A stretch of DNA of 64,000 nt from Shimia sp. (GTDB lineage Bacteria > Pseudomonadota > Alphaproteobacteria > Rhodobacterales > Rhodobacteraceae), in the NCBI RefSeq assembly GCF_965227725.1, contig NZ_CBDDGH010000004.1:78536-142535 (forward strand). The letters are read 5' to 3'. Below the pieces are notes generated by a model. The model saw nothing but the letters and a program-made list of their open reading frames with translations. It ran no database searches and was not told the origin of the DNA. Made by a program: the position numbers and the translations under genes. Shown piece after piece: positions 1 to 64,000 of the stretch. Numbering within the stretch: position 1 is the first letter of the stretch; each line of letters starts with the position of its first letter.

Positions 1-472
1 AGATGTCCTGATCGGAAAAGCCAACATCGCGCAGCTTTTGACGGTCATTTTCTTCAATTGTACTCGAAGCCACCGTCATCTTTTCAGCAAAGGCCAGCAT
101 CGCATATTGCCGCGCATCCAGATCCGCCACACGCCAGTTCATCACCATTTTTTCGCCGAGGCTCGGATCACCCGAAAGCTGCCGCACCGCAGCCCCATGC
201 GCCACCAGACAGTAAAAACACTTGTTGATCGAGCTCACCGCCACCGCAATCATCTCGCGCTCAAGCTTGCTCAGCCCGCTCTCTCCCAACATCAGATCAT
301 TGTAGAGCGCGGTGAATGCATTGAGCTTCTCCACCGTGATGGCATAGGCCTTCAACACGTTGGGCACCATGCCCAGCTTTTCCTGACAAATCTCAAAATA
401 GCGCTGTGTCTCCGGTGGCAGCGGGTCCATCACCGGAATGTCGAGTGCGGTTGGCATCTCTGTTGTGCTCAT
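1..472 (-). CDS. Carboxymuconolactone decarboxylase / AhpD-like peroxidase-related protein (3' end cut by window edge)
   Basis: Absent from the ORF track because no stop lies inside the window. Hand translation of the minus strand from ATG at 472-470 gives MSTTEMPTALDIPVMDPLPPETQRYFEICQEKLGMVPNVLKAYAI...SSINKCFYCLVAHGAAVRQL. KCFYCLVAHG is the CxxC..H signature of the CMD/AhpD family. Confidence 0.7.
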   Translation of the reverse strand, partial: MSTTEMPTALDIPVMDPLPPETQRYFEICQEKLGMVPNVLKAYAITVEKLNAFTALYNDLMLGESGLSKLEREMIAVAVSSINKCFYCLVAHGAAVRQLSGDPSLGEKMVMNWRVADLDARQYAMLAFAEKMTVASSTIEENDRQKLRDVGFSDQDI

Positions 473-487
473 GGTCTTTCCCCTCCC

Positions 488-1219
488 TCAAGCGTTTGTT
501 TTCTGGCGGTAATGATACTGTCCCACAACGCGCATCCCGAGGGAAGCATAGAGGGCATTCGCCCCTTCGTTCGCTGTGGTGCAGATCACCGAAAGATGTG
601 TGCCGCCGTGCTGCTGCACCCAGATCGCCGCACGGCGCATCAAAAACTGAGCAACGCCCTGACGGCGTTGATGCGGTAGAATTTCAAGCGAGTGCACCAT
701 GCCGATGCCCTCATGCATAGCGAGGAAAGATGCCCCCGCAGGCTTGTCGTTCCAACGCGAAATCATCCCGGTTTTCGGACCTTCTGCACGGCGCATCACA
801 TCGATACGTTCGGGGCCAACCCCACCTGCGGCCCAGATCTCTTCCATGATCTTGAGCGGCTCCCAAGCGGGGATTGCCGCCGTGCGCGGCGGCTCTTCTT
901 GCGAAAGCGCCTCCACCTCGATCACATACATGATGACAGGATCAACGACGTCATAGCCGCGCGCAGCCAGCGTCGCATCCAGAGCCTCTTCGCCCTCACG
1001 CAGCTGAAACAACAGGCCCTGCCCAAGCGCGGTCATAGCTTCTTCCGCACGGGCAATATCACTGTCGTCATAGGGGCCCAACGCGGTGGCCGCAGACACC
1101 CGCTTGCCTCCGCCCTTGCCTTCGCGAATGAGAAACGGCCCAACCGCAAAGCTCCGCGCTGCGGGCCATGTGGCATCTACGACATCATAGAGCTGCCGCG
1201 CATCCGGCGTCGCCCTCAT
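488..1219 (-). CDS. GNAT family N-acetyltransferase
   Basis: 243-aa ORF. The C-terminal GNAT core carries the acetyl-CoA motif LPHQRRQGVAQFLMRRA ... GANALYASLGMRVV. A 4-nt ATGA overlap with the upstream gene at 1216-1219 suggests an operon. Confidence 0.8.
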   Translation of the reverse strand: MRATPDARQLYDVVDATWPAARSFAVGPFLIREGKGGGKRVSAATALGPYDDSDIARAEEAMTALGQGLLFQLREGEEALDATLAARGYDVVDPVIMYVIEVEALSQEEPPRTAAIPAWEPLKIMEEIWAAGGVGPERIDVMRRAEGPKTGMISRWNDKPAGASFLAMHEGIGMVHSLEILPHQRRQGVAQFLMRRAAIWVQQHGGTHLSVICTTANEGANALYASLGMRVVGQYHYRQKTNA

Positions 1220-1935
1220 GCGAACAACCCAGAGAGCCGCGCCATGACGGCATCAATCCGCGCACCATCCGTGCCGCGCACCACCACATTGGCCCCGTAA
1301 ACGCCATTGCGCTGATAGGGATAAGAGCCAATCGACAGATCGGCAAACTCCTCAGCCAACTCTCCCAGAGGCCCGGCAATCTCGCCTTCGCCGCGCTCAA
1401 TGCGCAGGGTCTGGCTCAGCAATGGTGCGCCACCTGTAAGCTTTGGCAGAACACTCGCCACCATCGCCTGAAAAACCGACGGCACACCGGCCATCACGTA
1501 GACATTTTCCACGACAAATCCCGGCGCAACCGACACCGGATTGTCGATCAGGCTCGCCCCATCGGGGATACGCGCCATGCGCTGGCGCGCCGCGTTAAAT
1601 TCCTGCCCGGCATTGTCATAGTGCTTTTGCAACAGCGCTCGCGCATCATCACGAATATCGATATGCACACCAAAAGCCTCGGCCACACAATCCGCCGTGA
1701 TGTCGTCATGGGTCGGCCCGATCCCGCCGGAGGTGAAGACACTGTCATATTCACCCGACAGGGAACGCACCGCGCCAATGATCTTCTCCGGCACATCCGG
1801 CACAACACGCACCTCAGCCAGCGTGATCCCCTGCTTGGTCAGCTCGCCCGCAAGATAGTGCATATTCGCATCGCGGGTTCTTCCCGACAGGATTTCATCA
1901 CCGATAACCAGCATGGCGGCAGTAGGGTTTGTCAT
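1216..1935 (-). CDS. CinA-like competence/damage-inducible protein, molybdopterin-binding (MoCF) domain
   Basis: 239-aa ORF with MLVIGDEILSGRTRDANMHYLA and FTSGGIGPTHDDIT, typical of the CinA N-terminal / MoaB-MogA fold. Confidence 0.8.
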   Translation of the reverse strand: MTNPTAAMLVIGDEILSGRTRDANMHYLAGELTKQGITLAEVRVVPDVPEKIIGAVRSLSGEYDSVFTSGGIGPTHDDITADCVAEAFGVHIDIRDDARALLQKHYDNAGQEFNAARQRMARIPDGASLIDNPVSVAPGFVVENVYVMAGVPSVFQAMVASVLPKLTGGAPLLSQTLRIERGEGEIAGPLGELAEEFADLSIGSYPYQRNGVYGANVVVRGTDGARIDAVMARLSGLFA

Positions 1936-1981
1936 GATCTCATTCCTTGTCAGCAGCTTAGTGCAGGTATAGGCCTGTCAC

Positions 1982-2707
1982 ATGCGCTTTCAAACCCCTC
2001 TTATCCCCGCCACGCTGATCCGCCGATACAAACGCTTTCTTGCCGATGCGGTGCTCGAAAATGGCACAGAGGTGACCGCCCATTGTGCCAATCCCGGCTC
2101 GATGATGGGGCTGGCGGAACCGGGCATGAAAATCTGGCTTGAGCCCAATGATGACCCGAAGAAAAAGCTCAAATACGGCTGGCGCTTGGTGGAGCATGAA
2201 AGCGGCGATTTCACCGGTGTGGACACTTCGGTGCCCAACCGCGCGTTAAAAACCGCGCTGATTGCAGGCGAAATCCCCGAATACGCCAGCTACGAGATGG
2301 TCCGCCCGGAGGTGAAATACGGTCAAAACAGCCGGATTGATTTCCTGCTGTCCGGTGCCGACCGCCCTGACCTCTATCTGGAGGTCAAATCCGTCACCCT
2401 GTCACGCCAGCCCGGTGTGGCCGAATTTCCCGACAGCGTGACCGCCCGCGGGGCCAAACATCTGCAAGAGCTGATCGAGATGCGCGCGCAGGGCCATGAC
2501 GCCGCGATGTTCTATCTGGTGCAGCGCACCGATGCCGAGCAGGTGACACTGGCCCATGACATCGACCCGACCTATGCCGCCACCTTCGTTAAAGCGCAAG
2601 CCGCCGGGGTCGAGGTGATTGCCTATCGCTGCGACATAACGCCTGCGCAGATCACCATCGGCAAACGCCTGCCTTTTCACCTCCCCGAAACCCTTTCTGA
2701 CGCATAG
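1982..2707 (+). CDS. sfsA: Sugar fermentation stimulation protein SfsA (DNA/RNA nuclease family)
   Basis: 241-aa ORF. The N-terminus ATLIRRYKRFLADAVLENGTEVTAHCANPGSM and the block YLEVKSVTL are characteristic of SfsA. Confidence 0.9.
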   Translation: MRFQTPLIPATLIRRYKRFLADAVLENGTEVTAHCANPGSMMGLAEPGMKIWLEPNDDPKKKLKYGWRLVEHESGDFTGVDTSVPNRALKTALIAGEIPEYASYEMVRPEVKYGQNSRIDFLLSGADRPDLYLEVKSVTLSRQPGVAEFPDSVTARGAKHLQELIEMRAQGHDAAMFYLVQRTDAEQVTLAHDIDPTYAATFVKAQAAGVEVIAYRCDITPAQITIGKRLPFHLPETLSDA

Positions 2708-2780
2708 CATAAGCCCCCTCTGGCGCTTTGAGGCATTTGCCCTTACATAGCGTCGGACCCTAGGTGATGGAGCAGTTCAG

Positions 2781-3647
2781 ATGATCGGCAAAGGCCGCCA
2801 AACCCGCGATGGCATTCGCATCTACGCCCCAGGCGACCATGCAGGCATGCACAAAGCAGGCGCGCTTGCCTCGCAGATCCTCGATGAGATCGCAGAGCAT
2901 GTGTTCCCCGGCCAGACCACGGCCGAGCTGGACCGCCTGATTGAGTCCAAAGTCGTCGCGGCTGGCGCTGAATCCGCCACCATCGGCTATCGCGGCTACC
3001 AGCACGCCAGCTGCATCAGCGTGAACCACGTTGTCTGCCACGGCATCCCCGGCAGCCCGATCCCCAAGTGGAACAAAGAGACCAGCGCCCGCAAGGAAGA
3101 CCCGATGCGCGCCGATGACAAATTGCAGGATGGCGACATTCTCAACATCGACGTGACCGTGATCGTGGACGGCTGGTTTGGCGACACCAGCCGCATGTAT
3201 GTGGCCGGCAAACCCAAGGCGTTTGCCAAAAAGCTCATTCAGGTCACCCATGACGCACTGATGCTGGGCATCGAAGCCGTCAAACCCGGCAACACCTTTG
3301 GTGACATCGGCAACGCCATTCAGACCTATGTGGAGCGCCAGCGCATGTCTGTGGTGCGCGATTTCTGCGGCCACGGGCTTGGCCTCGTGTTCCACGCCCC
3401 ACCCAACGTGCTGCACTATGGCCGCGCAGGCACTGGCCCAGTGCTCGAAGAAGGCATGTTCTTCACCATCGAGCCAATGGTCAACTTGGGCCGCCCCGAA
3501 ACAAAAGTGCTCGAAGATGACTGGACAGCGGTAACACGCGACAAATCGCTCTCCGCACAGTTTGAGCACTCCATCGGCGTGACCTCGGACGGCGCAGACA
3601 TCTTCACGCTCTCCAAAGCCGGTCTCTTCCACCCAACCTGGGGCTAA
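2781..3647 (+). CDS. map: Type I methionine aminopeptidase
   Basis: 288-aa ORF with MetAP metal-ligand blocks: NHVVCHGIP, ILNIDVTVIVDGWFGDTS, FCGHGLG, FTIEPM, EHSIGVT. Confidence 0.9.
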   Translation: MIGKGRQTRDGIRIYAPGDHAGMHKAGALASQILDEIAEHVFPGQTTAELDRLIESKVVAAGAESATIGYRGYQHASCISVNHVVCHGIPGSPIPKWNKETSARKEDPMRADDKLQDGDILNIDVTVIVDGWFGDTSRMYVAGKPKAFAKKLIQVTHDALMLGIEAVKPGNTFGDIGNAIQTYVERQRMSVVRDFCGHGLGLVFHAPPNVLHYGRAGTGPVLEEGMFFTIEPMVNLGRPETKVLEDDWTAVTRDKSLSAQFEHSIGVTSDGADIFTLSKAGLFHPTWG

Positions 3648-3710
3648 GACCTAAGCGCTGCCTGCCCCGCGCAGTCCTCCGCCGCCAGCACCCTACGGCA
3701 ACGCTGATAC

Positions 3711-3737
3711 GAGAAAGGCCGCCCAAACTGGGCGGCC
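3711..3737 (-). terminator. Probable rho-independent terminator downstream of the OYE reductase gene
   Basis: Perfect 8-bp stem ggccgccc (3717-3724) / gggcggcc (3730-3737) with a 5-nt loop. On the minus strand it is followed by TTTCTC. It lies 28 nt past the stop at 3765. Confidence 0.5.
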
Positions 3738-3764
3738 CTCAATCACGATAAACAGTCTGTAGAG

Positions 3765-4994
3765 TTAGGCGCGGACGCGCTTTACCGCTTTGCCGTTCTT
3801 CCAGAAACGATAGATCACGCGCAGCGCAGGCCAGATGCCGTCGGCTTTGGTTTGCACCTTCTTGCCTTGCGAAATGCGCTCGATCTGCATGGTGTACCAG
3901 CTGATTTCCATGATCGCCATCGCGTCGATCTTCTTCAGACCGGAGCGGATCGGCGCCACTGGGGACACATGCTTGTTGTTCTGCATCACGTGCTTACCAA
4001 ACTTCGGATCCACCGCAAACGGACGGGCCACACCGGCCATATCCATTGCACCGGTTCCCAGCGCTTCGCTCATGCCTTCAGATGAGCGGAACCCACCCGT
4101 CACCACTAAAGGTGTAGAAATCTGGCTTTTCACCTTTTCAGCATACTCAAGGAAATAGGCCTCACGCTTCAGCGTGCTTTCCTTTTTCGCTTCTTGTTTG
4201 CCTTTACGGTTCACCGGGTTTTCCCAGCTGCCGCCGGAAATCTCGATCAGGTCGATGCCCAGCTTGTCCAGACGCTTTGCCACCTCGATGGAATCTTCCT
4301 CGGTGAAGCCACCCTTCTGGAAGTCAGAGGAGTTGATCTTGATGCCGACGTTGAAACCAGGGCCGGTGCGGGCACGGGTGCGGTTGTAGATCTCTTCCAC
4401 AAAGCGGAAGCGGTTTTCAAAGCTGCCGCCCCATTTGTCTTCGCGACGGTTGTGGTGCGGAGACAGGAACTGGCCAATCAGATAGCCGTGCGCGCCGTGC
4501 AGCTGAACACCGGTGAAGCCCGCTTCTTCCAGACGCGCCGCCGCTTCGGCAAAGCTGTCGATGATGCCTTCGATCTCTGCGTCGGTCAGCTCGCGTGGCG
4601 GCGCAAACATGTCGTTGGGGATCGGCACAACAGACGGCGCCAGCGGTGCATCATTCACCATTTTTGGCGATTGCTTGCCCGGGTGGTTCAGCTGGGGCCA
4701 GATGTGGGTGTTGGTGCGTTTGCCGGTGGCTGCCCACTTGCGCAGCAAGTCCATGTTGGTGTCCAGCAGCGCGTCCACAACAAGCGGCTCGTTCATGTGC
4801 TTGCCGTCTACCATCATGTTGCCGGTGATCAGCAGGCTCGCGCCGCTGTCCGCCCATGCTTCATAGAGCGACACATGCGCGTCCGTTACCTTGCCGTCCG
4901 GCGTTGCCAGCGCTTCATTCATCGAAGCCTTGCAAATCCGGTTGCGCAGAACCGTACCCGATTTCAGCGTCAGAGAATCTCCAAGCGTTGCCAT
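3765..4994 (-). CDS. NADH:flavin oxidoreductase, Old Yellow Enzyme / 2,4-dienoyl-CoA reductase-like family
   Basis: Track ORF 3765..5165 trimmed to ATG 4994-4992 (MATLGDSLTLKSG...), which has AAGGAA just upstream. OYE TIM-barrel blocks present: NRICKASMNE, WPQLNHPGKQ, GVQLHGAHGYLIGQFLSP. Confidence 0.85.
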   Translation of the reverse strand: MATLGDSLTLKSGTVLRNRICKASMNEALATPDGKVTDAHVSLYEAWADSGASLLITGNMMVDGKHMNEPLVVDALLDTNMDLLRKWAATGKRTNTHIWPQLNHPGKQSPKMVNDAPLAPSVVPIPNDMFAPPRELTDAEIEGIIDSFAEAAARLEEAGFTGVQLHGAHGYLIGQFLSPHHNRREDKWGGSFENRFRFVEEIYNRTRARTGPGFNVGIKINSSDFQKGGFTEEDSIEVAKRLDKLGIDLIEISGGSWENPVNRKGKQEAKKESTLKREAYFLEYAEKVKSQISTPLVVTGGFRSSEGMSEALGTGAMDMAGVARPFAVDPKFGKHVMQNNKHVSPVAPIRSGLKKIDAMAIMEISWYTMQIERISQGKKVQTKADGIWPALRVIYRFWKNGKAVKRVRA

Positions 4995-5064
4995 GTCTGT
5001 GTTTCCTTGATGTCTGTACAGGCCGGCATGCCCTGTCGCATGCGGCCAGTTTCCATTGTAGTCT

Positions 5065-5481
5065 TTACGCCGTGCCCACGCCCATTGCAGCGTGAACGGC
5101 GTTCTTGCGTTCGAGCCAGCCCGCTTCTTCGCCGGGTGGTGGCAAAACCATGCCCCCTTCAACAACCCAATGCGGCTCGATGCCGATCAGCGTGACGAGA
5201 ACTTTCGAGAGATCCAGCTTGGCCGCTTCCGCGATCCGCTGGTGCATTTGTTGGTTGAGCTGCTCATAAAGACCGGCGGTGCGGTCTCCTCCGGTGCGGA
5301 CGTTCCCGTTGACACCCAGAATGGTTCCGCGGCGCATGCTGTAACCGGTCATGAAAACCACATTCACAAACTCGGTTGGCGCGCCGGTCAAGCCACAGTG
5401 CACATCCGTGATCACCTGTGCGATGTCAAAACGTGTCTGCTCGGCAAACGGCTTCTTGGAAGCCAGAGTATAAAGCGGCAT
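5065..5481 (-). CDS. Tautomerase-superfamily protein (4-oxalocrotonate tautomerase-like)
   Basis: 138-aa ORF beginning MPLYTL. Pro directly after Met is the catalytic Pro-1 arrangement of tautomerases. The protein has two beta-alpha-beta-like halves. The assignment is by motif only. Confidence 0.6.
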   Translation of the reverse strand: MPLYTLASKKPFAEQTRFDIAQVITDVHCGLTGAPTEFVNVVFMTGYSMRRGTILGVNGNVRTGGDRTAGLYEQLNQQMHQRIAEAAKLDLSKVLVTLIGIEPHWVVEGGMVLPPPGEEAGWLERKNAVHAAMGVGTA

Positions 5482-5493
5482 GAGTCTCCTCCC

Positions 5494-5943
5494 TCACTGG
5501 TTAAATCGGGTAATCAGCACTCCATACCGTGCCTTGGATATAAAGATGCGCGTGAAAAGCTTGGCCAGATAGCTGATGCGCCCCCATGTGGAGAACCGCG
5601 TCAGGTTGCCTTTCAGAATGTCCGTGTAGCGCGACTGATCAAAGGCGCCGACGGCCACCTGATCCGGGTGCTGCCCGGTCACGGCACGCCAGCTCTTTTC
5701 CACCTCTAGCATGAAGGCTTCACGCTTCTGGGTTTCCAGCCCGTCTGGCACTTCCATGGTCACTGTAGAGGACCGAGACCACTTCCGATCGGTGATCGTG
5801 TGCTGCTTGGCCGCAATGTTCCAAATGATGGTCAGTTTGTCGTCGCAGATGTGTTCCGCGTAAAGTTTACGCAAAACCTCTTCCAACGCCTTGATCTGCT
5901 CAAGCGAAATCTGACCTTCTTGAATGGCAATAAGTGATCGCAT
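5494..5943 (-). CDS. Hypothetical protein (149 aa)
   Basis: The ORF is tightly spaced (12 nt) upstream of the tautomerase gene on the same strand. I recognise no motif. Coding is supported by size, context and the absence of a competing ORF. Confidence 0.5.
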   Translation of the reverse strand: MRSLIAIQEGQISLEQIKALEEVLRKLYAEHICDDKLTIIWNIAAKQHTITDRKWSRSSTVTMEVPDGLETQKREAFMLEVEKSWRAVTGQHPDQVAVGAFDQSRYTDILKGNLTRFSTWGRISYLAKLFTRIFISKARYGVLITRFNQ

Positions 5944-6040
5944 ATGTACCTCCCGATCACATCACAATATACGACTGTCGAGGAAAGCCGATGACGTTTG
6001 GGGACATCATTTTGACATTTCCGGCCATGTGATTTAGCTT

Positions 6041-7063
6041 TTGTTCATGTTAGATATGTCCTTAAAACGCCCTGCAGGCAGCATCCGCATCCTGTGCGAA
6101 GCAGCGCCAAACTACGGCGTCAGCTCGGAGCAATGCCTGCAAGGAACAGGCTTGGTTACATTCGACCTCTACAACAATGACACCCAGGTGACGATCGCCC
6201 AAGAGGTCGCCGTCATTGGCAACTTTCTGAAGCATACCACAAACCGGCCGGGCCTAGGCGTGGAAATCGGACGCCTCTATCGCCCCGAAGTGTTCGGGAT
6301 CTGGGGCTACGCGATTGTCAGCAGCCCTTCCCTGCGCGCGGGCCTGAAAACCGCCGTGGATTTTGCCAACCTGTCCTTTCTGATCGCCCAGTTCAAACTG
6401 GAGCGCGCCGAAAACAGCACTTTGCTGATCTATGACACCGACGGCCTGCCGCCCAGCGTCAAAACCTTCGTGCTGGAGCGCCACCTGACAGTCTTCACCA
6501 ATTTCACCTCAGAGATTCTACCAAAACTGTCGCTCTCGCAGATGACCGTGGAATCCACGCTCAACGCCCCGGAAAGCGCAGCGGCGATCCAGAAGCTGCT
6601 TGGCCTGAAAGTCATTGTGAACAGTGACCGCAACGCCATCGTGGTGCCTGATCACCTGATGGACACACCTCTGCCGCGCCATGACCCCGCGACCATGGAG
6701 CACTGCCTGCAGCAATGCCGCAGCCTGCTCAACCTCACCGAGACCGCCCCCAACGACATGCGCTCCAAAGTGCGCGAGGCCATTCTGCTCGACATGAACA
6801 ACGAGCCCACGATTGCTTCCATCTCGGCCAAATTGGGGGTGAGCGAACGCACCCTGCGCCGCCGCCTGTCCGCAGAAGGCGCGTCTTTCCGGCAGATCTT
6901 TATTGAGGCCCGTCTGGCGATCGGCCACGAGCTGCTCAGCACCGCGGGTCTGGACGTCACCACTGTTGCGTGGCGCACCGGCTACTCCGAATCTTCAAGC
7001 TTTGTGCGCGCCTTTACCAAGCAATACGGCTACAGCCCGGGCAGCCTGAAACAGAGTGCCTGA
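6041..7063 (+). CDS. AraC family transcriptional regulator
   Basis: 340-aa ORF. The C-terminal double HTH reads VSERTLRRRLSAEGASFRQIFIEARLAIGHELL ... VAWRTGYSESSSFVRAFTKQYGYSPG. The start is uncertain; ATG at 6047 is also possible. Confidence 0.85.
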   Translation: MFMLDMSLKRPAGSIRILCEAAPNYGVSSEQCLQGTGLVTFDLYNNDTQVTIAQEVAVIGNFLKHTTNRPGLGVEIGRLYRPEVFGIWGYAIVSSPSLRAGLKTAVDFANLSFLIAQFKLERAENSTLLIYDTDGLPPSVKTFVLERHLTVFTNFTSEILPKLSLSQMTVESTLNAPESAAAIQKLLGLKVIVNSDRNAIVVPDHLMDTPLPRHDPATMEHCLQQCRSLLNLTETAPNDMRSKVREAILLDMNNEPTIASISAKLGVSERTLRRRLSAEGASFRQIFIEARLAIGHELLSTAGLDVTTVAWRTGYSESSSFVRAFTKQYGYSPGSLKQSA

Positions 7064-7453
7064 GCATTTCTGCTGATTGGGCGCACAGATTGCCGCAACG
7101 TCAACTGCATGTCGATCCCTTCTGACACAGTGCCACACCACACATCACAGGGTTGAGGCCAGACATGCCATTGCGCCTGTCTCACGGCCTGTTTCAGCTA
7201 GGTCGCCGAGAGCCCACAGCCGTTTTTCTAAAATCTTAACAAAAGATTGCGCCCATCTCCGGTTGCCGCGCGCGGCTTGCATTCTGCGCAAACCTCCCTT
7301 TAATTTCGGACTTTCCAGCAACCTCAAAACCACTCCAGATTGAAAATCTGGAACAATAGAGGAATCCGACTGGCCGGAAGTGTCAAAAAAATGTCCTCAA
7401 AGACGCTTCCTCAAACCGCTCGATTTTCTAGCATGCAGAAAGGGAGGAATATT

Positions 7454-9088
7454 ATGAATTTTGACTACGTGATCGTAGGCGGTGGATCTGCGGGTTGTGT
7501 GCTCGCCAATCGCCTGACCGAAGACCCCAACATCAACGTGTGCCTGCTCGAAGCCGGCGGCGGCGGCAACAGCATCCTTGTGCGCATGCCGGCTGCGGTT
7601 GTGGCGATGCTTCCGGGCAAACCGTTCAAGATCAACAACTGGATCATGGAAACCGTTGAGCAGCCCGGCCTGAACGGCCGCAAGGGCTACCAGCCGCGCG
7701 GCAAAGCGCTTGGTGGCTCCAGCGCGATCAACGCCATGCTCTATGTGCGCGGTCAACGTCAGGATTATGACGAATGGGCCAATCTGGGCTGTGAAGGCTG
7801 GGATTGGGACAGCATCCTGCCCTACTTCAAGAAATCCGAAAACAACGAGCGCGGTGCCGACGACGTTCACGGCAACGGTGGTCCGCTTCAGGTGTCTGAC
7901 CAGAAAGAAGCGCGCCCGATCACCGCCGATTTTGTCGAAGCAGCCCGCCAGCTGCAGTTCCGCGAGAAGACAGATTTCAACCGTGGCGACAACGAGGGTG
8001 TTGGCTACTATCAGGTCACCCAGTTCCACGATGAGGCCAAAAACGGCGAGCGCTGCTCTGCCGCCGCCGCCTACCTCTTCCCGGTCATGGACCGCCCCAA
8101 CCTCACTGTGATCACCAAGGCCCATGCCACTCGGCTCACATTTGACGGCCTGCGCGCGACCGGTGTGGTCTACAAAAAGGATGGCAAAGGCGCGGACATC
8201 ACCGTCAACGCCACACGCGAGGTGCTGCTCTGCAGCGGCGCGCTGAAAACCCCGCAGCTTCTGCAACTCTCCGGCGTCGGCGATGCCCAGGACCTTCAGA
8301 AACACGGTATCGAAGTGCGCCACAATCTGCCTGGTGTTGGCAAAAACCTGCAGGACCACCTCGATTTCACGCTGGCCTATAAGTCCAAAGACCTCGACAA
8401 CTTTGGGATCAGCCTGCGCGGCGGCATGAAAATGATGGGCCACCTCAAAAGATGGCGCAAAACCGGTGTCTCGATGATGGCCACCTGCTTTGCGGAAGGC
8501 GCAGGCTTCCTGAAAACCTCTCCGTCGCTGGATCGCCCCGACGTGCAGCTGCACTTCACCGTGGCACTGGTGGACGATCACTCCCGCAAACTGCACTACG
8601 GCCACGGCTTCAGCTGTCACATCTGCAAATTGCGCCCGGAAAGCCGCGGTTCTGTGACGCTCAAGAGCACGGATCCGTTTGACAGCCCGGCCATTGATCC
8701 GGCCTTCCTCGAAGACCGCCGCGATCTGGAAACCATGATCAAGGGCATCCGCATGACCCGCGAGATCATGGAGGCCCCGGCGCTGGCAAAGTACCGCCAC
8801 AAAGAGATGTTTGGCACGGAACACGCCAAAACAGATGCGGATTGGGAGAAACACATCCGTGCGCGCGCGGACACGATCTATCACCCTGTGGGCACCTGCA
8901 AGATGGGTGTCGATGAGATGGCGGTGGTTGATCCCGAGCTGCGCGTCCACGGCATGGAAGGGCTGCGCGTGATCGACGCATCCATCATGCCCAATCTGAT
9001 CTCGGGCAACACCAATGCCCCGACCATGATGATCGCTGAGAAAGCCGCCGACATGATCAAATCGGACCAGATCAAAGCTGCGGCCTGA
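7454..9088 (+). CDS. GMC family oxidoreductase (choline/alcohol dehydrogenase-like flavoprotein)
   Basis: Track ORF 7340..9088 trimmed to ATG 7454, preceded by AGGGAGG at 7441-7447. The N-terminal FAD fold is [24 protein letters not shown]. The GMC signature GGSSAINAM and the C-terminal HPVGTCKMG are present. Confidence 0.9.
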
Positions 9089-9151
9089 TGACACACTGAC
9101 ATCCTGCTTCACGCGAACAGAGGCGGGTGCCGGACCAAAAAGGGAAAGACA

Positions 9152-11074
9152 ATGAATAACAATACCGTTCTCAAAACCATGGATGAAATTCTTGCGTTCG
9201 AGCGGACACCTTTGCAGGATCGGCACCTGCCGCAAAGCACCTATGAGGCGCTGCAGAAAGGTGCAGCGCTCAACCCTGATGCCCCTGCTCTCAGCTTCTT
9301 TCTGAGCGCCGCCGCCATGCGCACGCCCTATGTGCTGACCCATGGCCAGCTGCTTGCGCGCATCACCCAAACGGCCAACGCCCTGCGCCGCCTCGGCATC
9401 GGCCGCGACGATGTGGCGGCCTACATCCTGCCCAATATGCCGGAAACCCATTTTGCGATCTGGGGCGGCAGCGCGGCAGGTGGCATGCTCGCCATCAACC
9501 CGCTGATGGAAGCCGATCACATGGCTGACCTGCTGAAGGCCGCCGGTGTGAAAGTGCTGATCACGCTTGAACAGACCCCCGGTGTCGACATCTGGGAGAA
9601 AGCCAGCGCCGCGTCCAAAGACGTGCCCGGCCTGGAGCACATCCTGCTCTGCAACTTTGCACCCTATATCAAGGGGGACGGCGTCTGGCCTGAAACCCTG
9701 CCTCTGCCTCCGGTCGCCCCCACGCTTGAGGGCACCAATGTCACCATGTCCCGCCTGCTCGATGAGATCGCCAACGATCCATCCGACGCGCTCACCTTTG
9801 ATGCGCCGGGTCCGCAGGACACCTCCACCATGCTCTGCACCGGTGGCACCACCGGGCTGCCCAAAATCGTGAAACGCACCCATTTTGGCGAGGTCTACAA
9901 CTCCTGGTGCCCAAGCCTTTATGTTGGCGCGGAAAACGTCGGCCCGGGCACCGCAGCGCTGTGCGGCCTGCCGCTCTTTCACACCAACGCCATGCTCGTA
10001 ACCGGCCTGCTGCCATGGATGCACGGCGGCCATATCGTGCTGGCCACCCCTTCCGGCTATCGCGGCGAAGGCGTGATCGCAGGGTTCTGGGACATGGTTG
10101 AGCACTACGGCATAAGCTCCTATTCCGGCGTGCCCACCATCTACGGCGCGCTGATGCAGGTGCCGCACAAAGACAAAGACCTCAGCTCCCTGCGCTTTGG
10201 CGCATGTGGCGCGGCCCCGATGCCGGTCGAACTGTTCAATGCCTTCATGGCGGAAACCGGCGTCTCCATCGTTGAGGCCTACGGCATGACCGAAGGCGTT
10301 CTGGCGTCTTCCATGAACCCAATCAACAACCCGGAGCCGCGCATCGGCTCCATCGGTATGCGCTTCCCTTATCAGGACATGCGCATCGCCATTCTCAACG
10401 ACAACGACGAATTTGAGCGTTGGGCAGAGGTGGATGAGGCCGGCGTGATCTACATTACCGGCCCCAACGTCTTTGACGGCTACCTGATCGAAGAGCAAAA
10501 CAAAGGCATCTGGCTGGAGCAAGACGGCAAGCGCTGGTTCAACACCGGCGACCTCGCACGCTGTGACGCGGATGGCTATTTCTGGATGACCGGCCGTAAA
10601 AAAGAGCTGATCATTCGCGGCGGTCACAACATCGACCCCAAGATCGTCGAAGAAGCCATGCACAAGCACCCCGCCGTCGCCATGGCTGCCGTGATCGGCC
10701 GCCCGGACGCCAAAGTGGGCGAAGTGCCAGTAATGTACTATCAGAAATCCGCTGGCACAGAAGTCGACGCGGCCGCGCTGCTGGAGTTTGCACAAACCCA
10801 TGTGACCGAACGCGCGGCGGTGCCTAAGGATTTCATCTGCCTTGAGACCCTTCCTGTGACCGCAGTGGGCAAGATCCACAAAGTCACGCTCAACATGATG
10901 GAAATCGAGCGCACCGTGCGGGAAGAGGCACAAAAGCTCTCCGCCGAGCTGCTCAGCCTCGACGTGGTGCAAGACGCCAGCCGCGGCGTTGTCGCCAAAG
11001 TTGCGGTGGCGTCCGGTCAAGACGCATTGCAAAGCGCATTGGGCCAATTTGCCTTCACCGTCGACATCAGCTGA
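9152..11074 (+). CDS. AMP-dependent acyl-CoA synthetase/ligase
   Basis: 640-aa ORF with the adenylate-forming motifs MLCTGGTTGLPK, EAYGMTEG, TGDLARCDADGYFWMTGRKKELIIRGGHNI and a C-terminal GKIHK. Confidence 0.9.
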   Translation: MNNNTVLKTMDEILAFERTPLQDRHLPQSTYEALQKGAALNPDAPALSFFLSAAAMRTPYVLTHGQLLARITQTANALRRLGIGRDDVAAYILPNMPETHFAIWGGSAAGGMLAINPLMEADHMADLLKAAGVKVLITLEQTPGVDIWEKASAASKDVPGLEHILLCNFAPYIKGDGVWPETLPLPPVAPTLEGTNVTMSRLLDEIANDPSDALTFDAPGPQDTSTMLCTGGTTGLPKIVKRTHFGEVYNSWCPSLYVGAENVGPGTAALCGLPLFHTNAMLVTGLLPWMHGGHIVLATPSGYRGEGVIAGFWDMVEHYGISSYSGVPTIYGALMQVPHKDKDLSSLRFGACGAAPMPVELFNAFMAETGVSIVEAYGMTEGVLASSMNPINNPEPRIGSIGMRFPYQDMRIAILNDNDEFERWAEVDEAGVIYITGPNVFDGYLIEEQNKGIWLEQDGKRWFNTGDLARCDADGYFWMTGRKKELIIRGGHNIDPKIVEEAMHKHPAVAMAAVIGRPDAKVGEVPVMYYQKSAGTEVDAAALLEFAQTHVTERAAVPKDFICLETLPVTAVGKIHKVTLNMMEIERTVREEAQKLSAELLSLDVVQDASRGVVAKVAVASGQDALQSALGQFAFTVDIS

Positions 11075-11105
11075 CCCGCAACACTTCAGCCGAACTGACA
11101 GATTT

Positions 11106-11142
11106 GAAGCGCCGCAGTCCCCTCTGCGGCGCTTCTTACTTT
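11106..11142 (+). terminator. Rho-independent terminator of the acyl-CoA ligase gene
   Basis: Perfect 12-bp stem gaagcgccgcag (11106-11117) / ctgcggcgcttc (11124-11135) with a 6-nt loop, followed by ttactttg. It lies 32 nt after the stop codon. Confidence 0.7.
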
Positions 11143-11294
11143 GCCCCCACCACAGAAGTCCGCAACGCGTGCCCTGCCTCCTGCGCCCGATACCGAGTGC
11201 TCGGAAGCTGATCTGCACCGAAGGGCTGGAACCACACCAGTTTGACCCGCTCAGCACCAAGCTCGCCCATTCTCATCAGCCGTCAGCTCATACC

Positions 11295-12098
11295 CTAGCC
11301 ATTCGGCGCAGGAGGCGTCGGTTGCACAAACGCACGCTGCAGCATCGAAGAGCGCACCCAAGGCACTTGTACCCCTTGCGTCTGGCGCACCACATCGACC
11401 CGAATGCGGCGCAGCACATCCTCCAACGGCGGGGCCTTTTGTGTGACATGGCGCAAGAAAGCCTGCGCAAAAGGGCTGTGGCCATTTTGGCCGTCATAAG
11501 CCACCGTGCCCGGTGAAGACGCAAAAGCGATGGCCACTCCGGCCTCCATGGCACGCCTGCTTCCGCCAATCCCGCCCATGATCGGAGATACAACCGAACG
11601 GCATGCGTCAAAAAATATGATCTTGTTGCGCGGTTTATCCGAGAGCGCCTGCACAATGGCGGAGAGTGGCACCGTTTGAGACAAAGCCCCCATCTGCGCC
11701 TCCGTCGGGCTTTGCGCTGGCGGATCAAACTGCGTCCCATTCATCGCATCCACCGGCACGTAAAAGGCCTGCCCCGCCTGCATCACCCCATGCCCGGCCA
11801 GATAAACCACCACCTGCCGCGCATCGACAGCGGCCCAGCGCAAAACGGCCAGCGTGCGCATCACCTCCGCCTGTGTCGGGTTTTCAAGGTGCATCACACT
11901 ATAGCCCAGCGCATGCAGACGCGCCGCAATCTCCCCGCTATCCGCCACCGCATTGGATAGCGCCGCCGCCCCCGGATAGGCCCCGCTTCCAATCACCAGC
12001 GCGACATACCGCTGGTCGCGAATGTCGGCCCATCCGGCGTGCGCAACGCCCACGACACCGATCAGCAGGACAACCAGAGCCCGGCAAATCACTTGCAA
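11295..12098 (-). CDS. Caspase family protein (peptidase C14) with N-terminal signal peptide
   Basis: 267-aa ORF. The signal-like N-terminus is MQVICRALVVLLIGVVGVAHAGWA. The catalytic dyad context is VVYLAGHG (His) and IIFFDACRS (Cys). The start overlaps the upstream OmpA-like gene by 10 nt. Confidence 0.8.
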   Translation of the reverse strand: MQVICRALVVLLIGVVGVAHAGWADIRDQRYVALVIGSGAYPGAAALSNAVADSGEIAARLHALGYSVMHLENPTQAEVMRTLAVLRWAAVDARQVVVYLAGHGVMQAGQAFYVPVDAMNGTQFDPPAQSPTEAQMGALSQTVPLSAIVQALSDKPRNKIIFFDACRSVVSPIMGGIGGSRRAMEAGVAIAFASSPGTVAYDGQNGHSPFAQAFLRHVTQKAPPLEDVLRRIRVDVVRQTQGVQVPWVRSSMLQRAFVQPTPPAPNG

Positions 12099-12703
12099 CG
12101 GGTCCCATTGCTCGGCCGCGCCAGAATTTCCACGCGGCGATTTAACGGATGTGGCCCCGGGATGCCCCTCAGCAGAGCGGTTTCGCCGCGGGCTTCTGTG
12201 GCGATCCGGCCCATATCCACTTGAGACGCACTGGCCAGCGCTGCCGCCACCGCCCGCGCCCGTGCGTCAGACAAACGCCGATTATAGGCAGGCCCGCCCA
12301 CACTGTCCGCATGGCCAACCAGTTTGATACAGCTCTGCGCCAGCTTCGGCGCATTCAAGACGCGCCCCAACCGCGCCAGATGGGCCTTATACTCTTCTGT
12401 CAAATCGTCAGAATTGAAGGGAAAGCGGATAAAGTACCCCTGTTCCTCAGGCACGCTGTCCAGACTGGCCGCTGCGGTATCAAATCCCGCAGGCGGCAAT
12501 CGCCGCTCCGCACCAAGCTCCGCTCTGGCGGGCGGTACGCACCCCGCCCCCACTTGCCCCGTCAGCGCAAAATGGATCGCGCAACCGTCTGCCGAAACCG
12601 GCAGCTCACGCGAAGCCGCAAGCACTTGAGAAGACAGAAGAAAGAAAGCGCCAATAAGACTGAAAAACCGCACAAACATCATAGCCAGAACCAAACAAAA
12701 CAC
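12089..12703 (-). CDS. OmpA-family peptidoglycan-associated protein with signal peptide
   Basis: 204-aa ORF. The hydrophobic leader is FFSLIGAFFLLSSQVLAA. The OmpA C-terminal motif is LVGHADSVGGPAYNRRLSDARARAVAAAL ... NRRVEI. An alternative start lies at 12682. Confidence 0.8.
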   Translation of the reverse strand: MFCLVLAMMFVRFFSLIGAFFLLSSQVLAASRELPVSADGCAIHFALTGQVGAGCVPPARAELGAERRLPPAGFDTAAASLDSVPEEQGYFIRFPFNSDDLTEEYKAHLARLGRVLNAPKLAQSCIKLVGHADSVGGPAYNRRLSDARARAVAAALASASQVDMGRIATEARGETALLRGIPGPHPLNRRVEILARPSNGTRCK

Positions 12704-12843
12704 AGTGGCAACGCCTCTATTTTGCCATGAAAGCCTAAACAGAGCGTAACTTGGGAGCTTTCAATTTTTAGAAAATTCGCAGCAAAAACGCGCACAACAA
12801 CACCCATCCGTTTTACCGGTGTAAACCAACTGGCCGCACACTA

Positions 12844-14094
12844 TTGGGGTGTTTTGGTTATGTGTATGGTGTCCTCTTGGTTCGGGTTCGCTTTGTTTCC
12901 GTTGTGATTTTCTGGCTTTTGGCCGCGTTCATTTTGACCAGCTGTGCCTCCTCGCACGCCAGTTTTGCCCCCGCCATTGCGCAACCCAATGCGCGCCCGG
13001 CGCGGAATTTCACCTCTTTTGCCCCATCCCTGCGCTGCATGGACGGGCTCTTTGCCCAGCTGCCCACGCGGCGCTATCTGGTGTCGTCCTCCGACATCCC
13101 CGATGACACACGCGACATTGATGTGGGCGCGGATGACATGCTCATCAACGCGCTCAACCAGATGAACCAACGCAGCGGGCGCTATGTGTTTCTGGATCAG
13201 GCCCGTATCTCCGGTTTTGGTCAGCTGGAGCTGGTGACAACCCGCAAAAAGGGCGAGATCAAACCCAACCTCTATATCAGAGGGTCGATATCACAGCTCG
13301 ACTCCGACACGGTCGACAACACCATCACCGCAGGCCATGACTCCAACAGCGGGCGCGGCATCACCACCTCGCTTTACCGCAGCAAACGCACGCTTTCGAT
13401 TGTCTCGGTGGATCTGCATCTCGTGCAATATCCCAGCCGTCAGGTGCTCGCTGGCGGCTCTGTCTCCAATTCCATGGTTGTCTCCCGTCGCGGGCTCAGC
13501 GGCACGGTTGCGGGCATGATCGACGATCTGGATGTGGCGGTCCCGATCTCCATCGACCGCGTCGAAAGTCAGGGGCAAGCGGTGCGCAATCTGATCGAGC
13601 TTGGCCTGATCGAACTGTTGGGCAAGCACGCGGGTGTGCCCTATTGGCAATGTCTACAGGGCGATATGACAGATGCCCGCGCCGCCCAGAAACGCGAGCG
13701 CAAACATGTGCTTACCGGTGCGGAGACCAAGGACATACAGCGCCGCCTGATTGCGCTCGGCTATCTTAGCGGCAGCCCAAGCGGCACGCTGGATCCTGCC
13801 ACCCGTCAGGCGATCACCCGGTTTCAAACCAAGCAACATCTCATTGCCAATGGCGAAGTGGATTTTGACTTTATCGAACGCCTGAAAGCGGCCACCCCGC
13901 CCCCTGTCGCCAAAGCCAAGTCAGCACCGGCGCCCGCATCCGTGCCAAAGCAGCCACGTCAGCCGGCCAAGCCCGCCGCACGCGCCACCGCTCCCGCAGC
14001 CCCTGCAACGTCACCGCAATGTGTGAACAATCAAAACTGCGAAGGGCTTTACAAAAACCTCTATGATTTCATCAAAGAGGACGTCGAATTCTAA
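12844..14094 (+). CDS. Lipoprotein with CsgG-like domain and C-terminal PG_binding_1 domain plus Pro/Ala-rich tail
   Basis: Lipobox AAFILTSC. CsgG-like blocks: [55 protein letters not shown]_binding_1: [43 protein letters not shown]. The true start is probably the in-frame TTG at 12877 ([23 protein letters not shown]). Confidence 0.7.
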
Positions 14095-16364
14095 GCGCTG
14101 AGGCGCGTGTCTTCCAAGCCTGCTTCCGGCCCCTCAAACGCTGCCTCTTCCTCCGAGCTGGCCACATCCATCTCAAAACGCGACACAATGCCGGTCAGGC
14201 TTTGCGCCTCGCCCTGCAACATCTGGCTGGCGGCAGCGGCTTCTTCTGCCATAGCCGTGTTCTGCTGGGTCATGGTGTCGAGCTTGCGCATGGCCGCATT
14301 GACCTCATCAAGATCAGACGCCTGCTCCTGCACACCTTCGGAAATTTCGGTCACCAAATCGGACACAGAGCCCACCTGAGTGATGATGCTGCTCAGCGCC
14401 TCGCCTGCACGCCCCACCATGGCAACGCCGTTGGCCACATGGTCTTCGCTGGCCCCGGTCAGGGTCTGGATCTTGCCCGCAGCAGAAGAGGCCCGCTGTG
14501 CCAGCGCCCGCACCTCAGAGGCCACCACCGCAAATCCGCTTCCGGCTTCGCCTGCGCGCGCAGCCTCAACTCCCGCGTTTAAGGCCAACAAGTTGGTCTG
14601 AAAGGCGATGTCGTCAATCACACCGATGATCTGCGCAATCTCATCAGAGGCCGTCTGGATCTGATCCATCGCCGACACCGCAGAGGACACAACATCGCGA
14701 CTGCTCTCTGCCTCATTGCGCGCGGCCTGCATGGCCGTATCAACCCGGGTTGCACGATCGGCAGTGGCTGTCACACCTTCAGACAGGTGATCCACCGCCC
14801 GCGCGGTTTCCTCCAGCGTGGCAGCCGCCGCCTCTGTGCGCGCTTCCAGCACGGTTGCCGCAGATTTCTGCTCGTTGGAGTATTGATCCACATTGCCCGC
14901 CGCATCGATCACACCTGACATCATGTCGCGCAGGTTGGCGAGGCCGCGATTGAAGCTCTCCCGCAGCGTTTCGTAATCCTCCGCAAAAGGCGTAGTGATG
15001 TCACAGGCCAGATTGCCGCCTTCCAGATCAGACAGCGCATCATTCATGGTTGCCACCACATGGGCGGTTTTCTGCGCCGCCTGCGTTTCTCGGGCAGAGG
15101 CCGCATCCGCGCTCTTCAGGCGGTCTCGGAAACTGCCCATGGCGTTGGCCAGATCGCCAAGTTCATCGCCCCGCGCGCGCCCTGTGATCTCCACATCATA
15201 GGCCCCTTCCGCCAGCGCGCTTGTCACTTCCCGCAGAGATTGGATCGGACGCGTGATCCGGCTTGCGACAAGCCAAGACACGCCCGTGGCCAAAACAACA
15301 GCCGCAGCGATCATGGCGATGGCCACCATGCGAATGTCGCGCACAACCGCAAAGGCCGCATTGCGGTCTGTCTCCATCACCAGCGCCCAGGAGAATCCAT
15401 CAACATCCAGCGGTTTGACGAGACCAATCACGGTATGCCCAGCGCCGGTTGCTACGCTTTCAAACATCGCCTCTTCGCGCGCCACGGCCGCAGTAATATG
15501 CGGCGCATCCGGCAATATATCGGCAACCGCAAACTGCCCCTCAATCAAAGACGGGCTGCGCGCGCGCCCATCCTGGCTGATCAAAAACATGTTCTGCCCG
15601 CCGTTTGGCTCCAGATTGCCCGCCAGGGCCTGCGCGATACGCTCGCTGGAAAGCTGAACCGCCAGAACGCCCGCGATCACCTTTTTCTTGCTCAGCACCG
15701 GGATCGCAAGAAAGGCCCCAGCCCCGCCATCGCCAAGCGCGTAAGCGGCAACATCAGATGTGCTGATCTCCCCCGGCTGCGCCTTCAAAGCGGCCTGAAA
15801 CACCTGCCCCAAACCTGTCTCTGCATTTGCTCCGGCAGAGAAATCCTGCGCGAAATCCGCCTGTTTGGCCACCGAATACAGCAGCCGCCCCTCTGTGTTG
15901 AACAGATACATATCCTTGTATCCATTGAGCGTGAGCGCCCGCAAAAACGTCGGGTGATAGCTGGCGTGGGATTGGCTGTAGTATTCGCCATCTCCCGGAT
16001 CGACCAGTTTGGCGCGCTCTTCTGCCGCATGCGGATTGTTGGTGACGTAAGTCTCTGTGAGATATTGGATCGGATCGTCCGCTTCGATCATCTTGATCAC
16101 GCGCTCGAAATTGCTGATCGCGCGGAAGGTCGTGGGCTGATCCGCATTCATCACCAGATCGCGACGCACCGCATCAATCATGGCCGTCAGCGCCTGCTGA
16201 GCCGCATTGGCGGAGGTCTCATGAGAAAAGAACACATTCTGCCGAATGGTCTGCTCCGCCATCCGGTAGACGGAAAAGGACACCCCCACAAGGAACGTGG
16301 CGGTCAACGCGACCATCAGCAGGGGCAGCTTGAGCCGGAGCGAAAGGTTGCCAAACTTGAGCAT
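14091..16364 (-). CDS. Methyl-accepting chemotaxis protein (Cache-like sensor, HAMP, MA domain)
   Basis: Track ORF trimmed to ATG 16364 ([20 protein letters not shown]...), with GGAGG upstream. The C-terminal signalling hairpin is [42 protein letters not shown]. Confidence 0.9.
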
Positions 16365-16541
16365 AGAAACGCCTCCCGACCATGCCTTCTCACGCGACGT
16401 GTGCGCGCATTTCACGGAGCCTAGGCGCAGAAATCCTGAGAATTCTTTAAGCGGTCATGTAGCCTATCCCAAAGGAGGAGGCCGCCTACCCAAGCGCTGT
16501 AATATTGGGCGTTTCATAGGCCACAGGCCTTCTCGCCGCCC

Positions 16542-18296
16542 CTACTCTGCAACCTGAGGCATATTCTTCGGCACGCCAAACCTCTGCCAGGCGTCATATT
16601 GAGACAGGAAAACCTCGCCATTGAGCGCCTCAATCAGATGCGAGCGCCTCAGCCGGTCCATCACCGGGCCTTTCACTTCTGACAGATGCAACCCGACCCC
16701 CATGTCTCGCAGACGAGCATTGATGGCTTCCAGACTTTCCAGCGCGGAATAGTCCACTTCATTGACCGCAGAGAACATCAGCACCACATCGCGCACCTCA
16801 CAACCGGCGGTGACACGACTCTGGATCAAATCCTCAAGGAACCGCGCATTGACGAAGTAGAGGCTCTCGTCCACCCGCAACGTCACCAGCGCGGGCACGG
16901 TCTCCACCTCATGGCGGTGGATATTGCGAAAGTGCTGCGTGCCGGGCACCAGCCCCACCTCCGCCACATGGGGGCTGGAGGTCTTATAAAGATGCAGCAG
17001 CACCGAAATGGCCACACCGCTGGCCACACCAACCTCCACACCCAGCCCCAGCGTCAGCAGGATCGTGGCTGCCACGGCGATGAAATCCGCGCGGGAGTAT
17101 GCCCAGGTCTTTCGCAGGATCGAAAAGTCCACCAGCGACAGCACCGCCACGATGATTGTTGCCGCCAGCGTTGCCTTTGGCAGAAAATACACCAGAGGGG
17201 TCAGCGCAACCGCAGCCACCGCAAGCCCCACTGCCGTAAAGATCCCCGCCGCAGGGGTTTCCGCCCCGGCATCAAAATTGACCACCGAGCGGGAGAAGCC
17301 GCCGGTGACGGGGAAGCCGCCGGTGAACGCCGCCCCCAGATTGGCCGCCCCCAGTCCAATCAACTCCTGATCCGGATCAATACGCTGGCGTTTCTTGGCC
17401 GCAAGGGTCTGCGCCACTGAGACACTTTCCACAAAGCCAATGATCGAAATCAGGATGGCGGGCAGCAAAAGCGCGCCGATAAGATCACTGTTCACCCCCG
17501 GCAAGGTCAGCGGCGGCAGGCTTTGTGGCACATCCCCAACAATGCGCACGCCCTGCTCCCCCAAATTCAGCCCCCAGACCGCAAGCGTGGTCGCCACCAC
17601 CGCAAAAACCGGACCACCCTTGGCCAGAAGATCGGTCAGCAGCGGCCCCGTCCCAAGCTTTTTCAGAAGCGGCTTCAGGTTGCCGCGCACCCAAAACAGA
17701 AAGCCCGCGGCCAGAACGCCAATCCCCACTGTGATCCAGTTGATCTCATGCAGATGGCGGGCAATCGACAGCAGCATCTCCGGCAGCGTATGGCCATGGG
17801 CGCTCACACCCAAAATATGTTTGAGCTGGCTGGCGGCAATCAGGATGCCCGAAGCCGTGATAAACCCGGCAATCACCGGATGGCTCAGGAAATTCGCCAG
17901 AAACCCGAGCCGCAAAACACCCAAAAGCACCAGAAACGCGCCGGACAGAAACGCCAGCGTGAGCGCTGCAACCGCGTACCCAGCGGTCCCCTGCTCTGCC
18001 ACCTGCCCGATGGTTGACGCGGTCAGCAAGGACACCACCGCCACCGGCCCCACCGCCAAAGCGCGGCTGGTGCCAAAGATCGCATACAGGATGATCGGCG
18101 CAATCGAAGCATAAATGCCTGCCTCCGGCGGCAACCCCGCCAACAGCGCATAGGCCAGCGACTGCGGGATCAGCATGATCGTCACGATCACCGCTGCGAT
18201 CAGGTCATTTGACAGCGCGTTCCGGTCATAGCGACGCCCCCAATCAAGAATGGGAACAAACCGGCGCAGGGGGTGGGACATTGTGTTTTCCGTCAT
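16542..18296 (-). CDS. SulP family inorganic anion (sulfate) transporter with C-terminal STAS domain
   Basis: 584-aa polytopic ORF. The SulP N-terminal block is DLIAAVIVTIMLIPQSLAYALLAGLPPEAGIYASI. The STAS-like tail contains VRDVVLMFSAVNEVDYSALESLE. Confidence 0.9.
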   Translation of the reverse strand: MTENTMSHPLRRFVPILDWGRRYDRNALSNDLIAAVIVTIMLIPQSLAYALLAGLPPEAGIYASIAPIILYAIFGTSRALAVGPVAVVSLLTASTIGQVAEQGTAGYAVAALTLAFLSGAFLVLLGVLRLGFLANFLSHPVIAGFITASGILIAASQLKHILGVSAHGHTLPEMLLSIARHLHEINWITVGIGVLAAGFLFWVRGNLKPLLKKLGTGPLLTDLLAKGGPVFAVVATTLAVWGLNLGEQGVRIVGDVPQSLPPLTLPGVNSDLIGALLLPAILISIIGFVESVSVAQTLAAKKRQRIDPDQELIGLGAANLGAAFTGGFPVTGGFSRSVVNFDAGAETPAAGIFTAVGLAVAAVALTPLVYFLPKATLAATIIVAVLSLVDFSILRKTWAYSRADFIAVAATILLTLGLGVEVGVASGVAISVLLHLYKTSSPHVAEVGLVPGTQHFRNIHRHEVETVPALVTLRVDESLYFVNARFLEDLIQSRVTAGCEVRDVVLMFSAVNEVDYSALESLEAINARLRDMGVGLHLSEVKGPVMDRLRRSHLIEALNGEVFLSQYDAWQRFGVPKNMPQVAE

Positions 18297-18386
18297 CTGA
18301 GTTTTGCGGGCCTCTGCCCATCGCGCAGGTCTGCACCCGCCCGTCGCGACGTGACCCAGGCGGGCGCGACGCAGGCGGCGCGCGCC

Positions 18387-20066
18387 TTAGTTCGGCGCGA
18401 CCTTGATCTTCTCCGGTTTTGCCAGCCACTCCTTCCCCTTGAGCATGGCCTTCCAGTAGATCGGCGGCAGCATGGTCTCCTTCAAAAACCAGGCCGCCCG
18501 GCTGGGTTTGGTGCCATCCAGCAGGAAAGTGGGAAAACTGGGTTTGAGCACACCGCCATAGCCAAATTCCGCGAGCACAATCTTGCCGCGCTCCACCGTC
18601 AGCGGGCAGGAGCCATATCCGTCATAGGCCGAGGTTGGCGAGCGCCCCGCAATATCTGCCGCGATATTGTCGGCCACCGTCGGGGCCTGTTTGCGCGCGG
18701 CGGCGGCGGTCTTGGCATTTGGCGCATTCATCACATCGCCAAGGGACCAGATGTTGTCATAGCTCGTGTGACGCAAGGTAGCCTGATCCACATCGACCCA
18801 CCCCGCAGCATCCGCCAAGGGCGACACCCGAATGAAATCCGGCGCCACCTGCGGCGGGCAGACATGCATCATGTCAAATTCAACCGTGACCTCCGCAGGA
18901 TCGGTATCCGGCTGCGCCACTTTAAACGTAGCCGTCTTCGCAGCCCCATCCACCGCGACGAGGTTATGGAAGAAATTCAGCGTCGCGTCGTATTTCTCCA
19001 CATATTGCGAGAGCGCAGGGACATAATCCTTCACCCCGAAAAGCACCCCGCCAGCATTCATGAATTGAATGTCGATGTGCTCAAGCCGCCCATTGCGGTG
19101 CCAAGCATCCCCGGAAAGATACATCGCCTTCTGCGGCGCCCCCGCGCATTTGATCGGCATCGGCGGCTGGGTGAACAGCGCACGCCCCTCCTGCAACTCC
19201 TGCACCAGCTGCCAGGTATAAGGCGCCAGATCATAGCGGTAGTTTGAGGTCACCCCATTGCGGCCCAATGTCTCCTCAAGACCTTCAACGGCTTCCCAAT
19301 CCAGCTTCAGGCCCGGGCAGACCACCAGCCGGTCATATTTCACAACCCGGCAGCCATCCAGAATGACCGCATAGTTTTCCGGCTCAAACGCCGCCACTGC
19401 GGATTTGATCCAATGCACGCCTTTGGGAATGAGAGATCCCATGGTTTTGGCGGTGGTTTGCGCCTCAAACACACCACCTCCCACCATGGTCCAGCCGGGC
19501 TGATAGTAGTGGATGTCAGCAGGATCAATCACCGCGATATTGAGGCCCGATTGCCGAGCCTTCAGGCTGGCGGCAACCGCGATGCCCCCGGCACCTGCGC
19601 CAACGATCACCACCTCAAAATGCGCGTCTCCGGTATCTGTGGGGGTCTTGCCCCCATTTGAAATACGCCGCGCCACGCCGTTCATGTCATAGCCCGCCGC
19701 TTTGGTGGCCGCGAGAATCTCCGCCATCGGGCGCGATTTGGATCGATGGAAAGACCACAGCGTCGCCGAGCGCGTGCCGGTCCGGCAATAGGCCAGAACC
19801 GGGCGCTGGACCTCCTGCAAAACCGCGCCAAATGCCGCCACATCCTCATCGCGCACCATGCCCGATTGCACCGGCACATAGCGCGCCTCAATCCCTGCGG
19901 CCTTGGCCGCAGCCTCTATCTCCTCAAAGGAGGGCTGATCGCCTCCCTCACCATCGGGCCGATTGCACAGAATGGTGCGAAAGCCCTGCGCGGCAATCTC
20001 GGCAATATCATCGGCCACAATCTGCGGGCTGACCGAAACCTGATCGGTTAGTCGTTTGATGTTCAT
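18387..20066 (-). CDS. Bifunctional DUF442 (TIGR01244 PTP-like sulfur-transferase domain) / sulfide:quinone oxidoreductase-type FAD oxidoreductase
   Basis: The N-terminal ~110 aa carry NRPDGEGGDQP and the CX5R loop AYCRTGTRS. They are followed by the Rossmann FAD fold VVIVGAGAGGIAVA and an SQR-like body of about 420 aa. Confidence 0.85.
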   Translation of the reverse strand: MNIKRLTDQVSVSPQIVADDIAEIAAQGFRTILCNRPDGEGGDQPSFEEIEAAAKAAGIEARYVPVQSGMVRDEDVAAFGAVLQEVQRPVLAYCRTGTRSATLWSFHRSKSRPMAEILAATKAAGYDMNGVARRISNGGKTPTDTGDAHFEVVIVGAGAGGIAVAASLKARQSGLNIAVIDPADIHYYQPGWTMVGGGVFEAQTTAKTMGSLIPKGVHWIKSAVAAFEPENYAVILDGCRVVKYDRLVVCPGLKLDWEAVEGLEETLGRNGVTSNYRYDLAPYTWQLVQELQEGRALFTQPPMPIKCAGAPQKAMYLSGDAWHRNGRLEHIDIQFMNAGGVLFGVKDYVPALSQYVEKYDATLNFFHNLVAVDGAAKTATFKVAQPDTDPAEVTVEFDMMHVCPPQVAPDFIRVSPLADAAGWVDVDQATLRHTSYDNIWSLGDVMNAPNAKTAAAARKQAPTVADNIAADIAGRSPTSAYDGYGSCPLTVERGKIVLAEFGYGGVLKPSFPTFLLDGTKPSRAAWFLKETMLPPIYWKAMLKGKEWLAKPEKIKVAPN

Positions 20067-20123
20067 GTGAACCCCTCCTCCGGGCGGTTTTGACAGATCG
20101 CACGCCTCAGCGCGCAGCGCCGC

Positions 20124-21008
20124 TTACAGGCCGTTGACCGGCACCTTGAGCATCGGGTTGCCGTCTTTATCGGTCGGCACCTCCCCCGCGCGCATGTTCA
20201 CCTGCAGCGATGGAATGATGAGCTTTGGCATCGAGAGCTGCGCATCCCGCTCGGTGCGGAACCTGACAAACTCTTCCTTGGTCTTGCCTTGGCCAACATG
20301 GATATTGGCCGCTTTCTGCTCCGCCACCGAGGTTTCCCAGGCGATGGCACGGCCGCCGGGGCCATAATCGTGGCACATAAACAGCCGCGTCTCGTCCGGC
20401 AGCCCCAGCACTTTCATAATGCTCTCATAAAGCTCTTCTGCCGAGCCGCCGGGAAAGTCACAGCGGGCAGATCCGCCATCAGGCATAAAAAGCGTATCCC
20501 CGACAAAAGCCGCATCGCCCATCACATGCACCATGCAGGCGGGTGTGTGCCCCGGCGTATACATGGCAAAGCACTGCATATTGCCGACCATATAGGTGTC
20601 GCCATCCTCAAACAGCGCATCAAACTGCGACCCGTCGCGCTGAAATTCGGTGCCTTCGTTGAACACCTTGCCAAACACGTTCTGCACCACGGTGATCTTG
20701 GAGCCGACCCCGATTTTCCCGCCCAACCGCTCTTGCAGATAAGGCGCCGCGCTCAGGTGGTCGGCATGCACGTGGGTCTCAATGATCCACTCCAGCTTAA
20801 GACCCTGTGTCTCGATCTGGCGGATCAACTCGTCTGCGTGATCAAAGGTGATACGCCCAGCGGCATAGTCGATGTCCATCACCGAATCCACGATCGCGCA
20901 GCTCTTTGACGACGGGTCTTTGACAATGTAGCTGATGGTGTTGGTCGCCTCGTCAAAGAACGCCTGCACCTCAGGTTTCACGGTGATGTTGACGGGATAA
21001 TCAGTCAT
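20124..21008 (-). CDS. MBL-fold metallo-hydrolase, persulfide dioxygenase (ETHE1-like)
   Basis: Track ORF trimmed to ATG 21008 (MTDYPVNITVKPEV...), with GAGGAG upstream. The metal motif is ETHVHADH. The genomic context is SQR and DUF2892. Confidence 0.85.
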   Translation of the reverse strand: MTDYPVNITVKPEVQAFFDEATNTISYIVKDPSSKSCAIVDSVMDIDYAAGRITFDHADELIRQIETQGLKLEWIIETHVHADHLSAAPYLQERLGGKIGVGSKITVVQNVFGKVFNEGTEFQRDGSQFDALFEDGDTYMVGNMQCFAMYTPGHTPACMVHVMGDAAFVGDTLFMPDGGSARCDFPGGSAEELYESIMKVLGLPDETRLFMCHDYGPGGRAIAWETSVAEQKAANIHVGQGKTKEEFVRFRTERDAQLSMPKLIIPSLQVNMRAGEVPTDKDGNPMLKVPVNGL

Positions 21009-21226
21009 AGGTTTCTCCTCCTCAGGACGCGCCCCGCGCCCTTGGTCTTCCAAATCAGTGACAGCATCTGAGAATGCGTATGGCCTGAAAGCGCGCCTCG
21101 ACAGCCGCACCGCTGGCGCGCGGCCCCGGCAATCTTCCCGCCGAAGCCAAACGCATCTGGGTGTGGTGCAGAGCGCATAAGGCAGCCTTTAAGGAAGGCC
21201 CCTCGCGCCCTTGGCCCGCATGTGGA

Positions 21227-21433
21227 TCAGCAGTCGCGGCAGGTCTTGAGGCCGACAATGCGATAAAGCGGGCAATTCCCGACAAATGCCGTCAGCGTGA
21301 ACACAGCGGCAACTGCCAAGGCAATCCAGAAAAGGACACCACCAATAAGGCCTGCAACCAGCGCCAGATGCACCAACGCCGCCGCGATGATCAGACGGCC
21401 GCCGCGGTCGATCATTCCCATGTTCTTCATCAT
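21227..21433 (-). CDS. DUF2892 (YgaP-like) small membrane protein
   Basis: The 3' part of track ORF 21227..21667, started at MMKNMGMIDRGGRLIIAAALVHLALV... (68 aa). It has two TM helices and the C-terminal GNCPLY motif typical of DUF2892. Confidence 0.7.
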   Translation of the reverse strand: MMKNMGMIDRGGRLIIAAALVHLALVAGLIGGVLFWIALAVAAVFTLTAFVGNCPLYRIVGLKTCRDC

Positions 21434-21491
21434 TTTTCGTCTCCAGGTCGAATCGTTGCCTGGCCACATTCGCATGGGGCGCGCGGAGACT

Positions 21492-21510
21492 TTGGTGACA
21501 TGGTCACCAA
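21492..21510. promoter_or_regulatory. Perfect 8-3-8 palindrome TTGGTGAC-ATG-GTCACCAA, candidate operator for the adjacent Crp/Fnr regulator
   Basis: Read directly from the sequence. It lies 59 bp upstream of the DUF2892 start codon and 70 bp downstream of the Crp/Fnr gene stop. It contains GTGA...TCAC half-sites like CRP-family boxes, but with 5-nt rather than 6-nt core spacing. Confidence 0.4.
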
Positions 21511-21579
21511 GCAATCGAATTTCATGAAATCTGGCGGGATTTTCGCCCTGCGTACCTTCGCCACAGGGCTCCAGAGGTC

Positions 21580-22254
21580 TTACCGATGCGCGCCTGAGGT
21601 CTTCACAAGGTGCTCCAGCCCTTCGCGTTCCAAAAGCTTTACCTCGCCGCGGGACTGTTCCACCCATCCCCGCCGCTGGAATTCCGATAGCGTGCGCGAA
21701 ATGACCTCCCGCGCCGTGCCCAATTCTGTGCCCAACGCGGCATGGGTCGCATGCACAACATCGCCCGCATCCGCGAGTTCCAGCAAACGGGACGCCAGCC
21801 GCACATCCATCCGCTGAAAGACAATATCGTCAATCAGCGTGAACAGATCGGTGATCCGGCGCGAATAGGCGGTGAACACAAATTCCCGAAACACCGGCGA
21901 CTTGCCAACAAGATCATCAAAGGTCGCGCGCGGTATCGCCACCGCTTTCACATCGGTCTCCGCAGCGCCTTCCGCCGAGTAATCCTCAAAGGCCAGCATA
22001 CAGGCGGTGGTGAGCACACAGCTTTCCCCCGCATGCACCCGATACAGAAACACCTCGCGCCCGGTGTCCGACCTTTGCTGCACCTTCACCGTGCCATCCA
22101 GAAGCAACCACAGATTGTCAGCCGTCTGCCCCGGCGCAAAGATCTGCGTGCCTGCCGGAACCGAAACAATCTCGCTGCCCGCCTCCAACGCCGCCCGTAT
22201 ATCTGCAGGCAAGCGGCTCAGGCCATTGAACTTTTCAATCCAATTCTCTTCCAT
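21580..22254 (-). CDS. Crp/Fnr family transcriptional regulator
   Basis: 224-aa ORF. It has an N-terminal cNMP-binding-like beta-barrel (WLLLDGTVKVQQRSDTGREVFLYRV) and a C-terminal HTH (THAALGTELGTAREVISRTLSEFQRRGWV). No N-terminal Cys cluster of true FNR is seen. Confidence 0.85.
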   Translation of the reverse strand: MEENWIEKFNGLSRLPADIRAALEAGSEIVSVPAGTQIFAPGQTADNLWLLLDGTVKVQQRSDTGREVFLYRVHAGESCVLTTACMLAFEDYSAEGAAETDVKAVAIPRATFDDLVGKSPVFREFVFTAYSRRITDLFTLIDDIVFQRMDVRLASRLLELADAGDVVHATHAALGTELGTAREVISRTLSEFQRRGWVEQSRGEVKLLEREGLEHLVKTSGAHR

Positions 22255-22457
22255 CAGTATGCCCCCTCAGATGATCCCGCCTGTGTCTTAGTGCATCCTG
22301 AATTGCGGGTCCATTGGGTCCGGAGCAAGGCCAAGGGATGCGAGTTTAATCGCCGATACAGTGTGCCATAGGTCGCTCAAACCGCCCCAACTAACCTAAA
22401 GTATAGCCGCCTTGCCTTAGGGCTATTTGCATTCACCCTCTGCCACCCAATCGCTAA

Positions 22458-23525
22458 ATGAATACGACGGTATACAAACATCACAGCAAGAACGCTGACG
22501 GTCCCCCAGACCCGAACCAGAATGGTTCTCTTCCTGAGTTCACCCATCCCACGGAGAGACCCGCTATGAAACCGATGACCGCCAACCAGATCGTTCTTGC
22601 CACCGCCCCCACAAAGACCAACGACGCCCCGCGCCTCAATGTCATGCAGATCATCCTGCTCAATCTTGGCTGCTCCCTTTTGCTGGCAATCTCCGCCGCC
22701 GTAATGGGAGCCACCTGGATCAGCGCCCCGGTTCTGGGCTGGCTTGGTGGCGGCATCGCCACTTTGGTGATCACAGCAATCTTTGTGGCGCTCGAACCGA
22801 CCACATCCAAGCGGACGCTCAAGTCCCTGGAGGCGGAAGAAGACAGCCTTGTCGCCCTTTCGGAATGGGACACAGACGCCGCAAAAGAACATGCCTTGGC
22901 TTTGAAAGTTGACGAGGCCCTCCAAGACGATTTTATGCGCCGCCTCAACGACTTCAACACCATCGAAGAGTTTCTGGAAACCCAAACAGCAGGCGGAGAA
23001 TGCACCTCGGTCTCCCAGTTGGATGGTTACCTCACAGGCGTGATCTGCTCCCCTCAATCCGTCCCAGCCTATGAATGGCTGCATGTCGCCCTGGGTGCCC
23101 CAGAGGATCTTCCCGAAAGTGTCATCATCGCGGTTGGCGGCCTCTATGACGACATTCTGGCAGGCCTCGAAGAAAGCAAACACCTCGCGCCGGTGTTTGA
23201 CGAAACCGCAGAGGGCGCCATGGACCCAACCTCCTGGTGCGCCGGTTTCCTCGCCGCCGCCGCCCTGCGCCCGGACAGCTGGACCGCCAACGGCCTCCAC
23301 CTGAGCCATCAAGACTTCCTGCTCCCCCTGCTCGACTTCCTCAACGACGGCAAAATCCACGTCTCGCACCGGACCAATGCCATCGACACCTTCGCCTTCG
23401 CCGACCGCGACATCCTCGTCGACCTGATCCCCTTCGTCGTGCCGATGATGTATCACGAATTCAAACTGCAAGCCCCGGTACAGGCACGCGCAGGCAAAGA
23501 CATCACGGACTTTGCGGTTGCGTAA
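22458..23525 (+). CDS. UPF0149 / YecA-N family protein with N-terminal transmembrane extension
   Basis: 355-aa ORF. The UPF0149 hallmark is SQLDGYLTGVICSPQSVPAYEWLHVALG ... PTSWCAGFLAAAALRPD. Residues ~60-115 form two hydrophobic helices. The start codon is uncertain. Confidence 0.65.
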   Translation: MNTTVYKHHSKNADGPPDPNQNGSLPEFTHPTERPAMKPMTANQIVLATAPTKTNDAPRLNVMQIILLNLGCSLLLAISAAVMGATWISAPVLGWLGGGIATLVITAIFVALEPTTSKRTLKSLEAEEDSLVALSEWDTDAAKEHALALKVDEALQDDFMRRLNDFNTIEEFLETQTAGGECTSVSQLDGYLTGVICSPQSVPAYEWLHVALGAPEDLPESVIIAVGGLYDDILAGLEESKHLAPVFDETAEGAMDPTSWCAGFLAAAALRPDSWTANGLHLSHQDFLLPLLDFLNDGKIHVSHRTNAIDTFAFADRDILVDLIPFVVPMMYHEFKLQAPVQARAGKDITDFAVA

Positions 23526-23655
23526 CCTTGGAGCGTGGCGGTGGCGCTGGGGCAGGTTGCTCCAACGCAATCTCCTTCTTCGCATCCGTAAGTCTTGTTG
23601 CTGTCATTGCCTCTGCTCCTTCTCTCAACCAAGGATTGGTCACGGTAGACTCTAG

Positions 23656-23837
23656 TCACAAATGGCAGGAAATGCGGGTCGCCGAGCAGGTGTCAGCAAT
23701 CCAGAACATGCCAGCAAGAACAAGGCGATGATCGGCAGACTTGCAGGCATTCAGGACACGGGCCGCAAGAAAAAGTGCTCAAGCAGCGACCATTCATCGT
23801 CGCCCCCCGCCCGGCCTCGAGGCAAGCTGGTCTCCAT
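23656..23837 (-). pseudogene. IS5-family (DUF4096-type) transposase N-terminal relic, frameshifted
   Basis: Codon-by-codon hand translation gives METSLPRGRAGGDDEWSLLEHFFLRPVS*. After a frameshift it reads LNACKSADHRLVLAGMFWIADTCSATRISCHL*. This resembles the TDxxWxLIEPLLP...DDRxxLxGIxxVLRTGxPWRDLP N-terminus of IS5-group transposases. No catalytic domain follows. Confidence 0.4.
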
Positions 23838-23879
23838 TGCGCAGACATCGCTCTAAAGCATGTCCAGCCCGCTACAGTT

Positions 23880-24515
23880 TTAGGAACTTTCTATTGAGCG
23901 GCGTCCCTCCGGGGATTGCGATGCTCTTATTGCTGCCAAGTGCCTATCTTTGTCGGCCCGGAATTGCGCAGCCGTGTATTCAAAAAATACATCCTGTGCA
24001 TCTCGTCCGGTCTCAACCGCCCCAAAGCGTCTATGGAAGGCCAATGTGCGGGCGTTGTCTAAGCGCACGTCAAAAACAGACTTACTGAGCCCCAGTTCTT
24101 CAAAGCCTTTGACATATATCAGCAGAGCGCTTTCAAGCGCCGCCTTGGGCGTTTTGTTCTGGTCAAGGATCCAACTGCCCCAGGTAAACTGGCTCTTCTC
24201 AATGTCGTAAAGCCGCACCAACCCGCAGGGGCGCGCATCCGAGCGTCGCTCGATAACATAGTAATACTCGACGCCCGCCGCTTCACGGGTTTTGTACCGG
24301 TGCAGCCAGTCTTCCTGATCTTGGACCGTGCCATTCACCGCCGACAGATGTAGATTGTATGTGGGATCCATCCGCAGCTGGTGAATATAGCCAGCATCGC
24401 TCGGCTGAGCGAGGCGTAGGTTAAGCCACTTGCCTTCCAAGATGACTGCGCGCGTGTCGCGACTGGAGTGGGCATCCATATTGGTGTGCGGAGCGGGTCC
24501 ACAGTATTCGGTCAT
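23880..24515 (-). CDS. GNAT family N-acetyltransferase (likely amino-sugar N-acetyltransferase)
   Basis: The track ORF 23880..24584 begins with a TTG. I use ATG 24515; ATG 24479 is equally possible and neither has a clear RBS. GNAT-like core: YYYVIERRSDARPCGLVRLYD ... NARTLAFHRRFGAVETG. The gene is divergent from the DegT aminotransferase. Confidence 0.65.
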   Translation of the reverse strand: MTEYCGPAPHTNMDAHSSRDTRAVILEGKWLNLRLAQPSDAGYIHQLRMDPTYNLHLSAVNGTVQDQEDWLHRYKTREAAGVEYYYVIERRSDARPCGLVRLYDIEKSQFTWGSWILDQNKTPKAALESALLIYVKGFEELGLSKSVFDVRLDNARTLAFHRRFGAVETGRDAQDVFFEYTAAQFRADKDRHLAAIRASQSPEGRRSIESS

Positions 24516-24627
24516 GGGTCGAAGTCCAGAGTGGGGGTATTTGCAATGAGGAAAAATTATCGCATTCCCTATCCCCCAAAACAAGTTTACAGAAGCACAG
24601 GAAATTAACGTCCCTGATCATAAATGG

Positions 24628-25737
24628 ATGGAAATGGCGCAAATTCCTTTTCTTGACCTGCGCGCCGGATATCTGGAGCTGCAAACTGATATCGACGCTG
24701 CGGTGGCCCGTGTCCTAAATAGCGGGCACTATATTCTTGGCCCGGAAGTCAGCGCCTTTGAAGAAGCCTACGCGACTTACTGCGGTGCAGCGCACTGCTT
24801 GGGTGTGGGCAATGGGCTGGACGCTCTGTGTCTGAGCCTTCGAGCCCTTGGCGTCAAGGCTGGCGATGAAGTGATCGTTCCGTCTCATACCTTTGTGGCA
24901 ACCTGGCTTGCGGTTTCCGCAGTGGGGGCTACCCCGGTGCCGGTCGAACCAGACCCACAGACCTATAATATTGATACGTCGCGTATTGATGACGCTGTCA
25001 CCGAAAGAACTCGGGCGATCATTGCCGTGCATCTATATGGCCAGCCAGCGGATCTTGACCCCCTATTGGCTGTTGCTCGCAGGTTAGGCGTTCCGCTGAT
25101 TGAAGATGCGGCGCAGTCCCATGGAGCCACCTACAAAAATCACCGTATCGGTGCTCATGGGGACGTGGTTTGCTGGAGTTTCTACCCCGGCAAGAACCTA
25201 GGCGCCCTTGGAGACGGGGGCGCAGTCACCACAAACCGCGCAGATATTGCCGAACGCGTGCGCACCATTGGCAACTATGGCTCTCGCGAGAAATACGTCA
25301 ACGAGGTCATAGGAACCAACAGCCGTCTGGACCCACTGCAGGCCGCGATCCTGAACGTCAAGCTGAAGCACTTGAACCAATGGACAGAGGCCCGTCGCCG
25401 CCTTGCAGATCGCTATAGCAACTCGCTACAAGGCGTTATACGCCCGCATGTCCCGGACTGGGCCAATCCCGTTTGGCATCTCTATGTGATCCGGCATCCC
25501 CAGCGCGATACTCTGATGAAGAAACTTGCCGAAGAAGGCATCACCACGCTGATACACTACCCAATTGCACCACATCAGCAGCAAGCCTACACACAGCAGG
25601 GCCACGCAAAAGGGGCCTTTCCCCTGGCGGAACAATTTGCAGATGAATTGCTCAGCCTACCTATCGGACCACAGATGCCCGAGGCAGATCAGGACAGGGT
25701 CATCGAAACCGTGAACCGCCTGACCGATGCTCTGTGA
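24628..25737 (+). CDS. DegT/DnrJ/EryC1/StrS family aminotransferase (FdtB/WecE-like dTDP-keto-sugar transaminase)
   Basis: 369-aa ORF. The N-terminus (M)AQIPFLDLRAGYLELQTDIDAAV..VLNSGHYILGPEV..FE and the SFYPGKNLGALGDGGAV block (PLP lysine region) are typical. An alternative ATG lies at 24634. Confidence 0.9.
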   Translation: MEMAQIPFLDLRAGYLELQTDIDAAVARVLNSGHYILGPEVSAFEEAYATYCGAAHCLGVGNGLDALCLSLRALGVKAGDEVIVPSHTFVATWLAVSAVGATPVPVEPDPQTYNIDTSRIDDAVTERTRAIIAVHLYGQPADLDPLLAVARRLGVPLIEDAAQSHGATYKNHRIGAHGDVVCWSFYPGKNLGALGDGGAVTTNRADIAERVRTIGNYGSREKYVNEVIGTNSRLDPLQAAILNVKLKHLNQWTEARRRLADRYSNSLQGVIRPHVPDWANPVWHLYVIRHPQRDTLMKKLAEEGITTLIHYPIAPHQQQAYTQQGHAKGAFPLAEQFADELLSLPIGPQMPEADQDRVIETVNRLTDAL

Positions 25738-25758
25738 TGGCTGGGTTAGAAGCATAAG

Positions 25759-26727
25759 ATGGCGCAGCTCTCTTTATCCTACATTCTACTGACCTATAAT
25801 CAGAAGAACACCGTTCGCGAGGCAGTTGTCAGCGCTCTGAAACAGGATGTGCCAGACCTGGAAATTGTCATTACAGACGATCATTCTACCGATGGCACCT
25901 TCGATGAAATCGAAGCCGTCGTGGCAGCTTACAACGGCCCCCATAGGATCATTTTGAACCGCAATCCAAAGAACTTGGGCTTGGCTGGCAATATTGACAT
26001 GGCACATCGTCTCAGTTCGGGGGATGTTCTGGTTGCCGCCGCTGGGGACGACCTATCATATCCTCAGCGCTGCCGCCGCATCCAAGAGGCTTTCAGCCGA
26101 GGTTCGCCGCTTTTGGTATGCTCTTATGTCCAAGCGATTGACCCCGAAGGCAATCCGGTGCCTGGGGATTTCCGTACTGCATTGTTTTATCGCAGCTGGA
26201 ATTTGACACAGGCAGCCAAATCAAAGGCGCTTTACATAGGGGCAACCGGAGCATGGCACCGCAGCCTCTATGAGAACTATGGCCCGATGGATCCAACAGC
26301 CTACGAAGACCTTGTCTTCGGGTTTCGTGCGGCGCTGGAAGATCGTGTCACTGTCTTGGAAGAAGAGTTGGTGCAGTATCGTCTGGGCCTGGGCCTGACC
26401 TCCTCCGACTTTTCCCACGCGGACATAGCAGCCTTTGAAGAGAAGCGCAGAAAAGGTTTTCTCGCGCATAAGGGCGTGATGCACCAGCGGATAAAGGACG
26501 CAGAAAACTTTGGACTGAGCGGCAGCTCTGAGGTCTTACGTGTCCTGCGAAGAGCACAGATCAAGGCCGCGCTTGGGCTGGCCTATTACGAAAATCAATC
26601 CGGTGCCTTCACCAGCTTGCTTCTGAGACATCCATTGCTGGGACTGGCGACTTGGCGATCGGAACGCCGCCGCAGAAACAAGTTACGCCAACAGCTACAA
26701 GCGCAGGCAGTCGGCCGTGACGGCTGA
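25759..26727 (+). CDS. Glycosyltransferase family 2
   Basis: 322-aa ORF with the GT2 N-terminal motif SYILLTYNQKNTVREAVVSALKQDVPDLEIVITDDHSTDGT and a DxD-like AAAGDD. Confidence 0.85.
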   Translation: MAQLSLSYILLTYNQKNTVREAVVSALKQDVPDLEIVITDDHSTDGTFDEIEAVVAAYNGPHRIILNRNPKNLGLAGNIDMAHRLSSGDVLVAAAGDDLSYPQRCRRIQEAFSRGSPLLVCSYVQAIDPEGNPVPGDFRTALFYRSWNLTQAAKSKALYIGATGAWHRSLYENYGPMDPTAYEDLVFGFRAALEDRVTVLEEELVQYRLGLGLTSSDFSHADIAAFEEKRRKGFLAHKGVMHQRIKDAENFGLSGSSEVLRVLRRAQIKAALGLAYYENQSGAFTSLLLRHPLLGLATWRSERRRRNKLRQQLQAQAVGRDG

Positions 26728-27146
26728 AATCACGGTTTTAACGCCCATCTATGATGGCACAATATGCCTGACAGAGACGCTGCATCCAGTGCGGCAGGCT
26801 GGTTTGGATTTTGAATTTCTGTGCTCTAATGAGCCTTCGAAAGCAATGCATCTCGCCGTTCAGAAGACGAACGGCTTCTGCTGTCCCAGTTTCACCGCCT
26901 TGCACTGCAATCCAATGTCTGGTTTCGCTTGCTAGCGTGTATCTAAACTTTTTCTCAAAAAGGAAACCCAAGAGGCCATACCGTTAAGCGCCATAATCCC
27001 GCTTTGGATTGGGGTGTTACCTGCCCCCGAAAGGTTGCTTACGGCCTGTTGAAAGTGAGTAAGATACAAACTTGTCAGACTTGATTGCGTTTTGGTAGTT
27101 GGCATTTCGTGATCTCAATTATGAAGTAAATCAGGAAACCTTCAAA

Positions 27147-27572
27147 ATGAGCCAAAGCAACTCTCAGTTTGACGAGAATGTCCGTCTTGTTGATTTGCCC
27201 GTGATCTCCGACCCGCGAGGAGATCTGACCTTTATGGAAGGGGGGCGTCACATCCCGTTTGATATCCAGCGCGTTTACTATCTTTACAACGTGCCTGTTG
27301 ATGCGGAGCGGGGTGGACACGCGCATCGAGAACTGGAGCAAGTCGTTTTTGCCCTGTCCGGAAGTTTCCGAATGAAGATTGATGATGGGAAAACCAAGCG
27401 AGACGTATGGTTGCGCAGCCCAAAGAAGGGCCTCTACATCAGGAATTTAATTTGGCGGGAAATGGACAAATTCAGCCAAGGCGCCGTATGCATGGTTCTC
27501 GCCTCTCAACCCTATGATGAAGCGGACTACTATCGGGATTACGAAGAGTTCCTTGCCGCCGCACGCAAGTGA
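27147..27572 (+). CDS. FdtA/WxcM-like dTDP-4-keto-6-deoxyhexose 3,4-ketoisomerase (cupin)
   Basis: Track ORF 27099..27572 trimmed to MSQSNSQ. LVDLPVISDPRGDLTFMEGGRHIPFDIQRVYYLYNVP..ERGGHAHRELEQVVFALSGSF and LASQPYDEADYYRDYEEF closely follow the FdtA family pattern. Confidence 0.85.
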   Translation: MSQSNSQFDENVRLVDLPVISDPRGDLTFMEGGRHIPFDIQRVYYLYNVPVDAERGGHAHRELEQVVFALSGSFRMKIDDGKTKRDVWLRSPKKGLYIRNLIWREMDKFSQGAVCMVLASQPYDEADYYRDYEEFLAAARK

Positions 27573-27924
27573 TACCTGGCAAGGACCAGTTGATTTAGCC
27601 CACACTGAGAGAAGCGGTGTTCTAGTGGGGATTTACGCAAAATCTCGTCCAAGGATTGAGGATAAGCTTAGTTATACCTGCCCGATGTAGCCAAGTTCAA
27701 ATGCTTCTGTTTCCCGCGCGCGATCATCAATTAAGCGACTTTGACGTGCCACCGCTTTGCTCTCTGCCTTCGTGGCGTTGAAAATCTGCTGGCGCGCGAG
27801 CAACTTGGTTTCCGACAAAACGGTTATGCCCAATTCCCTCAGGGTTTGAGCATACTCATACCTAAGCTGACAAAGAATCTCACATCAATCAGCACTCATA
27901 TTAAAGGGATCGGCTTACCTACCT

Positions 27925-28447
27925 CTGCGGTTTCATTGATCTGTTCTCGTGGCGTGTTGTCGGTTGGGCGCTCTAGGCGCGCCAAGCATCAGAACTGGCA
28001 GGGCAGGCGTTGCTGACGGCAATCTGATGACGCAATCCCAGGCTCGGCCTGTTGATCCACTCAGATCATGGCGCGCAATTCACCAGCCATGAATGTGCCG
28101 CGTTTCTGCGCGAATACAATCTGTGATTCTCGATAAGCCGCAGAGGCAATTTTCATGAGTCCAAGCTGGTCCGGGCAGCGGACTTATTGATCCAATGGAT
28201 CAATAACATGCGCAGAACGCAGTGGCCGAGACTTTCTTTCAGCCCTCGACGCGGGAGAAGGTGAGACGGCCAAAATACCGCAACCCCGAGAAAGCGCGAC
28301 GCGATATCTTTGAATACTTCGAGCCGTGATACCCCCCAAGCCCAAGCACACAAACAACGACATATTGTCGCCAGTTGACCATGCGCACGGACAGCGCAAA
28401 CCAAAGAAAGCGACTTTCCTGGACACTACAGGCACCTCAAAGAGCCT
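27925..28447 (+). pseudogene. IS3-family transposase OrfB relic (5'-truncated, several frameshifts and stops)
   Basis: Hand translation in shifting frames gives YLCGFIDLFSWRVVGWAL*...LLIHSDHGAQFTSHECAAFLREYNL*FSISRRGNFHE...NAVAETFFQPSTREKVRRPKYRNPEKARRDIFEYFEP*...IPPKPKHTNNDILSPVDHAHGQRK. This matches the DDE core and C-terminus pattern of IS3 OrfB. Confidence 0.6.
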
Positions 28448-28702
28448 CGGCCCTAACGCCTTGAACGGTGCCGCTGTCATAAATACCCATCTAGTTTCGA
28501 GAATTAGACAAACCCCGGTCCCTTCCCATAATCTGATGTAAATACGTGAGACACCGATATCCGATTACCACCATCGCGATCGAACTGAAAATGCGCTAAT
28601 ATAAGGGCATTCAGAAAATTCAGAAATATCTGCTGACGGTTCTCGTTCAAAAGACGAAATCCCCGAGCCCGATTTAGCATTTCTAATCGTCGGAGATGGC
28701 AA

Positions 28703-29857
28703 TTGAAGTTGGATCACAAAGGCTATCAGGCACTCGAAAAAATTTACGATACAGCGGTTAATCCCGGAAGCTGGCGCAAGGCATTGGATTCAACTGCGGC
28801 CGTCGTCGACGCCAAGGCTATCGCCCTGGTGGTCAGGGGCCGCAATGCCGGTGCAAAAGATTTGACGCTGATGTCCACTGTCTACCTAGATTTCTCCCGT
28901 ACGCCCGCAGGTTGGTACTATAGTGCTTGGCTTTCCCGGCTCCAAAACCAGGATTGGGATTTTCTCCAGGAGCAACCAACGCATTACCCAACTCCAGATA
29001 TCGAAACGGGTATTCCACCCGAAGTTCTCGACCGCCGAAAAGACTATGCGTATTTGAAGAAGAGAACTGGCATTGCTCGGCGACTTGGAGTCCGTCTGAA
29101 CGAAGATCCCGTCTGGTTCGATGCAATGAGTATAGGTTTTGATCGCACAGTTTATGAAATACCAGCAGTAGCAGGCGATCGCACGCGCGCCTTGCTCCCC
29201 CACCTAACGAAGTCTTTGGAGATAGGTCGGGTATTCGCTTTTCTGAAGGCCCGCTATAAAGCGGCACTCACTGCCTTGGACCGAATTCAAGCAGGGATTG
29301 CACTTGCGCTACCAGATGGACAGGTAATCGTGAAAAACGCGGAAGTGGAAAGAATTGTTAGTCTTAAGGATGGTATGTTTTTGGCTCGCGATGCCAGAAT
29401 AGTCACCTCGGACCCAGAAACTACATCTAAAATACGAGCGCATATTTTTGAGGTGGCGTCTACAGCTCGGGGCCAGGCAAACCTGCACGAATCTCTTATC
29501 TCTGTAAGGCGGCCTTCCGGACAGACACCGTATCTTCTGGACATTGCTCCGATCAGTGACAGCAAGGCAGAATTAGAGCATGGATTGGAGGGGGCTCTCG
29601 TGACCATAATCGATCCAGAACGGGCCCCATATCTTAGGCTGGACCGGTTTACTAAGCTTTATGACCTGACGCAGGCTGAAACTGACGTCTGTCGCTGGAT
29701 CGCTGAAGGAGCTAGCGTCGCAGAGATCGCGGAAAAGCGAAACACCAGTCCTACTACGGCGAAAAATCAGGTAGCCGCAGTACTTTCTAAAGCGGGCGTC
29801 AGCAGTAGAATCGAATTGATAAGGCTCATCCTTCGCGTATTACCGCCCGTAGCTTGA
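28703..29857 (+). CDS. LuxR/FixJ-type HTH transcriptional regulator with about 310-aa uncharacterised N-terminal domain
   Basis: 384-aa ORF with a TTG start at 28703 and GGAG at 28692-28695. The C-terminal LuxR HTH is LTQAETDVCRWIAEGASVAEIAEKRNTSPTTAKNQVAAVLSKAGVSSRIELIRLIL. I see no AHL-binding or receiver motif. Confidence 0.8.
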   Translation: MKLDHKGYQALEKIYDTAVNPGSWRKALDSTAAVVDAKAIALVVRGRNAGAKDLTLMSTVYLDFSRTPAGWYYSAWLSRLQNQDWDFLQEQPTHYPTPDIETGIPPEVLDRRKDYAYLKKRTGIARRLGVRLNEDPVWFDAMSIGFDRTVYEIPAVAGDRTRALLPHLTKSLEIGRVFAFLKARYKAALTALDRIQAGIALALPDGQVIVKNAEVERIVSLKDGMFLARDARIVTSDPETTSKIRAHIFEVASTARGQANLHESLISVRRPSGQTPYLLDIAPISDSKAELEHGLEGALVTIIDPERAPYLRLDRFTKLYDLTQAETDVCRWIAEGASVAEIAEKRNTSPTTAKNQVAAVLSKAGVSSRIELIRLILRVLPPVA

Positions 29858-30046
29858 AGCATGGTATTGCTGGAACTCCTTTCGCAAAGAACGCAAATGT
29901 CATGATCTGTACGGATCATGAATTACCGGGCGCCGCTCTCTAACCTACTACGCAGGTGGTCTTGAGAATGACTGAGCCAAGCCCGCCAATTGAATGCCCT
30001 CGGCGCTGCGCTTTGGGTTTGATCAAGTTATTTTAGGAATATCGAA

Positions 30047-30694
30047 ATGACCAATTATGCTGCGATAACCAGCCCGGCTGCTGCCCTGACATCCATTCAA
30101 CAAGCACTCAAAGCGCTGGGCTACAATCCAGGCCCGATTGACGGTGACTTTGGCCGTCGCACACGCAAAGCCGCCGAAACCTGGCTCGACAATGATGGCA
30201 AACCCGCTGAGATGCAGCAGGTCGCCGCTACCACCAGCGCTGGAGGCATGATCTACCAGGACCCTGGGCACCATGCGGTGAATGAAATTGTGGTACATTG
30301 CACGGCTACTCGACCCGAATGGTATGAAGGGCGTTCTATTGAAGAGAAGATTACTGAAATCCGCCGATGGCACGTATCAGATCGCGGTTGGAACGACATA
30401 GGTTACCACTACGTGGTTGACCGAGACGGCAGCGTTGCACAAGGACGTGCTGAAACAGTCGTCGGCGCACATGTGAGAGGCCACAATCGCGGGACAATCG
30501 GTATTTCCCTGGTAGGAGGCTTCGGCTCGTCGGAAACCGACATCTTCAGTGACAACTTCACGGAAGCGCAAGAAACCGCATTGCGTAACTTGATATCAGA
30601 TATCGGACGCCGGACTCTGATCCGGAAAATCAACGGCCACAACGATTATGCTCAGAAAGCTTGCCCAGGTTTCAAGGTCAGCGAGTGGTTGTAA
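30047..30694 (+). CDS. N-acetylmuramoyl-L-alanine amidase (Amidase_2/PGRP) with N-terminal PG_binding_1 domain, endolysin-like
   Basis: 215-aa ORF. PG_binding_1: IQQALKALGYNPGPIDGDFGRRTRKAAETWL. Amidase_2: IVVHCTAT...WNDIGYHYVVDRDGSVAQGR...GAHVRGHNRGTIGISLVGG...NGHNDYAQKACPGF. There is no signal peptide. Confidence 0.85.
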   Translation: MTNYAAITSPAAALTSIQQALKALGYNPGPIDGDFGRRTRKAAETWLDNDGKPAEMQQVAATTSAGGMIYQDPGHHAVNEIVVHCTATRPEWYEGRSIEEKITEIRRWHVSDRGWNDIGYHYVVDRDGSVAQGRAETVVGAHVRGHNRGTIGISLVGGFGSSETDIFSDNFTEAQETALRNLISDIGRRTLIRKINGHNDYAQKACPGFKVSEWL

Positions 30695-30837
30695 AAAGGG
30701 TCGCAACAAACCCCAACAGGGCTTGAGGGCTTGAACGTTTTCCCGTTCGGTTCTTCGCAGAGTCGTGTCCATCGTGGACCTGTCGCGGTTTGATGCCGCT
30801 CCTTTGATAGTATTTATTGCAGCAAAGGAGACGAGCT

Positions 30838-31080
30838 ATGGGATTGAAACGGAAGGACGAATTTCGCGGTGATGCGGCGCGGATCGCGCTAACGAGCGGA
30901 CTAACACGCAAACAGGTGGCCTCGGATTTGGGTGTTGGCCTTTCGACGCTGAATAAATGGGTGACATCACATCGTGACACCAAGGTTGTGTCAGACAAAG
31001 ACCTCGACCTTGCCCGAGAGAATGAGCGACTTCGACGGGAGAACCGTATTCTCAAGGAGGAGAGGGACATCCCAAACTGA
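30838..31080 (+). CDS. IS3-family transposase OrfA (HTH), C-terminally disrupted
   Basis: ATG 30838 has AAGGAG at 30825-30830. The product reads MGLKRKDEFRGDAARIALTSGLTRKQVASDLGVGLSTLNKWV...ENERLRRENRILKEERDI. The expected continuation KATAFFASQKP lies in another frame after a palindromic segment of about 37 nt. Confidence 0.7.
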   Translation: MGLKRKDEFRGDAARIALTSGLTRKQVASDLGVGLSTLNKWVTSHRDTKVVSDKDLDLARENERLRRENRILKEERDIPN

Positions 31081-31146
31081 GAACGCGAACGCCATGCGTT
31101 CGAGAGAGCGTTCGAAGGCCACAGCCTTCTTCGCGAGCCAAAAACC

Positions 31147-32003
31147 ATGAGGTTCCAGTTCATTGAAGAGCATGGCCACGAATTCTCGACCAACCGCCTT
31201 TGTCAGGTCTTGGGTGTCAGCAACCGTGGCCTGCGCGCCTATCGCAGCCGCCCGGCCAGCCAAAGGCAGCAGACTGACATGGTTGTCTTGGCTCACATCA
31301 AAGAACAGTCCCGTCTCAGCTTAGGCAGCTATGGTCGTCCACGCATGACCGAAGAGTTGAAAGAGATGGGTCTGAACGTCGGGCATCGCCGGGTTGGCAG
31401 ATTGATGCGGAAGAATGGAATACGGGTCGAACGGTCCCAAAAATACAAGGTGACCACTGACAGCAACCACGCCCTCAACATCGCCCCGAACCTGTTGAAA
31501 CGAGACTTCAACGCGGATGGCCCCAATCAGAAATGGGCCGGGGACATCAGTTATGTTTGGACCCGAGAGGGATGGCTCTACCTTGCCGTCATTCTTGACC
31601 TGCATTCCCGACGGGTAATCGGCTGGGCGGTCAGCAACAGGGTGAAGCGTGATCTGGCGATCCGAGCGTTGAAGATGGCCGTAGCTCTTCGGCAGCCACC
31701 AAAAGACTGCATCCACCACACCACAGTGGCAGCCAATACTGCTCTCACGATTACCAGAAGCTGCTGCGCCAGCACGGCTTCCAGGTATCGATGAGTGGCA
31801 AAGGCAACTGTTATGACAACTCAGCTGTGGAAACCCTCTTCAAAACGATCAAGGCAGAGCTGATTTGGCGAAGGTCATAGCAGACGCGGCGGGACGCTGA
31901 GTTAGCCATCTTCCAGTACATCTACGGCTTCTACAATCCGCGCCGAAGGCACTCAGCATTGGGCTGGAAAAGCCCGGTCGCCCTCGAACGGAAAGTAGCC
32001 TAA
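31147..32003 (+). pseudogene. IS3-family transposase OrfB (DDE), frameshifted and with premature stop
   Basis: The reading MRFQFIEEHGHEF...NQKWAGDISYVWTREGWLYLAVILDLHSRRVIGWAV...CIHHT loses frame at about 31722-31724, an apparent 1-nt deletion in the HTD(S/R)GSQY block. In the shifted frame it reads GSQYCSHDYQKLLRQHGFQVSMSGKGNCYDNSAVETLFKTIKAELIWRRS, then TAG at 31878-31880, then QTRRDAELAIFQYIYGFYNPRRRHSALGWKSPVALERKVA*. Confidence 0.75.
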
Positions 32004-32363
32004 ACGTGCACTTGGGGCGGCACAAAAACGTGACATGTCCAAACTGGCGGGCTGACCCCAGCCCTTTAAGCCCATCTCACCCGCGCCATTTGGCTTACTT
32101 CGCTTGAACTCCGCAAGGGCGTCAGGCAGCACGCCTTGTCCGAAACCATATCAACAGGAAGAAACAAGAACGGCTTCTCCACCTGAAGGAGCTGGATCAA
32201 AGGACACACAGTACAGCGTTGTGGCGACGCCCTGGCAGCGTGGTAGTGTCTGTAGAGCTATCGAATCCGAGCCTCAAATTGGAGCGGCCGTTCTAATATT
32301 CACAAACAGAGGACCGCTAGAAACCGAGATCACCCTTCGCCGAAAAATCTGAGAAGCCGAACT

Positions 32364-35261
32364 TTAACCTAATATGTCGTCAGCATAGATCGTTGAAATT
32401 TCCAAGCTCGCAATCCGATACAACATGTCATTTGCGGGATCCGAAGACCTAAACGACACCGCATCAAACACCTGACTTGCCTCTACGCTGGCGCTGCCCC
32501 CATTGCTAAGATATGCGGCATCGCTTCCAATCAAGCTAAAGTGCCCTTCAGAATCTGCTGTCCAGAAATCTACCGTAACGTCCACGATATCCATTTCTTC
32601 GGAAGCCAGATCGAGCGAGAAAGCGGCTCCGGTGCCGACGACTTGCTCTGATTTGAGTTCAAAGAACAGCACTTCGTTTTCATTGATGTATGCGCGTTCG
32701 TCCTCTGTTTGATCCCAAGGCCCATAGCCCCCCTCGGTCCCTTTGCCTTTGTCCCGAACACCAAAAGCGGCTCCGAATCCAGCAGTGCTGGCATAGCTAT
32801 TGACCTCTTGTTTAATCACATCGCCAATGTTCAGGTCCGCGCCGAAACCGGCATCGCGAGCCGTATCTCTGTCGACAAAAACGAGCGTGTCTTGCAAGCC
32901 TGTTTCCATGTCGTATGTAAACGCCGCCACATCTACGATGTCCACAGAACTATCGGTCCCCCAATCTTTGTTCTGCTCAGCTTTGCCTGCTCTATTGAGC
33001 TCAAACAGTGCCGGACCATCCGTATTTTCACCATCCGCTACAGTTTTATGAAGTTCTTGCGACAAAAGCATTCGTTCTTTTGAATTCACAAAAAACGAGC
33101 CACGATCAAATTCGATATGCGAGTTGACCTCGATTGTCTCACTTTCCCCGATACTAACCTGGATAGAAGCAGTCGCCTGCTCTACTCCCCCACGACCATC
33201 ATCTATTTGATAGACAAAGCTCTGCTCAACTATTTCACCAGGCGCTGCGAGATCAAATAGGTCTCCTTTGGCCTCATAGCTAAAAGTCCCGTCAGGATTC
33301 AGAGACAACACACCATCCATTGGCCCAGAAACCAGCGAGACGGACAAATTGTCTCCGTCCGGGTCAAAATCTGAACCGCTTCCATTGTCATCTAGAACGT
33401 TACCCGACAGCGCGCTATTTTGGGAAACCGTGAACATATCATCCAAAGCTATTGGAGGCGCATTCACTGTGGCGAACTCCACTGTTATCTCGGAATTGTC
33501 ACCAACCACTTCAACATTAAATTCAGCTCCCTCGAAATCACCTTCCAGCGTGATTGTCCCATCGACGTCACCGTCGCCATCTTCGTCAATATCCAAAATT
33601 GCAGAGCCGGAAGTAACGGTAAGCCATTCCTTAAGCAGCTTAACCTTTTCAATGATGAGTTTTATCTGATCAGTGAAGCCGGTGATGACATCCCCATCAA
33701 GCGCCTTAAGCTCTCCAGCAACTGAACCAGTTCCTGCTGCGAGGTTAAATTCTTCCTTTGTTTCAGAGGCCACAAGCGCGTTCTGACCAACTACGCCATT
33801 GACAACTTTAAAGATATCCTCGCCAGTTGCACCATCAAGGAGCAACTCAAAATTGGTGACGTAAATCGCTGAGTCCAGTATGTAGTCACCGGTATCGGAA
33901 ACGGCAATTTTTATGCTATTTTGCCCTTGCTCTAGGTCTGGCCGGACCGACAACGCCCCAAATCCGTCCCATTCTATTGGGTACACGCCTGAGGTGTTGT
34001 CAACGAAGTTGAGCGCAAGATTCTCATCAATAACACTAAGAGGGGTGCTGGGGTCACCATTGAACAGAGCTGCATTGCTTCCATTAACAAAGACAGCAGC
34101 CACATCAATCACAGACGTATTCGAGAATTCAGGATACTCATCAGAACCGAACACGATGTCGAACCGAATGCCGTCCACATCTGGGTCGTCTACAAAAATA
34201 TCGAACTCAAGCACTGACGCATCAAGCGATTCCCCGGCACCATCAAACGCATCGCGGGCAACAGCGCTGAGATCAGAGTCACCGGGCGCATTATGCGACA
34301 CAGAAAAGTCAGTACTCGTATTTGAAGGTCCCGGGAACCCACCCGAGGACAGAAGTACCCCCCCTTCAAAATCAATACCCACACCGGGTATTTCAAAATC
34401 TTTGACCAGGAAGGCCGCGTTTTCGCTGCCAGTATAAGTCACATTCGAAATAGCACCACCAAGAATTGACTGCAGATAGAGCTCGGCAACATCACTCCCA
34501 GATGCAACACCGAATTCGTTCGCTGCTCCGGCGAAGGAAATAGTTTCTTCAGGGGCAATAAAAGTACCACCATTTTCATCGTTAGCGTCGGAAAACAAGG
34601 AATAATCCGCACCAAAATAAGGCGTGCTGAAGGCGTCTGGGCTGTTAGGGACGTCAGAGCTGTCTTTGCCAAATGCAGCATAGTAGATAGGTAGCGTGAC
34701 ATCATTTGAACCGTCGGATACAAATTCACTACCCGAGAACTCGACAACAGATGTGCCAAGATGCACGTGTAGATGCTGGCCACGACTGGCACCGACCTCC
34801 TCATCGAGCGAAGACAGGCGCAGGCCAGTCGCACCGGTGTCACCAAACGGCTCCCCAAAGTTGACACGGCCCCAAATCTGGCCAGCACCATACCCGCCTT
34901 CACCAGCAGAAATCCCTAGCGCTGTCTCTAAAAAGTTAGGGGCCATATGGGCATAAGTCACAAAGATTTCTTGGCCATCGACGAAAGATCGAACTGTAAC
35001 ATAGTTGCCATGTCCGCTACCCGCACTTGCGTATAAATCTCCATCTATAAGCGTATTTGGGGGACCCTGAATGAACTCTTCTCCGACGCTTTGACGAAAA
35101 GCGACTATGTCCCCGCTTACAATCGGATAGACAGCGGTCCCGTAAGGGACAGCAAAATCGACACCCCACTTCAGGGCGCCAAAATGGCTAACCTCTTCAT
35201 TAAAGCCTTGCGTAACAATATAGGAACCGCCGGAATAAGGCAGTGGCACCGATTTCGTCAT
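32364..35261 (-). CDS. Large multidomain protein: N-terminal M23 (LytM-type) peptidase, choice-of-anchor-L domain, cadherin-like/VCBS Ig repeat, about 280-aa unknown C-terminal region; no signal peptide
   Basis: Track ORF trimmed to ATG 35261 (MTKSVPLPYSGG...), with GAGGG upstream. M23 blocks: WGVDFAVPYGTAVYPIVSGDIV, GHGNYVTV, VTYAHM, GQHLHVHL. Choice-of-anchor-L-like: GGVLLSSGG...GDSDL...DASVLEFDIFV...FDIVFGSDEYPEF...DVAAVFVNG. Cadherin-like: NAPPIALDDMFTVSQNSALSGNVLDDNGSGSDFDPDGDNLSV. Confidence 0.8.
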   Translation of the reverse strand: MTKSVPLPYSGGSYIVTQGFNEEVSHFGALKWGVDFAVPYGTAVYPIVSGDIVAFRQSVGEEFIQGPPNTLIDGDLYASAGSGHGNYVTVRSFVDGQEIFVTYAHMAPNFLETALGISAGEGGYGAGQIWGRVNFGEPFGDTGATGLRLSSLDEEVGASRGQHLHVHLGTSVVEFSGSEFVSDGSNDVTLPIYYAAFGKDSSDVPNSPDAFSTPYFGADYSLFSDANDENGGTFIAPEETISFAGAANEFGVASGSDVAELYLQSILGGAISNVTYTGSENAAFLVKDFEIPGVGIDFEGGVLLSSGGFPGPSNTSTDFSVSHNAPGDSDLSAVARDAFDGAGESLDASVLEFDIFVDDPDVDGIRFDIVFGSDEYPEFSNTSVIDVAAVFVNGSNAALFNGDPSTPLSVIDENLALNFVDNTSGVYPIEWDGFGALSVRPDLEQGQNSIKIAVSDTGDYILDSAIYVTNFELLLDGATGEDIFKVVNGVVGQNALVASETKEEFNLAAGTGSVAGELKALDGDVITGFTDQIKLIIEKVKLLKEWLTVTSGSAILDIDEDGDGDVDGTITLEGDFEGAEFNVEVVGDNSEITVEFATVNAPPIALDDMFTVSQNSALSGNVLDDNGSGSDFDPDGDNLSVSLVSGPMDGVLSLNPDGTFSYEAKGDLFDLAAPGEIVEQSFVYQIDDGRGGVEQATASIQVSIGESETIEVNSHIEFDRGSFFVNSKERMLLSQELHKTVADGENTDGPALFELNRAGKAEQNKDWGTDSSVDIVDVAAFTYDMETGLQDTLVFVDRDTARDAGFGADLNIGDVIKQEVNSYASTAGFGAAFGVRDKGKGTEGGYGPWDQTEDERAYINENEVLFFELKSEQVVGTGAAFSLDLASEEMDIVDVTVDFWTADSEGHFSLIGSDAAYLSNGGSASVEASQVFDAVSFRSSDPANDMLYRIASLEISTIYADDILG

Positions 35262-36164
35262 AACAATACCCTCAAACCAATTAACTGAGCATGATACACG
35301 CTTGCCGTGTAACACAATAAATATAATCCCTAAATAGTCACAATTTTTACTTCAGTCAAAGTTGTTAAACATCAAACAACAGAAATCAGAGCAGCCACCC
35401 GATTTCCCAAAATCATAAGCAGGATTTTTCCCGGTCAATTCGGACAGAGACATTTCATCTAAATACGGAAGATATTTCTCTATTGTTTGACCGCAAAGTC
35501 ATTTTGCACGGAAATGCACATAGATTTCACGACACGATCAACTCCCAAAAACCTAGACCCATCGGGACCTTTCGCACTCGCACTTACTTTTCTAGAAGTT
35601 CTTAAAAGAAACCTCTTCAGAAAAGATAGCCCCACCCACCTTACCAGCCCACGTTAGAAATCACGTTCTCAAGGGACCGTCATGGTCGGTTTGACCCAGC
35701 CTCTTGACTCGGGCCGATTGGATATTGAATTTACCACGGAGATCTGCGCGTGCCGCTGAACCAGCGAAGATCAGGTCACTTATTACCACCTAAAAACAGG
35801 GATAATTGGGATCAACTTCTTGGCCTCTGAGATGGCCTGAGCTAAAACTGAGTGATACCCGAAATTATCTTGAAGAACGGTTGCGCTTCAATCTTTGCAG
35901 AAAAGGCTTGCTTTCATCGCCGATCACATCTGCTGGGGAATTCGGCAATCCCTATTTTAAGAAACATCTGAAAAGTTGATAGAACTCACCTTTGCCGGGC
36001 CCAAAAAAACTGACATCGGCAAGCGAAATCTCTCTCCTCCGGAGAAGGCATAGCCCTCATTAACAGAGAGCCTAAAATGAACTGAAACCAAAAAGAGAAC
36101 AAAACGCGCAAATGGAGAAATAGAAACCAAAATACCAATCTAAACCAATGCAACCAACCAAAAG

Positions 36165-36193
36165 TTGAAAGAATCGAATTTATATATTACAAT
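36165..36193 (+). promoter_or_regulatory. Near-consensus sigma70-type promoter TTGAAA-N17-TACAAT
   Basis: Read directly from the sequence: TTGAAA at 36165-36170, a 17-nt AT-rich spacer (gaatcgaatttatatat), TACAAT at 36188-36193. It lies about 40 nt upstream of the mini-ORF start at 36234. Confidence 0.5.
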
Positions 36194-36233
36194 AAACGTT
36201 ACTTAATTCTTCCGATTTAGCGGAGTGATTGCT

Positions 36234-36344
36234 GTGAAGTCAGCCTTGGTATTGATTGTTTTGTGCGCTGCGTTTTTTGCAGCATCCCCTTCCTCGGTGC
36301 ATTCTCAGGTGGGGTGCGACCCTTCGCGCGAACGGTGCCGATAA
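36234..36344 (+). CDS. Candidate mini-ORF: 36-aa secreted pre-peptide (24-aa signal peptide plus 12-aa two-Cys peptide)
   Basis: Below the ORF-track size cut-off. GTG at 36234 follows GGAG (36222-36225) by 8 nt. Codon-by-codon translation gives (M)KSALVLIVLCAAFFAASPSSVHS/QVGCDPSRERCR*, with TAA at 36342-36344. The stop is 17 nt before the next gene. There is no homology evidence. Confidence 0.4.
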   Translation: MKSALVLIVLCAAFFAASPSSVHSQVGCDPSRERCR

Positions 36345-36361
36345 AGTAGCATTGTAACGTC

Positions 36362-38380
36362 ATGTCTACGGACGGTATGCACGACATTGTCGCATTGTTT
36401 TTTGGCGTCGGCATTATAATCGCATTTTCCCATGAACGTTTTAACCGGATCTCCTACGAGACCGGCAAACGTCTTGATCGGCTTGTATCGTTTCTTACAC
36501 CAGATAAATTGCGCGCACGCCGGCAGGTTACCTATGCATATTTTATCTACACGCTTTCGCTGATCATCCTCTATTTGATCTTGTGCGGCTATGCCGAGAT
36601 TCTGCTACCTCTCATCGGGGGGCAAAATCTTTTGCCCGAGATCGGGGCGAGCACTCTGCCCTCTGAAGCGTCGACGAGCCCGCCTCCAGCGTCAGACACC
36701 GCACCCGAACCGACGACGGGTTTCGCCCCCATGGAATCTTCGGCGATCGAGTTCTGGATAGCAAACCTTGAACCCACCGTGAGTTCTGAGCCCGTGGAAA
36801 CCAATTCAGGTGTCAATATCGCGCCCGAAGTCTCCATGGGACTGGCCCTGATCATGGTCGGTCTAGCGCCTTCTATAAAGGCTTTGGTGCGCGTGGATGA
36901 ATGGCTGCGTATGTTTGCCCATCGCGTTGCGGGAATACCGACCTGGGTGATAGATACCTCGGACGCTTTGCGGTCGAACGCCAAGGTTTTACGGTTCTTC
37001 ACGGACAGCGAAGCCGACAATTCCAGCGAATATCTTATTTCAGAACCCGAGCGCAAACGTGTTATAGATTTGCACGAAAAGGCCAAGCCGTTTCTGGGCA
37101 ATCTGGATGATTTCATCCTGAATATCGAGGTCATTCTTGTTGCATCGGCGTGGTTTCTTGATGAAAAGCTGCGGATCACGGGGACCGGTGACAAAAACCG
37201 CTTCGAAGAAATAGAAAATGAGCTTCGTCGCCGAAAGAACGAGTTGTTCAGCAATGCGAATAGTCCCGATCTTTCCCATGAAGGCTGGGAGGCTGTGGCC
37301 ACTGCCGCAGATGAATTGGCCAGCGATTTCTGCGTTCTGATTGCTCTTTATGACGAACAGGACGTCATTCACCCCTATGATCAGCGCCCGGCCCCCACAG
37401 AAAGCCAGCGCCGCGCCCGGGATAGGCTGAGGCAATTCGTAGACGTCCTTTACAAGAACAAGACTGAACCATTGATGCAGCGCCGCGGCAACAATCTGGC
37501 GCTTTTCTGGACACTGGCGATCGTGCTGAGTTGGACAGTCGCCTGGGCGGTGCTGTGGCCGGGGCAAGCGGAATTCAATTTGATCTGGGACACGCTCAGC
37601 AGTGACACCTATCGGAGGATCAGGCTGTATTCGGTCAACGCATTCAACACCTACTGCATCGCCACGATCGTTGCGATCACATTTCGCTGGGTCCGCATGA
37701 CTTCGGTTGCTGAAGACGGCCAGCGAAAATGGGAAAACATGCGCTATCCCAATCACTGGACACGCTGGCTACCGCAGGCACTAAGCCTGTTTTCCATTGC
37801 CTTCTTGGTTTCTACAGCATTGAACATAGCGGTTCAGCTATGGCTCACGGAAACCAGAACACCCGAAGCAGAAGCCTGGCGAATGACATTCGAAGAGTTC
37901 ATAATTTCGATCCGCTGGCGTTTTGAATACATGGGCCCAATTTCTTTCCGCGCGGCATGTTTGGCGCTGCTTGTAACAGTGCTTTTGGATGCGAGGCAGC
38001 GGTTGTGGACCGACGCGGGCCGGTATGAGCAGAAACAGCTCAAGAGACATAAGTCTAGCGACCAGATGAAATCGAATGCCAAAACATGGCGCGAGTTGTC
38101 AATGCTGGACAGTCTGTCTTGGGTCGCGGTGGGAGCGTTGATGATGCTGATCATCACCCCCGTCATGCGCTATCTGTCATTTTTGGCGGCCACGCAGGAC
38201 TATCCTCGAGATTTCGATCATATAGACGCCGGGTTGATGATCTGGGCGACGCTTTACGCCGTTGTTCTGGCAGCTGCGGTGATGTTCTGCCTGTCCGAGG
38301 TACTTACCCGGCGCGCCTTCTATCGTGCCTCAAAGGATCCAGCCGACGGTCGAGTTTTAGAAGCTGCGGGGGAAGAATAA
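36362..38380 (+). CDS. Hypothetical polytopic membrane protein (672 aa), no recognisable domain
   Basis: By eye there are about nine hydrophobic helices: 3 in the first 170 aa and about 6 after residue 390. They are separated by a Pro/Ser/Thr/Glu-rich loop and a ~220-aa charged soluble region. The first ATG has a weak RBS, and ATG 36377 is an alternative. The stop overlaps the next start (TAATG). Confidence 0.7.
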   Translation: MSTDGMHDIVALFFGVGIIIAFSHERFNRISYETGKRLDRLVSFLTPDKLRARRQVTYAYFIYTLSLIILYLILCGYAEILLPLIGGQNLLPEIGASTLPSEASTSPPPASDTAPEPTTGFAPMESSAIEFWIANLEPTVSSEPVETNSGVNIAPEVSMGLALIMVGLAPSIKALVRVDEWLRMFAHRVAGIPTWVIDTSDALRSNAKVLRFFTDSEADNSSEYLISEPERKRVIDLHEKAKPFLGNLDDFILNIEVILVASAWFLDEKLRITGTGDKNRFEEIENELRRRKNELFSNANSPDLSHEGWEAVATAADELASDFCVLIALYDEQDVIHPYDQRPAPTESQRRARDRLRQFVDVLYKNKTEPLMQRRGNNLALFWTLAIVLSWTVAWAVLWPGQAEFNLIWDTLSSDTYRRIRLYSVNAFNTYCIATIVAITFRWVRMTSVAEDGQRKWENMRYPNHWTRWLPQALSLFSIAFLVSTALNIAVQLWLTETRTPEAEAWRMTFEEFIISIRWRFEYMGPISFRAACLALLVTVLLDARQRLWTDAGRYEQKQLKRHKSSDQMKSNAKTWRELSMLDSLSWVAVGALMMLIITPVMRYLSFLAATQDYPRDFDHIDAGLMIWATLYAVVLAAAVMFCLSEVLTRRAFYRASKDPADGRVLEAAGEE

Positions 38381-39627
38381 TGAAAGCCAGTGTCTGGATT
38401 TCACTGTTGAGCTTGGCTTGCCTGCCAGCACTTGCCTTTGGACAAAATATCCAACTTGAGACCGCTGTAAAAGAGGATCGGAAAATCATCATGGGCGCGC
38501 GCACCGATGTGCCGCCATTCATCTGGAAGGACAAAAGAACCCAAAAATACCGCGGGCTTTTTTGGGATATCTGCGTTGAGGCACTCGTGCGCTCAAATCG
38601 GCCATTCGAAACCGTGCCGATTTCGGCGGGGCAACGATCGGACCTTTTGTCCAAAGGCAGTTATTGCACAGAGGACGGCGAGACATACGTCACATGCACC
38701 GCCGAGATCGCGACAGTGGAACTGCTGTGCGATCCGACCACTGTAAATCTGAAACGGATGCAGACCTTCTCAGAAATAGATAACGAAGACCAAGGAGAAG
38801 GCCTGCACCGCTTTGTTTTCTCCCCCATCCTTTATCTGGCAAATGGTTCGTATTTTCAGCTGGGCTATCCAAGAAGAGTGTTTCGTGAACAGCTTGCAAC
38901 GACCCTGAAGCTTAGATGCACTCAGTTCCCCGAGTTGGAGCCTGTTTTTTGCGCCGAGCGCGAACACCCGACCGGTTGGGAATGGCTTCGCCGACCCGAT
39001 ACTGAATCCTTTGAAAAAAAGCCAAGCATAAACTGGACGACTGCCTGTGATGCCATCCTTGAGGCCATGGCGACAGACAAGAACTTGCCGGAAAACACCG
39101 AAGACCCAGAGCGCAAAGTTTGGCCTCCGCAAATCTGGCCGGAGCCGGACCCGGTAAAGCCTGAGTTCGAAATTTGGGGGTACCTCGAAGGGTCGACCAT
39201 CGGTCCGTCAGTTATCAAAGCAGCGGAACTGGCCCCCTCCTCCGTCGGCATTTGCCCCCAAGCTTTTGACTCTCACACCTTAGCCACAGAAGCCTTCTGC
39301 AACGGAAAGATCTACCGCTATTTCGGAGATGTCGATCTCGTTCGAGCGGCGGTCAACGCCTATCGCGCCAACAATACAGATAACGATTGCCCCGCAGACG
39401 AAACGCCCTCTTCTCGTGGGACCTATGAACCCTATGCTTTGGTTCTTTCCAACGAAAAAAGAGGTTTCGCCGAGGACTTCACCCTGGCGCTGTATTCCAT
39501 GTTCACCGATGGCACGATTGCCCAGATGTTCGACGGAAGATTCGGGGAGAGACGTCGGTCTCAGTATCTTGAAACCTTGTTCAGAATTAACAGCATCCCA
39601 ACTGGTGAGGCGAATATCGAGAAATAG
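38380..39627 (+). CDS. Periplasmic solute-binding-protein family 3-like protein, Cys-rich, with large insertion
   Basis: Track ORF 38086..39627 trimmed to ATG 38380 (MKASVWISLLSLACLPALAFG/QN, a signal peptide). SBP_bac_3-like blocks: KIIMGARTDVPPFIWKD, LLCDPTTVNLKR, YEPYALVLSNEKRGFAEDFTLALYSMFTDGTIAQMFDGRFG. The mature part has ten Cys. Confidence 0.7.
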   Translation: MKASVWISLLSLACLPALAFGQNIQLETAVKEDRKIIMGARTDVPPFIWKDKRTQKYRGLFWDICVEALVRSNRPFETVPISAGQRSDLLSKGSYCTEDGETYVTCTAEIATVELLCDPTTVNLKRMQTFSEIDNEDQGEGLHRFVFSPILYLANGSYFQLGYPRRVFREQLATTLKLRCTQFPELEPVFCAEREHPTGWEWLRRPDTESFEKKPSINWTTACDAILEAMATDKNLPENTEDPERKVWPPQIWPEPDPVKPEFEIWGYLEGSTIGPSVIKAAELAPSSVGICPQAFDSHTLATEAFCNGKIYRYFGDVDLVRAAVNAYRANNTDNDCPADETPSSRGTYEPYALVLSNEKRGFAEDFTLALYSMFTDGTIAQMFDGRFGERRRSQYLETLFRINSIPTGEANIEK

Positions 39628-39709
39628 CGCCCCCTTGCATTTATTCGCATTTATAATCTGGCAGCGCCAAACCGAAATCCGCTGATTTTCCCATCCGTTC
39701 ACAAGCCTC

Positions 39710-39748
39710 AAAAACTGCGGTTTGCGGCCCCCGCCGGAGCCGCAAACG
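39710..39748 (-). terminator. Probable rho-independent terminator of the PhzF-family gene (may also stop the convergent + operon)
   Basis: 8-bp stem tttgcggc (39721-39728) / gccgcaaa (39739-39746) with a 10-nt loop. The A-run at 39710-39714 gives a U-run on the minus transcript. It lies 6 nt past the stop at 39754. Confidence 0.55.
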
Positions 39749-39753
39749 CTTGT

Positions 39754-40935
39754 TCAATGTGTTTCGAGCGAGATGTATACATCCATCTCGGCGTCGGGAT
39801 CAAAATCGCTAAGGTCCATGACCGAAAAGAACATCGCGCATACGGGCGACTCCATCTCTTTTTTGACCACGTCCTGATAATCCTCGTGGCTTCGGAACTG
39901 CACGATATCGAGGTATGTGCCGTCAGGTTTGCGCACAAGTTCGCGGCGCAAGATGCCCGGCTCATGGGCGACAAAGTCCCTTTGAAACACGGCCGAAGCC
40001 GCAAGCAGATCTGCCTCTGTTTTTCCTTCAGCAAGTTTGATCGGTGCCAGAACGGTCACCGGTGACGTCGCCTCCCCATCCGCCCTTGGCGTGTCGGGCT
40101 CTATGATCCGGGTCGCCCCTGACACGCGGATCCCTTCGCCCGGTGTGGCACTGAACTGCGCTTTCAACAGCGACCGCGCCCCCATGTCTTCTCCTTGCAC
40201 GATGTCGATCCCACCCTCATGTGGCCAGCCGATATCGCGCAGATAGCCAGACAATGCGGCGGCGGCGGCCCCTGTCGCGGGGTCTTCAGCCACGCCGCCA
40301 ATGGAAAAGGCATTGCGGCTGTGAAAAAGGCGCGGTGTTTCCGCCCACAACAGACTGATCGTCGTCAGATCATGCGCCCGCATGAGCTGCGCACCTTCCG
40401 CCAAATCATATGACATTGCCGCAAGCCTCTGTCTGTCGCGCAATGCAAGGATCAGGTGATTGTTCCCGGCATTGGCGCGCGCGGGTGGCAATGCCGGGTC
40501 AAGATCGGCGGCTTTCAGGCCAAAAAGCGCAAGCCCCGCCGCCACCAGATCCGGGTCCGCCTCAGCGCTGTGAGTGGGAGGAGAGGTCAGCGTGGCGCTG
40601 CCGTCATTTTTGGTTTCCACGCTGATGCGACCCGAATTCAGATCAAGTTGAAACAGTCCGGCACCCTCTCGCGCAGTCAGGGCGTTGCCCAGCGCGATGG
40701 TGGCATGTCCGCAAAAAGCCACCTCTTCCTCGGGCGAGAAGTAGCGCACCCGCCATGCGTCACCCTGAGGCGCGGCGAAGACTGTTTCGGAATATCCCAC
40801 CTCCTGAGCGAGGCGCTGCATTTCAAAGTCGGTGGGAAGCGTATCGCCGAGCACGACACCTGCGGGGTTGCCGCCTGTGGCGCCATCGGAGAAGGCCGCC
40901 ACTCTGAGAACGTTCAGGTTGATGCTATCTTTCAT
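39754..40935 (-). CDS. PhzF-family isomerase fused to a C-terminal ~100-aa ferredoxin-like (ABM/Dabb-like) domain
   Basis: 393-aa ORF. PhzF N-terminal blocks: LRVAAFSDGATGGNPAGVVL, GYSETVFA, RYFSPEEEVAFCGHATIA. The extra C-terminal segment VTVLAPIKLAEGKTEADLL...ILRRELVRKPDGTYLDIVQFRSHEDYQ is assigned to ABM-like only by pattern. Confidence 0.8.
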   Translation of the reverse strand: MKDSINLNVLRVAAFSDGATGGNPAGVVLGDTLPTDFEMQRLAQEVGYSETVFAAPQGDAWRVRYFSPEEEVAFCGHATIALGNALTAREGAGLFQLDLNSGRISVETKNDGSATLTSPPTHSAEADPDLVAAGLALFGLKAADLDPALPPARANAGNNHLILALRDRQRLAAMSYDLAEGAQLMRAHDLTTISLLWAETPRLFHSRNAFSIGGVAEDPATGAAAAALSGYLRDIGWPHEGGIDIVQGEDMGARSLLKAQFSATPGEGIRVSGATRIIEPDTPRADGEATSPVTVLAPIKLAEGKTEADLLAASAVFQRDFVAHEPGILRRELVRKPDGTYLDIVQFRSHEDYQDVVKKEMESPVCAMFFSVMDLSDFDPDAEMDVYISLETH

Positions 40936-41048
40936 GGGTTTGGTCCTTTTTCTGTCATTGCCGTTCAGAACGGGCAGCTCAAATGTGGGATGTCATGGCT
41001 GCCCGTTTGCACTGCCCTGGCAGATCATCACGCCAGGGCCGGGAACCG

Positions 41049-42011
41049 CTACTGGGTGACACGTGCGAGAAATTCCTGCATCTCGGCCGCAATCACATCG
41101 CCATACTCCTCAAGCGCGAAATGACCGGTGTCCAGCAGATGGAATTCCACATCGGTCAGGTCCGCCTTGTAGGGATGGGCGCCATCTGCGGGAAAGATAT
41201 GGTCGTTCTTGCCCCAGACGATCAGCGCCGGCGGCTGATGCTCTTGGAACAGGGCCTGCCACTTGGGGTACTCAGCAACATTGGTGCCGTAGTCCAGGAA
41301 CATCTCCAGTTGCACCTCTTGATTGCCCGGGCGGTCCAGCAGGTACTGAACGTGCCAATAGTTGTCGGGGCTGACTGTAGAGACATCGCCCACACCATGG
41401 GTGAATTGCCATTTGGTTGCGTCAAGCGTCAGAAAGCCACGCAGCGCATCGCCGTTTTCCGTACTGGGATCGGCCCAATAGGCTTTGATCGGATCCCAGA
41501 ATTCGCGCAGGCCTTCATCATAGGCATTGCCGTTTTGAATCACGAACCCCGTGACGCGCTCGGGGTGTTCGGCAAACATGCGATACCCAACAGGCGCGCC
41601 GTAATCCATCAGGTAGACGCTATAGGTGTCGACCCCTTTGGCGTCGATCAGGCGGGTGACGGTTTCCGCGGCATTGGCAAAGCTGTAGTCATAGCTTTCC
41701 GCAGATGGCATGTCCGATGCGCCGTAGCCCAGATAATCCGGTGCAATCACGTGATAATCCTCGGCCAGCACGGGAATGAGGTCGCGGAACATATGCGACG
41801 AGGTGGGAAACCCGTGCAGAAGAAGCACGGTCGGTTTGGACGGATCACCTGCTTCACGATAGGCAATATTGTGCCCGTCAATCTCCATGGATTTCATATC
41901 CACGGCAAAGGGGCTTTCCGCAGCGGTCGCACTGTTGGGGTGGATCATCGGCAATAGCATGGTGCCGGCCAGCAGCGTGGTAAGTACGGGAATACGCAAA
42001 GATTTTGTCAT
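41049..42011 (-). CDS. Alpha/beta-fold hydrolase with signal peptide
   Basis: 320-aa ORF with leader [23 protein letters not shown] and the [10 protein letters not shown] oxyanion block typical of the epoxide-hydrolase/haloalkane-dehalogenase-like subfamily. It has an ATGA overlap with the upstream gene. Confidence 0.85.
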
Positions 42012-42661
42012 TGGTCAGTTCCTTTCAAAGTTGGGGTGCCGCGCGCGAGCGTCGCGCGCAGGGCAGAGGTTTCGGCCCGCAGGGCCTCGTTTTCGCGGCG
42101 CAACGCCGCAATCTCTTGGTGCGCCTCATCGACCGTGAGGCGCTGGGGAATATGGCTGGGGCAGTTCCAGTCGAAGGCCTCAACAGTGATCATCACCGCG
42201 CGCTCGGGACGCGCCCGGTAGGATGGGTCATGCAACTGGTCCAGAATTTCGGGATGGTCGTCGCCTTCAATCAGACGCGCGCGGCCCCACAGCTTCAGGC
42301 GGCGGCGGTTGGGGTAGTCCATCAAAATCATCGACAACCGATCATTGCCCGACAGGTTCCCCGCGCTGATATACTGACGGTTTCCGCGATAATCGGCATA
42401 GCCAAGCGTCTGGGACGACAGCACCTTCAGAAAGCCCGCCGGGCCACCGCGAAACTGCACATAAGGCCATCCTGTCTGAGACACCGAGGCCTGATAGAAA
42501 CCGTCACGCGCGGTGATAAAATCGATCTCTTGGGGTCCGAGTTCATCTGGGTAGACCACATCGTCAGACAAGAGCTTGGCATAGGCATCTGCAGAGCCCT
42601 TGCGATGCTGCTGCGAGCGTACGGCAGGCGTAAAGGCGATGGTCGCGAAGGCACGTGCCAT
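42008..42661 (-). CDS. Pyridoxamine 5'-phosphate oxidase-family FMN-binding protein with C-terminal coiled-coil tail
   Basis: Track ORF trimmed to ATG 42661 ([12 protein letters not shown]...), with a perfect AAGGAG upstream. It has the split-barrel pattern [27 protein letters not shown]...[16 protein letters not shown]. Confidence 0.75.
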
Positions 42662-42803
42662 AGCGTTCTCCTTTCGGAAACTCATTCATTCGTCTTGGTT
42701 GGGATGCCCGACTGGGCTGTTTCTGAATGTAAATGTGCGCATCACACCGCAATTTGACAAACGACAATGTCTATCGCAGGGTTAGAAAAACTAGGTCATA
42801 GCC

Positions 42804-43709
42804 ATGCACCGCAAAAACTACCCTCTGAACGCACTCCGCGCTTTCGAAGCGTCCGCGCGCCATCTCAGCTTTGTGGCAGCCGCCGAAGAGCTGTCTGTCA
42901 CACCGGCAGCGATCAGCCACCAGGTCAAAAAACTTGAGGAGTTCCTCGGCTTCCCGCTGTTTCGGCGGCGGACGCGCGGCTTGGTTCTTGTCGAGGCTGG
43001 GCAGCTTCTCGCCAAAGAGCTGCACGCGGTGTTCATCAGTCTCGATCGCACCATGGAAAACGTGATGGAGGCAGATCAAGGCGGCTCACTCGCCCTCTCC
43101 GTCGCGCCTACTTTCGCCGCGATGTGGCTGATCCCGAAGCTGCAGAAGTTCTATACGGAACATCCAGATATCGATGTGCGCATTTCTACTGGCCTGAGTC
43201 TGGTGGATTTTCAACGCGACGATTTTGACGCCGCCATTCGCCTCGGCCACGGCCAATGGCCCGGCCTTGAAGCCATCAAGCTCTTTGATGAGGCGGTTAT
43301 TCCCATGTGCAGCCCCAGTCTTCTTGAAGGCCCCAACGCGATCAGAACGCCGTCTGATCTTCGAAAACATGTCCTGCTGCACAACCACTCAATGGATTTT
43401 GACCCGAACGCACCAACTTGGCAGACCTGGCTGGACGCAAGCGAAACAACCGACGTAGACGCCTCGCGCGGGATGCACTTCAGCTTACCGGACCATGGGC
43501 TGCAGGCCGCCATCGATGGCGCGGGTGTTGTCCTTGGCTGGCGAGTCCTGTCGGCAAAAGACGTCCAAGCCGGACGCGTGGTCGAGCTCTTCGACTTAGC
43601 AATCCCCTTGGGATCAACCTTTTACCTTGTCTATCCCGAAGCGCATTCACGACGCCCAAACATCGCAGCGCTCCGCGACTGGATGTTCCGGGAGCTGAAA
43701 AACGCCTGA
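42804..43709 (+). CDS. LysR family transcriptional regulator (GcvA/AmpR-like)
   Basis: 301-aa ORF with the N-terminal wHTH PLNALRAFEASARHLSFVAAAEELSVTPAAISHQVKKLEEFLGFPLFRR. Confidence 0.9.
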   Translation: MHRKNYPLNALRAFEASARHLSFVAAAEELSVTPAAISHQVKKLEEFLGFPLFRRRTRGLVLVEAGQLLAKELHAVFISLDRTMENVMEADQGGSLALSVAPTFAAMWLIPKLQKFYTEHPDIDVRISTGLSLVDFQRDDFDAAIRLGHGQWPGLEAIKLFDEAVIPMCSPSLLEGPNAIRTPSDLRKHVLLHNHSMDFDPNAPTWQTWLDASETTDVDASRGMHFSLPDHGLQAAIDGAGVVLGWRVLSAKDVQAGRVVELFDLAIPLGSTFYLVYPEAHSRRPNIAALRDWMFRELKNA

Positions 43710-43932
43710 GGTGCATATCCCCGTCTCGCTGGAGTTCCGCCCATCTGCCGCTGCAATTGTGGGATAGGTGCCTGTTCGCTGGTTGGCAAGCAACCCCCCA
43801 TCGACACGCCCTCGCTCCGCGCAGAACATGTTTCGTTGTTCTCTTGGGTGCATTGCAGACATAGACAACAAAGTGCCATCTAAAACTGCCAACCGCGCAG
43901 CCAAACCAGATAATCTGTATCAGAGGTCTAAA

Positions 43933-44007
43933 TGGTGCCCGGGGGCGGAATCGAACCACCGACACGAGGATTTTCAATCCACTGCTCTACCCCTGAGCTA
44001 CCCGGGC
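43933..44007 (-). tRNA. tRNA-Phe (anticodon GAA)
   Basis: The reverse complement GCCCGGGTAGCTCAGGGGTAGAGCAGTGGATTGAAAATCCTCGTGTCGGTGGTTCGATTCCGCCCCCGGGCACCA folds as a cloverleaf: 7-bp acceptor, GCTC/GAGC D-stem, TTCGATT T-loop, encoded CCA. The anticodon stem has one U28-U42 mismatch. Confidence 0.9.
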
Positions 44008-44086
44008 ACGGGAAGGCTGTTCGCCTTGGGTGGGGTGCTTCTATGTCAGCCGCGCGGGGCTGTCCAGAGGGAAATGACAAAAAAAT

Positions 44087-44269
44087 TCAATGCAATCGCG
44101 AAGACTGTTTTTCGATCTCTTCCAGCGCCTCAATCGCCTCCTCAGGATCCTGAGACGGCACCGCATAATCGCCTGAAAACCACTTGCTCAGGTCGATATC
44201 AGCGCAACGCTTAGAGCAGAACGGGCGGTAGTCCGCCACGGTTTCTTTCTTGCAGATCGGACAGCTCAT
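44087..44269 (-). CDS. yacG: DNA gyrase inhibitor YacG (zinc-finger protein)
   Basis: 60-aa ORF MSCPICKKETVADYRPFCSKRCADIDLSKWF with the CPxC...CSxRC zinc ribbon. It overlaps the upstream RNase E/G gene stop by 4 nt. Confidence 0.85.
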   Translation of the reverse strand: MSCPICKKETVADYRPFCSKRCADIDLSKWFSGDYAVPSQDPEEAIEALEEIEKQSSRLH

Positions 44270-45300
44270 TTCAGCACCTCCGACAGCGGCGCACGCGCGT
44301 TTTTACGCTGCAGCTCGTAGTGGCCAAGCGAGGTCCAACCCACCAGCGTGGTCTCGATCTGATCGCGCTTGAAGGCGGCGCGCAGCGCGCTTTCAAACCC
44401 GCGGCGGTCCTTCTTGGGCATCGGGGCCAGATCCAGCACAATCTGCCCGCCGAGGCCGCGCACACGCAGCGCCCGCGGCAGGGCTTTGGCAACGGCAAAA
44501 TTGGCTTTGGTGCCTGCGGCCGGAGAGGTGTCACGGCCGGTGTTCACGTCCACTGCCACCAGCGCGCGGGTCGGTTCCACATACATGTAGGCCCCGCCGC
44601 CCAGCGCCACCTCGGCGCCCTCCGCCATCTCCAGCGCATCAAGCACGCCGTGGCTGTCAAAACTGCCCGCTTCGGTCACCACCTCCGCAGGATCTGACCA
44701 ATCGCGCCAGGCGGAGACATGCGGGCCGTCGCCTTCGCTCAGCATCTCCGCCGCACCTTCCGCATCCGCCAGAACCGCTTCACAAAGATCCAGCATCGCG
44801 CGGATGTCTTCGGCAATGTCCTCTTCTGCCGCGCCCTCGCAAGCAGAGCGCAGAATCAGGCCAATGCGCGCCTCCTCGGGCAGGCCGCCGGCCTCCGCAT
44901 GGGCAATCGCCAGCAGCGCATCGCGCGCGTCATCATCGCGGATCGAGCGGCTCACATTCACGCCCGGCGCTCCCGGAGTGACAATCACATAGCGGCTTTT
45001 GAACAGGATTTTCTGTGTCACCGGAATGGCTTTGCCAGGCTCGGCAATGCCGGTGACCTGCACCAGCATCTGATCCCCCGGCGCAAGCCCCTTCACCTGC
45101 CGCAGGAAGGCCGCGCCATCGGGCGTCTTCAAAAACATCCCGCCCTGCCCCTTCACAGGCCGGTCGGCAACCGCGCGGTAGATCGTGCCCACCCGCGGCG
45201 CATCGCCCTCAATCAACAGGTCATCAAGCTGGCCATCCACCATAAGAGCAGCGGCCTCGCGCCCATTGATGTGGTCGAGAATGATCTGACGCCCCTTCAT
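44266..45300 (-). CDS. Ribonuclease E/G family protein
   Basis: 344-aa ORF with an S1-like N-terminus (VGTIYRAVADRPVKGQGGMFLKT) and an RNase E/G catalytic region (ALVAVDVNTG...GLGGQIVLD). It sits in the conserved maf-rng-yacG arrangement. Confidence 0.8.
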   Translation of the reverse strand: MKGRQIILDHINGREAAALMVDGQLDDLLIEGDAPRVGTIYRAVADRPVKGQGGMFLKTPDGAAFLRQVKGLAPGDQMLVQVTGIAEPGKAIPVTQKILFKSRYVIVTPGAPGVNVSRSIRDDDARDALLAIAHAEAGGLPEEARIGLILRSACEGAAEEDIAEDIRAMLDLCEAVLADAEGAAEMLSEGDGPHVSAWRDWSDPAEVVTEAGSFDSHGVLDALEMAEGAEVALGGGAYMYVEPTRALVAVDVNTGRDTSPAAGTKANFAVAKALPRALRVRGLGGQIVLDLAPMPKKDRRGFESALRAAFKRDQIETTLVGWTSLGHYELQRKNARAPLSEVLK

Positions 45301-45312
45301 CTGCGCATCCTT

Positions 45313-45888
45313 TTACGTGTTTTGGTAAAGCGGATATCCGGCGGCCTGCAAAAGCCCGGCTGTCTCCGCAACGGGCAGCCCCACAATGCCAGTGAATGAT
45401 CCGGAAATCCACGGAACGAAGGCCCCGGCTGGCCCCTGAATGGCGTAGCCCCCTGCCTTTCCATCCCAGTCGCCGGTAGCGAGATAGGCATTGAGCTCCG
45501 CGTTGGACAGCCGCTTCATCTTCACAGCACTCTCCACCTCGCGGGTCCAGAGCTGATCGCCTCTGCGCACCGCAACTGCCGTGATCACCCGGTGGCGACG
45601 CCCGGAAAGCGCCATAAGGAACTCTGCCGCCTCTCCGGCATCCGCAGGTTTGCCCATGATACGGCGCCCCAAAGCGACAGTGGTATCGGCGCACAGCACG
45701 ATATCCTCAGGCGCGGCCTGCACAGCCTCCGCCTTCTGCCGCGCAATACGCGCGCAATAGGGGCGGGGCAGCTCGTTTTTGAGGGGGGTCTCATCAATAT
45801 CGGGCGGGCGAATATCATCCGCCACAACCCCAATCTGTGCCAGCAATTCCCGGCGGCGCGGACTGCCCGAGCCCAAGATCAACTTCAT
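45313..45888 (-). CDS. maf: Maf-like nucleoside triphosphate pyrophosphatase
   Basis: 191-aa ORF with [20 protein letters not shown] and [10 protein letters not shown], the Maf hallmarks. Confidence 0.9.
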
Positions 45889-45921
45889 CTCAGACCTCGT
45901 TTTGTCTGTCCGCGCAAAGGC

Positions 45922-46140
45922 TTACTTGAAGCGATAGTTGATCCGACCCTTGGTCAGATCATAAGGTGTCATCTCGACTTGGACTTTGTCGCCAGCCAGA
46001 ACACGGATGCGGTTCTTGCGCATCTTGCCTGCCGTATGTGCGATGATCTCATGGCCGTTTTCCAGCTCGACCCGAAACGTCGCATTGGGCAGGAGTTCCT
46101 TCACGACACCGGGAAATTCGAGCAGTTCTTCCTTGGCCAT
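45922..46140 (-). CDS. infA: Translation initiation factor IF-1
   Basis: 72-aa [75 protein letters not shown], near-canonical IF-1. Confidence 0.95.
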
Positions 46141-46255
46141 GGTTTCTCCTTCACATTACACCCGCCTGTTGCGGGCTGCCTCTAAATGATCCCAAATGTG
46201 CTGCTTTTCAAGGGCAAACTCCCGCCAATTGCGCAAAAGTGACCCTCTGAATGCC

Positions 46256-46741
46256 TTATGACGCTGTGGAAACCGACGCCCCCCAGCGCTTTTGCAGATA
46301 GGCCACGATCTCATCGCGCGCCATCCGGTAGGCTGCGAGCTTGGCCTCACGTGCATCGCCGGTGGTCGCACCGCTTGGGTCTGACACCGGCCAGAACTCC
46401 AGATCAAGATGATCAAAACGGGTGAGCTTTTCCGCCTCAGCCCGGCTCGCGGGCGTCAGGGCCACCACCATGTCAAAGCTTGAGAGGTCATCGCCAAGCT
46501 TTTCCATATCCGCAAAACTGCGGGTGCGGTGGCGGGCAAGCTCCACGCCGATCTCGTCACACACGGCAATCGCAAAGCCGTCGATGTCCAGATCGCTGCG
46601 AATCCCGGCGGATTGCACGTAAACGTCCATGCCGTAGAGCTTTTTCATGATGCCCTCCGCCATCGGAGAGCGCACCGCATTCTGATCACAGCAAAACAGA
46701 ACCGACTGTGGCAAAGGCTGTTTCTGGTCCGTCTTTGCCAC
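46256..46741 (-). CDS. Low-molecular-weight protein-tyrosine phosphatase / ArsC-like family protein
   Basis: 161-aa ORF with the N-terminal P-loop VLFCCDQNAVRSPMAEG (CX5R-S). Confidence 0.8.
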   Translation of the reverse strand: MAKTDQKQPLPQSVLFCCDQNAVRSPMAEGIMKKLYGMDVYVQSAGIRSDLDIDGFAIAVCDEIGVELARHRTRSFADMEKLGDDLSSFDMVVALTPASRAEAEKLTRFDHLDLEFWPVSDPSGATTGDAREAKLAAYRMARDEIVAYLQKRWGASVSTAS

Positions 46742-46746
46742 TTGCC

Positions 46747-47226
46747 TCAGCCTCCGAAATGCAGAACGCAGATCAGGGTGAAAAGCCGTCGCGCGGTGTC
46801 CGTGTCCACCTCGGCCTTCCCCTCAAGCCGCTCCTGCAGCACACGTGCGCCTTCGTTGTGAATGCCGCGCCGCGCCATATCAATGGTCTCGATCTGGCTC
46901 GGCGGCAGGGTCTTCACCGCGTCAAAATAGCTCTCACAGATCGCCCAGTAATCTTTCACAACCTGGCGAAACGGGCTCAGGCTCAGGTGAAACTCCGCCG
47001 CCTTGTCCCCGCCTTCGGTCGCCACATCAAACACCAGCCGCTTTTCGCGAATGGCGAGATCGACGGAGAACGGCCCATCAGGCACCGCCCGATCCCCCCG
47101 CTTGGGCAGCTCAAAGCTGTTGTCCTCCAGCAGGTCAAAAATCGCGACTTTGCGTTCCTGATCAATCTCCGGCGTGGGCGGCGGCAGGTTGCGGTCGTCA
47201 ATCTGAATGTGGCTGATCCGGGACAT
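46747..47226 (-). CDS. UPF0262 family protein
   Basis: Track ORF trimmed to ATG 47226 (MSRISHIQIDDRNLPPPTPEIDQERKVAIFDLLEDNSF...). It holds the conserved alphaproteobacterial position next to hisD. Confidence 0.8.
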   Translation of the reverse strand: MSRISHIQIDDRNLPPPTPEIDQERKVAIFDLLEDNSFELPKRGDRAVPDGPFSVDLAIREKRLVFDVATEGGDKAAEFHLSLSPFRQVVKDYWAICESYFDAVKTLPPSQIETIDMARRGIHNEGARVLQERLEGKAEVDTDTARRLFTLICVLHFGG

Positions 47227-47394
47227 GGCTGCCTCTTCTCGGTGTTGCGATGCAGCATGAGTAGCGCAGCCGCGCCCGCCTTGTCTATGCACCGTCTGCC
47301 TCAAGCCGATCTCACGTCACGGCGCGACACGCTTGACAGGGCCCTGCCCGCCACGCGATGCCGGGGCCACCCGCACGCGACAAAGGATCACCTG

Positions 47395-48165
47395 ATGCCC
47401 AACGCCCTGCCCTGCTTTGACCTCTCCGGCCAAAATGCCCTGATCACCGGCAGCACTGACGGGCTTGGCCTTGCCGCCGCCGAGCTTCTCGCTGAGGCCG
47501 GCGCACATGTGTGGATTAACGGCCGTAACGCCGCGCGCTGCGCAGAGGTCGCCGCCACGCTCAAATCGCGCGGATGGGCGGCCAGCCCCCTGCCCTTTGA
47601 CGTGTCAGATGAGGCCGCAACCGAGGCCGCCTTTGCCACGCTGCAAACCGCCGGAGGCCTGTCGATCCTCATCAACAATGTCGGCCTGCGTGACCGCCGC
47701 AGCCTGCCAGAGTTCACACAAGCCGATCTGCAACGCCTGTTTGGGGTGGATCTGATCGCCCCCTTCCGGCTGTGCCAGCGCGCAGCAGAGCAGATGCAGG
47801 CAAAGGGCTACGGCCGCATCGTCAACATTTCTTCGATTGCCGGTCTCATCGCGCAACCGGGCGACGCCGCCTATACCTCAGCAAAGGCGGGCCTCAATGG
47901 CATGACCAAAGCTTTGGCCGCCGAACTTGGCCCCTCCGGCATCAACGTCAACGCCGTGGCCCCCGGCTTCTTCAAAACCGCCCCCAACATGGAGGCGGCA
48001 AAAGATCCCGCACTTGCAGAAAAGCTCAACAACGCCACCGCGCTCAAACGCTGGGGAGAGCCCGCAGAACTCGCCCCCGCGCTACTGTTTCTGGCCTCTC
48101 CCGGCGCAAGCTATGTGACCGGACAGGTCTGGGCCGTGGACGGCGGCTACACCAGCCACTACTGA
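47395..48165 (+). CDS. SDR family oxidoreductase (gluconate 5-dehydrogenase-like)
   Basis: The 3' part of track ORF 46708..48165, started at ATG 47395 (MPNALPCFDLSGQNALITGSTDGLGLA). TGxxxGxG is present, along with NNVG and the YxxxK active site (YTSAKAGLNGMTK). Confidence 0.9.
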   Translation: MPNALPCFDLSGQNALITGSTDGLGLAAAELLAEAGAHVWINGRNAARCAEVAATLKSRGWAASPLPFDVSDEAATEAAFATLQTAGGLSILINNVGLRDRRSLPEFTQADLQRLFGVDLIAPFRLCQRAAEQMQAKGYGRIVNISSIAGLIAQPGDAAYTSAKAGLNGMTKALAAELGPSGINVNAVAPGFFKTAPNMEAAKDPALAEKLNNATALKRWGEPAELAPALLFLASPGASYVTGQVWAVDGGYTSHY

Positions 48166-48267
48166 AGCGTTCAGCCCCACCAAAACTGGGAGCTGAGGCT
48201 TCCTCTTGCCGTAAATATCCCGGGGTAGCCACATCCCTGATGTGGCAGGGGCAGCGCCCCTACACGT

Positions 48268-49572
48268 CTACTCTTCGTTCAGCGCATCCAGCCGCGCGCG
48301 CACGCTCAAACCATGCGCCTCAAGGCTCTCTGAAATCGCCAAGGTTTCCGCCGCCGGACCAATCGCCTTCAGAGCCGCGGGCGTCATCTTTGACAGGGTT
48401 GTGCGCTTGATGAAATCCATGACCGACAGACCGGAGCTAAACCGGGCAGAGCGCGCCGTGGGCAGCACGTGGTTGGGGCCACCCACATAATCGCCAATCG
48501 CCTCAGGGGTATATTGGCCAAGGAAAATGGCCCCCGCGTGGGTGATCTCTTCTGCCAGCGCATCCGGATCAGCTACACAAAGCTCAAGATGCTCCGGCGC
48601 AATCCGGTTGGAAAGCTGCGCCGCAGTCGCCAGATCGGGCACGGTCACAACCGCCCCGAAATCACGCCAGCTTGCCCCGGCAATCTCGCGCCGCTCCAGC
48701 GTTTCCAGACGTTTGTCCACCGCCGCAGCCACCGCCGCGCCAAAGGCCTCATCATCAGTGATCAGGATCGACTGCGCGCTTTCGTCATGCTCGGCTTGGC
48801 TCAGCAGATCCAGCGCGATCCAATCCGGGTTGTTGTCCTTATCGGCAATCACCAGAATCTCGCTCGGGCCAGCGATCATATCAATGCCCACCTTGCCAAA
48901 CACCCGGCGCTTGGCCGCCGCGACAAAGGCGTTGCCCGGCCCGGTGATCTTATCCACCGGCGCAATGGTGTCCGTGCCATAGGCCAGCGCCGCCACGGCC
49001 TGCGCCCCGCCGATGCGGTAGATCTCATCCACACCCGCCAGCTTGGCCGCGAGCAGCACCAGCGGATTGGCCACCCCGTCCGGTGTCGGCACCACAATCG
49101 CCAGCCGCTCCACCCCGGCCACCTTGGCAGGGATCGCATTCATCAAGACAGAAGACGGATAGCTCGCCAGCCCACCCGGCACATAAAGCCCCGCAGCCGA
49201 TACCGCTGTCCAGCGCCAGCCAAGCGTGGCCCCGCTTTCGTCGGTCCAGCTGGCATCTTCCGGCATCTGGCGCGCGTGATAGGCGCGCACCCGCTCTGCC
49301 GCCAGCTCAAGTGCCGCGCGATCAGCATCAGTCACCTGCGCACAGTACTCTTCGATCTCAGCTTCCGAGAAGCGCAGCGTCTCCGGCGTCAGCTCCAACC
49401 GGTCAAACTTCGCCGTCAGCTCGATCACCGCTGCGTCGCCCCGATGTCGCACATCTGCGATGATGTCGGCCACCACCGCATCCACATCCGGGCTGTCCTC
49501 GCGCTTGGCGCTCAGAAGCGCGGCAAAGCGGGTCTCAAAATCTGCATCAGAACTGTTCAGAAACTGCGGCAT
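48268..49572 (-). CDS. hisD: Histidinol dehydrogenase
   Basis: Track ORF trimmed to ATG 49572 (MPQFLNSSDADFE...), with AAGGAG upstream. HisD blocks: IDMIAGPSEILVIAD, SQAEHDE, GDYVGGPNHVLPT. Confidence 0.9.
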   Translation of the reverse strand: MPQFLNSSDADFETRFAALLSAKREDSPDVDAVVADIIADVRHRGDAAVIELTAKFDRLELTPETLRFSEAEIEEYCAQVTDADRAALELAAERVRAYHARQMPEDASWTDESGATLGWRWTAVSAAGLYVPGGLASYPSSVLMNAIPAKVAGVERLAIVVPTPDGVANPLVLLAAKLAGVDEIYRIGGAQAVAALAYGTDTIAPVDKITGPGNAFVAAAKRRVFGKVGIDMIAGPSEILVIADKDNNPDWIALDLLSQAEHDESAQSILITDDEAFGAAVAAAVDKRLETLERREIAGASWRDFGAVVTVPDLATAAQLSNRIAPEHLELCVADPDALAEEITHAGAIFLGQYTPEAIGDYVGGPNHVLPTARSARFSSGLSVMDFIKRTTLSKMTPAALKAIGPAAETLAISESLEAHGLSVRARLDALNEE

Positions 49573-49812
49573 GAGTGTCTCCTTTGTGCGGTGTCTTAAC
49601 GGGCAGGACAAAGGGTCTCAAGCGATCAGCGCAGATGCGGCGATCTGCGGCAGAAAACGTTGCGCAACGCACGCGGCCTTAACGGGCCTCATGACGTCAA
49701 AAGTCGGAAAATCGCACCTACGCAATAACGTCGCAATACCGACGCGATACCGACATCACGGTTTTGCGCCGCATTTTTGTGCCCAGCGCCGTTAACCTTT
49801 GGCGAAAAAATG

Positions 49813-50307
49813 TCAGGCCGCGTCGAGCCGCTTCAGCATCAGCACGTCATCGCGCGCCACGCCGTTCACAATCACAGAGCGTGGCCGCAGCCCGATTTGC
49901 TCAAACCCCAAAGCCGCATAGAGCGCCCTTGCGCCCGCGTTTGTGGCGTCCACACAGAGCTCAAGCTGCAACAAGGACTTGCCCCGCGCGGCATCTATCG
50001 CCGCCTGCATCAGCTGATGCCCAAGCCCCCGACGCCGCGCCGAGGGCTGCACATAAAGCGGGCCGATATCTGCCATATGCCGCAGCCGCTGCGGCCCACC
50101 CTGATGCATGCCGACAAAGCCCACAAGCGTCGTGCCCTCAAAGGCACCAATAACGGCGCCCGAGGCCAGCTTCGTAATCAAGCCGCTGTCCAGAGCGCCC
50201 AAGGCTTCCTCTGCTGTCAGCAGAAAGGCCGCAGGCTCAGAGGTAAGCCCCTGTATCCAAAGCGCTTTATAGACCTCCAGATCATCCGCCGTCAGGGTGC
50301 GGATCAT
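49813..50307 (-). CDS. GNAT family N-acetyltransferase
   Basis: 164-aa ORF with acetyl-CoA motif VQPSARRRGLGHQLMQAAI and NAGARALYAALGFEQ. Confidence 0.8.
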   Translation of the reverse strand: MIRTLTADDLEVYKALWIQGLTSEPAAFLLTAEEALGALDSGLITKLASGAVIGAFEGTTLVGFVGMHQGGPQRLRHMADIGPLYVQPSARRRGLGHQLMQAAIDAARGKSLLQLELCVDATNAGARALYAALGFEQIGLRPRSVIVNGVARDDVLMLKRLDAA

Positions 50308-50783
50308 TCCGGATGGCTCGGCGTGGTTTTGGACACCGCCATATAGGGCCGCGTCACATCCTTCAGCGTGGCCTCCAGCGCTTCCACCTTCAGACGGATC
50401 GCACCATCCCCTGCCAACGTCAGCGTGACGAACCCTTCCGCATCCTCACCGGCCTCAAAGCCAACAGACAGCAGCGACAGAATCGTATCCGCATCCCCGC
50501 GCGCCACACCCTGAGAGGCCACCGACAGCACGTTTTCAAACAACAGCACCGCCTGAACGCGCTCCACCGCGCGTCCCCGCGCCTCAGCGGAGGTCTGATC
50601 CTCCCAGCGGAAGCGGTTCAAAAGAATGGCAAATCTGCGCTCCTTGGGCAGCCACTGCATTTCAGTGGCCGGAAAAACCGCATCCTGCGCCAAGGTGGAA
50701 AGAACTTGGAGGTCCTCCCCATCAAGCGCCCCAAGGTTCAGCGGGCGATCGCCGCCATCTTCAAACCGCGCGTCCTGTGTCAC
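50304..50783 (-). CDS. DUF2948 family protein
   Basis: 159-aa ORF with LNLGALDGEDLQVLSTLAQDAVFPATEMQWLPKERRFAILLNRFRWED. It sits in the conserved position directly downstream of murA, with a 1-nt overlap. Confidence 0.7.
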   Translation of the reverse strand: MTQDARFEDGGDRPLNLGALDGEDLQVLSTLAQDAVFPATEMQWLPKERRFAILLNRFRWEDQTSAEARGRAVERVQAVLLFENVLSVASQGVARGDADTILSLLSVGFEAGEDAEGFVTLTLAGDGAIRLKVEALEATLKDVTRPYMAVSKTTPSHPE

Positions 50784-52048
50784 TACTCACTCACCCTCTC
50801 AATATGGGCCCCAACATTGCTGAGCTTTTCCTCAACCCGTTCATAGCCGCGATCCAAATGATAGACGCGGCTGACAACGGTTTCACCCTCTGCCGCCAGC
50901 CCCGCAAGAATCAGCGACACCGAGGCGCGCAAATCGGTCGCCATCACCGGCGCACCCTTGAGCGTTTCCACCCCATGCACCGTCGCGGTGCCGCCATGCA
51001 CCTCGATGTTTGCACCCATCCGCACCAGCTCCGGCGCGTGCATGAACCTGTTTTCAAAGATCTTTTCTTCCAGCACAGACGTGCCTTCGGCAGTACACAT
51101 CATCGCCATGAACTGCGCCTGCAGGTCGGTCGGGAAGCCCGGGAACGGCTCCGTGGTCACATCCACAGCCTTCACCCGTCCGTTTTTGCGCGCCACTTTC
51201 AGGCCCTTGTCGGTCTCTTCCACGTCGATTCCGGCTTCATGGAGTTTGGCCACAAAGCTCTCCACCAGATCCATACGGCCACCAAGCAGCTCCACCTCGC
51301 CGCCACAGAAGGCAGGCGCGAGCATAAAGGTGCCCAATTCGATTCGGTCGGTCACAACGGGGTGAGTCGCGCCATGCAGCCGATCCACGCCCTGCACGGT
51401 TATATCACTGGTGCCATCCCCTTCAATCTGAGCGCCCATCGCGCGCAGACAGGTGGCCAGATCCACAATCTCAGGCTCCCGCGCGGCGTTCTTGATCACC
51501 GTGGTGCCCTTGGCAAGTGTCGCAGCCATAAGGATATTTTCGGTTGCGCCCACGGAGGCGAAAGACAGCTCAATCACTGCGCCCTTGAGGCCATTCGGTG
51601 CCTTGGCGTGCAGATAGCCGTCCTTCAGCTCGATCTCAGCGCCCAGTTTTTCAAGGCCAAAGATGTGCAGATCCATCGGTCGCGCGCCAATCGCACAGCC
51701 GCCCGGCAGCGACACAACCGCATGTCCAAGCCGCGCCAGCATCGGCCCCAACACAAGGTTGGAGGCGCGCATTTTGCGCACGATGTCATAGTCTGCCACA
51801 TGGTTGTTGATGTCATGGCTCGACATCGCCAGCACCTTGCCATCCTGCAGGCTGGTCACTTCAGCACCCAAAGAGCCCAGCAATTGGCTCATGGTCTTGA
51901 TATCACTCAGCCGTGGCGCGTTGGTCAGCGTCAGCGGCTCTTCGCTCAAAAGCGTCGCAGGCATCAGGGTGAGACAGGCATTCTTGGCCCCGGCAATGGG
52001 AATTTGCCCTTTCAGCGGCCCGTTGCCGCGTACGATGATCGAATCCAT
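50783..52048 (-). CDS. murA: UDP-N-acetylglucosamine 1-carboxyvinyltransferase
   Basis: 421-aa [32 protein letters not shown]... with the active-site region [15 protein letters not shown]. Confidence 0.95.
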
Positions 52049-52225
52049 TTAATCCTGCCTTTTGTTCTCAACTGCCTCAATCTCTTCGGACGCGTCCGCC
52101 GGTGTGGCGCGCGCACGCGCCTGCGCCTTACGGCGCCCCATGTTGGCTTTCAATGCAGCCTTCAGACGGTCTTCGCGATCTGAGGCTTTTTTGGCTTTAT
52201 TTACAGGGGTCGATTTGCGTTCCAT
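52049..52225 (-). CDS. Possible small basic protein (58 aa) immediately upstream of murA
   Basis: Below the track cut-off. Codon-by-codon translation gives MERKSTPVNKAKKASDREDRLKAALKANMGRRKAQARARATPADASEEIEAVENKRQD*. Its stop abuts the murA ATG. The RBS is weak and I recognise no family. Confidence 0.35.
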   Translation of the reverse strand: MERKSTPVNKAKKASDREDRLKAALKANMGRRKAQARARATPADASEEIEAVENKRQD

Positions 52226-52312
52226 GAAGTTTCTTTACATGAGGTGCAAAAAAGGGTCCAGATTGCCCTTGCACCCGTCAGATTTTGCGCCTAAAAGCCG
52301 CGCCACGGTAAC

Positions 52313-52387
52313 GCTGCTGTAGCTCAGTGGTAGAGCGCACCCTTGGTAAGGGTGAGGTCGGGAGTTCAATCCTCCCCAGCAGCACCA
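52313..52387 (+). tRNA. tRNA-Thr (anticodon GGT)
   Basis: GCTGCTGTAGCTCAGTGGTAGAGCGCACCCTTGGTAAGGGTGAGGTCGGGAGTTCAATCCTCCCCAGCAGCACCA forms a perfect cloverleaf: acceptor GCTGCTG/CAGCAGC, anticodon stem CACCC/GGGTG, loop TTGGTAA, T-arm GGGAG-TTCAATC-CTCCC, encoded CCA. Confidence 0.95.
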
Positions 52388-53110
52388 CCGTCATCCCCTT
52401 AAACGAACATCACTTTTTATCGTGCAAAAGTGCCCGAGCCTATTTCTCGCCAGGGCAATAAAACATGCACGCTAAAAAGCGCTCCGATGCGGTCTGCATA
52501 CGCGACACCACTCCACTGAGGGAATCAGCGCAATCAGCAACAGCGATTCGCCTCCTGCTGCGCGCAACTCCGAACCAATCCCCCAGCGACTCGTTCTTTG
52601 CGCGGATTTCAGAAACAATCACTTCTCGTCGCAGACGGACGCAATTCAGCCCGTGACATCCGCGATCCGCGCGCCCGATTGGTTCCCTTTTAGAAACACC
52701 CACCACGCCAGTTTTTCTCACAGTTTTTAGCCCAACTTGAAAAACGGCCGAAATGTGGCGCAAATATGGGCTCTGACCAGGCACGTCACGCCACAATTGC
52801 GCCCCAAGTGAGAAACAATCAGCCGTAACCCGTTGAAACACATCGCCCATTGGTCCGGCACAATCACGCCCCATTCACGTCGATTTTTCCAAAATTTTAT
52901 AAGTTTTTATTTCTCTAACGGCACATTTCGCGCATATTTGGCTCACATCCGACTGGGGGATGGGTTCGGCTAGGGGCAGCCACCAAAACTTGTAATACGC
53001 ATCCGTGTGATGCCGCTTGTGACCGCTTTGCTGCGGCACGGAGCCGATCTTTTGCGGCCTGTGCCCCATAGCCGGTTCAAGCCGGTACCGCGCGGAGAGG
53101 AAGAGGTACT

Positions 53111-55006
53111 ATGGCTGATCCAAGAGGTCCCGGAATCGTAGACGGCACCGAAACAGACGACATTGTCGAAGTCGGAACCGTTGATGGACAAGGCGACACT
53201 GCAGACAGCTCCGGAAACACCATCAGCACGCAAGATGGCTCTGATACCATCCGTGCGGGTGCAGGTGATGATACGATCTTCGCAGGCAACGGCAGCGACC
53301 TGGTCTTTGGCGGGGCAGGCGACGATCGTATCATTGCCGACGAAACAGGTGCTGACAGCGATAGCTCCGAGCCCGCGGGCGACGACATCATCGTGGGCGG
53401 CGCAGGCAATGACACCGTATTTGGCGGTGCTGGCAATGACGCGATTTTTGGCGACTACAAACCAGGCACACCGCCGGTTCAGTCTGTGCGCGAAAGCTTC
53501 AACTGGGATGATCTGGGCGCGCAGGCCGACGGCGATGCCATCACCGCACCCCAGTCACAGGACACCGGCTCCGTTACCGTCACCCTGACCACGTCCGGCA
53601 CCACCTCCTTTGAAGCGGATGCGCAGCTGGTGAGCGGCCTCAACACCGGCGAAGAAGCAGCCAACCCAAACAGCGGCGCGCTGTCCGCAACCGGCAACGG
53701 CGTCAACGCCACAGCCACGCAAGCGCTGGCGTTTTCTGAAGCGGTTGAAAACGTTCAGTTCCGCATCAACGACATCGACGAGGACTCGGTTGTAAAGGTC
53801 CGCGCATGGGATGCGGACGGCAATCCGGTTGAGGTCACCCTCACCGCAAGCGATCTTACCAACCTGCATCTGGCTGACATCGACGGCGACGGCGCCACCG
53901 AGGCCTCCATCGCAGACGGCACTGCTCCCGGCGACGCAGAAGACGCCGACAATTCCGTCGTGGTCGACATTCCGGGCCCAGTGGCACGGTTGGAAATCAT
54001 CACCGTCAACCTGGATGATACGCCTGCCGACGTGACCATCAGCGATGTTTTCTTTGACGCCACGCCAGATGCGAATGATCTTCTGATCGGCGGCGCGGGT
54101 GACGACATCATCCTGGGTCAGTTTGGCGATGACACCATTGTCGGCATGGACGGCAACGACACCATGTTTGGTGGCGAAGATCAGGACACTTTTGTGCTGG
54201 TCGGCCCCGGTGATGTGATCGACGGCAATGAAAGCGGCGTGGATTTTGACACGATCAACCTCTTCCGCGCGGCAGAAGACGCCAATCCGGGTGGCACGTT
54301 GCGCATCGAATTTGATCCCGACAACGCGGAAAACGGCACCATTTTCTTTCTTGATGCCAATGGTGTGGAAACAGGCTCCGCCATTTTCCGCAACATCGAA
54401 AACATCACCGACACGCCAGTGGTGGTCTGCTTCACCCCCGGCACCCGCGTGCTGACCCCCATGGGCGAAGTGCCGGTCGAAAACCTGCAGGCAGGCGACA
54501 AGGTTGTCACCCGCGACAACGGCCTTCAGGAGATCCGCTGGACCGGGCGCAAACATGTCTCGGGCCGCGAGCTGATGAAAACGCCAAACCTGCGTCCGAT
54601 TCTGATCAAGAAAGGCACCCTTGGCCCCAACCAGCCGGAGCGGGACATGATGGTGTCTCCGAACCACCGGATGCTGCTGGTGTCAGAACGCGCCGAACTG
54701 CTGTTTGAGGAACGCGAGGTGCTGGTGGCTGCCAAACACCTGACCCATCTCGAAGGTGTGGAGCAGGTCGACACCGTGGGCGTCGAATACATTCACTTCA
54801 TGTGTGACCACCATGAGGTGGTGCTCGCAGATGGCGCATGGAGCGAAAGCTTCCAGCCCGGCGAATACTCGCTGGATGGCATCGGCCGCGAACAGCGCGA
54901 CGAAATCTACGCCCTCTTCCCAGAGCTGCAAAAGCTCGAAGGCCTGAAGCGCTACACCGCCGCGCGCCTGTCGTTGAAACGGGACGAAGCCAAGCTGCTC
55001 GGCTGA
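53111..55006 (+). CDS. RTX-type calcium-binding repeat protein with C-terminal Hint (Hedgehog/intein-like, Hint_2) domain
   Basis: 631-aa ORF with GGAGAGGAAGAGG upstream. Nonapeptide-like repeats: GAGDDTIFAGNGSDLVFGGAGDDRI, GGAGNDTVFGGAGNDAIFG, GGAGDDIILGQFGDDTIVGMDGNDTMFGGEDQD. The Hint module starts at VVCFTPGTRVLTPMGEVPVENLQAGDKVVTRDNG and includes VSPNHRML and HEVVLADGAWSESF. There is no signal peptide. Confidence 0.85.
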   Translation: MADPRGPGIVDGTETDDIVEVGTVDGQGDTADSSGNTISTQDGSDTIRAGAGDDTIFAGNGSDLVFGGAGDDRIIADETGADSDSSEPAGDDIIVGGAGNDTVFGGAGNDAIFGDYKPGTPPVQSVRESFNWDDLGAQADGDAITAPQSQDTGSVTVTLTTSGTTSFEADAQLVSGLNTGEEAANPNSGALSATGNGVNATATQALAFSEAVENVQFRINDIDEDSVVKVRAWDADGNPVEVTLTASDLTNLHLADIDGDGATEASIADGTAPGDAEDADNSVVVDIPGPVARLEIITVNLDDTPADVTISDVFFDATPDANDLLIGGAGDDIILGQFGDDTIVGMDGNDTMFGGEDQDTFVLVGPGDVIDGNESGVDFDTINLFRAAEDANPGGTLRIEFDPDNAENGTIFFLDANGVETGSAIFRNIENITDTPVVVCFTPGTRVLTPMGEVPVENLQAGDKVVTRDNGLQEIRWTGRKHVSGRELMKTPNLRPILIKKGTLGPNQPERDMMVSPNHRMLLVSERAELLFEEREVLVAAKHLTHLEGVEQVDTVGVEYIHFMCDHHEVVLADGAWSESFQPGEYSLDGIGREQRDEIYALFPELQKLEGLKRYTAARLSLKRDEAKLLG

Positions 55007-55164
55007 CATCGCGCGCCGCGCGCCGCAATCGCGCGCACCAAATATCGCTATGGGATGGGCTGGTCTTCGGGCCAGCCTGTCTCGTTTTTGCGCAGGCCTC
55101 TGGACAGCGCGCAGGCTTGCCTATTCAATCCGCCACAACTGCCCTCAAACTTGACGGAGCCGCT

Positions 55165-55938
55165 ATGCCTGCGCCCAAAAACACCTTCAAAGCCGCCCTT
55201 GCCGCCAAACAACCCCAGATCGGTTGCTGGATGAGCTTTGGCTCCCCCCTCGCCGCAGAGCTGATGTCCACCACCGGCTTTGACTGGCTGGTGATTGATG
55301 GTGAACACGCCCCCAATGACCTGCTCTCCATCACCGATCAGCTGCGCGCCATGAACGGGAGCGCCAGCCATCCGGTGGTGCGCGTGCCGATTTATGAGGA
55401 CTGGATTCTGAAACAGGTGCTGGATGCGGGCGCGCAAACCGTGCTGGTGCCGATGATCGACACCGCAGAAGAGGCCGCCGCCGTCGTGCGCGCCTGCCGC
55501 TATGCCCCCGCAGGCGTGCGCGGCATGGGCGGAGCTGGCTCCCGCGTGACCGGCTTTGGCGCCATTTCCGACTACGTCAGCAATGCCAACGAGGAAATCT
55601 GCGTGCTGGTGCAGGCCGAAAGCCGCGCGGCGCTGGCCAATCTGGATGAGATTCTTGCCGTGGATGGCGTCGATGGTGTCTTCATCGGCCCCGCAGACCT
55701 CTCTGCCGACATGGGCTTTCCCGGCAACTCCGATGAATCAGCGGTACAGGCGGCCATCGCAGAGGCCATTCAGACCATCACCAAAGCGGGCAAAGCCGCA
55801 GGCATCCTGACCTTTTCCCAAGAGGCTGCGAAACGCTATCTCGATCTCGGCGCGACCTTCGTGGCGGTGGGAATGGACACGCTCCTGCTCGCAAAAACCG
55901 CCCGCGCACTCTCAGCAGAGGTGAAGGCCCTGACCTGA
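55165..55938 (+). CDS. HpcH/HpaI family aldolase (2-keto-3-deoxy-acid aldolase)
   Basis: The 3' part of track ORF 54838..55938, started at ATG 55165 after GGAG (MPAPKNTFKAALAAKQPQIGCWMSF...). Blocks DWLVIDGEHAPND, VVRVP, QVLDAGAQTVLVPMI, FIGPADLS are present. Confidence 0.85.
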   Translation: MPAPKNTFKAALAAKQPQIGCWMSFGSPLAAELMSTTGFDWLVIDGEHAPNDLLSITDQLRAMNGSASHPVVRVPIYEDWILKQVLDAGAQTVLVPMIDTAEEAAAVVRACRYAPAGVRGMGGAGSRVTGFGAISDYVSNANEEICVLVQAESRAALANLDEILAVDGVDGVFIGPADLSADMGFPGNSDESAVQAAIAEAIQTITKAGKAAGILTFSQEAAKRYLDLGATFVAVGMDTLLLAKTARALSAEVKALT

Positions 55939-56351
55939 GGCGATTCCGCCGTCCCCACCAGCGGCCCAGCGACAGGCCGAACCCGCTCAGAAAACACATC
56001 ACATGCGTGGCTCAGCGCGCATGTGGACCCAACGTCAATGCGCTCAAATGGCACGCTATCTGCCCAAAGATCGGCTCCAAACGTGCCAAAACCGTATAAA
56101 AATTAGGCATTTTCTGCCTGCTTTCCCCTGCAACTCTTTCGTCATTTCATTGAAAATCTTCTGGCAACGCCCTTAAAAACCAAGGATATGGAGAGAGACG
56201 CGCCCTCTGGCACCTGCCAGGCGCGGCCCAAAGCCCAAGGCGCGCGGAACTTTCTGTTGCAGAGGCGGGGGGCCGGTTTCTAGGGTGTGTACGCAACAAA
56301 AAAGCGGCCTGTCCGCACCCAATAGGCAAAGACTTACTCAGGGGATCACAT

Positions 56352-57899
56352 ATGAGCGCACCGCTCCTTTCCATCAAAGGTCTGACCAAGGCCTACCCCG
56401 GCGTGGTGGCCAATGACGACGTCTCCTTTGACATCGGACACAACGAAGTACACGCCCTGCTCGGCGAAAACGGCGCGGGCAAATCCACGCTGGTGAAAAT
56501 GATCTACGGTCTGGTGAAGCCCGACAGCGGCGCCATGACATGGAACGGCCAGCCCTTCGCCCCGTCCGAGCCCAAAGCCGCCCGCGCCTCAGGCGTGGCC
56601 ATGGTGTTTCAGCACTTCTCCCTGTTTGACGCATTGAACGTGGCCGAGAACGTCGCCCTTGGCATGGAAAACCCGCCGTCGATGCGCGACCTTGCGCGCC
56701 GCATCCGCCGCGTGTCGGAAACCTACGGCCTGCCGCTCGACCCCAACCGCACCGTGGGCGACCTCTCTGCCGGGGAACGTCAGCGCGTGGAGATCATCCG
56801 CTGCCTGCTGCAGGACCCAAAACTGCTGATCATGGACGAACCCACCTCGGTTCTGACCCCGCAAGAGGTCGAAATCCTGTTTCAGACCCTCAACAAGCTG
56901 AAGGCCGAAGGCACCTCGATCCTTTATATCTCCCACAAGCTCGAAGAGATCCGCACCCTCTGTGACCACGCCACCATTTTGCGCCTTGGCAAGAATGTGG
57001 GCGAATGTGTGCCTGCCGAGACCTCCGCCCGCGACATGGCGGAGATGATGGTCGGCGACACGCTGCAAACACCGACCCGCACCACCGACAAAGCGGGCGA
57101 TGTGGTGCTGGATGTCTCTGGTCTCTCCATTGAGCCGAGCAATCCATTTGGCACCACGCTCAAAAACATCCACTTCACCGTGCGCGCAGGCGAAATCCTC
57201 GGCATCGGCGGCGTGGCTGGCAACGGGCAGGACGAACTGCTGGCCGCCCTCTCTGGCGAAGCGCTGACATGGCCGGATGCGATCAAGGTGAATGGCGAAG
57301 AGATTGCCAGCCTTGGCCCCAATGCCCGCCGCGAGCGCGGCATTCTGGCCGCCCCCGAAGAGCGTCTGGGCCACGCCGCTGCACCGGATCTGAGCCTGAC
57401 AGAAAACGCCCTGCTGACCGGGGCGATCCGCGAAGGGCTGACCAACAGGGGCTTTGTGAACTGGTCCAGCGCCAGTGACTTTGCCAACCGCATCATCAAG
57501 AGCTTTGACGTGCGCACCCCCGGCAACCACGTAGCCGCCCGCGCGCTTTCGGGAGGCAACTTGCAGAAATTCGTGATTGGCCGCGAAGTGCTGCAACGGC
57601 CCAAAGTGCTGGTGGTGAACCAACCCACATGGGGCGTGGATGCCGCCGCCGCTGCGGCCATCCGCCAATCCCTGCTCGATCTCGCCGCCGAAGGGGCGGC
57701 CATCGTTGTGATCTCACAAGACCTCGACGAACTGATGGAAATCTCTGACCGCTTCGGCGCACTGAACGAAGGCCGTCTGTCTGACATCCGCTCCGCCGCA
57801 GGGCTGACGATTGATGAAATTGGCCTGATGATGGGCGGTGCCCACGGCATGGAAGTCGCCCACGTGGGCGAGAACGACCAAGAAGGAGCAAGCGCATGA
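56352..57899 (+). CDS. ABC transporter ATP-binding protein, duplicated ATPase (BMP/nucleoside-sugar type)
   Basis: 515-aa ORF. Walker A is GENGAGKST, the signature is LSAGERQRVEI, and Walker B is LLIMDEPT. A degenerate second NBD carries LSGGNLQK. Confidence 0.9.
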   Translation: MSAPLLSIKGLTKAYPGVVANDDVSFDIGHNEVHALLGENGAGKSTLVKMIYGLVKPDSGAMTWNGQPFAPSEPKAARASGVAMVFQHFSLFDALNVAENVALGMENPPSMRDLARRIRRVSETYGLPLDPNRTVGDLSAGERQRVEIIRCLLQDPKLLIMDEPTSVLTPQEVEILFQTLNKLKAEGTSILYISHKLEEIRTLCDHATILRLGKNVGECVPAETSARDMAEMMVGDTLQTPTRTTDKAGDVVLDVSGLSIEPSNPFGTTLKNIHFTVRAGEILGIGGVAGNGQDELLAALSGEALTWPDAIKVNGEEIASLGPNARRERGILAAPEERLGHAAAPDLSLTENALLTGAIREGLTNRGFVNWSSASDFANRIIKSFDVRTPGNHVAARALSGGNLQKFVIGREVLQRPKVLVVNQPTWGVDAAAAAAIRQSLLDLAAEGAAIVVISQDLDELMEISDRFGALNEGRLSDIRSAAGLTIDEIGLMMGGAHGMEVAHVGENDQEGASA

Positions 57900-58975
57900 T
57901 CGCGCTTCAAAAACGCCCCACCCCGTCCCGCGCCCTGTCGCTGGCGACACCGCTGATCGCGGTCATCATCACCATGATCATGGGCGGCATCCTCTTTGCC
58001 GTGCTTGGCAAAAACCCGGTGGAAGCCATCCGCACGATCTTCTGGGATCCGGTGTTTGGCGAGTTTGCCTTCTACTATCGCCCGCAGCTCTTGGTGAAAG
58101 CCGCACCACTGGTGCTGATCGCCATTGGCCTGTCGCTGGGCTTTAAGGCCGGCATCTGGAACATCGGTGCCGAAGGTCAATACATCATGGGGGCCATCTG
58201 TGGCGCCGCCGTGGGGCTTGCGGTCTATCCGACAGAAAGCCGCCTGATCTTTCCGGTGATGATCCTTGCTGGCGCGCTGGGGGGCTGGGCCTGGGGCATG
58301 ATCCCCGCTCTGCTGAAAGTCCGCTTTGGCACCAATGAAATCCTTGTTTCCTTGATGCTTGTCTACGTGGCAGAGCAATTCCTGGCCTCCATGTCGCTGG
58401 GCCTTTTGCGCAACCCCGACGGCCACGGCTTCCCCGGGTCGCGCAACTTTGGCGACTACCCGGCGGCCAACAGCTGGATCAACGAGGCCGCAGGTCTGCA
58501 CTGGGGCATGGCATTTGCCTTTATTGCGGTGATCTTTGCCTATGTGCTTCTGAACCGTCACATCCTTGGCTTTAACATCCGCCTCACTGGCGAGGCCCCC
58601 CGCGCGGCCCGTTTTGCCGGCGTGAACCCCACCCGCCTGATCCTCTTCTGCCTTGGCACCTCCGGCGCACTGGCGGGTATGGCGGGTCTGTTTGAGGTCA
58701 CCGGCCCCTCCGGTCAGGTCAACATCGACTTTGCCTCAGGCTATGGCTTCACCGCGATCATCGTGGCTTTCCTCGGCCGTCTGCACCCGGTCGGCATCCT
58801 GCTCGCAGCCCTGCTGATGGCCCTCACATATGTGGGCGGCGATCTGGCACAGGGCAATTTGGGCCTGCCGTCAGCGGCCATTCAGGTCTTCCAGGGGATG
58901 CTCCTGTTCTTCCTCCTGGCACTCGACCTGCTCACCAACTACCGCGTGGTTCTGAAAACGAAGGGCGTCGCATAA
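57896..58975 (+). CDS. ABC transporter permease (BPD_transp_2 type)
   Basis: 359-aa polytopic ORF with an ATGA overlap with the ATPase gene. It has the typical IWNIGAEGQ block of BMP-system permeases. Confidence 0.9.
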   Translation: MIALQKRPTPSRALSLATPLIAVIITMIMGGILFAVLGKNPVEAIRTIFWDPVFGEFAFYYRPQLLVKAAPLVLIAIGLSLGFKAGIWNIGAEGQYIMGAICGAAVGLAVYPTESRLIFPVMILAGALGGWAWGMIPALLKVRFGTNEILVSLMLVYVAEQFLASMSLGLLRNPDGHGFPGSRNFGDYPAANSWINEAAGLHWGMAFAFIAVIFAYVLLNRHILGFNIRLTGEAPRAARFAGVNPTRLILFCLGTSGALAGMAGLFEVTGPSGQVNIDFASGYGFTAIIVAFLGRLHPVGILLAALLMALTYVGGDLAQGNLGLPSAAIQVFQGMLLFFLLALDLLTNYRVVLKTKGVA

Positions 58976-59895
58976 TGGATCTCTCAGCCATCAACCCCGT
59001 CCTTCTGATCGCCTCCCTCATGGTGGCGGCGACCCCGCTGCTGCTGGCGGCGATTGGCGAACTTGTTGTCGAGAAAGCCGGCGTGCTGAACCTCGGCGTC
59101 GAAGGTATGATGATCGTGGGCGCGATCTGCGGCTTTGCCATCGCGGTGGAGACCACCTCACCCATGCTGGGCCTGCTGGCCGCCATGGTCGGCGGCGCGG
59201 TTCTGTCGCTGCTCTTTGCCTTCCTCACACAGTTTGCACTGGCCAATCAGGTGGCATCAGGCCTCGCGCTCACGCTCTTTGGTCTGGGGCTCTCGGCCCT
59301 CATGGGCCAGTCCTATGTGGGCATCAAGCCGCCCGCTCTGGCGAAACTCGACATTCCGGTGATCTCAGACATCCCGGTGATTGGTCCGATCTTCTTCTCC
59401 CATGACCCCGTGCTTTACGTGGGCATCGCCCTCACTGCCGCTGTCTGGTGGTTCCTGAAAAAGTCGCGCGGCGGGCTGATCCTGCGCGCGGTGGGCGAAA
59501 GCCATGATGCCGCCCACGCGCTCGGATATAATGTCATCCGCGTGCGCATTCTGGCGATCATGTTCGGCGGCGCCTGCGCGGGCCTTGGCGGTGCCTATAT
59601 TTCGCTCATCCGCGTGCCGCAGTGGACCGAAGGCATGACCGCAGGCGTCGGCTGGATCGCCCTCGCCCTTGTGGTGTTCGCCAGCTGGAAACCCTGGCGC
59701 GTTCTTCTCGGTGCCTATCTTTTTGGCGGCATCAATGTTTTACAGCTCAATTTGCAGGCGGCAGGCATTGCCATTCCGGTCGAATACTTGGCAATGTCTC
59801 CCTATCTGATAACCATCCTCGTTCTGGTTATCATGTCGGCTGACAAGAGCGGCGCACCCGCCTCGCTTGGCCGTACCTTCCACGCCTCCCAGTGA
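58975..59895 (+). CDS. ABC transporter permease (second subunit)
   Basis: 306-aa polytopic ORF with a 1-nt TAATG overlap with the preceding permease. It has the GVLNLGVEGMM block. Confidence 0.9.
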   Translation: MDLSAINPVLLIASLMVAATPLLLAAIGELVVEKAGVLNLGVEGMMIVGAICGFAIAVETTSPMLGLLAAMVGGAVLSLLFAFLTQFALANQVASGLALTLFGLGLSALMGQSYVGIKPPALAKLDIPVISDIPVIGPIFFSHDPVLYVGIALTAAVWWFLKKSRGGLILRAVGESHDAAHALGYNVIRVRILAIMFGGACAGLGGAYISLIRVPQWTEGMTAGVGWIALALVVFASWKPWRVLLGAYLFGGINVLQLNLQAAGIAIPVEYLAMSPYLITILVLVIMSADKSGAPASLGRTFHASQ

Positions 59896-59938
59896 GGCAT
59901 ATGATAAAAAACTGCTACCAACAGGGGGATCTCCCAAA

Positions 59939-61018
59939 ATGAAATTCACCAAACTTCTGACAAGCGCAGCTGTCGCGCTGGGTCTGGCGACCACCGCCAT
60001 GGCCGACACCACCAAAGTGGGCTTTGTCTACGTTGGCCCAGTGGGCGACGGCGGCTGGACCTACGAGCACAACAAAGGCCGTCTCGCGGTTGAAGAGAAG
60101 TTCGGCGACAAAGTGGAAACCACCTTTGTTGAGAACGTGCCCGAAGGTGCCGACGCCGAGCGTGTGATCACCCAGATGGCGCTGCAGGGCGCAGACCTGA
60201 TCTTCACCACCTCTTTTGGCTACATGGACCCAACCATCAACGTCGCCAAGAAATTCCCGAAGGTGAAGTTTGAGCACGCCACCGGCTACAAACAGGCTGA
60301 CAACGTGTCCGTTTACTCCGCACGCTTCTACGAAGGCCGCGCGGTGCAGGGCCACATCGCAGGCAAGATGACCAAAACCAACAAGATTGGCTACATCGCG
60401 TCCTTCCCGATCCCGGAAGTGATCCGCGGCATCAACTCCGCCTACATCCACGCCAAGAAAGTAAACCCGGACGTCGAATTCTCCATCATCTGGGCCTACA
60501 CATGGTTTGACCCAGCCAAAGAAGCCGACGCAGCCAAGGCTCTGATCGAGCAAGGCGCAGACGTGATCCTGCAGCACACCGACTCCACCGCACCTCAGGC
60601 AGCGGCACAGGCGGCTGGCAACGTGATCACCTTTGGTCAGGCCTCTGACATGGGCGAATACGCACCGTTCCCACGTGTGTCCTCCATCATCGATGACTGG
60701 GCACCTTACTACATCGCACGTACCCAGGCTGTCATGGACGGCACTTGGGAATCCGTCTCCACATGGGACGGCATCGGCGCGGGCATGGTTGGCATCGGTG
60801 AAATCTCCGACGCGGTTCCAGCAGACGTGAAAGCCGAAGCACTGGCGCTGGTTGATGCACTGGCAGACGGCTCCTATCACGCCTTCACCGGCCCGCTGAA
60901 CAAGCAGGATGGCACCCCATGGCTGGCAGAAGGCGAAACCGCCGCTGACTATGGTGACGACGGCCTGGCAGGCATGAACTTCTACGTTGAAGGCCTGACC
61001 GCCGAGATCCCGAACTAA
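59939..61018 (+). CDS. BMP-family (Med/PnrA-like) ABC transporter substrate-binding protein
   Basis: Track ORF trimmed to ATG 59939 after AGGGGGA. The product starts MKFTKLLTSAAVALGLATTAMA/DTTKVGFVYVGPVGDGGWTYEHNKG (signal peptide plus the BMP N-terminal block). Confidence 0.9.
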   Translation: MKFTKLLTSAAVALGLATTAMADTTKVGFVYVGPVGDGGWTYEHNKGRLAVEEKFGDKVETTFVENVPEGADAERVITQMALQGADLIFTTSFGYMDPTINVAKKFPKVKFEHATGYKQADNVSVYSARFYEGRAVQGHIAGKMTKTNKIGYIASFPIPEVIRGINSAYIHAKKVNPDVEFSIIWAYTWFDPAKEADAAKALIEQGADVILQHTDSTAPQAAAQAAGNVITFGQASDMGEYAPFPRVSSIIDDWAPYYIARTQAVMDGTWESVSTWDGIGAGMVGIGEISDAVPADVKAEALALVDALADGSYHAFTGPLNKQDGTPWLAEGETAADYGDDGLAGMNFYVEGLTAEIPN

Positions 61019-61042
61019 GCCAGGCTTGGTTTTGAAACACAG

Positions 61043-61070
61043 AAGGCCCGCCACATTGGCGGGCCTTTTT
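61043..61070 (+). terminator. Rho-independent terminator of the ABC transporter operon
   Basis: The sequence aaggcccgcc-acat-tggcgggcctt is followed by TTTTT. The GC-rich stem ggcccgcc/ggcgggcc starts 25 nt after the stop. Confidence 0.8.
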
Positions 61071-61249
61071 GTATGGGCAGCCTAGCCAAAGGGCCGCAGG
61101 CCCGCGGGGCATCGCCCGACCTCCCCCACGGGAGGGCGATTTTGCACCGCCGGAGTGCCTAAGCATTGTTGTGTTTTATGGGAACTTCTTGCCAAGAATT
61201 GAGCTGAGGTCGCCCACCCGAGGTCGGGCGACACCCGGCTCTGGCCAAC

Positions 61250-61275
61250 AAAAAACCGGGCGCTCTCGCGCCCGG
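61250..61275 (-). terminator. Rho-independent terminator of the SPFH gene
   Basis: Stem ccgggcgc (61256-61263) / gcgcccgg (61268-61275) with loop tctc. The plus-strand A-run at 61250-61255 gives a U-run after the hairpin on the minus transcript. It lies 23 nt past the stop at 61298. Confidence 0.7.
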
Positions 61276-61297
61276 CTCAAACTTCACAACCCTTAGA

Positions 61298-62728
61298 TCA
61301 CTCAGCGATCGTGCGGTCGTAGTCCAGCCGCTCCGCCGCCTGTAGCGTCAGGATCTGGAACAGGCGGGATGCCTCATCATCAGCCCCCACCGGCGTTCCG
61401 CCGTCACCGCCACCGGAGCCAAACACATAGGTCGGCACATTCCGCTTGGCAAAGGCCTCAGCCCACAGCTTCTGGATTTCCACTTCGGCATCGAGCTTCT
61501 GCGCCAGCGCGTTGTCGGCTTCCAGGATTTTGCTCTTGGCATAGGCCTCCGCATCCGCAGCAACCTGCACCGCCTCCGCATCAATCCGCGCCTTATCCAG
61601 CAGGATCTCAGACTGCTCCTTGGCAATCCGCGCCGCTTCACGCTCCCGCTCCGCAGCCGTGATCGCCAGCTGCTTTTCGGTCTCCGCATCGGTGGTCCGC
61701 TCAATCTGGATCACCTTGGCCGCGGCCTGACGTTCCGCCACTTCGCGTTCACCACGCGCCACGGCCAGAAGCTTTTGCTCTTCTTCCTGAATGCGCTGCT
61801 CACGCGCAATCGCACGATCCGCGGCCGCCTGCTGGCGTAACGCCATCCGGTCCTTAAATTTCTGGTTCGGGTTCACATCGGTCACACGCGCGGAGGTTAC
61901 CGAGATCCCAAACTGGGTGAACGACTGCTGCTTGCGGCGTGGCTGACCGGTTTCATCCAGCAGCTTCTGCACCACAAAAACGGTCTTGGTGTCATCACCA
62001 AACTCTTCCTGATCTTCCCCAAGCGCGGCATTCGCCGATCCTGCCCGGTTCTGACCAGAAGACACCTGTGTCTCAATCCGGCGCACAAGATAGATCCCGT
62101 CTTCCATCTGGCGCTGGAATTCATTGTTAAATTCCGTCTTGCCGCCCTGGAAGTAATCTTCGGCAGACATCAACGCAGCGGTCGCACCCAGCGTCTCTTC
62201 AAAAGCCGGCACCAGTTCCGTGCGCAGCAGGTTTTCCGGCGTGCGGTACTGACGCGCCAGTCGCAGGAACGCCTCCTCATCAGAGGGCAGTTCAAACCGC
62301 GAGGTCGCAGACACAAAGGCATCCACCTGATCCAGGAACACCAGCGACTTTGGCGCAAGGTTCGCGCTCATCTGCGCGCTTTCTGCCTCAGCCACCACTT
62401 CGCCCCGTCCGGTCGAAGAGGCCTGCACCGACATCGCGTTCTTCCACGCATTGTAGCGGCCAAAGAGATAGAGGTTATAGCCCGTGTCAGACACCATCTT
62501 CTCTTCGCCCAGAATGGTGCGCACGTGGTATTTGAAACCCGGCTCCGCGTAAAAGAACATGCCGTTAAACAGGCTGCCCACCAGCATCAGCAAACCGGTC
62601 GCTTTCACAAACCATCCGGCGATGTTCACCGTGCCATCCACATTGGGTTTGTCCGGAAACTCAATAGAGCGCCGCAGCACATAGCCTGCAGCAATGACAA
62701 AGATCGAAATTATTGGCAAAAATAGCAA
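61298..62728 (-). CDS. SPFH/Band-7 (prohibitin-like) domain membrane protein with long Ala/Glu/Arg coiled-coil tail
   Basis: For track ORF 61298..62809 I prefer the in-frame TTG at 62728, preceded by GGGAGAG ((M)LFLPIISIFVIAAGYVL...). It has an N-terminal TM pair, an SPFH-like core and a C-terminal repeat-like AAADRAIAREQRIQEEEQKLLAVARGEREVAERQAAAK.... The start is uncertain. Confidence 0.7.
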   Translation of the reverse strand: MLFLPIISIFVIAAGYVLRRSIEFPDKPNVDGTVNIAGWFVKATGLLMLVGSLFNGMFFYAEPGFKYHVRTILGEEKMVSDTGYNLYLFGRYNAWKNAMSVQASSTGRGEVVAEAESAQMSANLAPKSLVFLDQVDAFVSATSRFELPSDEEAFLRLARQYRTPENLLRTELVPAFEETLGATAALMSAEDYFQGGKTEFNNEFQRQMEDGIYLVRRIETQVSSGQNRAGSANAALGEDQEEFGDDTKTVFVVQKLLDETGQPRRKQQSFTQFGISVTSARVTDVNPNQKFKDRMALRQQAAADRAIAREQRIQEEEQKLLAVARGEREVAERQAAAKVIQIERTTDAETEKQLAITAAEREREAARIAKEQSEILLDKARIDAEAVQVAADAEAYAKSKILEADNALAQKLDAEVEIQKLWAEAFAKRNVPTYVFGSGGGDGGTPVGADDEASRLFQILTLQAAERLDYDRTIAE

Positions 62729-63032
62729 ATTCTGCTCTCCCTGTTGTTGTTTCACCTGTCTGCCATATAGGCATTCCGGCACCTGCATGCCGTGAAACAG
62801 GCGGCTCAACCGCTAAATCCATGATGTCTTAGAAAGCGTGTCGCCTCGCCTTTGGGTAGTATTTATTGCCCCTCAGACGCGCATGTTGCACAAAAGCCAC
62901 TTTTCGAAATCTGTCCCGCGGCGGCCCGCATTTGGCCGCCTGAAACAGCGCTTTTAAGGCGATGACTCCCACCATTTGACAGCCCTTGGAGGACACAGGC
63001 ACAATCGCCCTGTAATCCGAAAGGAATTTGGT

Positions 63033-64000
63033 ATGCGTCATCTGTTTCTCCCGGTCGCCGGGGCCATTGCCCTGTCCTGCAGCGCCCTCTTCACAGACCC
63101 CGCTTTTGCCCAAGACATCGCGGACACGATCTATTCCGGCGGCACCATCCTTACGATGGATGACAGCGCGCCACGAGCGGAGGCGCTGGCCACCAAAGAT
63201 GGCCGCATCCTCGCTGTCGGCACGCTCGCGGATCTTCTGGCCCATCAGGGCGAGAGCACCCGCGCCTATGATCTGGACGGGCGCACCATGCTGCCCGGCT
63301 TTGTAGACAGCCACGGCCATGTGGTGATGGGCGGCCTTCAGGCGCTTTCGGCCAACCTGCTGGCCCCACCTGACGGGGACGTGACGGATATCGCCAGCCT
63401 GCAAGAGGCCCTGCGCGCTTGGATGGCGGACAATCAGGAGGCCATTGCCGCCTCCAACCTGATTGTCGGTTTTGGCTATGACCAGTCCCAGCTCGCGGAA
63501 CAGCGCCACCCCACCAAGGCGGATCTGGATGCGGTGTCTACCGATGTGCCGATCATCCTTGTGCATCAATCCGGCCATTTCGGCGCGGTGAACACAGCTG
63601 CGCTTGTCGCCAATGACATCACCAAACGCACCCCGGTGCCGCCCGGCGGCATCATCCGCTACGGCGCGGATGGCGAGCCCGATGGCGTACTGGAAGAGAA
63701 CGCCTTCTTCATGGTGCTCGGTCAGATGCTTGGCGGGATCGGGGATGAGGGCTTCAAGGCCTTCGCCCGTGCGGGTGCCAAACTCTGGGCAAGCTTTGGC
63801 TACACCACCGCGCAGGAAGGTCGCGCCACACCGCAGGTCGCCGCCATCGCCCGCGAAGTTGCTACCGAGGGCGGCATGGGCGTGGATGTGGTTGTCTATC
63901 CCGATGTTCTGGTGGATCGGGATTTCATCCTCGCCAATCAATCCGCCACCTACGACAACGGCGTGCGCATCGGCGGCGCCAAACTCACCATCGACGGCTC
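63033..64000 (+). CDS. Amidohydrolase family (Amidohydro_3 / YtcJ-like) metal-dependent hydrolase with signal peptide, 3' end cut by window edge
   Basis: Absent from the track because no stop lies in the window. Hand translation from ATG 63033 gives MRHLFLPVAGAIALSCSALFTDPAFA/QDIADTIYSGGTILTMDDSAPRAEALATKDGRILAVGT...TMLPGFVDSHGHVVMGG...ILVHQSGHFGAVN. Confidence 0.8.
   Translation, partial: MRHLFLPVAGAIALSCSALFTDPAFAQDIADTIYSGGTILTMDDSAPRAEALATKDGRILAVGTLADLLAHQGESTRAYDLDGRTMLPGFVDSHGHVVMGGLQALSANLLAPPDGDVTDIASLQEALRAWMADNQEAIAASNLIVGFGYDQSQLAEQRHPTKADLDAVSTDVPIILVHQSGHFGAVNTAALVANDITKRTPVPPGGIIRYGADGEPDGVLEENAFFMVLGQMLGGIGDEGFKAFARAGAKLWASFGYTTAQEGRATPQVAAIAREVATEGGMGVDVVVYPDVLVDRDFILANQSATYDNGVRIGGAKLTIDG

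Follow-up and report, generated by a model that had tools for sequence, protein, structure and literature searches.

The window, a 64,000-nucleotide stretch of a Shimia sp. genome, contains three co-directional genes that form a previously undescribed module. They encode a secreted mini-peptide, a 672-residue polytopic membrane protein, and a solute-binding protein (SBP) resembling family 3. The trio may be one envelope-spanning unit of peptide ligand, receptor, and transducer that controls or gates lytic arsenals. We give this reading a probability of about 0.4. It is favored by the constant gene order, the selection on the peptide, the gene fusions, the close gene spacing, the SBP3 pocket residues, the classic signal peptides, the conservation of TM1-3 and the cytoplasmic side, the negative searches for transporter, kinase, or enzyme signatures and for a matching fold, and the neighboring genes. 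It is weakened by the strong conservation of the peptide, its variant C termini and rings, a distant locus without a detected SBP (L028), the half of the lineages with housekeeping neighbors only, and the lack of an output fold. The module reported in the initial annotation was confirmed, and the interpretation given there was partly supported. The features are listed in Table 1.

Table 1. Features of the module and its surroundings (window coordinates)
Feature	Position	Strand	Basis
PG_binding_1 + Amidase_2 protein, endolysin-like, signal-less, same low-GC island	30047..30694	+	Pfam; phrog_822 amidase, E 2e-50
rve transposase fragment	31147-31794		
Divergent 965-aa neighbor, outside core: M23-like N terminus, choice-of-anchor-L, cadherin/Big_9	32364..35261	-	Pfam/NCBIfam
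Sigma-70-like promoter, TTGAAA-N17-TACAAT	36165..36193	+	10/12 score (read and scan)
Shine-Dalgarno GGAG, 8 nt ahead of mini-ORF GTG	36222..36225	+	Sequence read
Mini-ORF, 36 codons + stop, GTG start	36234..36344	+	Homologous micro-ORFs in every locus read
Predicted Sec signal peptide of mini-ORF, MKSALVLIVLCAAFFAASPSSVHS	36234-36305	+	AxA/Q-type cleavage site
Predicted mature peptide, 12 residues, QVGCDPSRERCR	36306-36341	+	After predicted cleavage
672-aa polytopic membrane protein, 9 TM	36362..38380	+	Hydropathy and positive-inside rule
415-aa periplasmic SBP_bac_3-like protein	38380..39627	+	Weak Pfam match, family profile
Predicted signal peptide of SBP3-like protein, AFG/Q cleavage	38380-38442	+	Sequence read
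G+C-rich hairpin, intrinsic terminator of convergent PhzF-like gene	39720..39747	-	T-run after stem on minus strand only

The promoter, the mini-ORF, the 17-nt gap between its stop codon and the start of the 672-residue ORF, and the TAATG overlap were all found where the initial annotation had placed them. In the overlap, the third ORF starts on the A of the preceding TAA stop. The promoter ends 41 nt 5' of the mini-ORF start codon. It is the sole 10/12 site within 35.3 to 39.9 kb in a pattern scan. The bare pattern is not above chance: the window has two matches, and 1.4 would be expected. The orthologous loci of Ruegeria (TTGAAA...TAAAAT) and Leisingera (TTGATA...TATAAT) keep the promoter at the equivalent spot despite divergence of the flanks. 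Its assignment is thus supported by position and conservation, not by rarity of the pattern. The GGAG-N8-GTG arrangement is identical in Ruegeria, and Leisingera carries GGGG instead. The hairpin at about 39.72 kb had been taken as the end of the module. It belongs to the PhzF-like gene and could serve the trio as no more than a weak bidirectional stop. The surrounding island spans about 27 to 40 kb. Its low GC content was borne out (0.45 to 0.53, against about 0.60), but for its description as IS-littered one transposase fragment was verified.

The order peptide, membrane protein, SBP recurs in all related loci that were read (about 37 loci from about 30 lineages), with the SBP undetected in L028. 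These lineages are Rhodobacterales, Rhizobiales, and unplaced metagenome contigs, so the tight, co-oriented packing is kept far beyond the Shimia genome. It is retained across membrane proteins whose identity ranges between 99% and about 21%. Since L028 encodes the peptide and the membrane protein without a detected SBP, the peptide may act directly on the membrane protein. No fourth gene is universal; no other family was conserved among the 15 loci compared. The same comparison found no conserved ABC, TRAP, or kinase partner beside the trio, as had been noted for the window.

RefSeq annotation calls no gene for the mini-ORF. Its product consists of the signal peptide and the mature peptide, split at AxA/Q. 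A homologous micro-ORF lies 10 to 70 nt 5' of the membrane gene in all loci read. The Cys, Asn, Pro, and Arg codons vary synonymously between loci, which argues for selection at the protein level, and the stop codons vary too. The mini-ORF is a true gene. The mature peptides follow the pattern Q-x(0-3)-C-[N/D]-P-x4-C-R. Among the 30 peptides with a C-x6-C loop, Pro is present in all 30, N or D in 28, and the N-terminal Q in 27. The C-terminal R is present in 27, and the other three end in L, G, and E. In two distant variants the ring is C-x7-C, with a long acidic tail on one of them. Given these endings and rings, an anchor formed by the C-terminal Arg is not universal. All 30 tabulated signal peptides contain a short hydrophobic core, a helix breaker, and small residues at -3 and -1. 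The peptide is conserved more strongly than its proposed receptor. This is unusual for pheromones and is equally compatible with a role as a subunit or cofactor.

The membrane protein has nine hydrophobic segments, an acidic Pro/Ser/Thr-rich loop, and a charged insert, as first described. Its N terminus is probably outside and its C terminus inside. The loop (residues 82 to 154, predicted periplasmic) contains no Lys or Arg. The insert (residues 176 to 375, 200 aa) is an all-helical domain that is predicted to be cytoplasmic. It has no recognizable output fold and no homology to the neighboring proteins. The top conserved site in the family is E179, R183, H187, G191, and P193. W264, W457, and D543 are also highly conserved. 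Conserved positions cluster in TM1-3 and on the cytoplasmic side, and the periplasmic loops show little conservation. The AF2 model, built from a 106-sequence alignment, is all helical (pLDDT 83.9; pTM 0.82). Profile searches of Pfam, NCBIfam, PADLOC, and PHROG gave no match, nor did a PDB sequence search. The best Foldseek hits had E values of 0.46 (PDB) and 0.19 (BFVD). No transporter, kinase, or enzyme signature was found with Pfam, NCBIfam, PDB, or Foldseek, and a literature search did not place the protein in any described family. In this respect the initial interpretation was supported. The label "orphan" was not, because at E<=1e-3 the family of the membrane protein comprises 226 clusters (50% identity), and the SBP-like protein has 74 matches.

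The third product of the window matches SBP_bac_3 with an E value of 0.029, under the Pfam cut-off. Most of its homologues carry precomputed PF00497. A search with the family profile retrieved 5eyf, a Glu-binding protein (E 1.9e-8), along with PEB1a, AncQR, and DEBP. It was described as Cys rich and SBP3-like; the mature window protein does contain 10 Cys, but only six are conserved family-wide. Invariant residues are D43, T121, R126, and D317, as well as C65, C117, C292, C307, and C337. The first four are the equivalents of GlnBP D10, T70, R75, and D157, which in GlnBP-type proteins bind a carboxylate group and an ammonium group. The protein is a divergent family 3 SBP in which the residues of the amino-acid pocket are retained. 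It shares its fold family and a signal peptide with the GlnH/HisJ type (PF00497; PDB 5eyf, 2v25, and 2ia4). Unlike these proteins, it has a 100-residue variable insertion, the six conserved Cys, and a sub-cut-off Pfam match in the window. It is also never beside an ABC permease or ATPase and is instead fused or coupled to an unrelated 9-TM protein.

Wherever the SBP was detected, its gene is 3' of the membrane gene or fused to it. The boundary is a start/stop overlap or a gap of <=14 nt in the loci with gene calls. Natural fusions occur in at least 10 representative clusters with <50% identity to each other. Each contains a hydrophobic helix at the junction, which fits the predicted C-in topology. 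Because such divergent clusters carry fusions, the two proteins very probably function as a single unit.

The neighboring genes often encode lytic enzymes. In about half of the trio lineages, the adjoining genes encode peptidoglycan (PG) hydrolases, caspase, trypsin, C1, or S8 proteases, lipases, nucleases, or heme peroxidases. The other half, approximately, has housekeeping neighbors only. By lineage, the families are GDSL-caspase (8), C1-like (5), small PGB+amidase/CHAP/NlpC-like enzymes (5), and An_peroxidase (4). Trypsin, S8, nuclease, Tle1, and lysozyme genes adjoin the trio in further lineages. Small PG hydrolases analogous to the endolysin-like amidase of the window adjoin it in L024, L028, L040, and L041. 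A Palleronia plasmid contains all these enzyme types and the trio in one co-directional cluster. Signal peptides are missing from nearly all of these enzymes. The background frequency of a PG-active gene within 8 kb is about 10%, a general-knowledge estimate. The M23 assignment of the divergent 965-residue neighbor comes from a sub-threshold Pfam match (E 0.019) and HxxxD and HxH-like motifs seen by eye. No signal peptide was found at its N terminus, and it has no homologue in the other trio loci. The suggested link to a cell wall hydrolase is independently supported by the signal-less PG-active enzymes and proteases that adjoin the trio in about half of the lineages. The initial annotation had offered sensing or export and immunity or guarding as functions. 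A specific immunity role is unlikely since the trio is constant while the adjoining enzymes vary.

A third kind of SBP-dependent secondary transporter, beside TRAP and TTT, is unlikely. The SBP would take an amino-acid-like solute, possibly a PG-derived peptide with the free D-center of meso-diaminopimelate. The 9-TM protein would move it over the inner membrane by ion gradients, and the mini-peptide would be a small regulatory or structural subunit or re-imported cargo. The trio resembles TRAP (DctPQM) and TTT (TctABC) in combining an SBP with polytopic membrane protein, no ATPase nearby, and three genes including one for a small product. The SBP3 fold family normally serves transporters, the four pocket residues are invariant, and some ABC importers also have a fused SBP. 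However, the trio has no homology to DctP/Q/M or TctA/B/C, its small product is a cleaved secreted peptide and not a 4-TM subunit, and the confident model is like no transporter family or fold. The 9-TM protein has no internal repeat and an odd number of helices, and its cytoplasmic juxtamembrane site is better conserved than TM4-9 and the loops on the periplasmic side. Transport would also leave unexplained the big cytoplasmic helical domain, the strict linkage to a secreted peptide, and the lytic-enzyme neighborhood. To get to the wall, signal-less endolysins depend on a lesion or channel in the membrane. PG hydrolases that are endolysin-like or multi-domain and lack signal peptides are found repeatedly next to the trio, and Palleronia and L002 have co-directional clusters. 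A regulated membrane gate, functionally holin-like or type-10-secretion-like, could pass such enzymes to the periplasm or the outside; the SBP-like domain and the peptide would serve in the periplasm as its timer or safety catch. Signal-less PG hydrolases likewise accompany a membrane-protein gene in holin-endolysin cassettes and type 10 secretion loci (ChiWXYZ and TtsA). We consider this quite improbable, since the membrane protein, with 672 residues, 9 TM, and a binding-protein partner, is unlike holins in size and architecture. It has no PHROG match or holin similarity and is absent from the viral contigs searched. Many loci have no such cargo nearby, and conservation peaks on the cytoplasmic side, not along an obvious pore.

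The trio could also guard envelope integrity within a conflict or abortive-infection system, which again seems rather improbable. The peptide would be made constitutively and kept in the periplasm. The receptor would flip, and a protease/effector cascade would start, once the peptide was lost (through reduction, proteolysis, or a breached outer membrane) or displaced by attacker-released muropeptides. Abi_2, VapC, Rap1a/Tai, and integrase or transposase genes, all markers of conflict or mobility, adjoin some loci, and the window has its low-GC island. The trio is patchily distributed, with pseudogenized copies in L007, L016, and L017. Kaur, Burroughs, Iyer, and Aravind (2020; PMC7159879) described the trypsin-NucA "System 3" and caspase-centered conflict systems, mostly alphaproteobacterial. 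Many trio neighbors are of the same kind (trypsin with Endonuclease_NS, S8, caspase, papain-like, and lysozyme-type effectors). The trio is absent from that paper, and searching its text revealed no solute-binding component in System 3. The guard idea is wholly inferential, half of the loci lie outside recognizable islands, no PADLOC model matched, and the trio carries neither an NTPase nor another known sensor. It is very improbable that the peptide is a metal, redox-group, or cofactor carrier or a RiPP-like product, matured or handled by the two larger proteins and unrelated to the adjoining enzymes. The two invariant peptide Cys, the six conserved Cys of the SBP-like protein, and the heme peroxidases beside the trio in four lineages would fit, as would C75 (TM2) and C643 (TM9), invariant in the 12-sequence alignment A1. 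But C75 and C643 are absent from the residues conserved across the wider family, and a periplasmic Cys pair is expected simply as a disulfide. Genes for modifying enzymes (radical SAM, MNIO/DUF692, YcaO, etc.) are not conserved in the vicinity, and MNIO/DUF692, DUF2063, and DoxX had no match among the scanned or Pfam-precomputed neighbors. Bufferin-type RiPP precursors are also small Cys-containing peptides with a Sec signal peptide in Proteobacteria. Unlike at bufferin loci, only the trio is conserved among the 15 loci, and the core is just 10 to 13 residues.

The favored ligand-receptor-transducer unit resembles LuxP-LuxQ, TorT-TorS, and ChvE-VirA, in which a periplasmic binding protein signals occupancy to an adjacently encoded, polytopic or bitopic inner membrane partner. 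Those partners are histidine kinases, whereas the trio has no kinase, HAMP, GGDEF, or MCP domain, and its operon itself encodes the likely ligand. The Gram-positive Blp, Com, and Agr systems also have a small exported peptide and a membrane receptor beside variable antagonistic genes. The trio differs from them in its Gram-negative hosts, the absence of a two-component output, and export by a plain Sec signal peptide instead of a GG-leader/ABC transporter or AgrB. Its peptide is strongly conserved across families, in contrast to their pherotype diversification. No SBP column was found to co-vary with the D/N peptide variants, which counts against the unit.

In such a unit, the mini-ORF is translated with its Sec signal peptide and AxA/Q site, as its features and conservation show. 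After export and cleavage, the periplasm would contain a free peptide of 10 to 13 residues, whose N-terminal Gln may cyclize to pyroglutamate. Its two Cys may join to form an 8-residue ring, C-[N/D]-P-x4-C, with Arg next to it. The SBP3-like protein would be a periplasmic ligand-binding module working on the 9-TM protein, and the co-encoded peptide is its likeliest ligand or modulator. Occupancy would be relayed via the 9-TM bundle to the cytoplasmic face, where the eight most conserved residues appear to sit beside the 200-residue helical domain. Judging from the recurrent neighborhood, the targets of the output would be signal-less lytic enzymes, which form a variable and horizontally mobile arsenal. 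The giant M23-like protein and the endolysin-like amidase are the candidates in the window. Either the trio would license the activation of such enzymes, or it would give them access to the cell wall.

The trio is 3.4 kb in size and contains a mini-ORF, a gene for a 672-aa membrane protein, and a gene for an SBP3-like protein. All three are on the forward strand. The initial annotation had called it an undescribed three-gene module, and its coordinates for the promoter and the three ORFs were all confirmed in the sequence. The closest genome is that of Shimia sp. R9_2, where the membrane gene has 99% protein identity. For the SBP-like protein, Shimia sp. R9_1 has a homologue with 96% identity.

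Features of the module, its neighbors in the window, and enzyme-type neighbors at other trio loci (L numbers; genomes, plasmids, and metagenome contigs)
Locus	Feature	Position	Remark
Window	Promoter TTGAAA-N17-TACAAT	36165-36193	sequence read and scan
Window	Shine-Dalgarno GGAG	36222-36225	8 nt 5' of GTG 36234
Window	Mini-ORF, 36 codons	GTG 36234 to 36344	sequence
Window	Membrane ORF, 672 codons	36362-38380	begins 17 nt after mini-ORF
Window	SBP-like ORF	38380-39627	first base is the final base of the membrane ORF's TAA stop
Window	M23-like/cadherin/choice-of-anchor-L protein	32364-35261	divergent from module; analogous neighbor
Window	Endolysin-like PGB1 + Amidase_2 gene, signal-less	30047-30694 (+)	phrog_822, E 2e-50; analogous neighbor
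L002	C14 + M15_3 protein; 797-aa protein		
L003, L016	PG_binding_1 proteins		
L007	GDSL + caspase + M15_3		
L011	C1-like protein; Trypsin + Endonuclease_NS		
L018	GDSL + Amidase_3 + M15_3; Trypsin_2; Abi_2		
L021	Tle1-like lipase; 584-aa lysozyme-domain protein		
L022	Trypsin-like peptidase		
L023	Caspase, chitosanase, L,D-transpeptidase-like, C25, Rap1a/Tai		
L024	Amidase_2; S8; Trypsin + GDSL + Exo_endo_phos		
L028	PGB1 + CHAP		
L027, L028, L037	An_peroxidase		

By its pattern alone, the promoter does not exceed chance expectation (2 matches with up to 2 mismatches in 64 kb versus 1.4 expected). Ruegeria atlantica and Leisingera sp. SS27 have the same hexamers equally far from the start codon, despite diverged flanks. 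An A-rich repetitive stretch with AAACCAAAA-like units (36060-36160) lies immediately 5' of the -35 hexamer. The divergent intergenic region around it is AT-rich and 850 bp long. The stretch may serve as an UP element or bind a regulator, and it is not conserved in the Ruegeria or Leisingera loci. The sole match to a known RNA element for the leader was a sub-threshold PhrS inside the SBP gene, and it was rejected. A hairpin at 39720-39747 had been noted near the end of the module. Its T-run is on the minus strand, which makes it the terminator of the convergent PhzF-like gene. That gene (39754-40935, minus strand) encodes a PhzF-family isomerase with a weak C-terminal ABM monooxygenase-like extension, and the GC content is normal again from here.

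The low-GC setting claimed for the module holds. The GC content is 0.45 to 0.53 from ~27 to 40 kb versus ~0.60 in the flanks. The island looks composite. Its left edge (24628-27572) contains sugar-modification genes (DegT aminotransferase, GT2, and FdtA), and an rve/HTH_21 transposase fragment lies inside it at 31147-31794 (+). It also encodes a 384-aa protein (28703-29857, +) with a C-terminal GerE/LuxR helix-turn-helix and 320 N-terminal aa that have no assignment. At L027, a GerE protein and a response regulator are also found upstream of a fused module.

The upstream DNA was checked for every membrane-gene homologue that could be fetched (14 species genomes, 10 metagenome contigs, 5 plasmid records, and 11 contigs via protein look-ups). 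A micro-ORF ends 10 to 70 nt 5' of the membrane gene in all loci with upstream DNA present. The peptide tail is still seen at L014, a contig that has lost its 5' end. The products begin with M-[K/R], followed by 10 to 15 hydrophobic residues, a Pro/Gly/Ser/Thr break, a small-x-small site, and then usually Gln. Signal peptides were called by rule (charged n-region, 10- to 15-residue core, and small residues at -3/-1) rather than with a trained predictor, and by this rule the mini-peptide is predicted to be Sec exported and cleaved. At the predicted cleavage site, position -1 is A, S, or G in all 30 tabulated peptides, and +1, the first residue of the mature peptide, is Gln in 27. The predicted mature part has 10 to 13 residues in all loci except one. 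It contains a C-x6-C ring with Pro at ring position 2 (30/30) and Asn or Asp at position 1 (28/30). The peptide ends one residue after the second Cys, with Arg in 27 of the 30. The commonest mature form is QCNPAVQQCR or QTACNPAVQQCR, and that of the window is QVGCDPSRERCR. Two distant lineages (L026 and L028) have C-x7-C rings.

The codons of the peptide vary synonymously (TGC/TGT, AAT/AAC, four CCN, and four CGN), and all three stop codons are used. Selection therefore acts on the peptide. The micro-ORF is under protein-level selection, and its product has a signal peptide and a Cys-loop core. The mini-ORF is a genuine conserved gene that lacks annotation. RefSeq has no CDS at the peptide position in the R. 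leguminosarum, Mesorhizobium, and Palleronia plasmid records. Three other readings of the peptide were rejected. It does not fit a lipoprotein, as Q or T often precedes Cys and the AxA|Q site is N-terminal to it. General considerations led to the rejection of a SecM/VemP-type arrest peptide; a product of 36 codons would not yet have left the ribosome tunnel, and selection acts on the mature part as protein. The match to TIGR04200 (PExPT-CTERM; E 0.014) was set aside as a signal-peptide resemblance.

The third protein of the trio is, by transitive evidence from its family profile, a divergent member of the SBP_bac_3 family. The window protein scores 14.5 bits against PF00497 (cutoff, 26.4), and most of its 74 homologues have PF00497 in precomputed annotation. 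The family profile matches the glutamate-binding protein PDB 5eyf (E 1.9e-8), as well as PEB1a, AncQR, and DEBP. This agrees with the family 3 scaffold named in the initial annotation, and the signal peptide named there is predicted to have an AFG|Q site. Among the invariant residues in the alignment are R41-x-D43-x-x-P46-F47, C117-D-P-T-T121, R126, G316-D317, and Y349-E-P-Y-A. D43, T121, R126, and D317 do not vary among 21 sequences and are the putative Asp, Thr, Arg, and Asp set of a GlnBP-type ligand pocket. They were matched to GlnBP by eye from the family-profile alignment, and we equate them with the residues by which GlnBP holds the ammonium and carboxylate groups of its ligand. The protein had been noted for its ten Cys. 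The count is right, with five of them invariant, a sixth nearly so, and the other four specific to the clade. The invariant loop C117-D-P-T-T (38728-38742) resembles the peptide core C-D-P-S (36315-36326; C-N-P-A elsewhere). This likeness of short motifs may be coincidence or mimicry.

The SBP3-like domain and the membrane protein are strictly linked and at times fused. The SBP-like gene is always 3' of the membrane gene, and the two either overlap or are separated by no more than about 14 nt. Many family members of 940 to 1170 aa are natural fusions with the SBP_bac_3 region at the C terminus. In the three fusion sequences that were read, a hydrophobic helix at the junction replaces the SBP signal peptide. 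This helix fits the predicted topology of the membrane protein, with its C terminus inside. The peptide gene is present at fusion loci too. From this gene arrangement, the membrane and SBP-like proteins very probably act as one unit.

The membrane protein belongs to a family of 226 clusters at 50% identity by exhaustive profile search. A third homology search with a wide alignment, in which the word prefilter was saturated, added nearly no new members. Hydropathy and the positive-inside rule predict nine TM helices, with the N terminus outside and the C terminus inside. The predicted periplasmic loop 82-154 is acidic, rich in Pro/Ser/Thr, and free of Lys/Arg. Residues 176-375 form a 200-residue helical domain that would be cytoplasmic. 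Hydropathy analysis bears out the nine helices, the Pro/Ser/Thr-rich loop, and the soluble insert (then put at ~220 aa) that were read from the sequence at the outset. The first AF2 model (12 sequences) was mediocre, with a pLDDT of 68.5. The model with 106 sequences is confident and all helical (pLDDT 83.9 and pTM 0.82). Across these 106 sequences, TM1-3 and the helix leaving TM3 (E179, R183, H187, G191, I192, and P193) are best conserved, and the periplasmic loops are weakly conserved. W264, W457, and D543 are conserved too. Like E179-P193, they would be cytoplasmic in the predicted topology.

The protein had been placed outside described families, and the profile and structure searches agree. 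It has no match in Pfam, NCBIfam, PADLOC, or PHROGs, and the family profile has none among PDB sequences. Foldseek found nothing significant in the PDB with either model (best E 0.46 and TM-scores of 0.25 or less for the 106-sequence model) or in BFVD (best E 0.19). The top Foldseek matches (MATE, MurJ, XPR1, and GPCRs) were treated as noise, because TM-scores were at most 0.25 and E values at least 0.46. The weak Pfam matches Trp_oprn_chp and DUF1634 (E about 0.02) were discounted as resemblances between hydrophobic segments. No internal repeats were detected by hhalign in the TM domain. An adaptor was sought among the neighboring proteins, and none of these is homologous to the cytoplasmic domain.

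The trio behaves as a mobile accessory unit. Its sites are very diverse and include plasmids of Ensifer, Sinorhizobium, Rhizobium, Mesorhizobium, Marinibacterium, and Palleronia. Three genomes have damaged copies (L007 8001-10017, L016 8001-9876, and L017 8001-9159). Frameshifts interrupt the membrane gene of Leisingera sp. SS27 and Neorhizobium alkalisoli, and Rhizobium sp. BK376 has lost most of the module, but each of these loci retains an intact peptide ORF. All-against-all BLAST of the ORFs of 15 loci gave no universal fourth gene.

The neighbors of the trio appear nonrandom. Lytic or protease-type neighbors occur in roughly 17 of about 30 lineages, and the others have housekeeping genes. 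The chance expectation is roughly estimated at ~10% from general gene densities. Nearly all neighboring enzymes lack signal peptides. By targeted tblastn, the GDSL-caspase proteins are one homologous family in eight lineages, and the C1-like 797-aa family occurs in five. These families and the peroxidases are confined to subsets of loci. An animal-type heme peroxidase adjoins the module in four lineages (L027 2686-4482, L028 10023-11666, L037 2544-5576, and L042 2113-3828), and a KatG-type peroxidase does so in the Roseibium-like loci L009 and L032. Residues ~585-760 of the C1-like protein (L002 1145-3538) are homologous to the N-terminal region of GDSL-caspase proteins (L023 6320-8230, L007 13621-17001, and L040 4-1791), with the common motif ADPS..EEL..YF.VDQE.SG.F.P. 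This adaptor-like domain, common to the neighboring effectors, has no Pfam assignment.

The Palleronia sp. THAF1 plasmid encodes, codirectionally, an S8 peptidase, heme peroxidase, C1 peptidase, GDSL-caspase, PGB/NlpC-like hydrolase, the peptide, the membrane protein, and the SBP. This cluster (NZ_CP045421.1, 85295-90721 and 1-8363; L040/L042/L043) crosses the record origin, which the GDSL-caspase gene spans and for that reason is unlisted. Hypothetical and PAP2 genes precede S8. No other locus has as complete an associated arsenal. Several trio neighbors match "System 3," the trypsin-NucA conflict systems described in Alphaproteobacteria by Kaur et al. (PMC7159879, section 32). The trio is nowhere mentioned in that paper. 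A pairing with the divergent M23 hydrolase had been suggested for the window. Lytic-type neighbors do recur, which sustains the general idea; the M23 match itself is weak, and the protein has no homologue in the other loci. The amidase gene lies in the same low-GC island, 5.5 kb 5' of the module, and is not surrounded by phage genes.

Besides the SBP-like fold family, the trio fails membership in every known system tested. Across 15 loci, the SBP-like gene has no conserved ABC, TRAP, TTT, or kinase neighbor, and the initial annotation had found no ABC, TRAP, or histidine kinase partner next to it in the window. Unlike ABC amino acid importers, the trio has no conserved adjacent BPD_transp_1 permease and ABC_tran ATPase, and the ABC genes in some loci are parts of unrelated sugar or sulfatase clusters. 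HisKA/HATPase_c, HAMP, MCPsignal, and GGDEF/EAL domains of two-component and chemotaxis sensors are absent from the window protein and from the 19 long family members scanned. In iGluR/GluR0 channels, the SBP3 domain is split by a P-loop pore, whereas that of the trio either stands alone as a protein or is fused at the C terminus. The model has no significant structural match (best E 0.46) and therefore none to a P-loop channel. Pheromone cassettes (Agr/Com/Blp and RRNPP) have a dedicated protein for processing or export and a kinase-regulator pair or a cytoplasmic RRNPP receptor, whereas the trio has no conserved fourth gene and no kinase, response regulator, or TPR receptor domain. The modifying enzyme of RiPP systems (bufferin/MNIO and others) was not found beside it by conserved-neighbor comparison and Pfam scans of neighbors. 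All three proteins and the M23-like neighbor had zero matches in PADLOC-DB v2. A phage origin was rejected; relatives are absent from IMG/VR viral contigs. The closest functional likenesses are the LuxPQ-type SBP-dependent sensor and the Blp-type pheromone cassette beside a variable arsenal, and the trio has neither their domains nor their export route. The peptide motifs and any description of such a trio were not found in the open literature. On evidence that is computational throughout, we rate the trio as categorically new as a system.

The reading that we prefer is a ligand-receptor-transducer unit. The peptide would be exported, cleaved, and oxidized in the periplasm, where it may be a ligand or modulator of the SBP-like binding domain. 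The signal would pass via the 9-TM bundle to the conserved cytoplasmic residues, and the output may be directed at the adjacent signal-less lytic enzymes. We give this whole chain a probability of about 0.4, and its ligand-receptor core is likelier than the proposed output. Four results count against it. Covariation of peptide type (CDP versus CNP) with SBP columns gave nothing convincing. Conservation is higher in the peptide than in its putative receptor. The SBP is missing from one distant locus, and the cytoplasmic domain has no recognized output fold. An SBP-dependent secondary transporter would also contain a binding protein and a polytopic partner. The trio shows no DctP/DctQ/DctM or TctC/TctB/TctA homology to TRAP or TTT systems in Pfam, NCBIfam, or fold searches, and we consider this reading unlikely.

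A holin-like gate and an envelope-integrity guard both overlap the last step of the ligand-receptor-transducer unit, the output on lytic enzymes, and differ from it in the nature of that output. Holins, including those of type 10 secretion, are small (1 to 4 TM), whereas the trio protein has 672 aa and 9 TM and no PHROG or Pfam match. We regard the gate as distinctly unlikely and the guard as equally so. That the peptide is a cofactor or redox peptide, for which its two Cys might speak, seems very improbable. A fuller version of the ligand-receptor reading is put forward tentatively and is itself doubtful. The peptide would be a disulfide-looped periplasmic "hormone," pGlu-x-x-Cys-Asn-Pro-x4-Cys-Arg, with a family 3 domain on a new-fold 9-TM protein as its receptor. 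This mobile device would arm or gate a variable arsenal of signal-less cell wall-destroying enzymes, proteases, lipases, nucleases, and peroxidases.

The 9-TM family has a confident predicted structure and relatives in neither Pfam nor the PDB, and it may represent a new membrane protein fold. Its conserved, putatively cytoplasmic Glu-Arg-His site still calls for explanation. The peptide gene escapes standard annotation and is a concrete case of missed functional micro-ORFs. These hypotheses are directly testable because the system is small, the peptide is simple to synthesize, and there are cultured hosts (Shimia sp. R9_1 and R9_2, Ruegeria atlantica, Ensifer adhaerens Casida A, Rhizobium leguminosarum ATCC 14479, and Palleronia sp. 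THAF1). Dedicated ribosomal Sec-exported mini-peptides with a cognate periplasmic receptor are not known in Gram-negative bacteria. If the peptide proves to act as a ligand, it would open the field of Sec-exported mini-peptide signaling in these organisms. If the "hormone" reading is true, the trio would be a new class of Gram-negative envelope-spanning signaling or release system. Its recurrent link to signal-less PG hydrolases, caspases, and peroxidases bears on how the cytoplasmic lytic enzymes of conflict systems are controlled or reach the wall.
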